This document shows, piece by piece, positions 1 through 64,000 of a stretch of DNA of 64,000 bases. The position numbers and the translations under genes are program-made. The stretch spans positions 47,926,001-47,990,000 of the forward strand of contig CM060731.1 in the NCBI GenBank assembly GCA_030704615.1, given 5' to 3'. The notes beneath the pieces are model-generated. The model was given only the letters and a program-made list of their open reading frames with translations, was not told where the DNA came from and searched no databases. Each line of letters opens with the position of its first letter. Position 1 is the stretch's first letter. This DNA is from Takakia lepidozioides. Lineage: Eukaryota > Plantae > Bryophyta.

Positions 1-4
1 AAAT

Positions 5-1050
5 TTGCTCAAAGGAGATTCTGAGAATGTCACCTTCACTGTCAACGGCAATGTCTACAAGAGGTATTACCTCTTAGCAGATGGTATATATCCCTCTTGG
101 TCCATTTTTGTGCAGACAATTTATGAGCCCACGGGAGGTCACTACATGATCATATCACGTGCGTACAAAGGTACATTTATACTAGGCTATATTTTTAAAA
201 TTTTGCATTTTTTTCCACCCTATCTTTAGGTAATATTGTAAAACCCATTATTTTCTAACACCCTATTTTTATTTATAATTTTCTTTTGCAACAATTAATT
301 AGATTCTATTTTAAATTGTCTTTTTTAGTAATTACAAAATTTCAAAGCATGTACACAAACAAGTATATTCCACATAACATAAGTCAAATGCCAGACCGAG
401 GAAAAAGTTTAATTTTCATTAGCCACGAACTCATTCAAAGCCGCAGCATCACTTGGATCTAAAGAATACAAGTTTTGAGATGGTTCAAATGTCATAGTCA
501 CTGTTGAGATTATGGTATCAACATCAATCCACTCTATATCACTGGAATCATATTTAAACTTCAGGTGAGCTCTACCTGATTTCATCATGATGGATTGGAG
601 CTGGATAAAATATAGGAAATTTCACAAGGATGGATACATTATACTGTAGATAAAATCCTGTATTACATTAACTTTTTAAATAAAACTCTGGATTTTTTGT
701 GACCTTTTAAAAAAAAAACCTGGATGAAATGATATTGCCTTACCGTAATTTTTTTTTAAATTTACCTCAAAAAAATAAATTGCACCCTATATTTGTTTTC
801 ACGTGGTTTTGAAAATACGGGGAGTGACCCCCCCAAGCATAAGCCTCAAGACCAGAAGAGGGCGCATTTTGCGATGATGCAGGAGTCAGTGAGAAATGAC
901 GTCGAGAGAGCTTTTGGTGTACTACAGAGCAGGTTTTCAATCATACAAAACCCTTCAAGACAGCGGGACATATACCCTATCAAATCTATCATGTTAGCAT
1001 GTGTCATACTTCATAATATGATAATAGATGATGATGCCACAATGTTTTGA
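5..1050 (+). pseudogene. PIF/Harbinger-type DDE transposase remnant, split by an insertion
   Basis: 5-132 reads FTVNGNVYKRYYLLADGIYPSWSIFVQTI; 841-1050 continues QESVRNDVERAFGVLQSRFSII...IMLACVILHNMII. These are typical Harbinger nuclease (HARBI1-like) motifs. Confidence 0.85.
133..833. mobile_element. Possible non-autonomous DNA element (MITE-like) inserted in the Harbinger transposase
   Basis: Left end GGGAGGTCACT...CACGTG and right end CACGTG...AGTGACCCCCCC form imperfect inverted termini. The block interrupts the transposase frame. No clean TSD seen. Confidence 0.45.
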
Positions 1051-1129
1051 TTGTACTCTATCAATAAAGTGTGTTACTTCATGTGCTTGACATGCATAAA
1101 GGATTCGGTTATAAATTATAGGATGCCAA

Positions 1130-1922
1130 GTGGAATATTTTACGTTTTGTGAGGCATATTCACAAATTGGGGGCATAACTTTATGCCAACAAATGAGAAT
1201 GGAATCTAAGAGGGCTTCCTCACATGCCTAGTAAAGCCCCCCACCTACTGCAGCCTTGAGTTTGCACCAAAAACATCTCAAAGTCTGATTTGTATGATGC
1301 TAAGAGTCAATTTCTAGGTTTGGAACACATCTTCACAAATTGGGCCATACAAATGGGAATGGCATGTGGGAGGGCTTTACACATCGGTAGTGAGGGCCCC
1401 CACCTATTGCAGCCCTCAATTTGCACCAAAAACATCATGAAGATTGAATTCTATGATGCTAAGACTCATTTTCTAGGTTTTGGAACAGATATTCACAAAT
1501 TAGGGCATATCTTCATGCCAACAAATGAGAATGGCCTGTGGGAGGGCTCTATACATTGGTAGTGAGGCCCCCCACCTACTGCAGCCCTTAGTTTTTACCA
1601 AAAACATCTCAAACGTGGAATTGTATGATGCTAAGATTCATTTTCTAAGTTTTGGAAGACATGTTCACAAATTGGGCCATATCTTCATGCCAACAAATGA
1701 GAATGGAATGTGAGAGGGCTCCATACATTTCCAGTGAAGCCCCCCATGTATTGCAGCTCTGAATTCTCACAAAGAATGTCAAATATATGGAATGATATGA
1801 TGCTAAGTTGACACATTGTGGTTTTGGAAGACATACTCACAAACTGGGGCATATGTTGATGCCAAAAAATGAGAATGGCATTGGGGAGGGCTCCACACAT
1901 TTCTAGTGTGGCCCCCCACCTA
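1130..1922. repeat. Tandem repeat, about 172-bp unit, about 5 diverged copies
   Basis: The motif CACAAATTGGG...CCAACAAATGAGAATGG...GAGGGCT...CCCCCACCTA recurs at about 1161, 1334, 1494, 1666 and 1838. Confidence 0.85.
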
Positions 1923-2018
1923 TCAAGTCACACCATAAGCAAAACTAACCAATGGGTGCGACGGTAGGGCTGTCTGAGTGCCAATATGAATGAAAACACA
2001 AACAAGAAATTTCAGAAT

Positions 2019-2325
2019 TAAAAAAATGTTAGGTTCTGGAGGCCCTGATACAATCGTCGTAACACTTGTTAGGAATCTATGAAGCCACACTACATGCAAA
2101 TTGAACCAATTTTTTCGATAGTAGGGCTGTTTGAGTGCTAGTATGTACGAAAACACAAACAAAAAATTTTAGATGTACTTGGGGCCTGTCCACAATGTAT
2201 TAAAAAAAATGTTAGGCTTTGGAGGCCCTGATACAATCGTCATAGCAGTTGTTAGGAATCTATGAAGCCACACTGCATGCAAATTGAACCAATTTTTGCG
2301 ATGGTAAGGTTGTCTGAGTGCTAGT
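2019..2325. repeat. Direct duplication of about 120 bp
   Basis: AAAAAATGTTAGG..GGAGGCCCTGATACAATCGTC...GAACCAATTTTT..TGAGTGCTAG at about 2020-2141 and again at about 2201-2324. Confidence 0.8.
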
Positions 2326-2939
2326 CTGTCTCATTCGTACGTGTCATCCACCCTATATTCTGAATCCTCTCCTTGTGACTCATCAAGGTCTGGGCGATTG
2401 CCAGCCTCCTATCGGAATGGCGCAGGGGTGTAGAATTGATCGTCAACACGACGGGAGGAATAAATTGGTTCGCAGGTCTGAATGCCTCACTTCCGCTCTC
2501 TATTGGCTTGAAATACTCTTGGTATGGACTGAAAGAACCTTGGTTTTCTGCAATGAACAGCTGATGAAATTTGGGAGATATGTTATTGTAAATGGTGCAC
2601 ATGTTGAGTTGAGTTAAAGAACTCATGTGCTGCAAGGAGCTCTCTGAATCAGTTCAACACTAATGCAGGCACACATCTTCCCCATTCTTCCCAGCGGCAG
2701 CTACATCACTATGTGAGTTACTCTTCTCCCCTCGTTCTTTCCCCTCTCAACGTAAGGCACCATCCTCAGATTCGGAGGCTGCTCGACCAGCGCTGGTCCA
2801 GGTAGCACAACAAATCGTGATTCTTGTTAAAGCGATTGTAAGGGTCGTTGCCCCATACCCAGCCTCTCAACGAGCCAATCCATCGACAGAGGGGAAGCAG
2901 GTGCTTGCCCACATCACAAGAAGCGGACTCAAGCTACAT

Positions 2940-3515
2940 ATGTATCTACTCAACACCCCGGTGAACATGTATGTCGTGTGGCAAAGGGGCTTGAGCTCCA
3001 TGCCTGCACAAAACGTTGCTGCAACGAGCAGCGACTATCTGAAGACAGATAGCAGCACGAACTTCCAACCAGTGGCGGGCTATTGGCTTCACGAAAATTC
3101 CACCCAGCCCAATCTTGGACAGTGCGTTCGATGGCACAGTGACCCTCACAACAAATGCTGCTTGAATGTTGTACACCACACCTCCTCCAGCAGCAACCCT
3201 GGACATTCACTCGTCTCTAACAATTCCGGTGTCACCATGGAAAACGCCCTTGTCCACAGGTACAGGAAGTGTGGGAGTATGGCCCATGCTGGATTTGGAG
3301 CAGTGAGAGAAGGCCCCAAGGAACCGTGGCATGATCCAGTGTATTCTAAAATCGTAGGTCCCATTGCACTTGATGTCCCCACCAACTTTGAGCAACGTTG
3401 GAGACAAATTGCCCGTTGGCATCAAAACAAGCTTGCTCAAACTCACTGCATCTACAACCTCCACCCTGAACCAAATTCGTTATGGAGAGTTTCCATTCCC
3501 GAATACTCCACATGG
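2940..3515 (+). pseudogene. Phospholipase D gene fragment (degenerate)
   Basis: GPKEPWHDPVYSKIVGPIALDVPTNFEQRWRQ matches the plant PLD motif GPREPWHD...GP.A.DV..NFEQRW. Upstream similarity is weak and no intact HKD motif is visible. Confidence 0.7.
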
Positions 3516-3879
3516 CATGTGTGAGCCTGGTAGCCCTGGCATGTGGGGACACTATGTGAGGCAGGGCAACTGAAAGAGGCTCTACAGATTTTGAGCGAAG
3601 GAGGCATTTCTGCAGATTCACATACTTATGTTTGTCTCTTGCATAAGTGCATCAAGATGCAAGGCCTTGAAGCTAGAAAGCATGAGCACTCTCACATTCT
3701 CCAAACTGGATTCAATCCCAACGTTTTTCTGCTCAACACGTATGTTAAATGCGGGAGTATCATGGATGCACACCAAGCCCTGAAAAAAATGCCTGAACAA
3801 GATCTGGTTATGTGGACCATAAGAATGGCAGGATTTACCACGCATGGGTGTGGTAAGAATGCTTTGGAGACATATGGGC
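3516..3879 (+). pseudogene. PLS-class PPR gene fragment, 5' part (retroelement target)
   Basis: LCEAGQLKEALQIL...TYVCLLHKC...YVKCGSIMDAHQALKKMPEQDLVMWT..MAGFTTHGCGKNALETYG; stops exactly at the retroelement left end. Confidence 0.85.
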
Positions 3880-4229
3880 TGTCAAGTTAAATAAACACAG
3901 TGTGAAACTAACTAGAATAAAGCTAGTTATTTGTATTTAACACTTGGATTTAGTTCAAGTATTAAGTCAGGTGTCAAGTTTAGTTTGACACCTGAACCGT
4001 CTTATCTTCACGAGAGCGTCAGTCATGCGGCTCATCTCTCTCGAGTTGAGCCTGCACGACCGAGCTCCTTCACCGTTCAGAACCTGAGTGTGCTTATGAA
4101 GGGAGGATAGGTTGTTGTGGGGTGGAGTCCCCATAGCTTGGGGTGCCCCTGGCTCGACTATTATTTTAAAGAGTGATGGTGTTGTGTTTTGTGTTTCTCT
4201 TATTATTTGAGTTTAGTTCTTTCTTATCA
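3880..4229 (+). repeat. Terminal repeat A1 (350 bp)
   Basis: TGTCAAG...CTTATCA; 7 substitutions versus A2 (22405-22754) by manual comparison, about 98% identity. Confidence 0.95.
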
Positions 4230-4246
4230 CTCGAGAGAGATCAGCC
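4229..4246 (+). promoter_or_regulatory. Putative self-priming primer-binding site
   Basis: ACTCGAGAGAGATCAGCC directly after A1 is the reverse complement (17/18) of GGCTCATCTCTCTCGAGT at 4029-4046 inside A1. No TGG-type tRNA PBS abuts the repeat. Confidence 0.65.
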
Positions 4247-4592
4247 TATCTAGTTTTCTAGTGCTAAGCTAGATATGATGTTTGTTTTAGCACTATTATA
4301 ATATAACTTGGTATGATACAGGTTTGTGAATAATAGCTTGCGGCGGATACTTCACTTGCAGTTACTGCTAGCGGATCTTGCTGGAGTCACGCGTTTAGTA
4401 GAGAGCTTGCTCAGGCTATTGGGGATGAATGCTGCCTGATTGATTCGTCAAGTAACGACGGGTTAGAGGTTAGCTCTTTTTCGTGCCTAGATTCTTCTGC
4501 AGCGATCCTGTCATCGTCTCAGGGCTGCCCGTGTGGAGTGGAGACGAAGGGCTTGCCGTGGGTGACTCCAAGCCGGCCTGTTTTTTGGATTG

Positions 4593-4880
4593 AAGAGGCC
4601 TGTGAGCAAGGGTATCGTTTATGGAAAGCCCAAGAATCAGGGTATTACCCAGCTCAAGTTTCAGCGAAACATGCGGTCTGTAGCTGAGGAGCGCGCTGGC
4701 CGCAAACTTGGAGGTCTTAGGGTTCTTAATTCTTATTGGATTAACCAGGATTCAACATACAAGTACTTTGAAGTGATACTGGTTGATACTGCACACTCGG
4801 TGATCCGTAAAGACCCACACATTAACTGGATTGTCAACCCTGTGCACAAGCACCGTGAGCTCCGAGGATTGACTTCAGCG
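4593..4880 (+). pseudogene. RPL15: 60S ribosomal protein L15 (eL15) internal fragment, no intron
   Basis: [65 protein letters not shown]...[12 protein letters not shown]; both ends truncated. Confidence 0.93.
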
Positions 4881-5225
4881 GTGGTGACAAAGCGGGCTGA
4901 CTGTTTGACTGTAAGAAAGATGTCGGTGATACAGCTGCCCTGTTTGCAGGCTCTTTGATGACATGGGGGGAAGGTGCCAATGGCAATATTGATGTGAAGG
5001 CAGGTCAGGTTGAGGAGCTGGTTAGAGGACCTAGCTGGTGGATTTGATGAGTTTTGGGAGAGGTGGCAGGTTGTCGACGAATTCGCCTTTGATCTATATT
5101 TTGAAATGCAGGGTACTGAAGCCGCTGCCCCACTCAACTATATGGATATGTGAGACGCAAGACTCGAGAGGGTCTTGCTCATTTGTGAGTCGTTGGTGAA
5201 CATGTACCAAGATTTCCCGGAAAGT

Positions 5226-5572
5226 GCCTGTAACCAAAAGAAGGCCAGATTCCAGCTGCTTCAGAAAGACGACACGCTTCCCCTTGAAATGTCCCGCCAG
5301 CAAAATGAGGACTGTTCCTAGAGTGATGCTTGACCGAAGACTAGGCCGGTTGACGACCTTGTTCTTGTGCAGGGGCTTGGGGACATCATCTGCGGGGTAG
5401 AACTTGGGAGCCCTTGCGGGCGCTACCTCCGCCACGGCTGCCTTGGCATGCTTGGGGAACTCGCCGCCATGCTTGGCTTTGATGGCCCACAAACCCTGCT
5501 TGTGGTAGGTCTTTGATCGGCCAAATCGGCCAACACCCCGCACCACCTCCTTGCTCGCGCAGGCTTGGCCAT
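5226..5572 (-). pseudogene. RPL6: 60S ribosomal protein L6 (eL6) N-terminal fragment
   Basis: ATG at 5572, then a frameshift, then [24 protein letters not shown]...PKFYPADDV...[38 protein letters not shown]; truncated after VTG. Confidence 0.92.
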
Positions 5573-6122
5573 CGCTGCCCTCGTCTGCGTCCGCCCTGCC
5601 TCTCTCTCTGAGCGACGGCGAGAAAGTATTTAAATACTGAAGTGAAAGTATTTAAATTCGTCCAGAAAGGTAACCCCAAAATCAGCACACAAAGTAAATG
5701 AAGGTGCCTTCGTATAACTGGTATTCACTGATCCTGACAACTATTTTGGCACGAGTTCGAGGAATTCTTAGGGAACCTGCAGTGAATCGCAAAAAACGTG
5801 GGAATAGTTTTTAATGGCGAGAACGTTCTGGTGTAAACAAAAAAACAAAAAAAAACAAAAAAAAACCTTTTTGATCTAATTTAAATGATTTAGAGCCTAA
5901 TTGGTCATATCTTTGGCAAATGAACTCCGTTTGACACAGTTTTTGAGGGGATAGCTCTAGAAAGGGGAAATCTACTTATCTAGACCTGGTTTTAGTTTTT
6001 TGGACTCTGCTAAAAATCCATGGAATTTTTTGAGTGTGAGTGTGCCATGAAAGATCCACAATTCTGTTTATAGAACCTGTTGTGGTCTACATGAGAGATA
6101 AATCTGGGGATGTACTCCTTGT

Positions 6123-6872
6123 ATGGCTGGGGGAAATGAGGACTTAATTGAAGGGCAAGTCTCTTCTCTTAGCTTGTGCACACAAGGAGACAAGATTTAT
6201 GTTTCTCAAGGGGCTCAGACTGACTTGAGTAGAGAGCAGTTGGACGAGTTGATTGCATACTGGGAGTCAGGCATTAGCAATAGACAACACACTGCTGTAG
6301 TTGGCGTTGAGGGCCTCAATATTGCCTTGGACAGTCAGAACTCTGTTGGAGCAAGTAGTTCTGCAGCTATGGGTGAAATACCAAAGTGGATGAAAGCTAG
6401 GCTTGGAACACAGCCAAAGACAGCCCCGGGGACCAAGGTGTTCAGCCATAAGGCCGTGGTGTACTGGAGCAGAGGAGCAGGAGCTACACAAGTTTGTGCA
6501 ATCAGACATGGTTGCAGCCGGACACGCTCTGCTCAAGGCAACCACGAGCGGGGGTTCATTAGCAATGACAAGTTTGTTCTGCTTGAAGGAGATGCAGTCA
6601 TTCGCAATGAGGACACCCACAACCGTCTCAAAGCTTTCGAGTTGAGAGACTGTCAGACCCTACATTTATTTTCTTTAGTATTCAGTGAGCGGGAGATAGG
6701 GGAGTATTGCTTTGTCTCTACCTGGCAGAAAGAGGAGGAGGGTTGGTTAGAGCGAGCTACTGTAGCTTGGGACAAGGTTAGTGGCAGGTTTCTGGACATA
6801 GATATACCTCCTACACCTTACCATCATTCAGAGCGAGGCACTTTGAGAGAAGTCTGGCAGTTGATAGCATAG
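6123..6872 (+). CDS. Hypothetical 249-aa protein inside the retroelement leader
   Basis: Uninterrupted ATG-initiated ORF; no family recognised. Confidence 0.4.
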   Translation: MAGGNEDLIEGQVSSLSLCTQGDKIYVSQGAQTDLSREQLDELIAYWESGISNRQHTAVVGVEGLNIALDSQNSVGASSSAAMGEIPKWMKARLGTQPKTAPGTKVFSHKAVVYWSRGAGATQVCAIRHGCSRTRSAQGNHERGFISNDKFVLLEGDAVIRNEDTHNRLKAFELRDCQTLHLFSLVFSEREIGEYCFVSTWQKEEEGWLERATVAWDKVSGRFLDIDIPPTPYHHSERGTLREVWQLIA

Positions 6873-7396
6873 ATCAGGATTAGATCTTGTTTGGTCGGGC
6901 TTCTATTCTTCCCCTCCCTCTCTTTACTATTTTCATTACTTTGTACTTGTAGTTGCCAAAGCCTCTCTTGGTGGAGGCCAGTCAGTCCGGGGTTTTGGGC
7001 TGGGATATTCTGCAGGATCAGCATTGCAGATGGATTTTGGTGTGGGGGTGTTGATGTTTTGATTTCTTGTGTTTGGATCCCCCCCAACACCTGCATGCTT
7101 GACTGTGCGCCATGTTTTTTTTTTTTTTGTGGGCGCTTGCTTTCATAGGGATTAGGCCGGATTTAATCACCGGTCAATCCTAGAGTATGCTGTCGATGAT
7201 GAGGCTGGAGTGATGACCAGCAAGACCACCAGTGTTTCTTCTATGGTGAGACTGGGTTGATGACCAGCCAACCATAGGAGTTCTTGCGGTGGATGCAGGT
7301 GCAGGTGCCCTGAGCCACTGGGATATGACCCTTAAACTGCAACAGGTGCCCACCCGTGTTACTATTAGAATTAGTACTAGAGCCTTATAATGTCAC

Positions 7397-7602
7397 GTGG
7401 GGGAGGTGCACATTGTGAGTGTCATCACGGAGTTACCCAAGGGTTTTGAGGGGAGTGCGGCCACAGGCAGTAACAGTGAGAGTGGGTTCACAAGACGAGG
7501 TATTCGGTTCAGACCACCTTCACCTCCACCCTCAACTAGTGCAGAGTCAGACACAGACTCAGAGGTTTCATCAATAGGTGTGCAGTTTCATTCGCCATTG
7601 TT
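7397..7602 (+). pseudogene. gag, 5' part (interrupted by CACTA)
   Basis: Removing 7603-17542 and one GTT joins ...VQFHSPL to LWDDMEEMYG in frame with the downstream gag. Confidence 0.7.
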
Positions 7603-8829
7603 CACTACAAGAGATGAGCGTTTTTAGGACTACGGGTTTGGCGGAGTCATAAAAACTGCACTAGGTACATGACTACAGAGCGCTGAAATGCATTACAGTT
7701 TTAGTTTTATGACTTTGTAGTAATTGATATCACTACATGACTCCGGAAAATTAGGGAGCATTGGTCAAACATTGTTGAACATGATGACAGGGATGGTTTA
7801 TATGACTAGTGTGATATGTTTGACTACACGTGGACGACGTTTCATGGAATCTTATGATTCCATGACTGAAGATGGTTTCAGAGCTCTATTTATACGACTA
7901 CATCACTACACGTGTCATTTTGAAGGCACATATAATGCAAATAAGGTTGCCCATTAGGTTTAAAAAAGTTAAAATTTTTTGCTAATAAGGTTGCCCATTA
8001 GTGTAATCGTGAACAGAAAGGAGGGCTGGGACTTGGCGTCTTTTTGTCTCCTGCGCCACACCACATAGCTGAGGGATGGAACGCGATGATAGCAGGATAT
8101 GCAGGGGCGCGGGTTGGAGGCGTTGAGCAAATGATGCACGAAGGAGAAGAGGAGGAGGAGACGAGACGAGGACAAGCGAGTTCGCCGTTCTTGGGAGAGT
8201 CAACTTGGTCTTAGCAAGCGTGTTTCAATCTCTAACTACTCATCTACGCCGTAGTGGTTCGATCTGATAGACCAATCTGACATTACCTGACTACAGACAC
8301 AAGCAGCACACACAAGAGGTCATCGGTCAAATCCTCTATGGGTCAGGACAGGTCAAGGACAATGTGGTAGGGCACCTTCTTCTTCAACCTATTTCAGCTG
8401 CATATTGAATTCTGTAAGTTAGGTCGTTGGGTACATCTGTGGTGGTTTGGAGTGACTTTGGCAAGTTATTGCCAGTGTGGCAGTAGGGAAGTATCCAAAA
8501 ACATATAATAGAGGTGAGGAGAAGCGGTGGGGTGAACACTTTCCGACCCCAATGGTGGGACAATGGAGACAAAAAGGCGAATGCCTGTTGGACTACAGAG
8601 AGAAGCAGATGCATTTCAGATTGTGATAAGTAGGGTTGGGGTGTTTTGGGGAAGAACTCCACACCAGTATGGTTGGGGTGTTTGCTGGTAGAATTGTAGG
8701 CTGTCAGAGGCATGGATAGCTGAAGGAGCAGGGATAGAGTGTGGGTCCACATTCATCCAAGAGGGCTGGATTTCAAGCTCCACATTACCTATGATTCCCT
8801 GTGGAAGGATAGGTACAAGAAACCTACAT

Positions 8830-10070
8830 GGGTAGATGGTCAACTGGAAGCGACATGCTGTACTATATGTCATTACTGTACTATATGTCATTCCAGAGAC
8901 TGTCATTGTTGGTCCATGTGTTTTACAACAATGCTATCAATATAAGACTCCTAGTTCGCATTGGAAGCTCAATCCCTGCAAGTTCATTGTGTGTGAAGCT
9001 CAAACTTACGATTTGAAGGATCTTGTAGCCAAGTTCATTCAACCGGAAAGGAGAAATTCTGAAAGCTCCCAAATTTGATGTGGGCAAGCTTATGGAGGTA
9101 AGACTTAGCTTCCCTCCTCTAATGTAAGTGTTGGATAAGTTTCATTTAGTGTCGACCTTCACTGCATATATTGGCTCTTTTCTTGGCTGGTTTCATATTT
9201 TCTTGGCTGGTATGTGTTGGTTGGCTTCTTTCATTTCACGTGTGTAGTGGAAGGGGAGAAGTACTTTCCTAAGTTCTGCTGCAACAATGTCTTTTTTCAG
9301 CCTAGATGTTTTCGATGGATACAAATTGAAGTGTTTTGAATGTTGCTGCAATACTATAATAAAGTGGAGGGTGCTTAATGCAGTTGACCTTGCTTCGTGC
9401 AGGCATAATCCAGGGAAATGTGGACATAGCTGAAACCCCTTGATAGCATTTCCAGAGGACGGTGTGGATGGCCTCACAATCCAGCATGCAAAATCCATGA
9501 CAATGTGGAGCTGGCTGAATGGGCAAACAGGTTAAGTGGCGAACAAGCCACGTCACTGGTACATAGTTGCATGCTTACATAGTACATGAAAGCGTACTAT
9601 ATGTCATTCCCAAAATTGACCATGTTGGTCCATGTATTTTACAACAATGCTATCAATAAAAGACCAATGGTTCGCATTGGAAACTAAAACCCGTAAGTGG
9701 CTGTGCGTGATGCTCAAACTTGTGATTTGAAGGATCTTATACCCCAGTTCATTGCAGAGGTCATTGGAAAAGACATTGAGAAGGCAACAACCATTATCTA
9801 TAATCTACAGATCCCCTTCAATTTCATGTGGGAAAGCCGGCTGGCTGGAGGTCTAGTCTCACTTTCACTCATCTAATGTCAGTGTTGTATCCATTGCAAT
9901 GTGGAGATGTTTGAAACAACATTGGAGCATTTCCAGAGGATGGTCTGGATGGCCTTTCGTGGCGTGTGCCGAATCCATGGCAAGAAAACATTGCAGGCAG
10001 AACCCATGGCAATGGTACCAGCACGGGTTGGTCCAAAGCCAATTGCAACAACAAATGAATAAAGGGTGCT
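8830..10070 (+). repeat. Diverged internal direct duplication within the CACTA (unit about 730 bp)
   Basis: TACTATATGTCATTCC...GGTCCATGT.TTTTACAACAATGCTATCAAT...GTTCGCATTGGAA at about 8878 and 9595; GCATTTCCAGAGGA.GGT.TGGATGGCCT at about 9446 and 9927. Confidence 0.75.
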
Positions 10071-10204
10071 GAAAGGAAAGCACTCCATAATTGATCATAA
10101 AATCCAGTGTCCAAGCATGATATCTTAATGGGAATGCGAAGGGAGTGTTACCACCTTAAACTATCATGCATGGTCTATAACTGGAGTGCACAAATCGCGC
10201 ATAT

Positions 10205-13200
10205 CTAATCTTCATCATCCTCATCTATGTCTGGGTCACTACATGTATCACTGTCTTCATCACAAACTTCATCTTCTCCAAGGGTTGGCTGAACATCATC
10301 ACCACGTATACGGGGTGCTCGGAGGTACAAGGAGGCCACCTGCTCTGGAGTAACCGGTACCGCTCGGCTGCATGTTGGGCCATCAGTAACCAGAGTCTCC
10401 TCTAGTCTTTGTGGGGCTAACAATCCTTCCACTTCCGCCACATCATCATTATCAATTGATATGTCGCAGACCACTCTACGTGCTCGGGGGCTCTTCTCCA
10501 GGACTACTTTCCACCCCGGCTCCTTCACACAATCAGAAAAAAAACACTTGATCAACCTGGCCAGGAAACACAAAAGGTTGCTCAGAAGGTGGAAGCATAC
10601 GGTTAAAATTGACAAGTGTGAAGCCAGCATCATCCTGCTTCATTGACATAGGTTGACGACCCACGCAACTCGCCCGTACCCACGAACACAAAAACACTAT
10701 AGGTTGTGTTTGGCCATAGTCAATTTGCAAAATCTCCCTTATAAGACCCACATATCTTGTAGGTTCCTCCATGTCATTGCCTGAATTGTTGGTGATGGGC
10801 TGGTGCTGGAAAACAGATGAGACTCCGCAATCAAAAGACACCATACTTGTTGTGTTCATGACGGGGGATGTAACCCTGTAATGGTTACCATACGCTGGAG
10901 GCCTTGAAAGATCCAGTAATTCCTCACGTGTTGTAGGATCAAGCCCATCTGATTGAATTGAGAGATGATCCCGTACACCTTGAGGGAGCCAAACAGCAAA
11001 TGGAGGACAAGGATGCAAATCAGGAGGGTACTGAATTGCCGTGGGATTGCTCATGCCTTCCAGCCCTTGCTCCTCACGAAACAAGCGTCATCTGGCTTCT
11101 ATTCGTGTGGACTCTGCTTCATATATCCTGTCACAATCCGAGGGTCAGCCAGGAGATTGACAGAGGTGGCGTGGGAGACTTGAAAAGACGCCATATGCCA
11201 ACTAATGATAAATGACTAAAACTTGGAAATCTGAATGTCAATGAAGTAGATTTCTTACCCCAACATGACTGATAGACGAGGATGGTTCTGAATGATGTAC
11301 TCATGTACAATATCATACAGGTCATTCAATTTTCGGGCTTTAGAACTTCCTTCCACAACTTCACGTTCCACAGATTCTGCCTCATCTGCATCCCACACCC
11401 TTCGTACACTTCCATCAAATCCTGCCATATACTCTGTGCAAAAACCCAATGCTTCTTCAAATTGGTATCCTTCTGCCATGCTCCCCTCGGGCCTTGCCAT
11501 GTTTCTTACGTAGCCCTTCATATCTTTCATTGCCCGCTCCATGGGGTACATCCAACGAGATGCTACGGGCCCACATAAGTACAACTCATCCACTAGGTGA
11601 ACAACCAGATGTGTCATCACAAAAAAAATGATGGTGGGAACTCCTTCTCTATAAGACACAGAGTGAGAACTGCTTCAGTTCTCAATTCCTCATACTCTAC
11701 AGGATTCACCACTTTTGCACACAACTTCTGAAATACACGACATACTCGCAAAATGGCCCTTCGAGGACCACTTGGCATGAGCCCACGGATAGCAAACGGT
11801 ATAATTTGCTGCATGAGCACATGATAGTCATGTGATTTCATGCCTGACAACTTCTTCTTCACCACATGCTTTTTGAAAGCTGATGCGTAGCCTGTTGGCA
11901 CTTTCAAGTTCTGCACAATCTCTAGAAAGACTTGTAACTCAGCCTCAGTGAGGACATAAGGGGCAGGAGGCATAATTAACGTATCTGCTCTATCAGGATC
12001 ACGTTGTAGCCACAATTCCGGGCGCATCCCAAGTAGCTCCAAATCACGGCGAACTTTCAATGTGTCTTTCTCACCAAAGATAGTTTTAATAATATTTTCA
12101 GCCAAGTTCTTCTCGCAATGCATTGCGTCAAACGTGTGGCGGATGAGGAGACCCTACAAAATGAACACATAAGCAATTGAGGCATTAACTCATCACAATT
12201 TAAACAGAAAACGCAAAAATGTACACAGCCAATTTAAAGGCCATGAAGGAATTACCTCCCAATAAGGTAAGACATATAAAATTGACAATCGCTTAACTCC
12301 ATGAGTTTTTGCTGGGTTTGTCCTGCTATCTGGCGTCCCTCCGTTTTCCACCCATGCAGTGCGAGCTGTTGCAAGGTCCTTGATTTGTGTTCCAGTCTGC
12401 GTTTTTGGAGGAGTTCCATGCTCAGTAGCGCCATTGAACATTCTTGACCTTCTATATGGATGATTGCGGGCCAAAAATCTTCGGTGGCCTAGGAAAACAA
12501 ATTTTCCACATGTGTGTAACTGCTGTGAAGTCACCCCGGGTCCACAAGCTGGACAACCAACATAACCTTTCGTCACTTGACCTGAGAGCAAGCCATATGC
12601 AGGGTAGTCATGGATTGACCACATCAACACTGCCCTCAGTGTGAATTCGTGTTTACCACGAGGACGGGAACATCATGAGCTGCAATCCCTCTCCATAGTT
12701 CCAATAGCTCTTCCACTAGGGGCATCAGGTAAACATCTACGTTGTCCGAGGTAACAGACTCCTTACCAGGAATCAGTAGCGCTAACATGACAAAGAACTT
12801 TTTGGTCATTAACCACGGAGGCAGATTGTAATTGACCAAGAGAACGGGCCATGTGCTCCAACTTGTGGATTGAGCTCCGTAGGGATTTACACCGTCTAAG
12901 GCCAATCCAAATCGCAGAGATCGTGGCTCTGCAGCAAAATCCGCAAATGTGGTGTCAATGTGTCTCCATGCTTTGCTATCAGCTGGATGTCGAACCAACC
13001 CATCCTGGCTCTTATGTCTGTCATGCCATGTCATGAGGTTAGCGATCGATTTACATCGGTACATACGTTTCAACCTTGGAATGACAGGGAAGTGTCGCAA
13101 TACTTTCTTGGGCACACTTCCACGACCTGGAATGTAACGGGAACTGTGGCACACTGGGCAAATGTCTACATTCTCATACTCCCCACGGAAGAGTACACAA

Positions 13201-13740
13201 CCACGCTCACAGGCATGAATCATCGTGTACTGCAATCCCATCTTGGCAATCATGGTTTTTGCTTCATAGTGAATTTTCGGCAATGAATTCTCTCTAGGCA
13301 AAAAACTCTTACGCAACAATCCCAGAAGCTCATCCACAAATGCATTGGTGCACTTGTGGGTAGTGCATGCGTTCAGCAACGTCAAAGTTGCTTGCAGCCG
13401 GCTGATGGAGCACCCTTCAAAAAGTGGACATTGCGACGCTCGGAAGAGTTTATCATACTCGGGATCAACGTGCAGGTAAGCATTCTCATCAAATTCATTG
13501 TCTCCGGAATCGTCGAGATCATCGTCATGATCGGCAAATGTGTGATTGGTTCCACCATGAATGGGGTCCTCTCTGTTTGCATCTGCAAAGAGAAACGCTT
13601 CCTGCAATGCACGTTACATTTCTACCTCCAATCCACCACTTTCATCTGCGTTCTCTGTGACATTGGGCTCCCGCTGTGCCGCAGGGCCTTCGTCTTCATC
13701 ATCTGAATATTCACATCCCTGCATCCCAATAGTCATCTTG
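10205..13740 (-). pseudogene. CACTA Tnp2/TnpD transposase (Transposase_21 plus DUF4218- and DUF4216-like regions), frameshifted
   Basis: IHACERGCVLFR..CPVC, LRHFPVIPRLKRMY, RHPADSKAW, LALDGVNP, STWPVLLVNYNLPPW, WSIHDYPAY, DAMHCEKN, MKSHDYHVLMQ, RWMYPMER, RPEGSMAEGY, QPFVFPGQVDQVFF. Frameshifts near 12650, 11630 and 10540. The 5' end is uncertain. Confidence 0.93.
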
Positions 13741-14470
13741 TGAGTGGACCAACAACGATGTGACACTTGTTCATATTATGAACATATATGACTACATGAC
13801 TACACATGACCAATGAAAACACGACATGTGCATTAATTAAAGTGATAACGGAAGTGGCGTAGTCATACTCACGTCTGTATCTTATGACTTCTTGACTACA
13901 ATCACCCAACGAAATGTCGACATGTGGAGAAGATGATCGTTGCATTCAAAATTCAAACTAAAGTGCTGAAGGGAAAGTGGCGATCTTACCGGAAGAGAAC
14001 GTTACTGGCAGACAGAGGTGTTCCACAAAGTGTCGGGCAACATGAAGAAGGCAAATGGTGCAATTCTGAATCCTACCAAGACTGGCCGTGGTGGGAAGGC
14101 AATGGTGGAAGCACGCTTGGTAAGTGGCATCATCACGACTCTGTATTTTGTTCCTCATTGAATTGCTATGTGTATATAGTCAGCCCTCACATTGCTTACT
14201 GACTTGTGGCATGGGTTTGTTTGTGGCATGGATTAATTTGTAGGAAACACTATCAGGGTGCCCTCCTACATTATATGAAATTCAAGAGGGTTCAATGTCA
14301 CGGTTGTCAGCTGGGAGTGACAGGCGGGTAAGTGTGTTTTCCACGTTTGCTAGAGTGGTTGCTGCATCATAGGTTGCTAGGGTTTTTTTCACGGCTTTTG
14401 GCCTGGGTTTTCTTTCCAATGGTTGTTCATGCTAGGTTTTTGGGTTTGATTCATACTTGGGCAAGTTTTC

Positions 14471-16368
14471 ATGGATTGGCAGGAGGGAAGTCTCGCATAT
14501 TCTACAGTAGTTGACAGGATGGATGGCTTGGACAAACTGGTGGAATCACAAGGACGTGACATGGTAGAATTAAAATTACAGATGCAGAGTATGATTGAGT
14601 ACCAGAAAGCCATTGTGACGAGATTGGGGATTAATCTACCATGCACAGGACCAGTGATATCTACGATGGATACGTCTGCTGTGACAGTATCAAAATGTTT
14701 GGAATCCCAATTTCAGACGGTAACTGGTGCTCACTCTAAGCCCTTATGTCTTCCTGTCACTGATGATCTTTTGAATTTGACCGAGCAGCAGCATGATACA
14801 GGGAAGGCCAGCTGTGAGGTACACGTGGAAATTCAGTCCTTGCCACGTACAAAGGCAGTAGCAGTCCAGGGGGCAATGGTGACAGAGCGGCCGGGCACAC
14901 CGGATGCTGGTATGCAGGTATGTGGGAGTTTAGATGGGGAGGAAGATGTAGACGGGGACAGCCAAATGTCAGTTTACTTCCTGGACCAACGAGGAAGCAT
15001 TTACTAATTCTGGACTTAAATGATCTGTTATGTGAATCTTTTCATTCTGCTAATGGGCCTGCATCCCTTCCCAAAGGTTTTGTGGGGAAGATGTGTGGCA
15101 AGAAGATGGTAGTTTTGAGACCACGCTGTTATGACTTTTTGCAAAAGTGTTTTGAACACTTTGAGGTGGCGGTGTGGTCTTGTTGCCAAGCTCGCAACTT
15201 CTTCCCAATGGTGGACTATATTTTTGCAGCCCACACTAACCTGGTTTTCCAGTGGGATGCCCTTCACTGTGACGAGGATCCAGTCCTCCCATGCCGTAAG
15301 GGGTCTGATTCAAAGCCATTATATTTCAAGAACTTTGTCTACAGTGTGGGCAGACTGGCCAGAATGGACTTATGAGGACACTGTTCTTGTTGACGACACA
15401 CCAAGAAAGGCGGCAAACAATCCTCCCTTCAGTGGGATTTTTCCAGAGCCATGGAAGGTGCAACCAGATTCACCAACTGATGAGTATCTAATAGAGGTGT
15501 TGTGGCCTTTCTTGGGGAAGGCATCGAAAGCTGCCAGTATTCCCAAGTTTTTGGAGTCTCAGCCTGTTTTCGGACAACAACTATACAACACTGCTACTGT
15601 GAAGGTACAAACATTCTGACAGTGCTCCAGAGGCTACATTTTTGTGGGTTCATTCATTGCATTGCTTTCCTGGATTCTTCTCCTCGGTTGCTTGATTAAT
15701 GCTAGGTTTTCTTTGCAGCTTTTCATGTTGGTTTTTTTTGTTTGATTCATACTTGGATTTTGTTTCTATTCACTATTCCTGTTTGCTCATTGCTTTCCTG
15801 GTTGATCTCTGGTCTGTGACACAGGAACTTGTGACAAACAAAGGTGATATTGTCGACAAGCCGGTACAGACGAGGGGCAAGAGTGTCGACCCAGCGAGTA
15901 GCCCCCCAAAAGAGGTCTCACCACCACTGGAGACTGCAAATGGAGTAAGTCCAGGCCGTTGTCTTGTCTGTTATATTTTTTCCAACCTTGGGGCTCTCTT
16001 TAACTCGCAAATGTTGAGTGTCCTAGTCGTGTGTATGTCATGGGTTTTCACATCGTGTTCTTTTTTGTGTGGAGTTGGGATCACAGTTCAGGGTGGGTGA
16101 CGAGGTTCGGTTGTTGGATGTGAACTCCAAACGCAAGAAATGTGGAGTAGGGCTGATTGTTGCTCTTCAAGGTGCTGTGGTGGGTTACGGGTACCCTGTT
16201 GTGCCCCTCGATTATGCCTGTGTGTACATCAAAGAGGCATGTGTCAGTAACATCCCTCTACCATATGTGAATGGTATTAGGAAACAGACCGAGTTGGGGC
16301 AGGTGGTTGGCCAGACAACACTTTGGAGTCTAAAGTTACTGAAACTTATGGAGCTACGGAAGGGATAG
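14471..16368 (+). pseudogene. CACTA second gene, divergent from the transposase: coiled-coil region, NIF/FCP1-like HAD phosphatase domain, and a C-terminal Tnp1/DUF8039-like domain
   Basis: RKHLLILDLNDLL..., VLRPRCYDFLQKCFEHFEVAVWS, KPLYFKN, DTVLVDDTPRKAANNP (NIF family pattern). 16069-16368 VGDEVRLL...CVYIKEA..NIPLPY...LGQVVGQTTLW resembles En/Spm accessory domains. Two frameshifts. Confidence 0.7.
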
Positions 16369-16959
16369 TCAGTATTGCATTGTTTAACAGAGTTCTTGAT
16401 TCTAATAGCATTAGAACATACTAGCTACAACAATTCAGCCCAATGTGTGGGCTTGTTTTTGGCTGGGCCTTTTGAGGCATGGATTTTTTGACCTTGTGGC
16501 TTTTGAGGTGTCCATTGGGATATTGGTCTCATTTGGATTTTTGTAATGTGATTTATAGGGCTTGTATTGCCCTGTACTTGACTATTTTCATTCTCCTTGT
16601 GGTTGATAGTATGCAGGAGGGATCCATTCTGTTTTCATATTGGAATTTCACCATGTAATGAAGATTTTAAATCATTTAATTCCCTTTCATTTTAAATAAT
16701 AATATTAAAAATAATACCATTAAAAAAAAATCCAAGGCTGCAATCTCCCTGTTCTTTTAAATATTAAATGAAAACTAAAAATTAAAATATGAACATTAAA
16801 AATATAAACTATTTCGGAAAACAATCTTGATGACACGTGGCATCACTCTTGCTCAAACCAGAACACGTGGCAGTATATGACACGACATTCTTTATCCATA
16901 TTTTCACCACGTGTAAAGATCCGTAGTCATATATGCTAGTCATATATTTTGTCTGTGTG

Positions 16960-17345
16960 CCACATGTCACATCTCAAGTGCAACAGGTGTCCCGCTAATA
17001 TCTCTCCATGTAGACATCCCTGTAGTCATATGAGCGAGTCATGTAGTCACCACGTGTGAAATCTGCCATAGCACACGTGTCTCGCTAGCGCCTCTCCATG
17101 TAGGCATCACTGTGCAGACATGTAGTTATATGATCATGGCAAGAAGTCGTGACATGTCAAATTCGCAGTGGCGCACGTGTCCATCCGTCGCCTCTCCATG
17201 TAGGCATCACTTTGCAGACATATAGTCATATGATCCTCTGACGAATGCATGACGTGTCGCTTGTGCAGTGGCGCACGTGTCCCGCTGAAGCCTCTCCATG
17301 TAGGCAGCGCTCAGCAGATAATGTAGTCATATATTAGTCATATAG
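16960..17345. repeat. CACTA subterminal tandem repeats (about 100-bp unit x4)
   Basis: CTCTCCATGTAG at about 17002, 17092, 17192 and 17292, with CACGTGTC and GTCATA motifs. Confidence 0.85.
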
Positions 17346-17542
17346 TTGTGACTGCAACCCTCTCTGCAGCAGGACTCCAGGTGCCACGCAAGCAGTCATG
17401 GATATGACTTGCAAAACGCAGTCCTAAAGACTAGTCGCTATGACAGGGCTTTTTTCACTACAGAGTGATGTAGTCATGAACGCATATAAGACTGAAAAAA
17501 TAGTCATATGTGAAGTCATAAAAATGCTCATCTGTTGCAGTG

Positions 17543-18640
17543 GTTGTGGGACGACATGGAGGAGATGTATGGAGCTACCAAGGGGCCTCGTAGGTACTCT
17601 GGAGCTGTGGGCACAATTGAGGTGGATGACTTTATCTAGGAGTTCGACAGTTGGTGTGATTTGCAGCAGATGCGCAATCCACAGCTGTTCACCCCATTCA
17701 TGGCGTGGAAGGGACTGTTCCAGCATTTGGAAGGCCCGCCTATGGACGATTATCACAAGTTCAGGCGAGGACATGAAGCAGAGATTGAGGAGTGGAGGAT
17801 GTATTGGTCACCTGACTACGTCTCCATTACTCGAGGCACGACGCGACCAGTAGCTGCATCAGCACCAATATCTCCCACTGCCAGCACTAGTAGTGGAACA
17901 AGTAGTGTCGGTATTTCTACAGGTGGTACCAGTTCAAAAGGTGCTACTACTCCTCTTGCCACGACTACATATGTGCCTAGATTCAACCCGGTGGTGGAGT
18001 TCTTCCAGGAGTTGCGGAAGAACTACCAAGGTGTACGGACAGAGAAGCTGCGAAGTTTGCAAGACTTCCAGTGCAAACCCAGTGAGAGCCTGCAAGAGGC
18101 GTACACTCGTATGAGGCGCTTGATAAGTGTGACCCAACGGGTTATTGAAGCTCAGGCAATCCAGTTCTGGTTTAGAATTTTGGACAAGGAGCTCAGGAGA
18201 AGGGTGCGGGATGCAACCCTGTTACAAGCAGCCCAACCCACATTAGCAGATGTGTTTCTGCTGGCTGAGCGGATTGAACTCAACATGGTGGAGGAGCGAG
18301 TTGTTACCATTGGATTTGGCAAAGACATGCCTGCACAAGGCGCAACTGCCAGCCCACAGGCACAAGGGACTGCCCAACAGCGTGGTCAGGGGGGCAAGGT
18401 TTCCCAACCCAAATTTCATGGAGCTTACAGGGGACCTCAGGTGCAGAGGCCAGTAGCATCTTTTGCAAGCCAACAGTAACCAGGGGTGATATGTTGGACA
18501 TGTGGAGGACCCCATGTCAAGAGAGATTGCCCAGAGAGTGGCAAAAGGCCGACACAAGCACAGCCTGCATAGTTGCAGTGTGGACATTGTGGCAAGTATG
18601 GGCATGGAGATGCCCAGTGTTATGACTTGCAACTTGAGTT
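17543..18640 (+). pseudogene. gag, main part with two CCHC zinc knuckles
   Basis: Retrotransposon gag-like LRSLQDFQCKPSESLQEAYTRM; CWTCGGPHVKRDC (about 18490-18530) and CGHCGKYGHGDAQC (about 18578-18620); in-frame TAG/TAA stops. Confidence 0.85.
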
Positions 18641-19479
18641 GCGCCCAGGCCAGTTCCAAGGGAACAATGGTGGCCGGGGGCGAGGTAGACCAGCCTAGAG
18701 AGGACAAGGTAGCCGGGCACGAGGTGCAGGCCAAGGGCAAGCTCAACATGGCCAAGGACGCGGAGGTCAGGGTGTTGATCAAGGCATGGCCAATCGGCTT
18801 CAGCAGCTAGAGCAGAGGCTCGCTGCCATGGCTACAGCTCAGGTGGTACTGGCTCCCAGGCGGGATGGTCCACCTCCTGCTCCTGAGGGAGGAGATATGG
18901 GAGGCATGGGATTCATGTGCGGAGCAGCACTACCACTAGAGCAGATGGAGTCTGCTGCAGCCGTGACTCGAGGAGCAGCACGAGTTCCTGAGCCACGAGG
19001 TGCAGAGGTGGAATTGGAATCACAGCGTGGGAAGGCAAGCCGTCAGGCAAGGCTTCCTCAGTCATTCACATTGGCGGAGACAGTGTCGACGCCATCCATG
19101 GCACCTAGTTCTCGCCGGACTGTTACCGAGGCGGAGGTTACTATGCCATTGGGGAGAGCTACACGTGCATCACTGACACCTGCTACCAAGGCTAGTGCAG
19201 CCGGTGTGTTATTGGGGGCAGCCACCTCTGTGTGTCAAGCCCCATTGTTCTCGACAACCATGATTGCGACGCCGGGTGTAAGACCAGCTGCAGTGTTCAG
19301 ATTAGCAGCAACATTCTGTGAGAGTGGGGAGGTCACTTCATCTTCTGCGGAGTTACTGGAAGGTGTAGTGGCAGAGGGATCCTCGAATTTGAGGGTCAAG
19401 ACTGCCACGGCTGCGCCATGGCCAGCTGCAGCTGCCAGGTTGACGGAGCTGCCAGCTAGGCCAGCTTTTGAGCGCGCCA

Positions 19480-19880
19480 TGGTGACATCTGGAGTTGTCT
19501 TGTTAGACAACCATGATGACATTTTCTCTTTGAGTGGACCGGCAGGCAAGAAGTATCGGCCACTGCGGGTCTTGTTGGACTCGGGAGCTCAGCCACTAAT
19601 GTTGGGCAGAGCTACTATTGCAGGTTTAAGCCTCATAGAGGCGGATATGGAGCCTTGTCCTTTCCAGATACAGACATCTCTGGGAGGATCAGAGGAGACC
19701 GGGGCATGACACGACGTGGGTTGGCCATTAGACTGCAGCCGGATCATCCTATAGATGGCTCAATGATGCGAGCCAAGGCCATTGTGACAGACACAGTCTC
19801 TTACGATGTCCTCGTTGGTGGGGCAGTGTTATATCCCATGGGCTTCACCCTGGACTTTTGGGAGGAGTCAGCATCTTACA
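19480..19880 (+). pseudogene. Retropepsin-like aspartic protease domain of pol
   Basis: VLLDSGAQ (DSG at 19578-19586) and a downstream YDVLVG motif after a frameshift near 19700. Confidence 0.85.
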
Positions 19881-20289
19881 GGCCTGGATGGCAGTCAGGG
19901 GATGGTCGTCGTGCACAGCTCCCTGTGACATTCATTGGGGGTATTGTGGCTGCCCAGCGGGGCAAGATGCCAACACTAGCCGCCTTTACAGCTGCAGTTA
20001 GTTGGCCTGGAGAGTTGCTGGATGGCAATGCCCATGCAGAGGATGTGCCACCTTCAGCAGAGCAGGATGACATGCATGGTATGGCGGAGTTGCCTGCCAT
20101 GGTTGCTCACACTCCATTGTGGGGTACGAGCAAGGATTTGCAGCAGGCTGCCGATGGACGGGTGCAACAAGCCTGGGTAGAGGCCTTCGTACCATTAGGA
20201 GAAGAGGAGAGTGCGGTGATTGCACCAGGACCACCTCAGTTGTCGCCATTGGATACCATACCTCTTGTGTGGCAGTGCCCGGATGAAGG

Positions 20290-20827
20290 CATATGCCTTC
20301 TGGACTTGTTTGGCGGGATCAACACTGGATTGGCTACAGTGCTGCAGGCAGGTGTACGAGTTCGATGTTACCTATATGTGGAGAGGGATTAGACTACACG
20401 ACGCGTCTCAATACGCCATATTGCTTAGTTGGTACAGCAGTACCCTGATTTGTTGCCAGTGTCTGCAGTTCGTGGATACCAACAAGCCTTGCCAGCAGAC
20501 ATTTCGTTGCTGGGGGCGCAGGATTTGGAGCAGGTTGACTCCATTGATCTGGTAGTGGCAGGTTGGCCCTGCCAAGGGCATTCATCAGCCGGGCATGGCA
20601 ATGGATTGCGAGACTCAAGGACGGGTCTGTTTTGGGAGATGGTGCGGGTTTTGCGCCACTTGCAGCTTCATCAAGCTGTATCTCCAGCATACATCTTGGA
20701 GAATGTGCCACTGATGGGTGATTCTTGGGCCAGGGTGATGGCCAGTGTGCATCAAGTCTGGTCGTGGCTTGGGTCAGCAGTGTTGCTGGATGCAGCTGCA
20801 GTGGGGTCACGGGCTCATTGTCCACGG
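20290..20827 (+). pseudogene. C5 cytosine DNA methyltransferase domain, motifs I-VIII, within pol
   Basis: Motif I LLDLFGGINTG (20297-20329), II YVERD, III ADI, IV DLVVAGWPCQGHS (catalytic Cys codon 20570), V DSRTGLFWE, VI YILENV (20690-20707), VIII LLDAAAVGSRAHCPR. Same frame as protease C-terminus and integrase, with two TAG stops (20390, 20426). Confidence 0.92.
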
Positions 20828-21880
20828 CGACATTTTGGGGTGCGACGCACTCATAGTCTACTGCAGGGGCAGTATTGGTGGCGTGGTATGCACACAGAGG
20901 TGCAACAATTTGTGGCTAGGTGCATGGTGTGTGACAGGGTGCGTGCTTCATTCAACGCCCCTACTTCACAATTGCACCTTCTTCCGATCATGGGATTGGG
21001 CTACATGTGGAGTCTTGACTTCGCAGGGCCGTTGCCACTGACCACGCGCCACAACAAGTACGTGTTGGTGATGGTGGAACACTTCTCCAAGTGGATCGAG
21101 TTGGTTCCATTGCCTGATAAGGCTAGTGAGGGAGCCGCATATGCATTCTTGGATTGTGTACTTAGCCGATTCAGTGCTCCAGCTGAGGTACTCACGGACC
21201 AAGGGAGAGAGTTCTTGGGGGAGTTTCAGGCTTTGTGTGACAAGGCCTTGATAGACCACCGCACCACTTCTCGGGATCATCCTGAGGCCGATGGCTTGGC
21301 AGAGAGAGTTGTTCAGACAATAAAGAGGGGTTTGCGCAAGTATGGCTTGCAGAAGGGACACCTAGGAGATTGGGACCTTCAATTACCTTGGTTAGCCATG
21401 GGTTACAGGTTCAGTAAGCAAGCATCACTTGTCTCCTTCTCACCATACTTTCTTCTCTTTGGCCGAGAGCCGGATTTGCCTACATCCATTCGTAGAGAAG
21501 CTGCTACAGTTCTTAACCTTGACGATCCGGACGTGTGGGCACGTGCATGTGATCAGCGTGCAGAGTTGTTCAAGAAAGTCATGCCCATAGCTTTCGAGAA
21601 CCTTGTCATTGCCCAACATCGTGATACGTTGAGGTATGCTACCATACGTGGTGGGGGCTATCGTCCTGGGGTTCGGAGATTCAACCATGGTGACTATGTC
21701 TATCTGCAGCAGACTGCTCCTACGACCTTGGATGTGACTGCAGGACGTGTTATTTTGAGGGTTCGAGAGGTCTTGCCCTCAGGCGTCTTGATTCTGGAGG
21801 GTCGGGATGGCATAACTTGGAAGGACCATGTGCGTAATCGTGCGCCATGTCACCTTCCAAATGTCGATGGCAAGATTGAC
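20828..21880 (+). pseudogene. Retroviral-type DDE integrase (first zinc-binding His deleted)
   Basis: HFGVRRT...YWWRGM...CMVC, WSLDFAGPLP, VLTDQGREF, HPEADGLAERVVQT, SPYFLLFGREP. Confidence 0.95.
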
Positions 21881-21913
21881 CCAAACCTGGCAGTGGTATC
21901 TGCAAGTTTGAGG

Positions 21914-22057
21914 TGCATATTGTGTGGGTCTGCTAGAGGGGCAGCCACCATGCTGGTGTGTGATCGATGCTCTAAAGGTTGGCATATGGGATGCTTGACT
22001 CCACCTCTTGAGATGGTTCCGGATGGGGATTGGTTATGTCCACATTGCATTGGATAG
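21914..22057 (+). other. PHD finger at the integrase C-terminus
   Basis: CILC...MLVCDRCSKGWHMGCLTPPLEMVPDGDWLCPHC has C4HC3 spacing. Confidence 0.93.
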
Positions 22058-22306
22058 TGGGAGTGGATACAACCATGGAAGGCTAACAAGAAACGCAAGG
22101 CCAAGTTACTAGGAGACCTTGAACACACGAGATCCTGGCTCAAGTTCACAGATTACAAGACGACGACTAACGATGGGGCTACTCTTGTACCCGGCCTCTT
22201 GGTCTATAGAGTTTGAGTACAATAGGGACAGTGATAGAGGACTTAGTACGGCTGTGGCTATTACATCTTGTAGCTATCTGGAGTTAGAGGGACCTATCTA
22301 CCAGCT

Positions 22307-22316
22307 AGGGGGGCGA
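22307..22316 (+). promoter_or_regulatory. Polypurine tract
   Basis: AGGGGGGCGA one base upstream of the TG that starts repeat B1. Confidence 0.7.
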
Positions 22317-22317
22317 T

Positions 22318-22402
22318 TGTGGCAGACTACTTTATTGTGCATATATGCATGGTGTGGTTTGGACAATGATGTAGTTGTATAGCGATATGTATGCGCACGA
22401 CA
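22318..22402 (+). repeat. Terminal repeat B1 (85 bp)
   Basis: TGTGGCAGACTAC...GCGCACGACA; 5 differences versus B2. Confidence 0.92.
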
Positions 22403-22404
22403 GC

Positions 22405-22754
22405 TGTCAAGTTAAATAAACACAGTGTGAAACTAACTAGAATAAAGCTAGTTATTTGTATTTAACACTTGGATTTAGTTCAAGTGTTAAGTCAGGTGTC
22501 AAGTTTAGTTTGACACCTGAACCGTCTTATCTTCACGAGAGCATCAGTCGTGCGGCTCATCTCTCTCGAGTTGAGCCTGCACGACCGAGCTCCTTCACCG
22601 TTCAGAACCTGAGTGTGCTTACGAAGGGATGATAGGTTGTTGTGCGGTGGAGTCCCCATAGCTTGGGGTGCCCCTGGCTCGACTATTATTTTAAAGAGTG
22701 ATGGTGTTGTGTTTTGTGTTTCTCTTGTTATTTGAGTTTAGTTCTTTCTTATCA
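22405..22754 (+). repeat. Terminal repeat A2 (350 bp)
   Basis: Direct copy of 3880-4229. Confidence 0.95.
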
Positions 22755-22755
22755 T

Positions 22756-22840
22756 TGTGGCAGACTACTTTATTGTGCATATATGCGTGGTGTGGTTTGG
22801 ACAGCGATGTAGTTGTGTAGCGATATGTATGCGCAGGACA
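22756..22840 (+). repeat. Terminal repeat B2 (85 bp), right end of the element
   Basis: Direct copy of B1; followed by TSD GGGC. Confidence 0.92.
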
Positions 22841-23153
22841 GGGCAGATGATGCGTGCAGGGGTGAAGGCCAACCACATCACATCTGTTTGCGTTTGCAAT
22901 GTATGTGCGAGCTTGGCAGCCCTGGCATGTGAGGACACTATGTGAGGCAGGGCAACTAAAAGAGGCTCTACAGATTTTGAGCGAAGGAGGCATTTCTGCA
23001 GATTCACATACTTATGTTTGTCTCTTGCATAAGTGCATCAAGATGCAAGGCCTTGAAGCTGGAAAGCATGAGCACTCTCACATTCTCCAAACTGGATTCA
23101 ATCCCGATTCCCACCGTTTTTCTGCTCAACACCCTGGTCAGCAGGTATGTTAA
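22841..23153 (+). pseudogene. PPR fragment, 3' part, including a second copy of the 3516-3750 segment
   Basis: GQMMRAGVKANHITSVCVCNVCASLAAL, then TLCEAGQLKEALQIL...GFNP near-identical to 3516-3750. Confidence 0.85.
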
Positions 23154-24227
23154 AGGCGCCATCCTGGAGCCTCCGATGTGTCAGCAGAGATGCCCCCATC
23201 TCCGACCCCTGCCATCTCAATGTCTTTTCATGCTAAGGGAGAACACTCACCCCTTTTCCCAGCCTTGGCTGCTCCCCCCCCCCTCTCCTTGACAAACAGA
23301 TTTCACATTGTGTGCATTGAATTCTCATCACTTCCTGATGCTCATCTGCTTAATTTGTTCCCACATATATCACATGACTCCTCCCCAATACGATGGCCCT
23401 CTATCTTCACCATGCATATGCTGATTATCAAGCTCGTCTCTTTAAAGTGCATACACAAGGACTGGTCTCCTGATTCTACCAGTTTCAGCCCACCTCTACC
23501 TTATCACACTGGACCTCTTCATAAACATTTATTGTTTACATTCATGTGTATACTATTATACCAGAACCACACAATGTCTACCTAGCATGTATATTTCTCC
23601 CCAATTAAATGACAAGGTCTTGTTCCTTGATACCATCTACACCATATATTTGATGCCCCTTGATCACCGTTCTAATCATCATCTTCTTTTTTCAGGTTCA
23701 GTTTCAAGCAAGAATTACTCAGCATCATCGATCTCCCCCCCCAAGCTGCTTGGGCATTTGGGCTCTCCCTATTTCAAACAACCTCACACCAATATTACTC
23801 TCTACTCTCCATGATTTTACACCAAAATTTTTACTCCATGTTTCTAGTCAATGTCTCTCACAAGCACCACTTCACTATTCATCGTCTCCTAGACGATTAG
23901 CATCCATCATCTACTCGTCATCGCTTCCTAAAACTCTTATCCTTTAAAAAAAAAATTCTATAATACTTCATCGATATTATTATAGAAATGCTATGGGTAA
24001 AGTTGTTCATACTTACTACACTGTGAGATCCTTCAGTTGCTTCTTTGACTCATCTTTCACTACAAAAAGGATGTAAGATGTAAGAGGATCTGCGCTCAGA
24101 TGTACATAGCCAACTCCCGTCTCAAACTAAAATTTAGACAAGTATTTGTGCTTCACAATAAGAAGTAGAAGGAGAGAGACTTGAAACCAAATTGTGATTG
24201 TTGCTGTTGCGATGTTCCACCTCCTTG

Positions 24228-26692
24228 TCATGTGATGGGGTGCAGCGGCCAGTACACCTCACAGTGGATAGCATTTTGGACACAGGGAGGCAGTCTCAAC
24301 GTGTGAGACACGATGACCGTTCGCATTTGGCAGTGGTCAACAGGGTGGGTCAACCACGAGCAGCATTACCTACACTGCTCAGCTTCCCAGGATCCCATGC
24401 TTTTCGGGATGGTGGACCTAGCCTCTTGTGGGATAGCCAGTTGCAACAATTAGTGGAGCCCAATGTTGACGAGCGCGAGCGGTCGATTGGTTTTACCACT
24501 GGTACCATGGCGGTGCCATCTCTTTCTGAGGCATCACGTCGTCAGGTGTTGGGGCAAGCAATGGATCTCAATTGCTTGACCTGGATTATCAGCTTGGCTA
24601 TGGCTGAGCAGCGCAGAGTACAGAGTACACTTCCCTTCATGGTCTCCCTGCCTACCGAGACGATATAGGCAGCGAGTGGGGGCGAGCAGGTGAGGACCAC
24701 GAGGTGCAGGCCGCATCCATGGCACACGTGGGAGGTGCTCGAGGTTCAGAATGAGTTGGCAGCCAAGGCGGCGGTGATGGATCAGGTTGGGGATTTTTCT
24801 CGGGTTGAGGAGGTCCTCAAGGATGGGATGATGGGGCAGGGTGAGACATTGTCACTGATAGAGGAGGCAGTGGTCACTGCTCAAGAGGTTGCAGCATAGC
24901 AACCACGGGACGCGTCTTCTACCTCTAAGCCTGCTGAACTCAAGGTTGCAGTCACGGAGGACAACTAGGAGCCTGATGTTGGACCTATAGTCACCGGAGG
25001 AGAGAGACGACGTATACGGCGATTCTTGAGGGCTTAAAGGAACTGCTTTGCCTTCAGTTTGAAGGACTTAGGAGCACTGAAGGGTCAAGAGATTCGCATT
25101 GAATTGGCTACTGACACGCCAATCTTTCGGAGACCCTATAGATACAGTGACATGGAGAGGTCCTTGATTCAGATGAGAACTCAGGACCTTTGGGAGGCTG
25201 GTTTGGTGGAGCTATCTGGGGGAGAGTATGCTTCAGCCACAGTGATGTAAGCCAAGAAGGATGTCTATGGCAATTGGACGGAGAGACGTATGTGCGGTGA
25301 TTACCGGCCTGTAAATCGTCAGACCAAGTCCGATAGGTATGCTATGCCGACACCAGATGAGATTTTTGATGCCATTGGGCATGCTAAGGTCTTTAGCACT
25401 TTGGATTTATGATCCGGATATCACTAGTTGCCGATCAAGGAGGCGGATAAGCAGAAGACGGCATTCTGGGGGATCAATGAGCACGGGAAGGATTGCCTAT
25501 ACCAGTGGCGGTTCTTACCATTTGGGCTTAAAAACGCTCCTGCAGAGTTTCAAAGAGTCATGGACAGGATTCTAGCAGGGGTGGAGTTTGCTCGGTGCTA
25601 CATAGATGACATCATCATCCAGATTGAGTATCTGGGTCACATGATATATCCTGGAGGATTGGGGGTACAGCGGACTAAGGTAGAGTCCATTGCACAGATT
25701 CCACGCCCCATGGATGTGAGCCGAGTTTGAGCTTTCATGGGGTTAGCAAACTATTATAGACGGTTTGTCAAGGGATTTAATGCCATTGCAAAGGCTCTAA
25801 CCAAGCTGACCAAGGTGGATTAGGAGTGGCAGTGGGAAGATGAGCAAGAACGAGCTTTCCAAGAGCTCAAGGCGAGGTTGACCTCGGCGCCCATCTTGAG
25901 ACGACCTATCAGGGGGCGTCTTTTTCAGCTGCATACAGATTGGAGCATGCTGGGGCTTGGAGCGGTGCTCACACAGGTGGATGATGAGGGAAGAGAGTTC
26001 GTAGTGGCTTATGCTGGTCGCTCGAACAACGCTGCAGAGGCTAAATATAGCTCATATGAGGGAGAGTGTTTAGCTGCAGTGTGGGCCGTGGCACACTTCA
26101 GGTGCTATCTATATGACAATCTCTTCACCCTTGTCACGGATCACCAACCATTCAAGTGGTTGATGGAGTCAAACAAGCTTACGGGGAAGCTTGCACGGTG
26201 GGCACTAATCGTTCAAGAATATAACTTTCAGGTTGTGCATCGACCGGGTTTGGTCAATCGCAATGCAGATGGGTTGAGTCGCAATCCACGCACGAGCCAA
26301 TAGGATGATACTGGAGCTCGGTGGCATGGTGAGACGGACGAGGAGATGGTGCCCGGATGACATGCATTTGCATTTCTGTGTATCTTGGCAGCGGAAGGCC
26401 AGGTTGGACCTGCAACAGAAATGACTGTAGATCAAGTGTCTGAGGATCTTGAGGCCAGCAATGAGCAAGGTGGCGCCAAAGATATACATGAGGATTCAGT
26501 TGTGTTGGACTACCTCCGCAGTGGAGACACTGCAGCCACTGTGACTGCCAAGGAGAGGGATCAGATCCTACAACGAGCCAAGAGGTTCAAGTGGGAGGGG
26601 ACACACCTGCTCCGAGTGTGGGAGGATGGTCGAGTGAGGATTGTGCCTCACCCAACACAGCGGGCACGGTTAGTGCGGCATGCCATGAGGAG
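24228..26692 (+). pseudogene. Displaced pol block: MTase target-recognition region and motifs IX-X, reverse transcriptase, RNase H, integrase N-terminus
   Basis: EPNVDERERSIGF (IX) and RRQVLGQAMD (X). RT: RMCGDYRPVN, FSTLDL*SGYH, KTAFW, LPFGLKNAPAEFQRVMD, YIDD. RNase H: LHTDWS, YSSYEGECLAAVWAV, VTDHQ, NADGLSR. Ends at RIVPHPTQRARLVRHA(H)EE. Many stops, plus a deletion after YIDD. Left boundary approximate. Confidence 0.92.
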
Positions 26693-27834
26693 TACCTCTC
26701 CGCATGTGGATGGGAGGAATTCGGAACGGGAGGAATGGATTCCGAGTTTCAAAATCAATGTACCAAATTAATTTTACCCTTGACCACAAAAGAATTTCGA
26801 AGAGTAAGTTCAAACATTTATCCTTAGTACGGGTAAGGGTAAGTAAGTGTGGCTAGGTAAAGATATAGTCGTAAATATACTCTTGCACTCAGTGTATTTC
26901 CGGAAGTTTGATAAAACCAGAATTTTTGCCCTGAAAAAGCTGTTAGGAACTCATATTTTGGTCCTCCACTAAATTGTTATATGATAGAAAATTCTGAAAT
27001 GTTTTTGAGGTGGTAGCTTACCCAGTTGGCTCACCTTCTATACCTTCACTTCTAATGGAGCTATTAAAAGTAAAGAATGTTATAGCAATCAGTGGGACTT
27101 TCTTTACTTACTTTTCTGAGCACCGGTCATTCCTTTGCTGTCCATGCAAAACAAGAGACTTTGTGGGTGTGTTTGTTCATTGGGTGACTACATGTGAGCA
27201 TGCATTTCGTTTGAAGTGAACCAACCCTTCATAACTTACTCTCTGGAGTTGTAAAGTTGTGAGATTGGAAGCAAAACAAACACTTTGAACAACTTGTGAG
27301 GGCGGAAGATGAAGAAAGAAACAATTGTTGGTGCAATCATAAGTGAATAAAATGATCAAAGCCAAAGCCGCAGGCTTCAAGTACAGTATGAATTTCCGTG
27401 CCAAGATTTTGGGCATTTCATGTCTTGGGCCCAAATTGGCCCATCAAACAACAACGTCGTCCGACATTACGGAAGAATACATGCACAGTGTGCAGAGCAG
27501 CAGATGAGGAAGAGATGAATTCGCGAGAGGGTGTGGGTTTGAGGGGGTTTTAGACTAATTTGTTGAGATAAGGTTTGCCAGCTCTGTGTGGGCGGCGTGC
27601 TTATGTCTTTGAACTTTTGAACCTTCTGCGCTTCCGTCTGTTGTGAGCCCTAAGAGGAACAACCAAAAGCCTGCACTCAGTCTCGTGGGTTTTGGAGTTC
27701 GTTCAGATACTGCAATTGGGTTGCTTGTTATTGATTGACAAGCTTCAGGAAGCTTTTCAGGATGTGGGTTTCGTCAAAGTGGGTTTGACAGAGAGGCGGC
27801 TTAGTCAGGCACTGGGGGCAGGTGGAGTCCCCCC

Positions 27835-30800
27835 ATGGCTTCAGCTGCTCAGAGCTTGCGGCCCTCAGGCATATGCTTCTGCGCTTCTGTGGAGAACACA
27901 AACTTTGGTAGGAATAGTTCCAGGATTTTTCCTGGGGCGGAAGGTGCTGTGAGTTATGGAAGGTGTAGGCATATTTGTAGTGGCCATGGCAGAGAGCTCA
28001 GTCCTGGGTGCATGCGATGGGCTGCTTTGGTTTGGAGCCCCAGGAGATCGAGAAGGAAGCGGCGAATTCATCTGGGGAGCTGGCATTGTCTTCACGACAT
28101 GGTGCAGCAGGAGCTGAAGGATGGCCGAACTGGTTACTTGAAGTCGAGGAGTATGGCCAATGATGTTACTGAGAATGGAAGACGACCTGCCCATGGCATC
28201 AGAGATTCAGAGCCTGGCTTGCAAGACGACCGGGAGGAAGTGCTGGTAGCTAGCGAGGTAGGGACTAGTGGGAGACCAAGGAAGTCCAGAAGCTCAGCGC
28301 GAATGAATGGCTCCAGCGGCAGTGATGGGCGCAAAGTGACAAGGAAAAAAAAGCAGTCTTCAAAGACCGCACCCGATGAGGATGACATTACTACCAAGGC
28401 CGGTGGTTTTCTTAGTGATTACAGCGAGAGCGAGGTAGGCACGGATGTAGATGTTAGTGACGATGAGGTCCCAACTTTTTTGACTGGATCAGATGCTGAA
28501 GCAGGCAGCACTCAGGACAGTGCAGTTTCCTCAAGCATTGGAAGTAGGAGTACAACCGTAAGGGGTAATAAAGGGAATGGCGATGCCAGGCATTCCTCTG
28601 GTTCAAAAGGTGAGGTTTTTCCAGGAGAGGAAATTGACCTCCGGTTTATGTTTCTGGAGGCAGTTATGGAGCGAGCGCGAAACTCTGATGTAGAGGGCGT
28701 TGAGGAGGCTATGTTGGAGATGCAGATAGCTGGTATCAAAGCAGGCCCACGGGCTTATCATGGCCTTGTTGTGGGCTATGCTCGGGTAGGGGACACAGAA
28801 AGCGCGGTAATGTCCTCCACTTGCTCAACAAATTTGTGTTAACAGAAATATAAGGTTAACCTGATGCATCAAACTGCTGTTAAGTTTGCATGGTTTTCAG
28901 CTCGTTATCAGTGGAATCTAATCTGGAGACTGTTCACTCCACGTATATAACACAAACCAGACTCACACATTGCCACCAGACTCACATTTTGTCATGAACC
29001 AAACTTGATGATGGACAATTCAGCTCCAAGCCTTGCGGCGAACATTTGGAGCAGGAGCAAAACCATTGCCAGAGACATTTGTAGCACTGGCACGTCTGTT
29101 CGGCTCCAAAGGGCAACCCCAGCGTGGAGAAGAGATTCTAGCAGCCATGGAGAAGTTGGATCATGACCCACGCGTGGCCTGGCTTATTCTTGTTGGTCAG
29201 TACTGGGTTGCACAAGCAGTTTCTCTTAAATGTTATCTGAATCGTGGTGAAGCTGAGGGGATGAGCTTGGGAAAACTAAAAATTGCAGTATAAAGCTTGA
29301 GCTGATTTATTGGTTTGATTTCGTGAGTAGGGGGTCACACAGGGTGGTTATTGATTTGTTGCAATTACCTCGACTGCTTAATCCAGAGGAGCTCTTTAGG
29401 GCTGGCTGGCTGAAGGAGGCAAACGAAATTTTCCTCAAGGGGGCTAGAGGAGGGCTTCGTGCAACAAATGATGTCTATGATATGCTAGTGGAAGAGAACT
29501 GTAGAAGGGATGATCATGCCAATGCCATCGACATTCTTCGCTTCATGGAGTATGGTGGTCGCATGTGTACCACATTCCACTACAACTGCTTGTTGCTGGC
29601 ACAGGTAGTACATTACTTCACAAGTCCTCTTCTTGCAAGTAGACATGTAAAAGACAGCTAGTGGCTTGTGGGAAATAGACAGATCATGATTTGGACATCT
29701 GATCTTGAATTGTCTCATTGCATTGCTTGAGTATGATTTTCGTAGGTTTTCGTCCATCATTTCACGTAAGGTTTTTAAAGGACAAAAACTTCAGGGAGAA
29801 TTGCCATCTCATTATCCATCCCCGCATCAACTATTTTAAACTCCTGGTTTCAGTCAAATGTGTCTGTATGTGCACGTTGAAAGAATGTCTGTTGGTTGGA
29901 CCAGGCCAATGCGGGTGTGCCGGACATTGCAGCCATGACTTTTGAGAGCATGCAATATGGAAGAGGTTTGTATTCACCTGTGAAGGTTGCAGGGTTAGTC
30001 CATTATTCAAATCTGAGTAATCATGCTACATAATTCTTGAGAGACATCAGCCGCGGTTACATGCTAGGTATTGACGCAATTTTTTATTGGCTGTGTTAGA
30101 ACAGATGAGATGAAACCCGACACGGAATCTTACAACTGGTTGATACAGGCCCACACTCGCCACAAATTTGGTGACAGGTCAGCCTTCTATGTGAGCTTGG
30201 AATTTGCTTTATGTAGTGATTCTATGGGTGCACTACCAACACTGGGTCTACGCCCGTTTGTCCATTTGCCATACATCAGAGGCACCATTGTGGGTTGCAA
30301 AGTGAAGTTTATGACAGTTGATGCCAGTTCATAACCAGGCTTGATGGGTTCTTGTCAGAATGAAAATCTGGACTCTTACATATTTTGGTGTTTAATGTAT
30401 GGTAATGGTTGAGTTGGATAGGTGTCAGGAGGTTATTGATGTGCTTGGGGAGATGGTTGAAGACCATAAACGGGTCCTGCCAAACATGAAGACGTATGCG
30501 TAAGTATGAAATCTGCACGAGGGTTCTCTCTTGATCTTTCTTTATCTCTCACAGAGGTCTTCCATGATGAGGATTAGAAATACTTGGCAGCTTACCTGCA
30601 TGAGGCATTGACTCTTAGACACTTCCTTGAGCAATAGTTGCTTTTGGGCTGCTTGTGGAGGCTTCCTTTCTCTTTCTTGTTTCTTTCTTTCTCTTGTCCC
30701 ATAAGCTCTTTGAACTTTCCGAGACATTATTAAGTACCATTTCATTCATTTCATTTATCTATACTACTTGCAGACATGGTATCTAGTTGCATTCATGAAG

Positions 30801-32675
30801 CTTTTGTTTCCCTGCAACTCTTGCACAAATTCTGGAGTCAAGTGCTAGTGCACATGTCATGGGTTATAGAAGTTTCTCAATGAGTTTTTGCTCCTCTTCC
30901 AGGGTGATTCATCCATGTTGTATGGAAGTTTGAGGACACTGAGCAATTTACTTTGTGTCTTAATTATTCCTCATGCCATACAAACTGAGGTTCTGGCATG
31001 TTGGACTGGTAGATCTGGGATACAGTTGGGTTTCCAGCGGAGCTTACCTGGAGACTGTATTATCTGGAGGCTTCTATGCAGCAGGGCAGTTTGGGCAATT
31101 CTTGCATAATTGCGGGCATGACAGGGTACAGGGACAGAGGGAGGGAGGGAGAGAAAGAGAGAGAAAAGGGGTTAGGGAAGGGAGAGTGAATGAACAAAGG
31201 GAACTTTATGATGTCCGAAGGGAGCATAAGGATTTTATGGGACAAGATGCAAGCCTTTTCTATGTTCTATTACTCTCCATCAACACAGCTCTATTGTGGG
31301 CCTGACTTACCTACAGGCTCCTGATTGAGTGCTTCGCCAAATACGATCATGTGAATGAGGCTGTGCGACACTTCAGGGCACTTGTCAAGACTCCGTGTTC
31401 TATGCGCTTTCTGTACAATGAGGGCCATGGCAGAGAGACCGACCCCCTCTCCCTCTATCTACGGGCTATTTGTTTGGAGGGTATATACCACCTTCAACTT
31501 TGATTTACATTGCAACAGAATTCTTTTCTCATTAAAACTCCAAAAGTTCTAAGTAGATTGAACTAGGGGATCCCAAAAATAAAGGCTGTTGAATCATTTG
31601 GGTTTTATAATCTTTTTCCTGTTCTTGGGACCTTCGTGGCAAGACCCCTAGTGCAGGCCAAGGACGACAGGTGCTTGAACCACAGTGTTGGGGGGATGAC
31701 CATTGCTATTCCTCTCTCGATAAATTTTCTACTGAATGGATTTTGGAAACCTCCTGGAGCTCTTTTCACTTTCTCTCAAGCTATCTGTCCCGCTGTGTTC
31801 CTGGGTTCTTTTTTGCTGTTATTGCAGTTGTATAGATGAAATTTATCTGCGACATTCCTGCGGATTTTTAAAGAAAACTGAGATACAATTCATTGCATGG
31901 GGAATATTGGGATGTACAGGAAGAGCTGTAGAGTTGTTGGATGCCCTGGAAGCCATGATCAGGGACAACCAGCCAATTACTCGGAGAGCAATGCTAGTGA
32001 ACAGGAAGGGGCGTACGCTAGTCAGCTCTTGGATTGAGCCCATTCAGCAGGAGGCAGATCTGGGCTATGAGGTTGACTATGTTGCTAGGTACTGATGCTA
32101 GGTACTATGTTGTGCATGTTGGTCCTTGTGTTTTTATGCCCTGAGAAGCAGAAACAAATAAGTGTTTGCATGTGGCTGATCAGCTTTGGTTCAGTTTGAT
32201 CATTAAATGCTGATGCCCTGGCCTTGTGGCCATTGACCCCGCGCCCAGTTTGAGCTGAACACAAAGGGACAGAAACTACCTTTTCCAGTGGCTGACTCCG
32301 GTAGTATGACTTACCTTGGAACAGGCAATTTATCCTAGATATCCAGATATCCTTTATATTCTTTATCTTCTTATTTTCCAGATATCCTCTAGAAAGCCCT
32401 TTACACAAGCATCATCGTCTGTGTGTGATTTGTCCGATAACTAGGCCCCAAAAGGGGGCTTTTGGCTCAGCCTCGAGATTTTCAAAGTTGGTAAACAGAG
32501 ATACAGGAACAATTCCCTTGATGGATTTGAAGAGGGCGTCTCTCTGGTGAGAGTACTCAGTATAATGAATCAGAAAATGGATATCTTCAGGGTGCCCATA
32601 CAACGGGCATTTGCAATCCCCTTTCCTCTCTGCATCTGATTGCTGTCCAAAGGTAGGCTTCCAACCCTAAGATGA

Positions 32676-32709
<34 letters not shown>

Positions 32710-35523
32710 GGGAGAAACGTGTCTAAGCATTTTGAAGAAGCGGCATAAGTTGGCAGGTACATCGCCGAAGGAGGCCTCACAGGCACACGAAAAAGATGGA
32801 GTTCCTCAGAAGATGGGAAAAAGCCTGTAGATCCAGACAATGATGGCTTTTCTTATGCAGCCCCTGTGGAAGTTTCATACAAGGGGTTTCTAACACAGAT
32901 GCGCCGGCGCTACAACCTAAGGCTTATCCGGAAACTGAAGCTGGAAGGAGTAAGTGCTTTAGGGCCCGGGGCTACTGAGACTGATGTAACCCGCGTCATA
33001 GAAAGGTAAGTGTTCCTGTTGTTGAATTGTCTGAATGTAAGTTGTTTGTCTATAACTTAGAAGGAAAGCCACTTTATGTTGTATTTTGTGTTGGTATAGT
33101 AGTCAATTCTGAACAATTAGCTTCTCAAAGAACCATCTCATCCTATGTCCGGCTGGGAATCAACAGCTGGAAGCTCAACTCCATTTTTTCCAATTTCCAG
33201 ATTGGTCAGAGAGACACTAGGGGACTCAAGCTTTCAAGTGAAGAAGCCGAAGGCAGCCAGCAAAATGCTTGTATCAGAACTAAAGGAGGAGTTGGATGCA
33301 CAAGGACTTCCCATAGAAGGCACCCGCCCAGTGTTGTATCAGCGTGTACAAAAAGCACGCCGAATCAATCGAGCTCGAGGCCGGCCCCTCTGGGTCCCTA
33401 TGTCGGAGGAAGAGGCTGAAGAAGTGGGTCCTTCCCCATGATGTTGCAGCTCTCTTTCTGTCTCTGACTCTCCCTCCTTCCCTGTCGCCATTCTGTCTCC
33501 ATACTGTCATGCATGTAACCAGGATAAATCAACCTCTTACACACTTATATTGGGCGGTGATGAGGTAGGGGTAGGGGTAAGAGGTTACCAACCCATAACC
33601 ACTACTCTCACACAGGGAATTATTGACATAGAAGCAATGGAGAGATGGGTAAGAGGTTGATTTACCTCTTACCCCTACCCCGATCTCCATTGCTTCTATG
33701 TCAATAATTCCCTGTGCGAGAGTAGTGGTTATGGGTTGGTTGTGGGTATGACACCACATCATTGGACCAAGACAGACACATGCCAGACTTCGATTTTATA
33801 CAACCTTGTCTATGTCAGTGATGTTATGGCAATGGCACTGCATGACTTTTTATGTGCTTAGGGGCCCATCCCTATAATCTGTGGATTGGTGGTGATGGTG
33901 ATCCTGGATTACTGGTCCATCAAATATGCATGCTCATGAGGCTGGTTGATGCATTATATATCTACGTTACACACACAGTGTTCTATTCATTTTAGCTTTT
34001 CTTTGCACAGAGGAACGATGAGGAGCTTGATGTGTTCATGGGGAGACTGAACCTGAAGAATGAGAACACAGAGTTCTGGAGAAAGAGGTTCACTGGGGAG
34101 GATTTGAGCAAAGACCAAGACGATGAAGTTGCACTTGCACGGGATGCTCTGGATGCTGATGGTGATGATACTTTCCTGGATGACGACGATGATGAAGATG
34201 AGGAGGATGTGGAGGTGGAAGATGAGGGAGAGGATATGGTGGAAGATGGAGGCGAGGTAGAGGAGAAGGAGCCTCCTGAGATGCTGGCTATGCAGCTCTT
34301 GAAGAACAAGGCGGATATGCCAGAGGAAAAGGTGCACACCAGACTGACACATTGGACTGTGAATCCTAGTTTTCAATACACTCATATTTGTGTGCTTCTC
34401 TTTAAGTGAGAGATGATGGAGTCACTTGTCAAGTCAGTATCTCCTGTTTTTTCACTCAGCTAATTTTGTGGGTTAGAAGCACCCAAATTTTGGCACAGAT
34501 CCCTGCTTGCTTGCTATCATATGTATTAAACTAATGTAGGAAATTGGATCGATGTTTTCATTTCACACTACTGATAGGTGCCTGGTTGTAGCAGGTTGAA
34601 AAGGAGCTTGAGAGGAGGGAGGGAGAGTGGTTGGGGCTGACACTGGAAGAGAAGTTAGCGTTCCTAAGGGAAGAAAAGCGACTTGATGTCTCAGAGCTCT
34701 ACACCATAGCTGATGTATGGGGTTGGACATGGGAACGCGAATTGCGGGAGCGAGAGCCTGAGATGTGGTCCCAGGAGAAGGAGGTGCAGCTGGGCATTGA
34801 CATCATGCACAAGGTACATAGCTCTTCCTTTGTCTCCCACATGTAACATGATGCTTATTAGAATAGTTTTTAATGAAGCCATTAAATGAGCACATCCCTG
34901 GAGCTGATTGTCATTGGCTCTGTGTCGGGACTATTCCAATCTCATGCTTGAATTAAAAGCTTGACAACCGTCCCCGGGAGGTTGGTTGTCACAAGGAGCA
35001 TCAATAGCAATCAATATTCATTTTCCTGTCATTTTGAAGTAAAACTACGGCTGAGCAGGTGCAAGCGTTGGGAGGAGTTCCAACAATAGCAGACTGTGCA
35101 ATACTTATCCGTGCAGCCATGCGCACTCCATGGCCAGAAGCCATGATCTCTCTTCTTCAAGACTCCCACAAGCTTGGTTACGTCTTCGGAAGGTAATGTT
35201 GTTTGTTATCTTGTTTGTAATCTTGTAATCTCAGGCTATATCATAGCTTTATAGCTGAAACCTTTGAAGTTCTTCCTGCTTCCAATTTCCTTCTAGTACA
35301 GGGCAGATGGCCTCATTCTTTCAATGTGTTGACCAGGTGGCATGGTCTGTGTGTGTATGTGTGCAGCAAACTCTATACCCAGGCAGTTTCACTGTGCCTG
35401 TCGTTGGGTGAGAAAGATGCGGCAATTAACATCATCACAGACATGGAGGAGGCTGGGGTGGCGGCCCCTGAAGATCTTCTCACAGAAGTCCTTCAAGAAA
35501 CCCAGGATGAAGAGCTTAGATAG
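27835..35523 (+). CDS. PTAC3: Plastid transcriptionally active chromosome protein 3 (pTAC3/PAP1; PPR-like repeats plus SAP domain), 14 exons
   Basis: MERAR..., GPRAYHGLVV, RGEEILAAMEKL, FLKGARGGLRAT, MKPDTESYNW, RTLVSSWIEP, KPKAASKMLVSELKEELDAQGLPIEGTR..LYQRVQKARRINRARGRPLWVP. GT-AG exons: 27835-28806, 29024-29195, 29387-29604, 29905-29965, 30105-30177, 30422-30499, 31317-31480, 31920-32088, 32757-33005, 33201-33423, 34011-34331, 34595-34813, 35059-35192, 35367-35523. Confidence 0.93.
32679..32706. repeat. (GA)14 microsatellite in a pTAC3 intron
   Basis: Direct reading. Confidence 0.95.
33587..33740. repeat. Long inverted repeat (57-bp arms) in pTAC3 intron 10
   Basis: 33587-33643 pairs with 33684-33740 with one mismatch; inner GGGTAAGAGGT/ACCTCTTACCC stem. 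Confidence 0.9.
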
Positions 35524-37290
35524 GGTTAACTTTGGTTTCTGGCTCATGATCAATTGTGCAATCGGAAAATGTAAAAGGTTTCTTGTGTTAAGAACACCTG
35601 AAGAGAGTTGCTTGGCATGTTCAGAGTTGTCTAGGTCACATTTCCTTTGACTTTTAGAAAGATACTTGAGTCTGTGTGTACCACCCCATATGAGAACGAT
35701 GTCTAGTCAGATAACTGAAGGGGGGTATCCATATGTGTAAAAAATGTAGCATAGCAGCACAACAAAATTTTGTTGTCAGTTGGATGGTGTTGGAGTTCAA
35801 AGCTGCAATGTAACTGTGAACGACCAGGTTGTTCTGATTACATACTCTACTTCCATAGCGAAATTATCAAGAACACAAATTCATAGATGATGGGGATTGC
35901 TTTGACTGGAGAAAATGTGGTTCTAATCTATTGCCACTGCTACAGACCCATCCACAAACAACACATATCTTGGCAGTTGAGAGAAATATTGGTAAAGAAC
36001 TCCTGTCACTTAAAATGGCATGTGTGATTTCATTGGTGGTAGTTGTGCTCTCGGATTGACATGCACCTTCCTGAATAGTTTGTAGGCAAACCAGTCTTCC
36101 GTTGAGAGACTCCTGCAAGCTAAAGCAAGGGAATGAAAGTGGCCTAACTAAGCACTTTCCACATTTTATGGGCGATGCTGAGCATAGTCTCTGGACTTCG
36201 GAGAGTCAAGATCTTAGCAAGACTAGCAGGGTTTATAAGATTCTCCAGCTCTCAGGAATTATCTTCCAGTACTATGTGTATATTTCTTCAAGCATAGCCC
36301 CATACTGCTACAGTTCTTGGGATGTTCCTTTTCCCTTGCAACAATTTTAGTTCTAGCTTGTCTTGAGGAAGGGATCATGTGATGCGAACTTCGGTATATG
36401 AGAGCTGCCATTGAGTAGAACTGTCTATATTGTACTGTCTGGAGTCTGCGGATTTTCTTGTCTAGACCAAATCAATTTCGATGATCATGTTGCCTGTGTA
36501 AACTGTGTCACCAGACTGAAGGTGTTTCAGTTGGGGAGGGGTGGCGGCCCATATAGGAAGCACTACATTGCGGACATTCCGGGATACATTGCAATATGGG
36601 GAATCTGAATAAGGCCAGGAACAACTGGAAACTGTGGAATTTCCCCAAGATACGTTCACATTTAACACACAAAAATTGCAGGGACCCAAAAGTGATCTCG
36701 AAACACTGCTTGTTTACCAAGTATAATGACCAGTGACCCACAAAGGACACCAGTTTAGCTTTTGGCATGTCTCTACAGGGACTGTGAGCCTCTTTATGAG
36801 TTCCGAACCACCGCACTACACTCAAAAATCATGGACATAAATTGGTTCTTTCTGGAAATAAAGCAGCCAACCAGCCATGTACTATGGAGAGACAAATCTT
36901 GCCACTGTAGCTTCTCATTTGCAGGAGCATCATAAACAAACTTTCAGCTGAAGCTTAGTTTTTGTCACAGAAGTATATGCTTCCACCAAATACAACTCAA
37001 AACATATACAACCAAAGCACTGTCCTATTTCAGTTTCAGAAGGCCTATGATCCTACTTGCTCAATGATGTAAGAAGATTCCCTCCTGCCGGATGCAAAAA
37101 AATGCTGAGGACCCCCCTCATTGGGCAGTCCAACGAAACATGTACAAAGTGTACAAATCAAGAACTCCAACCTGCCACTAGACCTCCTTTCCCCCAATTT
37201 CTCCTCTTAATTGTATCCACTTAACAGCAATCGGTAGCATCCTTGGCAACTGTGCTCTTAATATAACCTTGTCAGTGACAAACAAGTCAT

Positions 37291-40200
37291 TCAGCAGAGC
37301 TCAGTATCCAGGTACACACAGATGCCCATGCTTAAGAGTTCCTGCCAAAGCAATTTGCACGCATAGGGGATTTGAATTTGCACAATGTGCTTGCCACTTT
37401 TGCAAAAGCGGCACTTCGGTGTGCGTGTCGTATCCATGCTGGCTGGCAGCCGGCACTTCGAACATATGTTCAACTTATATGGATCGCTAACAAGGAAGTA
37501 GCGTTCTTGCAGGGTAGCTGAAGCTCCATGCCCAAGCATGCAATCGCGCTCCATCTCCCCAAACTTGACCCCCCCAAGACTGTTACGATCCTTGATAGGT
37601 TGCCGGGTGAGGAGATTCACTGGCCCACCACAACCACGGTACTTGATTTTATCTTCGACCATGTGATCTAGGCGTTGATAAAATGTCGGTCCTATCGTTA
37701 TTTGCGCCTTGAGGTGCATGCCAGTGGTACCATTAGACATGCGCTCACACCCTCCTCTAGTAAAATGACACCTGATAGGATGCCAACAATCCAAGCATAG
37801 AAATCATATCAGTTCTCCTAAACTGCAGCTGCAAAGATAACGTCTTCCCTACCTGTACCTTCAATCTGGCTTAAATTATATTTGGGATGATTGACTACAG
37901 TTTACATACATTTTCCCAAGGTGCACCTAGTAAACAATACTCATTAGTACTACACCACAAAGGTTTGGAATCATCTTCCTTGTTTGAGCACTTACTGGTG
38001 AAGCTGTTCACTTATGGTCTCTGCAGTCTCTTCCCTGCTGAAAGGAGTGGCATTGTGGCGTGTGCCAGTGGAAGCGACCACCTTGCCAAGCAGGCACTCA
38101 AGAACCTGGCCAACTGTCTGGCGGCTAGGTAGTGCATGTGGATTGATGATGATATCCGGCACAATACCCTGACAGTTGAAGGGCAAGTCCTCTTGGCTAA
38201 AGATTCCTCCCACCACACCCTTCTGACCATGCATGCTGGAGAACTTGTCACCAGCTTGTGGGGCACGTGCAAACCGTCGGCGAACCTTCGCAATGCGGTG
38301 CCCGTCCTCCTCACTGGTCAGAAGGACCTGATCGACCCGCCCCTTTTGATGAGTTTTCAAGCGGAGGCTTGAGTCCACAAGCCTTGGGTTCCCTTGCTCA
38401 GCTGTTAACTTACCAATCACTATGTCCCCCTTGGTCAGCCAAGCTCCAACATAAGGGAAGCCATCTTCGTCGACCTTTTCAAGTGCACGGTTGAACCAAC
38501 CTCGTTCATCTGAAATACTTGGCTTTTTAAAGTTTTCCTCCACATGGAATCTCTCCTCACCTCGATGAATTTTGAAGTGCAAGGACCTGCAATAATGGAG
38601 GTTGTTAGAACAATGGAACACAAAATTAACAATCCAAGTCTTACAACAGTAAGCGCAATCACACATAGTTGCTGACCATTGCAGATGCATATCAGCACTA
38701 AAGACAAGCAGGTGAAACAAGATGTTCAGAGTGAATGCTCACTGGATTCACCAATTAGTCAACAGCAAATCTAAGCAGAGACATTTTGTATTTGTGCCCA
38801 AACCAATCCACAAACCTGAAGAGGCCTCGCTCAATGGAGGCCTGGTTCATAACAATGGAGTCCTCCTGATTGTAGGCGTAGCATTGTATTGCTACTATCG
38901 CAACTTGACCATTAGTAAGCTCTGGCTTATCAAGTATCTCTGCAGCCCGTGTGGTGACAAGAGGCTTCTGTGGATAGAACAGCTGGTGTGCTGAGGAGTC
39001 CAATCGTGACCACAAATTGGTGGAGTAGAAACCAATGGCCTGTTTGCAATGTTTATCAGCCTGATAAAGGTTTCTCGATGCCTGGTTGTGTTCTAGGAAG
39101 GGTATCATCGTGGCACCAAGCCCAAACAGATAGGATGTGTGGACTTCTGAATGTGTGTAAGTGGAAGCATATTCACTCTCTCGCCCCTTTGTTAACTCAT
39201 CTGGACCAGATGCAATCAAGGCACCTTCCTCCTCCTCTATGCCCAGCAGCTCCACCACCCCCTCCTCCAGCAAATAAGACCAGCATGTCAGAGCATCTTT
39301 TTGCCTCATCAAGTCTTTCAACTTCCGTAAGTGGCGTTTGGCAAGGACCAGATGCTGGTCTTTGACAACTAGCAGCGGTCGCAAAATACGGCCAGCGTCC
39401 GTGTAAATACGGACTTCCTTCCGCTTCCAATCCCTCACTATTTCCACCTGCCTCACAGATTTGACGATCAGCTAAGGCCTAGCATCGACTTACAAGCAGT
39501 GGTAAGCAGTAAACTATGGAATATAAACAGCAAATGGCGCATTTGTGTAGCAGACAGTAGTGAAAGGGTAACACATTACCTCCCCATGGAGGCATTGTGA
39601 GCGTCGCAGCTGCCTCAACTGGGTTACAATGTCTACAGCCATTTCAGAGCTGTCCAAGATACCCACCCATATCCCATTTACGAACACTTTCTCAGCCTGT
39701 GGCAAGGTGGATGGCACAATCTCCTCCAGATTTTGCATTCCAAATTCAGACAGATTCTGTAGCACGTAGTCTGCAGCGCAGTCAGAGCTGATAATGCCTG
39801 TCAGAGCTATGTTCTTCACCAGCCCACAATCTACTCCATCGGAGGTCTGTACTGGGCAGATTCTTCCCCAGTAAGAGAAGTTCCTGCACCCTCTCATACA
39901 CCCACACCTTTTGAATCAAAAACTCCCACCAAACCTCTGTGACTCCAAATGATATTTTTCATGTAAGAATGCAAATGTACACTACCAAGTGTCTTGTGCT
40001 ATCTCAAACCTCTACATGTAGCGAACTTTGAATCTGTTACGGATCACGATCACAAAGTCACAAGGTGTTCTCAAACTATGACAGCATTGCCCAATAGCAT
40101 ACCCTGCAAAAAACATCATTACAATTGCAAGCTTTAAGTTGGGTTTTCAAGGGATGAATGGACATACGGATGCCTTGCTGCATCGGAAGGCCTTGAAGGG

Positions 40201-42695
40201 GCCGGCAAGTTGAGGCGGACCTGGCGCAGCTGTGACAAAGTAACCATTGGATTCATTCTTTTCAAGTCTCCCACGACACCAGAACTCCTGAGCCCTTCAC
40301 TTGTATTCCAGTTGCCTGATGTGAAGGCACTTTGAAGATTCATTGTAATGATTCCTTCATTGATGAAATTTTTTATGGGGCCTAACTCCTCATTTCTCCC
40401 CAAGTGCCTCTGCACTCTCTTTTGAATATCGCGCTGAAGGTGGGACATAGCCTTCCGAAACTGATGTCGTAGCAACTGACCCGCACAGTCGAGTCTTTTA
40501 TTTTTGTAGTGATCCTTATCTTCCTCTGGCCGCCTGCCCAAGAATGTCAAACACACCTGATTTACCATGTAGCCCAGAAAGTATGACTTTTGTGTAACTC
40601 CACCTTGCAGGTGTGGAAAAAGCAGCTCCAAAACACTGCTCCCTGCCTCCTCTGGAAGCTCCACATTGTTTCTCACCTTTGCTCCAATGTAAGCCAATGC
40701 CTGGTTTGGGTCATGAACCAGCTTTCCTGTTGTGGTCGTGGCTTCTTCCTGTTTTCTCAGGAAGGCCACCATGCATTCATCAGCCGCTCGGATGGATGGC
40801 CAGATCAGCTCACAAAGCACAGTATCTTCCACATCGTAGCAGACCCTTTCGAGCAGTGCCTTGTCAGAGCACACCCCAAGTGCCCGCATCAGAATAACAA
40901 CAGGAATTGGCTCAACGACACGAGCAAGGTTAACAGTAATGAGGGGCCTGGCAATATTCTTCGATATATTGAGCTTGACTGGCGTCTTGCTCCTTTTGAA
41001 GTCGAAGAAACCTTTGTACGGAGGCGCACATGTCGCCATCCAGGTTTCCGTGGTCTTGCTGAATGTCACATATACCCTCTGGTTGCACCGCTCCTCCTGC
41101 CCAACCAGCACCTGGTGTGAAACCCTTCCCACGACCCATCAGCCGTTGCAGTCTCCAGAATGGCAGAATATAAGGGGTTTATCGAAGGTTGCCCCTTCTT
41201 TGGAGTCCACAACTGCGCACAGCAGTTTCATCGTTAATGCCAACTAAACTGGTATAGCTTGATCAATACCAATCAAATAGCTTGATCGATACTTTCACAT
41301 GTTTGGTGGAAGCCAGGTTCTTACTCTAAACCCTTAACCCTGCCATTGTAGCTTCCACCTGACTTGCCTGACTGCACAACAAGAGCAACCTCTCTAGCAA
41401 CCAGGTGTTTATTGTGTCCACCTGACTTGCCTGACTGCACAACATGAGCAACCTCTCTAGTAACCAGGTGTTTATTGTGTGGCAATTTTGGTTCTTACAT
41501 TCTGCAGACAGCTCGCCTACCTGGTCACAGAGAAAGCACACCTTTAAAAGACAAAAGACAAACAAACATGGCGACATGATTTGACCCAAGTGAGGGCCAC
41601 AGGTCCCAACCTTCTCAGATCCCTTGATAATGAAGTAACCCCCTTTGTCAAAGTAGCAGTCACCCTTGCGAGCCAATTGGGCATCCGTCAGGCCATTGAG
41701 ATGGCAGAAGTGAGATTTCACCATGATAGGAACTTTTCCAATACATACATTATCTGTCATAGTTTGGAGCACCTCTTGCTTGCCGTGTGCTCTGATTATA
41801 TAAACCTGCCAGACACATACACTATCCGTCATGAATATAAAGAGAAAACAACAATAGCTTCACACATGAGCGAGAGGAGAGAAACAACAGCGGGGTGATC
41901 TTCAACCTCCAGGGTGATATTGACATGAATGGGCGCCGAATATGTAAGGTTGCGCAGTCGAGCCTCCAGGGGAAGCAAGACAGAAACTTCCTTCTTGTCA
42001 GCATTCGTGTAGCAAGTAGGTTTGCCCATGGATACCTCCCCATAACGGAGGCGTGCTCTCCTCGGCAGATTGTCAATTCTAATAGCTGCCGGGCTGTGGT
42101 CAGGGGAACAGTTCAGAACGGAGGCTTCACTGAACATGGTTTGCAAATCATGTTCCACAAACTCGTTGAACGAGTGTAGCTGGTGTTCAACCAGGCTACG
42201 GTCTCTGAAGAACACCTTCGCCACACTCCAGCGGGCCTGCTCCTCCTCCTCCCTAGATAGCTCGGTGTCATCATTTTCCCTCCGCTTGTTGAAAGGACTC
42301 GTGTTTCGCGTGGTGTGAGAAACAGTAGCATCCATCTCCATCTTTTCCTCCCTTGGCAGAGAATGCTCCTCAGGTGGCGGAGATCGTTCCCCACTGTTCA
42401 TTGGGCTTCCGCTTGGTGAAATGTTACCACCCATTTTCGTCTTTCCCTCACTAGCCAGAGAACGTCCCTCAGGCAGCGGAGACGCTTCCCGCCTCTTGGA
42501 AGGACTTGTGTTGGGTGGACTAGCATCCACTTCCATCTTTTCCCCACTTGGCAGATTTTCTTGATGGCAGCCTGAACCGGTGCCATTCAATTGCATGCAG
42601 TCCGCCTCACTTCGATCATCCTCATGGTCAATATACAGGGAAGCAATACACACATCTGCAGGCAATTCTGCTACAATATCATCCGGATTTTCCAT
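37291..42695 (-). CDS. NRPD2: RNA polymerase IV/V second-largest subunit, 7 coding exons
   Basis: RPB2-family protein with Pol IV/V-type residues: GDKFSSMHGQKG, PSRQT, YQADKHCKQAIG, YNQEDSIVMN, EDKIKYR, GGVKFGEMERDC. Exons (minus strand): 42695-41907, 41805-41611, 41111-40168, 39883-39580, 39447-38816, 38586-37996, 37771-37291. Start codon assignment is tentative. Confidence 0.9.
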
Positions 42696-45025
42696 GCTGC
42701 TCACAAAAGCACTTGCCAAACTCGTGTCTTGCAATCCAGGAGAACGACACCGATCCCACAGTGCGACACTCGACTAGCTTCTCAATCCCACTTGGAGCAC
42801 TTCCCGAAGCTCACAACAGAAGCTCTTCATAGAATCTCAAGCCAAAATCCACGACAACAAAGCCCCACTTGCTCGATCTCTCCTCTAATCTACCCTGTGT
42901 GCAGACTGGTGAGAAACAGCAAAACGGACTGTTGGGTTCCCTTGGCTGCTGAAATGCGGCCGTTTTCTTACAGTCCTCGAGAGCGTCCTGCGCGCAATCA
43001 TTCTCCCGTCGCACTGCGCAGCCTTCCCATCCTCTTCGCCATGCAAGACACTACACTTTCTCATCCACACACGGCCTGTTTTAGACTTGCATTCTGCATC
43101 CATCTCAAAATTATTCATCTTTATTCGACGGCTTTCATCTGCTCGAAGGGTCACTCATGCCCTGAAGGACCGACGTGTACGTGGATTCGCCGCCGAACAG
43201 CGATGGACGAACGACGTCGTCAGAATCCTATCATGACGGCGTCGTATGCTCTACTTCCCATGATGACTTCTTCCGTATGTATACGCATATTTATATGTAT
43301 GTATCAGAAAGTCTTTGTACCGTATATTTATGCATTATACTGTTGGTAGATTTTGTGGTCGCACTGTTTAGAGGGTTCTTCTTGCGGACCAAAATGCCTC
43401 TCATTTTTGAATAATTGGGAGTTTATGTCGCGCGTGTGGGACAGGAGCGCACGGACGCGGGGTCGCCCTCCCCCGCCCCGCCCACCCCTACCTGCCAGCC
43501 GCGCAGTGCGGTCGGCAGCCCCGCAGCCGCCCAGCCCGCCCCTGGACAACGGGCCCCGCCCGCCCGCCCACGCCGCTGGGTCCGCCCGCCATCGGTCCCC
43601 AGTGGGTCTGCCCTTGCTGGGGTTTGCCCAAGCTCGGTCTGCGCATGTCGTCCGGCAGACCACCCCAGACCGGCACAACAGACCCAGACCTACGTGGCAC
43701 GCATCTGCCCGTCCAGATCCGGTTTTACCCAAACCGTCCGGATTTAGGGCATGCCATGGCACTCGCCGATCTCCTCAAACCCCCTTTGCTCTTTTTTTTT
43801 TTCTCGTGTTGCTTGCTGTTGTTTGTTGTTTGACTATTTAGAACCAACAGACTCGGCGGTTGTGAAGAATCCTTTTGCATGACTCCATGGACTCTCTGGC
43901 AACGTCGGAGTCCATCGTTTCTTTCCATAGCCTCTTTTGTTCATATGCTTCTACTATTTTTGCTTTGTTGTTCACCTATTCGTGGGACTGTTTGAACGCG
44001 GGGAAGTGAGTTACATTGAGGTTACAGTGCAGACTTGAATGGAAGTATTTAAGTCTTTGCTAACAAGTACGACTCATTTAGCGGACAACAATTGAGAATC
44101 GGCATTTCCCTTGTCACACTGTCTTGTTCGAGGCTTGTCCTCCATATAGCATGTGTGGAATGACATTGTGCATGGCTGGCTGTATAAAATTCCGATTTCC
44201 TCCCGAGTTCCGTCTCTTAGATGTTGTTTGCAGGTGGACCCATCGATGCAGGACGAAATGGGCATGTGTGGCGGAATTTTTTGTGCAACGAACCACTGGA
44301 CCTTCCAAATGTTACCATGACAGTGCGAGGATGCAGAGACCCAGCCGGGGACCATTGAAATGGTGAAATGGGTGGGGACACACTGCAGATAGAGGGCAGA
44401 GCAGGAGAAGATAAGAGTGCACCATGCCAGTCCAGACGAGAAGACCGAACCAACAAACCAGCCTGGAGAACTCTGGTCAGACCCCGACGGCAAACCGAGT
44501 GCAGACAATCTTTGCCTCACGAATGCGACAAACCAGTGCCACAGACCCTTTTGGCCGACCCTTTTGGTAGACCATTTTGGCGGACCCTTTTGGTGGAGAC
44601 TTAGGGCAGACCATGGAAGTCATTGGCGGCGGCCATTATTATGCCTCCGGGACGTTTGATGTTTCGACGGCAGTCCAATGGCCGACGTGCATAGCCTCGG
44701 CGGTCGCACGCGTGCTCCTGTCACGCTTAGCAGTGAGCCGTTACGTTGGGGTCCTCGCCTCTTCCTCCTCTTGCGTCTTTTGCGTCTCTCCACTTTGCGA
44801 CTGCATGGTGTGTTGCGCTTCGCGGTTTCTGCCTATTCGACTCGACGATTCGTTTGTAGCGTCCGCCCGCTCTTCAAAGGCCGCGTGCCCGTCGTTGCCG
44901 AAGTGCAAAGGTATCAACTTCACCAGACTTCTTCACTGCCAAACCTTCATTTCCTTTTTTGCTTGCTCTTCTTCATTTGCATTTAGCAGACCGTCTCTGA
45001 CACAATTCCTCCTTAGGTTACAGCC

Positions 45026-47731
45026 ATGAAGAAGCTTGCCCAAAGGGCGGAGCCGATTGGGTGGAATATATGCATGCCCCTCGCCACAAAGCCAAGAGAA
45101 GGTACTGGTATGAGCCAAGTGAGTACGATGCTAAAATAGTAGAAGCATTTTTGGACTTGAGCGTAGCGAAGGAGAAAGAGAACTGGCCAAAGGATCGGTT
45201 TCAGTGCCCCTTTTGCCCCGATATTGTCAAGGACAAAGAGACTCTAAACCGCCATGCCCTTGATGGAGGATGCAAAGGTATGGTCCCTGAGAACTTCAAG
45301 CCTTGGCCCAAGCCAAGTTCATCTAAGGCCGCAAAAGAAATCACTGTAAGGGTGCGCATGCCGTCGCTCGGTCTGCTAAGGAAGTGCGGCAGCATTATTA
45401 CACTGAAGCCGGCGTGCTGGGCCCCGGCCTCGTTGTGCCAGTGAAGAAAAGGAAGCTCAGTGATAGAGCTATACAAAATGTAGACCGCAAAAGTCACAGA
45501 TCTGGCAGTACCAGTACTGGCAGACCACGGGATATGAGAGTGAGTAGCAAAGAATTGCAACCAAGTCAGTCCTAGCAGACCAACACCAGCAGACCACAGG
45601 CTGCCGTTTCAACTTTGTCATCCAAAGGGGATGACTCAAGTGAGGAAGACTCTCATGAAGAGGAGGATCATGTTCAGGACATGTCGACGGAGCGGCCGGG
45701 ACTACTTGTGAGACCGTACTTGGTGAACGACCCCATTGGGTACGCCCCGCCGGTACATGACATAACCCTTGACTCGGACATCCCCATGGAGGAATCACAC
45801 CCTCAAATAGACCCACGACACCCACCACATAGCAAACCCAACAAGCAAACCAAGAAACAACAAACCCTGACTGACGCTCATGGAGATGTAATGGGCACCC
45901 ATGTTTGCCCTGGCACATTGTACCTGCTTCCCCACGGTCTTCTGCCAGACCAGTACCCAGATGAATCAGATCCGGACTTTTTCCCTTTTTTGTATGTTTA
46001 TGTGAGATCAGGGTAGATACAGCAGACCATTGACACAGCCGAGAAGAAGTGGGTGGAGGCACGATCACACCCAAGGGATGAAGACTACAACGGCCTCCAG
46101 GTACTTGAACCACTCTTTCTGTCGTCTACCGTATTTGAGTATTTCGATTTCCTGGTTGCGATTAGTGATATGTTATGTTGGGTGTTGTATGTGTGGCCCG
46201 CTGCTGTCGGTCTACTATTCTGGGTCTGCTATTCTGTACATGGTACTGCATTACTTGTTTTGGCTGTGATCTGCTCTATAGGTCCAGAACCGTGCGACTA
46301 CTTTCCCCTGTTGCAAATCATAGTGTTTTATTATTATTATTATATATGTGGTCTGCTGCGAACCGTCTACTATTTTGGGTCTGCTTTGCGCAACATGGTA
46401 CTGCAATTGCTTTGAAAGGCGCACTACTGCCGTGGTTGTGGTCTGCTGCATGGGTCCATGGCTATGGTCTACTACTATGCTCTACTGGTCTACTGTAATG
46501 GCCTACTGGTGTATGGTCTACTGGTCTGCTGTCAGGCTCAATCTACTAGTCTATGGTCTACTGCTCTATGGTCTACTGGTCTAATGTGAAGGGCAATATT
46601 GTTGTTTGTTTTCAAGAGGCAAATGCGCAAGACAACCGAGTGTACAGGGCTTTGCAAATCTGGAAGTACAGGTTGAATGGTCCTCCCTTGGAAAATACAC
46701 TTGTCCGGAATGAGGTCCGTGATATTCGTGACTACATCCTGAGTCTGTATCCACAGTCGGCTGATGCCATTGCATCAATTCAGGATGGCACCACGGGCCA
46801 CGCAGCAGGCCTCCCCCCGTCTGCTGTAAAGGTGTTTGATAGCACCGGTCAAACTAGCAGACCCGGCTCAGTGGACCTTTCTTCCGTGACCCGTCCTCCA
46901 GCGGACCTTCGTACCTCTTCAGCAGACCCTTAGCAGACCACATTGCGTGGTCGAACTGTTTTCCCATTTGGCAGACCATGGCGTCCTCCACAGCAGTCTG
47001 CAACTGATGAGGAGGACCCCACTCTTCCGAAGTTTCGTTGTGGGGAAAGCAATCGGCATCTGGACTGGTACAATGAGCTTCACCGCATCGTCGCCTCCCG
47101 GTGGACCTTTGCTCCGCAGCACTCCTCAATGGAGTTCACGGCGGAGGAGGCGACTCGTGTTTTGGACAAAGCCCGTGAGTATGGAGTGGCGCTTCTGGCA
47201 GAGGAGACCGAGCCACCGCTTATTGCGCAGCTCTTTCTCATGCACGACCCACGCCCACTGGAGATAAGGTACATGGCCATCGCCCACCCCATATTTGGTG
47301 TTCGTCCAAAGCACTTAGCGAGCTTGACAGAGACTACTTTTGAGGATATGGCAGATTGTTTCCTCCGCCGTCAATGGATGCAATTTTGCAATTTTGCAAT
47401 TTCAGGTCTTACACCAAATTTAAAAAAAAACCTTCACAACCTGCGGATGGACCTGCTGCACGGAAGCGAAGAGGCTCGGGAAAGTATCACGCAAGACGCC
47501 ATGATGTGGTTTGTGACTGTGCAGGAGCGTGCGGTTTTCGACGTTGCATTCAACAAACGACATGCTTTCCAAGTGCTCTGGAGCGGGTTTCCAACAGAGG
47601 GCCGTGTTGCAGCTCTGGGAGAGCTTGACGAGGCCTTCATGGATCGGCTTATGAAAGATATTGGGCCGTGGACCACAGTCCTAGATCATGGTATGTCATC
47701 AGTACACAAACCTTTTGAACAGACATTTTAA
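45026..47731 (+). pseudogene. MULE accessory coding region(s) of unknown function, including a C2H2-like zinc finger
   Basis: FQCPFCPDIVKDKETLNRH near 45200; exon-like ORFs 45615-46016, 46553-46933 and 46943-47731; frameshifts present. Confidence 0.5.
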
Positions 47732-48682
47732 ACAGACCTTCAAGTTGACCATGAACGAAGACCTTCTAGCAGACTTTATGAATCATGACAACCAAGAGAG
47801 CCCCATGTGAATCAAACCCCCATGTATTCTTCCATTTGTTAGCAGACCAGGGATGAGTGCTTTGTTTTTGACGTGTTTACATAGTATGATCCAGAGGACG
47901 AGCTTGTTCGGAATGCTCTTGACCAGTACGCCAATGGCGCAAGGCAGCTTCTACGAGCGCTCCGTGGCCATACTGGAGTCGAGTCACCCGTTAAGTGTAG
48001 GCTCATTGGAGTTCGTACAACAGCAGACACACAGAACCCAACTCCCATGGAGACCCAGGAGACCCGTAGCGAGCAGACTGTGGAGTGAGCAGACCCTTCC
48101 CAGCCAAATCCCAATTACCGACATGCCAACCAGCAGACCCCCGACTGGATTACGGAGAACAAGGAACAGCAGACCCCCGACTGGATTGCCAGTGATCCCA
48201 AGCCAGAGAATGTGGGTGACAAAAACTTTTCGTTGCCAAAACAGACTTTCGTGGAGGCATTGCACACCTTACCCGAAATTACCGGGGAGACCTTGGTTAT
48301 GCAGACCTTTGCAGATAACAACTTCCAGAACGGACATGGGCAGACCTTTCCAGATCAGTGGGCACCCATCACCTTGGCAAAGCAGACCGCTGCAGTGGAA
48401 TCAGACCTGAACAGACCAGTACAGGCCAGAGCACACCATAGCAGACCCGACAAGACCAGACAAGACCACACCACACCAAATCAGACCAGACCACCCCACA
48501 CCAGACAAGACAAGAGTAGACCACAGAAGACCAGACCACAGCAGACCAGACCACAGCGCAGGACTCCAGACAATCCGAGTGCACAACAGACCATACCCCA
48601 AAAGACCAGAGGATACCAGACCAGAGCAGACCACACCAGACCGTCTCAGAGCAGACATTTTCCGACCAGTGCAGGCCTGATC

Positions 48683-49410
48683 TGTCGCAGCCCTTTGCCT
48701 TGAGGGCAGGGGGTCGGGACACATGAGGGGCTGCCCATGTGGTGGGGGCAGCGGCAGCGATAGGTATGGGGGGCTGAAGCACCCTTGAGTGCCCGAGGCA
48801 CTCAAGGAGGCGGAGGTGCTCACTAGGTGGAGCCCCGCACACCGGGTTGCGGTGGGGGTGGCTCCACAAGGGGTGGTGGTAGCTTAGCGGGACTTAGTGG
48901 GGGTGGCATAGGACTCACCATGGGGGCGGAGACCTCGTGGTGGGAGTCGTGGGGAGTCTTGGGACTCATCACGGTCCATAGGGGCCGTGGTGAGTGGGCC
49001 AAGACTCACCACGACTCATCACCGGGAGTCGAGGGTTTTCGTGGTGGTTCGCCGTAAAATGGCATGGCTGGTTGTGAAACCCCCACGGACAGCTACAGAA
49101 GTATATATAAGGGGAGTAGTGACCCCGAGAACGGTGCAAGCCCGTTGGTGACCAAAAACTAGTGAGTAAGCGAGCGAGCCGGAAAGCGACCAAGGAGTGG
49201 GGAGCTGTTCCGGACTGCCATCTACCAAAGGGAATTCCACTAGGCCCAAATAGGTGGAGGGTTTAGTGGGAGAGCGAAGGGGGACAGTTATGTCCCAGTG
49301 AGCAGCCGAAGCTCCAAGTTGGCCCGGCGGCCAGGTTGGGAGTCAGGCGCGCGCATCAAAGCGAGTAACTATGACTTGAAGGGGAGCTTACCGAGGTGAG
49401 GTGCACGACA
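48683..49410 (+). mobile_element. Solo LTR (728 bp) nested in the MULE
   Basis: TGTCG...CGACA termini; 5-bp TSD TGATC (48678-48682, 49411-49415); TATATAA at about 49103; homologous to 60728-61445. Confidence 0.92.
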
Positions 49411-50887
49411 TGATCAGACCTTGCTGGAGCAGAGGAGAGAAGATCAGACCTTGCCGGAAAACACCCTGGCTGGTACATTGCTTGACAAATGCACCACAGA
49501 AGTGCATCGTGACGCAGGTATGGACGCCGACACCTCACCATTCCAACATCAGCAGACCTTGCCAGTGCATGACATTAGACCATCTGGAGACCTAGCGATA
49601 ACCCAGGAAGCAACGCCCATACTCCCTGGCACATACGAGTTGCCGAAAATGAGAGGAGCAATTCCTTTCCCCCCCACTGCAACATCTGCTGAGAAGCAGA
49701 GAATGGTAGTAGACCTTACCCTTGCCACCAGACCTTCTGACACAGCACTGCCTGAACAGAACCGGGAAGGCGTCAATGCTCATTTATCCATAGTACAGAC
49801 CAATTCTGCAAGTGCAACAATGGACTATGACTGTGACAGTTTGGTCGGTGACCTTCCCCATCTGTTAGAGGCAGGGTCTACTGCAGATGAGGATGCATCT
49901 TTGGCCGTTTTTCCGCTTACTTTTGTGGACCCTGACTCGTCTGTAGACCCACTACTGGCAATAGACCAATCCGTTGATAGGGTGCTCCGCATGTTCCCCA
50001 TAGCAGACCATTCATCAGACCTTGTCGAAACCCATGCACATGTTTCTGTCCCTTCTCATTCTGTGGAACCAGTCACTGTAGTCGAAGATGTACCTGCCAC
50101 AGGAGTGGTGCAATTGCAGACACCCACAGCGCCCACAAAGGTCTGATTCCATTGCATTTTTGCAGTCCATTTTTTTTTCCCAGTGCATTTGGGTGGTCAT
50201 TGCTGATGTTTTGTGGTCTGATATTCGTGTGAAGGTTATGGCGTCTGAGGTCTCAGCTCGTGGTCCGTCGCAGGTGCTCAACATGCGGTCAAGCACAAAG
50301 GGTGTACCAGTAGTGGTAACCCCCACCGTAGGGGCCAGTTCGACCCATGGACTGCAGGAAGCATCTAGAACGGGACCACAAAGTGTTAATAAACCCCAGG
50401 ACCAAATTTTGTTGCAAAGCCGAGCTAGCCAGCTCCGGGAGGGTATGAAGGAGGCGGCTGTTGCATTGGAAAAGAAGTTGGAGGAACCTGCTTCACCAAA
50501 TAGAGCTGGGAAGAAGCGCATACCAGATGGCGTGGCAGACCCGAGGCTAAAAACAATTTCCCCCCAAAAAGGCGTTGCAAAAAAACCGAAGTCCGGAGTA
50601 TACATGAGTGCTGACCAGAAGGTCTGCTTGGAAGTGGAGAGCAAAGTTGCGGAGCTGTGTAACAAACAAAAGTAAGTGTCGTTGGTCTGCTTGCGATGCT
50701 CTGAACACACCAAGTCTATGGGTCTGCAGCAAAAAAGTTGTATGGGTCTGCTAGGTTAGATGTGGCTGCCGTTCGTCCGCTCCATTGGCCTGCTTCGTTG
50801 GTCTGGTCCTTGGGTCTGGAACCGTATCCGTTGTAGGTCTGGTCCTTTTGGGTCCGCCAGCACGGTTCTTAAAGGGTTTTTCCAAGT

Positions 50888-51929
50888 TTGTGCATGTTCA
50901 CTGCCCGATTTGGCTCTACTTTCAACGCACATATCTCTGAGGGAAAAGCAATGCTATATTTTTTTGAAAACGACCCACAGTTTGAGTGCAGTATTTCCAC
51001 CGAGGACCTCAAATTGCTAGAGAAACAGGAATCCGAGGTACAGACCGATTGCTTGAGTTGTGGTGTAGGTTTTATCAGAAGGATCTGGATGTCAAGACAT
51101 ATAATGATGTTGCTATTTTGCCGACGTGGGTTTGGAGTGTAGTGAAGATTCACTGGAGTGTAGGTCAGGAACGGGTTCGCTCGCAGGTGGAGCACGGATT
51201 GACAATGCATCGTATGGGGAAGGACCTGAAGACCTGCAAGTACATACTGGTACCAATAGGTTATGGGTAAGTGCTTTGCGTTCGTGCGTACCACTGTTTC
51301 TCTGCCCTTTATCATTGGTCCACCATCACTGGTCTGCAACATTGGTCTGCCCAGGTCTACCAGTCTGCTCAATGGGTCTGCCATTTTGATTTGCAGTTGT
51401 TCCCTTGTGCTGATGCGCCCTGCGTTGTGGCAAGTCTCATTGGAGTTTGGTGATTATTGACCGGGTGCTCCGTGTGTTCACTCATTTGAACTCAATCAAG
51501 GAGATGCACAAACCCGTGGAGATATTGCCATGGGTTCGAAATGTGTATGGAGCATGTCTCGGCTTGGAGCCGCACGCTGCGTCGTGGGACGAGGCCACTG
51601 GATTCAATTTTCATGTCCCTGAAGTGCCACAACAACCCTTCTCTTGGGAATGTGGCTTTTACGTCATGTCATTTATCGAGGGGTTCTACGACTGGTTGAA
51701 GGGCGATCGTGGCAAAGGACTTAGAGAGAGAGGAAAGCCGTTTACCTCAAAGTGGCTTACATTCCGCTATGCTTGCAGGCAACGCCTAAAGTGTGTTGAG
51801 TACATTTTGAAAACACTCAGTACTATGGAGAATGTAGTTGTAGAAAGACAGTTGTCATCTAGGAAGATTTCGGACGTGTCAGACTCTTCCGAAGTCCGGG
51901 TTATTTCATCTAGGCCTGGCAATAAATGA
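50888..51929 (+). pseudogene. Ulp1-like (peptidase C48, SUMO protease-like) domain carried by the MULE
   Basis: KYILVPIGYG (intron) SHWSLVII...HLNSI...VPQQPFSWECGFYVMSFI gives His, Asn in place of Asp, Gln and Cys in C48 order. Upstream ORFs 49421-50675 are probably its low-complexity N-terminus. Confidence 0.85.
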
Positions 51930-51989
51930 AAATTCACTCATGTGGTCTGTGGTGCAGGTTTGTTCATTTTTATATATGATGTACATTTT

Positions 51990-52510
51990 TGTATGCAGTA
52001 CTCCTCGACGTGGTCTGCTATTGAATTAATGTTATTGGTCTGCTACCTCCACGGAGTGGACTGAGTTTGGATCACGGCTGTTGGTCTCCTCCATGAGATA
52101 GTGGTATACCAAACTCGGTGGCGCAGGTCAGTCCCATCGTTAGCCGAGTGTACTGTCTTGGGCTACCCCTGTATTGTATTGGTCTGCTTCATATGGTCTG
52201 TGGAACATTTCATGAGTCTGCTGTCGTGGTCTACTGCTACTACTTCTGGTCGACATTTTGTATTGAGTAGTGATCCACATGGTGTGCTAGTCCGATGTTA
52301 TTGATCTGTCTATGTATGCAGTACTCCTCGACGTGGTCTGCTACTGAATTAATATTATTGGTCTGCTACCTCCACGGAGTGGACTGAGTTTGGACCACGG
52401 TTGTTGGTCTGCTCCGTGAGATAGTGGTATACTAAATTCGGTGGTCGGCTAAATGTGGGGCACAAGTCAGTCCCATCGTTAGTTGAATATACTGTCTTTG
52501 GTCTGCTTCA
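51990..52510. repeat. Direct duplication of about 200 bp in the MULE intergenic region
   Basis: TGTATGCAGTACTCCTCGACGTGGTCTGCTA...CCACGGAGTGGACTGAGTTTGGA at about 51990 and about 52313. Confidence 0.85.
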
Positions 52511-52663
52511 TTGAACTATGCTTGCTTCATTACTCTACTACATTCGTTTACTGGTTCATTTTGGCTCATTTTTTGACTTCATGGTCTCCTTCATCAAACC
52601 ATTAAAAAGCACATTAAGGGAGTCGCGGATGCTCTGCCGCTTTGGTCTATTACAAGTCAGTGC

Positions 52664-52875
52664 TGGTCTACTGCAGGTGGTGTGCAATCATGGTCTGCCG
52701 AAATGGTCTACTTCAGGTGGTCTGCAATAACGGTCTGCCGATCTGGTCTACTACAAGTGGTGTGCGATTATGGTCTGCCGAATTGGTCTACTTCAGGTGG
52801 TATGCGATAACGGTCTGCCGATCTGGTCTACTGCAGGTGGTCTGCGATAATGGTCTGCCGATCTGGTCTACTGCA
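52664..52875. repeat. 40-bp tandem repeat (about 5 copies) built on GGTCT
   Basis: Unit TGGTCTACT.CAGGTGGT.TGC.AT.A-YGGTCTGCCGA.. Confidence 0.9.
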
Positions 52876-52919
52876 TGTGAGAATTGATCTACCGCATTGG
52901 ACAACTGCACGTCCTTTCC

Positions 52920-55900
52920 TTAGTTAGATTGATCCATCTTTCTTAGTTCTGGACGATGAGACACCCGCCTCAGAGCCAAGTAAATATGGCTAACAGGGGG
53001 AAGGGCAGACACACGTTTCCCCCCATTTAGTTTCATTTTCCGCCGAGCTTGAAAATGTTCCACAAAATCTTTTTTCCTCTTTAATGACACGTTGTTGTTG
53101 TCTTTTACACGATTGAACGCTCGTGCTGCAGCCGGGTGTAACATGCCGGAAGCTTTTTTGACGAGGATGTCGTGCATCTGCCCTCGGCAAACATGCATCG
53201 CAGACAAGCAATGGTGTATAAGGTATGCGTTGTTGTGTACAACGTCAAGCAGGTCGGTTATCTCCCGTTTCAAAATAGCTTCCAACAGGTCTGTCGTGAG
53301 CAATGACTCTGCCGTGTTCGGGGTTGCACTTGCACGCACGTTACCGCTTTCAAGGTCGCATGCTGCCATGTCGTCGTGTTCGTCCAAATTCTCCAGCCCA
53401 CCATGAACAGTACCGAAGTGGGAACCACGTGTCCGGACAATGAGACCGTCTTGCAGGTCTGGTTTTAGCAACTTTATGACCCGAACCTGGTGCTTGCACA
53501 AATTGCCTTTCAGCGCCCACAGGTAGGTGCAACAGGCCCACTGCGACTCTGGATTGAACACGATGTACGTTGTATTCGGATCGGAGGAGCTGATCACGTA
53601 AGCAGGCTGCCTAGGCGCTGCAGGCAAAGTCACACGTGAAAGAGGTATGTCACGGGCTGCACATATTGCACTGGAAATGTGCTTTTCCTGTTTATCGTTG
53701 CGAATAAACCCATGCGTCTTCACATGAATGCCGTACCAATAGTGGACCAGTACACGCCCAGTCAACTCCCATATTAGCCAATCGGCTCTTCGACCGGTCA
53801 TTTTGCCTTCGCCCATATTAAGTCTCGCCTTTAAGTTTTCGTGGTATGCCTCGATGCTTGCATTGGTATCTTGGCTTGCATGTGGAATGTTGTGGGCAGC
53901 AGTACACCACATAGCGATTTTGGGAACCCAGTACACATGAATGTAGTGGAGGAACAACTGACCAGACGGATATTTCTTTTTCATTACCTTCAATTTTTTC
54001 TTAACCCATTTCACAACTTCGTCTTCTTTCTGTGGTCCACCTCTGCAGTACATAAGGTCGCTCATATCTGCCAACAATTTCGAGGATGTTCCCGGATCAC
54101 TGATTTTCTGGCATGATTGCTTGACCCAGGCCTTCCGTACATGCCAAAGGCAAATGAAAATGCATACTCCTGTGAAAACAGACCTGCATGCGGCCACAAA
54201 GTCAGAAGTGCCTGAACCGGGCATTTGTATTCAGCACTGCCACAAGCTTGAGATTAAACAGGGCAGACCATATAGAGCAGACCATATAGTAGACCCTGAA
54301 GCGGACCATAGGGCAGACCATAGGGCAGAATGAGATGTGGCATACCAGACCAGACATGGCAGACCTTGCAGCGGACCATATAGCAGACCATAGGGCAGAT
54401 TGAGATTTGGCATACCGGATTGCATTGATTTCTGCTTCAGCGTCGTCGACAATGAAGACATTTGGCCGCCAGTTGGGCTTTTCTTGAAGGAGAGCATCAC
54501 GCAATGCTAGCATCCACGGGATAAGGTCTGATGTTCGATTGCGTGTTGACAAAATGTATGCAACTGGAATTCCGTTCAACCATTGGTCGAACACCATCAA
54601 CGTGTACAAGGGGAACTGCATGAATTGACAATTTGTAATTAGCAGACCAGTGTAGTACCGACAGGCACAGGGTCTACTACAATAGGGTGAAAACACACAT
54701 GGTGTATTGCAACTTGGTGAACATGCACAGGGTGTACTGCAACTTGATGAATAGGCACAGGGTCTACTGTAACAGGGTGAACACGCAAAAGGGTCTGCCC
54801 TAAAACAGAGTGCAGTGGAAGGCCTGCTGGAACAGGGTGTACTGGGACAGGGTCTACAACAGTTATGTCTATCGGGATTGAGGACGAATAAGCAATGCAC
54901 CACAAGAGTGGGAGACCATTGTAGTATGCTATCATGCTAGCAGAAGCCCGTGGAACTAACCATCACAAGGAGTCTGAATCCCAATGGTGAAGGTCAAATC
55001 TCCATCAAAATGTTGAAATGTGGGTGCCAATGATTCGTCTTGGTAGAAGAAGACCGAGTCCGGGTTTTGATCTTTCAACATACGCACGGATTGTGCGTCA
55101 TCAGCGTGTTTTTTGAAGGTCTGTCAGGCTCGTTTTTCAGCGAGATTTCGGACATCTTGCTCGAGGAGAAAGTCGTCGCATGTCCATGCGTCTCCCAAGC
55201 CACTGTTTTGCATGACGTGCTCCTTGTGTTCAATCATGACTTGGGCGACACTCAAGCCTCGAAACAAGCATTCCATGATCCACTTTTTGAGCTCCTCGCT
55301 AATATGTGGAGCATTTGCATATCGGCTGAACTGGAACTCAACATATCCGCCATGAGAGGGTTTTCCGGACACATCTAGGTGTTGCATGTTGTTATAATAT
55401 GTGATGACCCCAATGTCTGGAGCAAGATAACATTGTGAGACTTTGAAATAACAGAGACACACACGCTTGTAAGACTCGCCGTATTAGCTTTTCTTTCGTC
55501 TTGGACCATTGTGAGGATTACTGCTTCCAGCCCCAACGTCCGGACCTCCTCGCTTGACTTTAGGATCCGTGACAGTCAAATTGTTGGTGCGCTTGTCCTC
55601 TGGTCCATAGCAACACTGATATCTGGACAGGGTCGTATGTCATCGACTCCGGAGTATGTCATCGACACCCATGGAGTTCTGCAAGCATATAAGACAGCCT
55701 AAACCCTATCTACATATCATGCATGTACATGTCCGGCAAGCACAAGCACATGGCATGAACAAAGAGGCAGTGCGGGAATATGGTGCAGACATGACAGAGG
55801 TTAGATATGTGTTAGCTCTTGGAGCTCTTCGCGGTCCGGGCTTCACGTTAACATGCACATTTATCTAAAATTGGGTGGAACACCCGTCTCTACTCTCCTC

Positions 55901-55975
55901 TCCAAGTACAAAAGTCGGGCACTCTCTGCCAGGGAATACAGGTCGTGCGGACATTTGAAGACATTTGAAGACATT
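52920..55975 (-). pseudogene. MULE transposase with SWIM zinc finger (intron-containing, degenerate at the 5' end)
   Basis: FPLYTLMVFDQWLNGIPVAYIL, WRPNVFIVDDAEAEINAIR, IFICLWHVRKAW, DTNASIEAYHENLK, RRADWLIWEL, ACCT..WALKGNLCKHQVRV; stops and deletions in 54900-55900. Confidence 0.88.
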
Positions 55976-58900
55976 GTCGCAGTGGACGTATAAGAAAGCT
56001 TTCTGGTTGGGCATCGACGGCCGCTGCCATATACACTGCAGTACCCCTTTGCGCACTCGAAAGCACCTGCAATACGACCTGGAAAAGTGGAAGCAAAGGA
56101 CGACAACACGCACGTTCTTGGCAGGACGGAAGCGCGTTGGCAGGAATAGACCAGAGGGAGGAAAAGATCGATGAAACAGTCTTCGCCCACGATTGGCGGC
56201 GGCTGCCATGCCCTAAATCCGAGCGGCTACGATAGCAGCGTGGCATCACGGTGAGATGGGCGGCACATCATCTGGGGTGCGTTTGGGTCTGCCGGATCAG
56301 GCTGCTTGGTGGCAGACCTTGCAGACTAAGCTTGGGCAGACCCCAACAAGGGCAGACCCACTAAGGACCCGATGGCGGGTGGACCCAGCGGCGAGGGCGG
56401 GCGGGCGGGCGGGGACCGCGTTCCGGGGGCGGCTGCGGGGCTACCGACCGCGCTGCGCGGCTGGCAGGTGGGGGTGGGCGGGGCAGGGAGGGCGACCCCG
56501 CGTCCGTGTGGGCGTGCGCGCCCTGTCCCACACGCGCGACATAAACTCCCAATTATTCAAAACTGAGAGGCGACCAAAATTGAGTACATGGACGACATGA
56601 TGTTGAGTTCGGACGAATAGTTGTGCTAACATTGACTAGAGGGTTTTTACATCCGGAGCAGTGTTTATATTTCTGGTGAGACGTCGCACTTTTTTTACCT
56701 CAAGAAATAAAATGGAATATTCTGTCATAATATCCTTGTATTCATGGATGAAATCGCCAAACTTCTCCAAATAAAATATAAATAATGGATGAATTCGTCA
56801 AATATGGATGATATACATGGATGAAAGTACAGAGGAGGATGATTCTATCCAAATTTCAGTGGCTATTTCTTGCAAATCTCAGTAGCCACTCTTGTTATTT
56901 TCCAAATTTCAAATAAAAAAAACTGGTCCGGAGGGGCAAAACTCTCCAGATATGTTATTAAACCTCCTCTTATACATTAAATACAGGTTAAATCGTATTT
57001 GTGCCAACGAATGCAGACCTGCCACATCTTCCCACGGTGCTCTAAAATCCATGCAGGAAATTGGCCAAGCCGTCATTTGTATAAGTAAGTACAACCAACT
57101 CAGCATAACAAGCGTCTATATATCTGACAACATAATTGAAGTTAGGACCGCCTACATTGCAATTGTCTTGCCAATATACTACCTACCACAACATAACCCA
57201 TTTAGATCTTTAAGTATTGAACAGTGAAACCTAGGTAAGAGGGGGTGGGGAGGATTTAACAGGGGCCCCACAGGAGGAGCCCAAGCTACCGGAATCTGAC
57301 GAAAGTCCAGTCAAATGGCACGAGTGCATTAAGTTCTTTATGTTATTCCTAGTGTCCTCCATAAAAAATCACTACATAGCCATATGACGGTTGAAATGAA
57401 GCAATGAAGCAGACACAAGTGCTTGCCCAAACCTTCCCAAATGCTTTGAAGTCGACATACGGTGTTCGGTGGATCCAACGACCCTCTTTTGTAGCTGGGT
57501 TAATGGCTATAATGGATAATATCCAACGTGCATCCTACAACTTACTTCGAGTAGAAAATCACCATGCAGACACATAGCATATGTTGTCACACTAAAGATC
57601 CCTATACAAACATATAAAGATGCCTTCATACCCTCCTCTTTGTTCCAAGGCCGTTGTACATGGTTAATTTTTCCATGCTCCTTTTGATTTGAAGTACAAA
57701 GCCTATGTCCCCTTTCAGCTCAAGAAGTTGTAACTGTTCCAATAAGGAATAAACTCTAACTCATTGGATCTTCAATATCTAATGGACAATAGTCTATCCC
57801 CGCGAAAATTTGCATTGAAATTGTATATTTGGACAGGGGACGGCCAATTTTTATGCTTGTACTCTATATTATATCAGTCTTGGTTTTTGTATATGAACAT
57901 ATATATGACAAGAAGATGTCAAGTTGTTATATATGGCTTGCTGGTATGATGAATGAATTCTGTGTAAGGGGCTTTGACTTCGAACCTCACTTTGCTAGAA
58001 CCTGATTCTAACTTTTGGATAAATATCACATTACACGTGGCGTAACATTTTTATAATACATTTCAATTAATCTACGTGTCATATACAGCCTATATGGCAT
58101 TTTGCAATTAGCTCATTGTAAAATATGTCGTAAACATAATTGTTTTTTGGTCACCTATGTGAGTAGGATAGTTCAAGTTCATATACATGTCGTGATAGTG
58201 TTGGACCTGCTAATAAGTTTGCTAGCATGGCTTTCGAACCATTAGCCATATCCGTCGATCGCGAGCATTCCAAAGGGGCGTGCTAGATTGTGAGCAGCTC
58301 ACGCGAGCAGAAAATACTGTGAGCAAGATTCTGCTCACGTTCCACGGAATTGGGTTCGTTGGCTGGGCCTATTACCATGGTCCGCCAACTCCTAGAAGCC
58401 CTATTACTGTAGGGTTCAACCGCCGAAAATGGGAGCTTAGTATTCCAAGAGTGTGACTAAGGCTTGGCAATAAGATTGGTGAGTGGATGAATGTGTTATG
58501 AAAGAGAGCTTGAGGAAAAGATTAGTCGATGAATGGAAAATGCCTGGGTCCATTGGCAGTTGACAATTAAATCCTTTGCCTCATCCAATATCCCCGCCCG
58601 GCCAAGAACCGGACACCATGACCACATCTGGCATTTTTATTTTAATTTTTAATTTTTTTGAAAAACTTGGATGGTCATTAAGTTGGCTTAATCTGGCACA
58701 TCCGTATTTTTATTTATTTATTTTTAATTGTTTTGGGTTGAATTCTCATTTGCCAACACAGGCTGGGAATTAAGCATGCCCAGCCTGTTTCTTGCAGAAA
58801 CATGGCTGTTCGCTAAGGCTATTTTATTTATTTATTTATTTAGAATTCTCATATGCCAACAAAGGCTGGAATTAAGCTTGCGCCAAATTAACATACACTT

Positions 58901-59739
58901 ATTTAAACTCAACAACACATTACAAGTTCGTTGAGCTTATTTATGCCACTTGATAGTCGCATTCTTCTAAATTTAAGCCTCATATCGCTTCGCTATGTCA
59001 CTCCAGTTTTATCCATCTCTTCTACATTGTCCCTGGTTGGGGTTTATTCTGTAATGTATACTTTCACGAATTAAGGTTACCGTTCAAGGTTTGTGGTTTT
59101 CGTTTATTCTTTGGGGTTTGGGGTTTGGGGTTTGGGTTTACGGTTTGCGTTAGGGCTTTAGAGTTGGGGTTGAGGGATTAGTGTTTGTGGTTAGGGTTTC
59201 CCCGGTTTGTCGTGTTTGCCGTGTTTCCACTATAATCAACCTTATTTCAGTCATCCATTGTTCATTCATCCGGCCATTTTTCATCTCATATTCATCCACC
59301 ATTCATCATTTCCCTGCTTTCATTCATCCATGCTTCATTTATCCGACAACCTTTCATCACACATTCATCCCACATTGCATGAATGGAGCACGACATCTTT
59401 GGTCCCCGGCCGCTTACGTGATTTTCCATTAAGAGGAGTTTGGGTCCACGACAACAAGCCCTGTATTTTCCTCGGTTGTAGGCTTCACTTCCCTTATCTG
59501 CTTGCGCTTAAGGGAATCTGTCACGCTTAGTGTGCAAAGCGTGAGCTGCTCACGCGCTAGCTTTTCTCCATTCCAAATGTTTTTGAGCGACAACAAGTGA
59601 TGTGACAGTCTGACTGTGAGTTTCACATACATCGTCTCTCTCCTTCTCTCTCCTACGCCATATCATTTTGTGCTTCGAGTCCAGTGTCCTAGACGTAGCA
59701 GCTTGCTTTCATGTACATACAAAGTTAGGATTTCTTTGC

Positions 59740-60727
59740 AATCATTCAGTAAGAAAGCTTGGGATCCAGGCACGTATGTTAAATTTCCAAGCGATGGACT
59801 TACCTCAGAGGGAGGAGAGAAGCCTTGGAGTTACAGGCTGCAAACAGAGTTAGAGAAAAATTGGGAAGATAAAATAAAAGGGCAAGGTCATACATATTTG
59901 AAAGGAGCTGCATCCAAAGAGCTCATGAAAGAGATAGAAGAGCTATGGAACAAAATTTATCAGAGTCCCAAGGTCCCTAATGATATCATGAGTGTTGGTT
60001 TTTTACATTTGTTTACACTACATAAGCACGGGGAGAAAATTGATTGGGTTAACTTTGCTACAGAGTCGAGCTATTACCCAGCTGCAATAACATCTGGTGT
60101 AAAGTAGGAGCCCAATAGAGGTCTGATACACCAAACAGGTGTTATTGCTCTTATGCGAACAACACGTATGGAGCATTTGCTCCCACCTAGTTATGATGCA
60201 TTGCAGTTGCCAACTGTTGAAGCATCGCCTAAAAACAAGAGTTCAAAACCAAGGTTGGTGAAACTTGAGAACACTCCCTCAAGTGGAGTCCTTGGGATAC
60301 ACAGAAAACGCAAGCTTGAGCAAGACATGGTGGTCAAATATGGAGAGATAAAAAAAAAAAAAACTTTGGAACACTGGAGGGAGATTGGAGGAGCTGAAGA
60401 AAGAATAAAGTAGGTTTGCGAAGGTGTTGGCCGCCAAACAGCGAGGTCGCTAAAGACATGAAAAAAAACTATGAACAATTAGAGAGACACAAAGAAATTG
60501 AACAGGGAGTGTGTAGTACCATCGAGCTTATAGAGCATCGCCCTCAGGACCTTAAAGATGTAGGGTATTCAACTGAAGAATTGTCAACCTCATTGTCAAG
60601 TTCTAACCGTGTCATGGATTATTTGCGCAGCAAGCTTGTGGATATGAGGGTGTCATTTAGAAAAATCCATAAAGAAATAAGTGACTTGTTGGTGTTTAAG
60701 AAAGTAAATGGCCGAGCTGTTGATATA
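59740..60727 (+). pseudogene. Degenerate TE-associated coding remnant, interrupted by a solo LTR
   Basis: Successive ORF pieces (59616-60107, 60153-60413, 60416-60727) that appear to resume after 61450; family not recognised. Confidence 0.35.
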
Positions 60728-61445
60728 TGTCGCGCACCTCACTTGTGTAAATTCCCCTCTAAGTCATAGTTACTCGCTTTGACGCGCGCGCCTAACTCCC
60801 AAACTGGCCGCCGGACCAACTTGGAGCTTCCTGCTCACCGGAGCATAACGGTCCCCCTCGCTCCCCCATAGGACCCTCGAACTATCGGGCTCAGTGGAAA
60901 TTCCTTGGTTGTTAGCTATCTGGAATAGCTCCCCACACCTTGGTCGCTTTCCAGCTCGTTTGGTTACTCACTAGCTTTTGGTCACATAACAAGCTTGCAC
61001 TGTTCTCGGGGTTACTACTCCATATATATACTTCTGTAGGTGTCGGCGGGGGTCTCACAAACAACCAAGTCCTTTTATGGTGAACCACCACCAAGACCCT
61101 CGATTCCCTATGATGAGTCGCGATGAGTCTTGGCCCACCCACCACGGCCCCAATGGACCATGGTGAGCCCCAAGACTCCTCACGACTCCCACCACAAGGC
61201 CTCAGCCCCATGGTGAGTCTTATGTCACCCCCACTACGACTCCCTAAGCTAACATCACCCCATGTGGAGCCCCCACCGCAAACCGGTTTGCGAAGCTCCC
61301 CTAGTGAGTGCCTCCGCTCCCTTGAGCGCCTTTGGGCCTCAAGGGTGTTTCAGCCTCCCATTTCCTATTGCTGCCACTGCCCCTACCGCAGGGGTAGCCC
61401 TTCTTGTATCCCGACTCCCCGCCCTCAGGGCAAAGGGCCGCGACA
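60728..61445 (-). mobile_element. Solo LTR (718 bp), same family as 48683-49410, inverted
   Basis: TGTCG...CGACA termini; flanks ATATA/ATATG; collinear reverse-complement similarity along its length. Confidence 0.88.
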
Positions 61446-61490
61446 ATATGTATACCCTGATCAATTTCTCGAAGGCAGAAATGAACTCAA

Positions 61491-62301
61491 CACTACAACA
61501 AATCGTGGCTTTTATGACTGCGTATTTATGGTAGTCATAGACAAATCTGACTGAAAACACGGCACAGAGTCACAAAAGCCACGATCTGCGAATTTCTCAC
61601 TACATTAACTCATATATATGATTATATGACTCCGCAATTTATGGAAATGCGGTCAAACATGGTTGACTGTATGAAGTTAGTTGATTGTTATTACTACAAT
61701 GATTACATAATATTGTAACAAGACATATAGACCACTGCGATGTCATAAATTGCTCATTTGAATTGTATAATATATTATTATATTACAATTAAAACACCAT
61801 TAGAAGTCATCAAGCAACGTTGGGCGCATTGGTTAGCACGTAATGAACTATAAGCCTTGTAGTCAAGATATCTCGGGTTTAAACTTCTCCAAGTACAATC
61901 AAATGGATATAAGGGTTCTAGGGTAAGTAGGCAAGCGAGGGGTAGAATGTAGCAGCCCTACATGGCTGCCATGTGCAGCTAATTATTATTTTTAATTATT
62001 AAAATACACCATGTCACGTGGCGCGGCTCGCGGGACGACATCTAACATGATTTTTTAATTTTTTTAAATGTTTAATTTATATTATTTAAAAAAAATGTTT
62101 TTGGCGAAATTGCACCTCACTACGTGGTGCGGCACGGATATACGTATCATACGTACGTGTCATGTAAGCAAATACATACCTGATTGACTTATGTTACTAG
62201 TGCAACGGTTATGACTAATGTCCGAGATGACACGACTTTTACGTCAGCACAAACTTGCAATCATAAAAGCCAATAATAAAAGTCGCGATCTCTTTGCAAA
62301 G
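61491..62301. mobile_element. Probable non-autonomous CACTA remnant
   Basis: CACTACAACAAATCGTGGCTTTTATGACT resembles the 7603 TIR and is followed by ATGACT/GTCAT motifs. The right end is only a weak match near 62275-62301. Confidence 0.5.
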
Positions 62302-63129
62302 TTATTGAGGATGCTTTGGAAGAAGCCAAATCAGATATTGCAGGTCTTAAACTATATGTCGTTTATGTGGAGCGATACCTTGAACGATTGGAACAAGGGC
62401 AGGCTATGATGGGTAGATCTAAATATATCGCACACCCTAAGGCCGAATCATTGGATGACAAAGGATAATGAAAATTTTTCCTTGTCATGTTTGTAAGAGA
62501 GATTTTGACAGGGAGACTTGGGATGTATTAGTTGCATCTTACATCCACACCTATCATCCATTTTGTCTGTATGATCACTTGGAGAATAGTGATAACTATC
62601 TTCAATATGGGAAAGAAGTTCTTTGCAATATGGAAGACGTTACAAGACCTTGACATTCTGCCACAGATGATGTATGCAAGCAGCCTAACATATTGTCATC
62701 AAGAATACATGTAAGAGGTATATATTTTCTCCAAGCATTTACATGTCTACCCTTGGCAATATATTTTTTATTATTATTTTTAAAATACGTGCGCCCGCCA
62801 ATATTGGCGGTTGTATTTTTATTTTTATTTTTATTTTTGGTTTTCTCTAAACATGTACGACTGTCGATATTGGCAGTCGCACGCATTTATATATATATAT
62901 ATGTTTTTTAAAAAATATTTTAATACGTGCAATCGCCAATTTTGGCGATATCATATATGTTTTATTTTAGTTATTAAAATACCGTAAAATTTTATCCACA
63001 TGGTCAATCCACCTCAGCCGTCACCTTAACATCCAAAGATAAATAATCAATAATAAAGATGAAAAATAAAAATTAATTACACAACGGTACGTCATGTCCA
63101 GTTTCACAACCCTACTCCGACAAAGATAC

Positions 63130-63722
63130 CCAAGCACTACCCACTCATATCAAGGATTTTAAAGATGTTTAAAAAAATAAAAAATGTAAACATGTTACTG
63201 GAACATTGTCCTTATGATTGTGCCGTTGAATTACAAGGAAAAAACCCAATCACTCTTAGATATAGTTGGTCCCAGTTGTCAATTTTAACATGACGTCACG
63301 TCATAACATCAGTACTTGTGGACTACCCTCATCTCCGCTGTTGGAAAACAATGAAGAGGCTACAATTGCATTTGAGATTCAAAATCTTTCACGTGCTGCA
63401 GGATTTCCTCAATTTTCGACTGCCTCGGGTCAAAGATTTGTTTTTCCTCTGTGCCGACATATAAAACTGATGTAACGTAAGTCGTCTTAGATACTGACTA
63501 GATTTCCAAGTGTTTTACCAGCGATCTCCAAATAACTAACAACTTGTTCTGTTTTGGCAGTATAATGCCGAACTGCCTACCTAAGGATAAAAAACTGATC
63601 GAAAAATAAAAATGTACCTATATATGCATCTACAAGGACTTTGGATGATATTGTATCTGATTGAGGACCACAATTCATATCAAACTTTTGAAGGGAATCA
63701 TTTCATATATATTGGATACGAA
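63130..63722 (+). pseudogene. Highly decayed Ty3/gypsy pol remnants
   Basis: DFKDV...EHCPYDCAVELQ (RT N-terminus) at about 63150-63240 and DDIVSD*GPQFISNF* (integrase) at about 63644-63690. Confidence 0.7.
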
Positions 63723-64000
63723 TGTTAAATCATTTTAATATAGTATGGAATTAACTAGAATATATTCAATTATTTATATTTTAACACTTGAAATTAGTTC
63801 AAGTGTTAAGTCAGGTGTCAAGATAAACTTCACACATCAAATGTTTTATCCTCATGCTCGTGGTCGGTGGCTCATCTTTCTCGAATTAAGCCTGTACGAC
63901 CGAGTTCTCTTTTCATTGCGTGTGGGTATACTTATGTAGGGAATAGTGTTTATGTAAGGTAGATAGGTTGTTTGTGGGGATGGAATCCCCATAACTTGGG
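63723..64000 (+). repeat. Diverged third copy of repeat A, running off the window
   Basis: TAACTAGAATA, TTAACACTTG..TTAGTTCAAGTGTTAAGTCAGGTGTCAAG, GGCTCATCTTTCTCGA, GATAGGTTGT, TCCCCATAACTTGGG, all collinear with A1. Confidence 0.85.

Follow-up and report, generated by a model that had tools for sequence, protein, structure and literature searches.

The window analysed here, a stretch of 64,000 nucleotides, carries a Ty3/gypsy retroelement in which, as an earlier sequence-only reading had claimed, a cytosine methyltransferase (DNMT) lies between the protease and the reverse transcriptase (RT). The start proposed at 17543 had to be moved: the copy is larger than first reported and extends on the forward strand from 3880 to 22840, bounded by a 4-bp target-site duplication with GGGC at 3876..3879 and again at 22841..22844. 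The left GGGC is situated within a PPR pseudogene (PPR_2, E 3e-7), the frame of which continues beyond the element. The Atlas look-up for the host gene returned generic PPR clusters only, which do not identify the host. The element opens with repeat A1 (3880..4229), whose first letters, TGTCA, form the left integration end. It is adjoined by a predicted primer-binding site (4230..4241) and followed by a 5' leader (4242..7602) with intronless fragments of RPL15 (+ strand) and RPL6 (- strand) and, at its end, the first gag codons. A CACTA transposon of 9.9 kb, separate from the retroelement, is nested on the reverse strand at 7603..17542; it displays terminal inverted repeats, a 3-bp target duplication (GTT) and the domains Transposase_21, DUF4216 and DUF4218. 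The letters preceding 17543 in other copies were found in the window at 7585-7599.

All features downstream of the transposon are on the forward strand. Gag (17543..18700) contains CCHC zinc knuckle(s) (zf-CCHC, E 0.0015) and 4 stops, and matches Marchantia ORF1 pieces at 50-78%. The aspartic protease (19479..19939) was assigned by its DSG motif at 19578 and is frameshifted near 19699; none of the protease pieces of the window gave a Pfam match, and Asp_protease_2 was detected at the matching place in a relative (P0030). Motifs I-VIII of a DNMT3-like C5 methyltransferase, kept in relatives, occupy 20279..20828. They are followed by the integrase (20831..21700; second half of Integrase_H2C2, E 1e-11, and rve core, E 5e-14), which has no stops, and by a PHD finger at the integrase C-terminus (21914..22048; E 6e-10), for which the nearest solved PHDs are those of CHD4, PHF12, KDM5A/B, ATXR5 and PHF21A. 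A polypurine-tract-like run kept in relatives (22308..22316) adjoins repeat B1 (22317..22402; 81/86 nt identical to B2). Repeats A2 (22405..22754) and B2 (22755..22840) complete the element, the last letters of B2, GACA, forming the right integration end. Beyond it lies a displaced segment, the first part of which (24229..24620) was recognised from motifs and related loci as the DNMT target-recognition region with motifs IX-X. Its second part (25077..26693) contains RT (YIDD at 25599; RVT_1, E 1.5e-9), RNase H (RT_RNaseH, E 9e-33) and the start of the integrase, with several stops and about 107 nt missing within RT. A 262-nt contig from run X2 spans the junction at 24229 with zero differences.

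The motifs named by the sequence-only reading, from DSG through DLFGG (20303), GWPCQG (20561), ENV (20699) and AHCPR (20813) to ERERSIGF (24471) and RRQVLGQAM (24537), were all located where it had placed them. A PF00145 match was obtained (E 3.5e-12; 4.4e-13 with X at the two stops), and rve, PHD and RVT_1 were likewise detected in Pfam searches in which the window pieces were analysed singly, unspliced, the domain order being taken from natural contigs. The description of the methyltransferase as full does not hold for this copy, in which it is split in two pieces with 2 stops and about 43 nt missing. Judged by its letters, the window copy is dead and rearranged, the segment with DNMT-C, RT and RNase H having been displaced to 24229-26693. 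Its in-frame stops amount to 16, of which 12 lie downstream of gag, the family stop described below not being counted. The repeat identity of 98%, which had been taken as a sign of recent activity, belongs to the A1/A2 pair (343/350 nt) and thus roughly dates the insertion; the 16 stops suggest that the copy was already defective when it inserted, or that its repeats were homogenised.

With a copy so scrambled, and with the joint 20828/20831 not among the joints listed, the fusion might be thought an assembly artefact or the chance nesting of a host gene. This is very improbable, and at family level it is refuted by copies elsewhere. A 5009-nt contig from organism B (run X7) holds the segments corresponding to 19980-20828, 24229-25619, 25619-26684 and 20831-22322 in this order at about 95% identity. 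Among 80 related metagenome loci that were compared, many of them decayed, 16 are collinear from gag to PHD; since these loci share a single host group, their counts are not independent. The reconstructed order gag-PR-DNMT-RT-RH-IN-PHD is thus a natural one. The same fusion recurs in named liverwort, peat-moss and algal genomes: the element DNMT is 51-71% identical to Marchantia records, with further relatives in Sphagnum and Calypogeia, Marchantia polymorpha accounts for 16 of the 35 homologue matches, and locus L005 matches a Sphagnum fallax record at 100% identity along stretches of 141 and 138 aa. In chlorophyte relatives the DNMT is positioned behind RNase H. The two positions seem to track the streptophyte/chlorophyte split, which suggests that the capture goes back much further than a single algal lineage.

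The claim of a land-plant host was borne out by an Rpb2-family gene whose identity to a Ceratodon protein is 57-64%, the group of matches ranked next reaching 35%; from this one gene the host is likely a moss. A PDB search with this subunit did not separate Pol II from Pol IV/V. No report of such an element in a land plant was found in the literature searched. The family is not peculiar to this host: numerous records come from Marchantia, Sphagnum and Calypogeia, and in quick trees it falls with an element of the alga Klebsormidium. Neither the homologue matches nor the 30 clusters included a named record from a vascular plant, a hornwort, Physcomitrium or Ceratodon, which does not amount to absence because the searches were word-limited. 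Atlas matches for the element were PF00145 clusters only, likewise uninformative about the host. In IMG/VR, two distant methyltransferases (33%) were found and the element integrase gave no match; a 16-mer match in a phage-like contig was dismissed as chance, the contig having no element domains. A diverse alignment gave no usable pattern.

The methyltransferase is DNMT3-like and of the C5 cytosine type, as far as its residues and predicted fold can tell. In a relative (P0003), DNMT3A was the best match by sequence (E 6e-12) and by fold (E 1.5e-14, TM about 0.5). The domain is intronless, unrearranged and Dnmt3-related with its key residues present, and the catalytic PC, ENV and RxR are kept in the family; in the 80 decayed loci, ENV was recovered in 73, DLFGG in 66 and (G/R)WPCQG in 59. 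Canonical motif order is shared with human DNMT3A/3B and with plant DNMT3 and DRM, but identity to them is about 20-23%, PWWP and ADD domains are absent and, unlike DRM, the enzyme is not rearranged and belongs to a Gag polyprotein. Between lineages, dN/dS was 0.13 for DNMT-N, 0.06-0.10 for RT/RH and 0.08 for the integrase, with dS near saturation. Among the decayed loci it reached 0.67 for the DNMT, a within-family dS value being available for one of five domains. Read within the limit set by dS, these ratios indicate that the DNMT is under purifying selection.

The sequence-only reading had the methyltransferase embedded in pol and directly upstream of RT. The two do share a frame, but a family-wide stop lies between them (TAG, then CAA CCA, at 24897..24905), so that they are not directly fused; Gag-PR-DNMT forms ORF1, closed by this stop, which makes "embedded in pol" inexact. 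DNMT and RT are in the same frame and separated by a stop in the window and in 41/43 loci, with TAG/TAA-CAA-CYN at the end of ORF1 in 41/43. Records from Marchantia, Calypogeia and many further sources terminate 54-180 aa past the DNMT; in Klebsormidium-type records the DNMT continues into RT with no stop. CAR-YYA is a context for stop readthrough. With this conserved stop, the enzyme would be translated together with Gag, upstream of a likely readthrough site.

A primer site of the Tf1/Tcn1 type is predicted from complementarity: the site adjoining A1 is 12/12 complementary to 4034..4045 (+ strand) inside A1, likely the first 12 nt of the transcript, and the two are paired in the MFE fold. 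In the window the letters differ on both sides of the pair while pairing is retained, a compensatory change. A match of 9-11/11 at the same position was found in 19/26 5' A copies, and 7/26 lack a good match at the expected place. Relatives have a TATA-like box 29-31 nt before the primer, which is absent in the window. Integrated copies have the layout A...B-GC-A-B, starting with TG at A and finishing with CA at B, with no GC spacer at the ends. They end within the unit delimited by the purine tract on one side and the primer site on the other, contrary to a canonical LTR element, but share with it the TG...CA ends and a target duplication within 4-6 bp. Of ten loci in which this duplication could be scored, 7 (6 of them independent) agree at 4/4 letters, as does the window, and the other three at 3/4. 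The B1-A2 boundary forms a palindrome, GACA-GC-TGTC (22394..22409), which is a putative integrase attachment site. A2 and B2 meet exactly end to end (A2|B2) in 7/8 complete loci, the remaining one (L036) carrying an insert; L020 and L039 retain primer-site letters there, as expected of a cDNA end junction. In a distant relative (L083, RT 42% identical), a single contig that ends inside the palindrome, the purine tract is followed 113 nt on by the same 13 palindrome letters. Ten loci end in a single B. Their origin as products of 1-LTR circles is disfavoured; L041, with a single B, has a flank in common with L068, which reads B-A-B, and later loss through B-B recombination is therefore preferred.

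Taken together, we put at roughly two in three the probability that this is a Ty3/gypsy family, likely of a moss, whose Gag-protease-DNMT3 polyprotein likely methylates its own cDNA and which likely integrates from a circle cut at the palindrome. ORF1 ends with UAG-CAA and RT-RH-IN-PHD follows in frame; readthrough would yield the long protein, so that the DNMT would be made and packaged in amounts like those of Gag, well in excess of RT and integrase. The 11-12 nt behind A pair inside A, and the RNA may prime itself as in Tf1. Primer site and purine tract before B would then define a linear copy that carries B-GC-A at either end, the ends could be joined by ligation or by an end-to-end RT jump, and the DDE integrase would cut behind each CA of the left-repeat palindrome. 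The PHD may tether the integrase to H3 tails unmethylated at K4, in which case the copy would land pre-methylated in silent chromatin. If a 2-LTR circle were cut freely, the mirror form A-B-A...B should arise as well; as this was seen at 0/26 5' ends, polarity must be added to the scheme. The inactivity of the Klebsormidium enzyme in a yeast assay, taken up below, also speaks against this reading.

Such polarity could come from the enzyme itself, if the DNMT methylated the CG/CHG palindrome, shielding one copy from the integrase and setting which is cut. The palindrome, with two CG and two CHG sites, is identical letter for letter in the distant DNMT-bearing relative, although the coding DNA of the element is CpG-poor (o/e 0.48-0.57), and methylation of the palindrome would account for the missing mirror forms. 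The proposal is purely inferential, and integrase contacts alone could explain the conservation; we consider it improbable. Its wider form is a comparably long shot: a Ty3 group spread across the green lineage, overlooked because its ends defeat LTR finders, that habitually integrates from palindrome-cut circles and packs a Gag-level DNMT3 to methylate the palindrome and choose the cut copy. If true, it would represent a restriction-modification-like switch inside a retrotransposon particle, also in Marchantia.

The substrate may instead be elsewhere, the DNMT acting chiefly on host chromatin or other elements, or damping its own element to spare the host, with cDNA not a substrate. At the Gag level the enzyme would be made in quantity, and the protease could release it; organism A also harbours the family in great abundance (summed contig depth thousands of times that of the flanks, although depth is not copy count). 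A Gag-fused enzyme is, on the other side, expected within particles. Host benefit and methylome effects are discussed in the excerpted text of PMC5890265, which also describes an ordinary plant-type methylome for Klebsormidium, and this alternative seems doubtful to us. Methylation of the element's own cDNA remains our preferred reading. Earlier descriptions of DNMT-bearing retrotransposons concerned dinoflagellates and a single alga, in which their role was not open to testing; with the Marchantia polymorpha relatives, it can be addressed in a plant for which genetics and methylomes are available. From the stop that follows the DNMT, each particle is predicted to contain many copies of the enzyme. 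The structure of the ends offers a mechanism by which an oddity of the Klebsormidium element, so far unexplained, could arise, and it points to circle-junction integration, a long-debated retroviral side route, as occurring in nature.

DIRS, PAT and Ngaro elements use a tyrosine recombinase. Their repeat layout, A1...B1-A2-B2, is present in our element (PMC5890265, in excerpt), and SymbioDIRS-Dnmt3, of DIRS type, also bears an active Dnmt3 according to the excerpted source. The ends might be made in a DIRS/PAT-like manner, through a single-stranded circle and a tyrosine recombinase acting in trans, or along an unimagined linear route, with the DNMT binding nucleic acid non-catalytically; the yeast assay of the Klebsormidium enzyme was negative, its authors calling it inconclusive (PMC5890265, in excerpt). 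Such a route is distinctly less probable than the alternatives on the DNMT substrate. The ORFs scanned gave no tyrosine recombinase match, and the element has, unlike DIRS-type elements, a protease, target duplications and an intact DDE integrase (rve) under selection. The TG...CA ends, the variable 4-bp duplications and the kept catalytic PC, ENV and RxR also stand against it.

The closest known system is KnitGypsy-Dnmt3 of Klebsormidium nitens, likewise a Ty3/gypsy element with an intronless, unrearranged Dnmt3-type enzyme under purifying selection and the DIRS-like repeat layout (PMC5890265, in excerpt). Record KFL_009030040 (PR-DNMT-RT-RH-IN) falls on the same side of one branch as our element in DNMT and RT trees (SH-aLRT 99-100 and 90; quick trees with no host DNMT3 outgroup), and its integrase is the nearest named row. 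Our family differs in being very abundant, in land plants, with a C-terminal PHD, a region which the partial Klebsormidium record does not cover, and with a stop between DNMT and RT, where PMC5890265, in its excerpted part, assigns the DNMT to the frame of RT; that part makes no mention of self-priming, 4-bp duplications or the palindrome. The conserved stop, Tf1-type self-priming with a compensatory change and the A...B-GC-A-B ends were not found in the literature searched. The self-priming chromoviruses Tf1, Sushi and Tcn1, the last with moss hosts, share the Ty3 order and a primer site that adjoins the repeat and is complementary to a stretch inside it (PMC6317226 and PMC4600332, in excerpt). 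Compared by these descriptions, our element has split repeats, a DNMT and a PHD in place of the chromodomain, no Chromo match being obtained behind the integrase in Pfam searches of the window pieces. Finally, the DDE integrase of foamy virus and HIV-1 cuts a CA-spacer-TG palindrome in 2-LTR circles to generate integration ends (PMC1180852 and PMC4372172, in excerpt). In those viruses the end-to-end junction itself forms the palindrome, and the route is a side route, whereas in our element the palindrome lies within the repeat, the end junction survives integration and the route is apparently the rule.

The element extends from position 3880 (TG) to 22840 (CA) and is flanked by a GGGC duplication; this end and the duplication move its left border well upstream of 17543, where the sequence-only reading had placed it. 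It was inserted in a PPR pseudogene, the frame of which resumes across the element. About 230 bp of this target are doubled across the element (3517-3739 and 22903-23132, 94% alike) as part of a local rearrangement. Nested in the retroelement (7603-17542) is a CACTA element flanked by a GTT duplication; its ends are clear, it has subterminal repeats of 100 bp, and it carries DUF4216/4218 and, at 14818-15616, NIF phosphatase fragments. The leader contains an intronless RPL15 fragment (4566-4890, forward strand) and an intronless RPL6 fragment (about 5290-5620, reverse strand, apparent 5' UTR included), both possibly captured host mRNAs, and a 256-codon open frame at 6102-6872. The copy is dead, because it shows 16 in-frame stops beyond the one typical of the family, a frameshift and deletions. 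Its end repeats differ at 7/350 nt (A1 versus A2) and 5/86 nt (B1 versus B2). Contig depth summed over the element exceeded that of its flanks by a factor of thousands, a figure which reflects abundance and gives no copy number.

The six-frame translation displayed each of the proposed motifs at its position: the protease DSG at 19578, and methyltransferase motifs I to VIII within 20290-20827 and IX and X within 24450-24570. The methyltransferase domain was recovered as a Pfam DNA_methylase match (E 3.5e-12; 4.4e-13 once two stops were replaced by X); rve, Integrase_H2C2, PHD, RNase H and RVT_1 were matched as well, and a zinc knuckle weakly. The window itself reads gag-PR-DNMT(N)-IN-PHD, followed after 2 kb by DNMT(C)-RT-RH. 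The original order had been reconstructed as gag-PR-DNMT-RT-RH-IN-PHD, and the pieces are indeed so arranged on a single 5009-nt contig from run X7, which represents another organism, at about 95% similarity; two of the joints there hold additional nucleotides (about 43 and about 107). Runs X1 and X5 also show RH joined to IN, and a contig of organism A spans the left border of the displaced piece without difference. The joint at 20828/20831 is absent from the joints listed for contigs compared with the window element. Among 80 related metagenome loci, gag through PHD is collinear in 16, and a DNMT placed after RNase H occurs in none of the 80.

In these decayed loci DLFGG is present in 66/80, ENV in 73/80 and (G/R)WPCQG in 59/80; motif VIII reads AHRPR in 28 and AHCPR in 8. 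Comparison of the window with the loci gave dN/dS values of 0.13 (DNMT-N), 0.06-0.10 (RT/RH), 0.08 (IN) and 0.19 (PHD region), with dS near saturation. Another DNMT-RT-RH-IN family, more decayed and 36-50% identical to the window, adjoins the first in the same host (L062, 1-4800, reverse strand). The 35 longer homologues of the DNMT include 16 from Marchantia polymorpha (51-71% identity) and one each from Sphagnum troendelagicum, Calypogeia fissa and Haematococcus lacustris; 16 records carry no organism label. Profile search added relatives in Sphagnum fallax, Klebsormidium nitens, Mesostigma viride and Chromochloris, and cluster look-ups (n=30) added Closterium and Scenedesmus. For an intact relative, P0003, DNMT3A was the best match both by sequence (E 6e-12, versus 1e-4 for DRM2 and 4e-3 for HhaI) and by fold (E 1.5e-14; predicted model, pLDDT 72.5).

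The DNMT lies before RT in 61 rows of relatives and behind RNase H in 68. In the DNMT tree the two architectures are set apart by one branch (SH-aLRT 100; 99 with Klebsormidium added, 110 rows), as does one branch of the RT tree (50 rows, SH-aLRT 90); the IN tree needs two changes, owing to one divergent row. These were quick trees of mostly unnamed rows, with near-duplicates and rows of unknown order excluded and no host outgroup. Named pre-RT members are streptophytes and named post-RH members chlorophytes. A single old capture of the DNMT, followed by relocation, is likely. The large sister group, in which the DNMT follows RNase H and precedes integrase, comprises P0034, P0060, P0255 and 65 more proteins, the named ones being chlorophytes (Haematococcus, Scenedesmus, Chromochloris); no description of it was found in the literature searched.

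At one fixed place between DNMT and RT, 41 of 43 scorable loci show TAG or TAA followed by CAA-CYN; the window reads TAG CAA CCA at 24897. We take this context to be like the CAR-YYA readthrough signal. Marchantia, Calypogeia and many unlabelled records end 54-180 aa past the DNMT; in Klebsormidium-type and several Closterium records the DNMT continues into RT. Since the stop is kept between DNMT and RT, the DNMT of land plants is, as judged from sequence, part of the Gag frame. It would then be made at Gag-level amounts, and RT would follow by readthrough.

The ends of the window element and its relatives are laid out as A1...purine tract-B1-GC-A2-B2. Of 10 scorable loci, 7 (representing 6 independent insertions) repeat the four letters preceding A1 directly after their last B, and three of four match in the other 3; L005, the contig of which stops in A2, was left out. 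By eye, no tRNA-type primer site was evident behind A1 in the window or relatives. In 19 of 26 5' copies, the 11 nt after A are complementary to A positions 157-168 (9-11/11 paired; 7/26 are not); in most cases a TATA-like box precedes this stretch by 29-31 nt. Letters differ on both sides in the window and still pair 12/12, and the pairing is present in the MFE folds of the window and of L018. The arrangement is of Tf1 type (PMC4600332, PMC6317226, as far as their accessible parts go), and the element RNA would prime its own reverse transcription.

The purine tract and the predicted primer site set B-GC-A as the predicted reverse-transcribed repeat. The integrated ends fall inside this unit, at the palindrome GACA-GC-TGTC. 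A2|B2 would then be the junction of the right with the left cDNA end; this join is exact in the window and in 7 of 8 complete loci (L036 has an insert), and L020 and L039 show primer-site letters there. Joined cDNA ends would subsequently be cleaved at the palindrome; cutting of 2-LTR junctions by integrase is described in the available text of PMC1180852 and PMC4372172. The mirror form was found at none of 26 5' ends, which speaks against free cutting of a circle. If RT jumped from end to end, it would meet the left palindrome first and so produce the observed polarity, and a methyl mark on the palindrome would yield it equally. Ten loci have single-B ends; this form is likely secondary, because one of them has its flank in common with a B-A-B locus. 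In the more distant L083 (RT 42% identical), a purine tract is followed 113 nt on by the identical 13 palindrome letters. L083 (1-10362) is a GC-rich, DNMT-bearing Ty3 element ending in this palindrome; it is filed with a metagenome-assembled genome of a bacterium, but the contig is likely algal and misbinned. A 16-mer palindrome scan of IMG/VR returned a single, unrelated match.

To what was observed in the sequence (domains, order, constraint, stop, complementarity, ends and duplications), the proposed mechanism would add methylation of the cDNA by the element's DNMT and a histone-mark preference of the PHD. The closest solved relatives of the latter are the CHD4, PHF12, KDM5, ATXR5 and PHF21A fingers, most of which read unmethylated H3K4.

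Elsewhere in the window, a multi-exon divergent second-largest RNA polymerase subunit of the Rpb2 family (37291-42773, reverse strand) shares 57-64% identity with Ceratodon KC19_7G093600, and identity falls to 35% in the next group. It scores about equally against RPB2 and Arabidopsis NRPD2/E2, and a moss paralogue of Pol IV/V type is likely. The PPR genes and the CACTA element with DUF4216/4218 agree with such a host, which is very probably a land plant and probably a moss. A PPR-class gene similar to plastid pTAC3 has exons at 27805-29660 (forward strand); the Atlas shows PPR clusters only. MULE-like remains occupy 48393-61277 (MULE E 0.004 at 54205-54936; Ulp1 protease at 51414-51926), with long inverted repeats (48854-49411/60727-61277 and 43396-43642/56321-56571) and tandem arrays of 10, 30 and 40 bp. 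A tandem repeat with a 172-bp unit (about 4 copies) is located at 1114-1922.

In the open-access running text searched, neither land-plant copies nor the palindrome end mechanism were found to be described. The accessible portions of PMC6453930, PMC11982613, bioRxiv 10.1101/2021.02.12.428880 and PMC6317226 do not mention DNMT-bearing elements. Those of PMC12344493 and bioRxiv 10.64898/2026.05.21.726589 cite the work on KnitGypsy-Dnmt3, the Ty3/gypsy element of Klebsormidium nitens with a Dnmt3-type domain, for 'streptophytes', land plants being unnamed in those portions. KnitGypsy-Dnmt3 itself is described, in the part of PMC5890265 available, as having repeats of DIRS-like layout; the yeast assay of its enzyme was inconclusive. 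The present element is real and a land-plant variant of this known algal kind, and its end anatomy and stop supply a testable mechanism.
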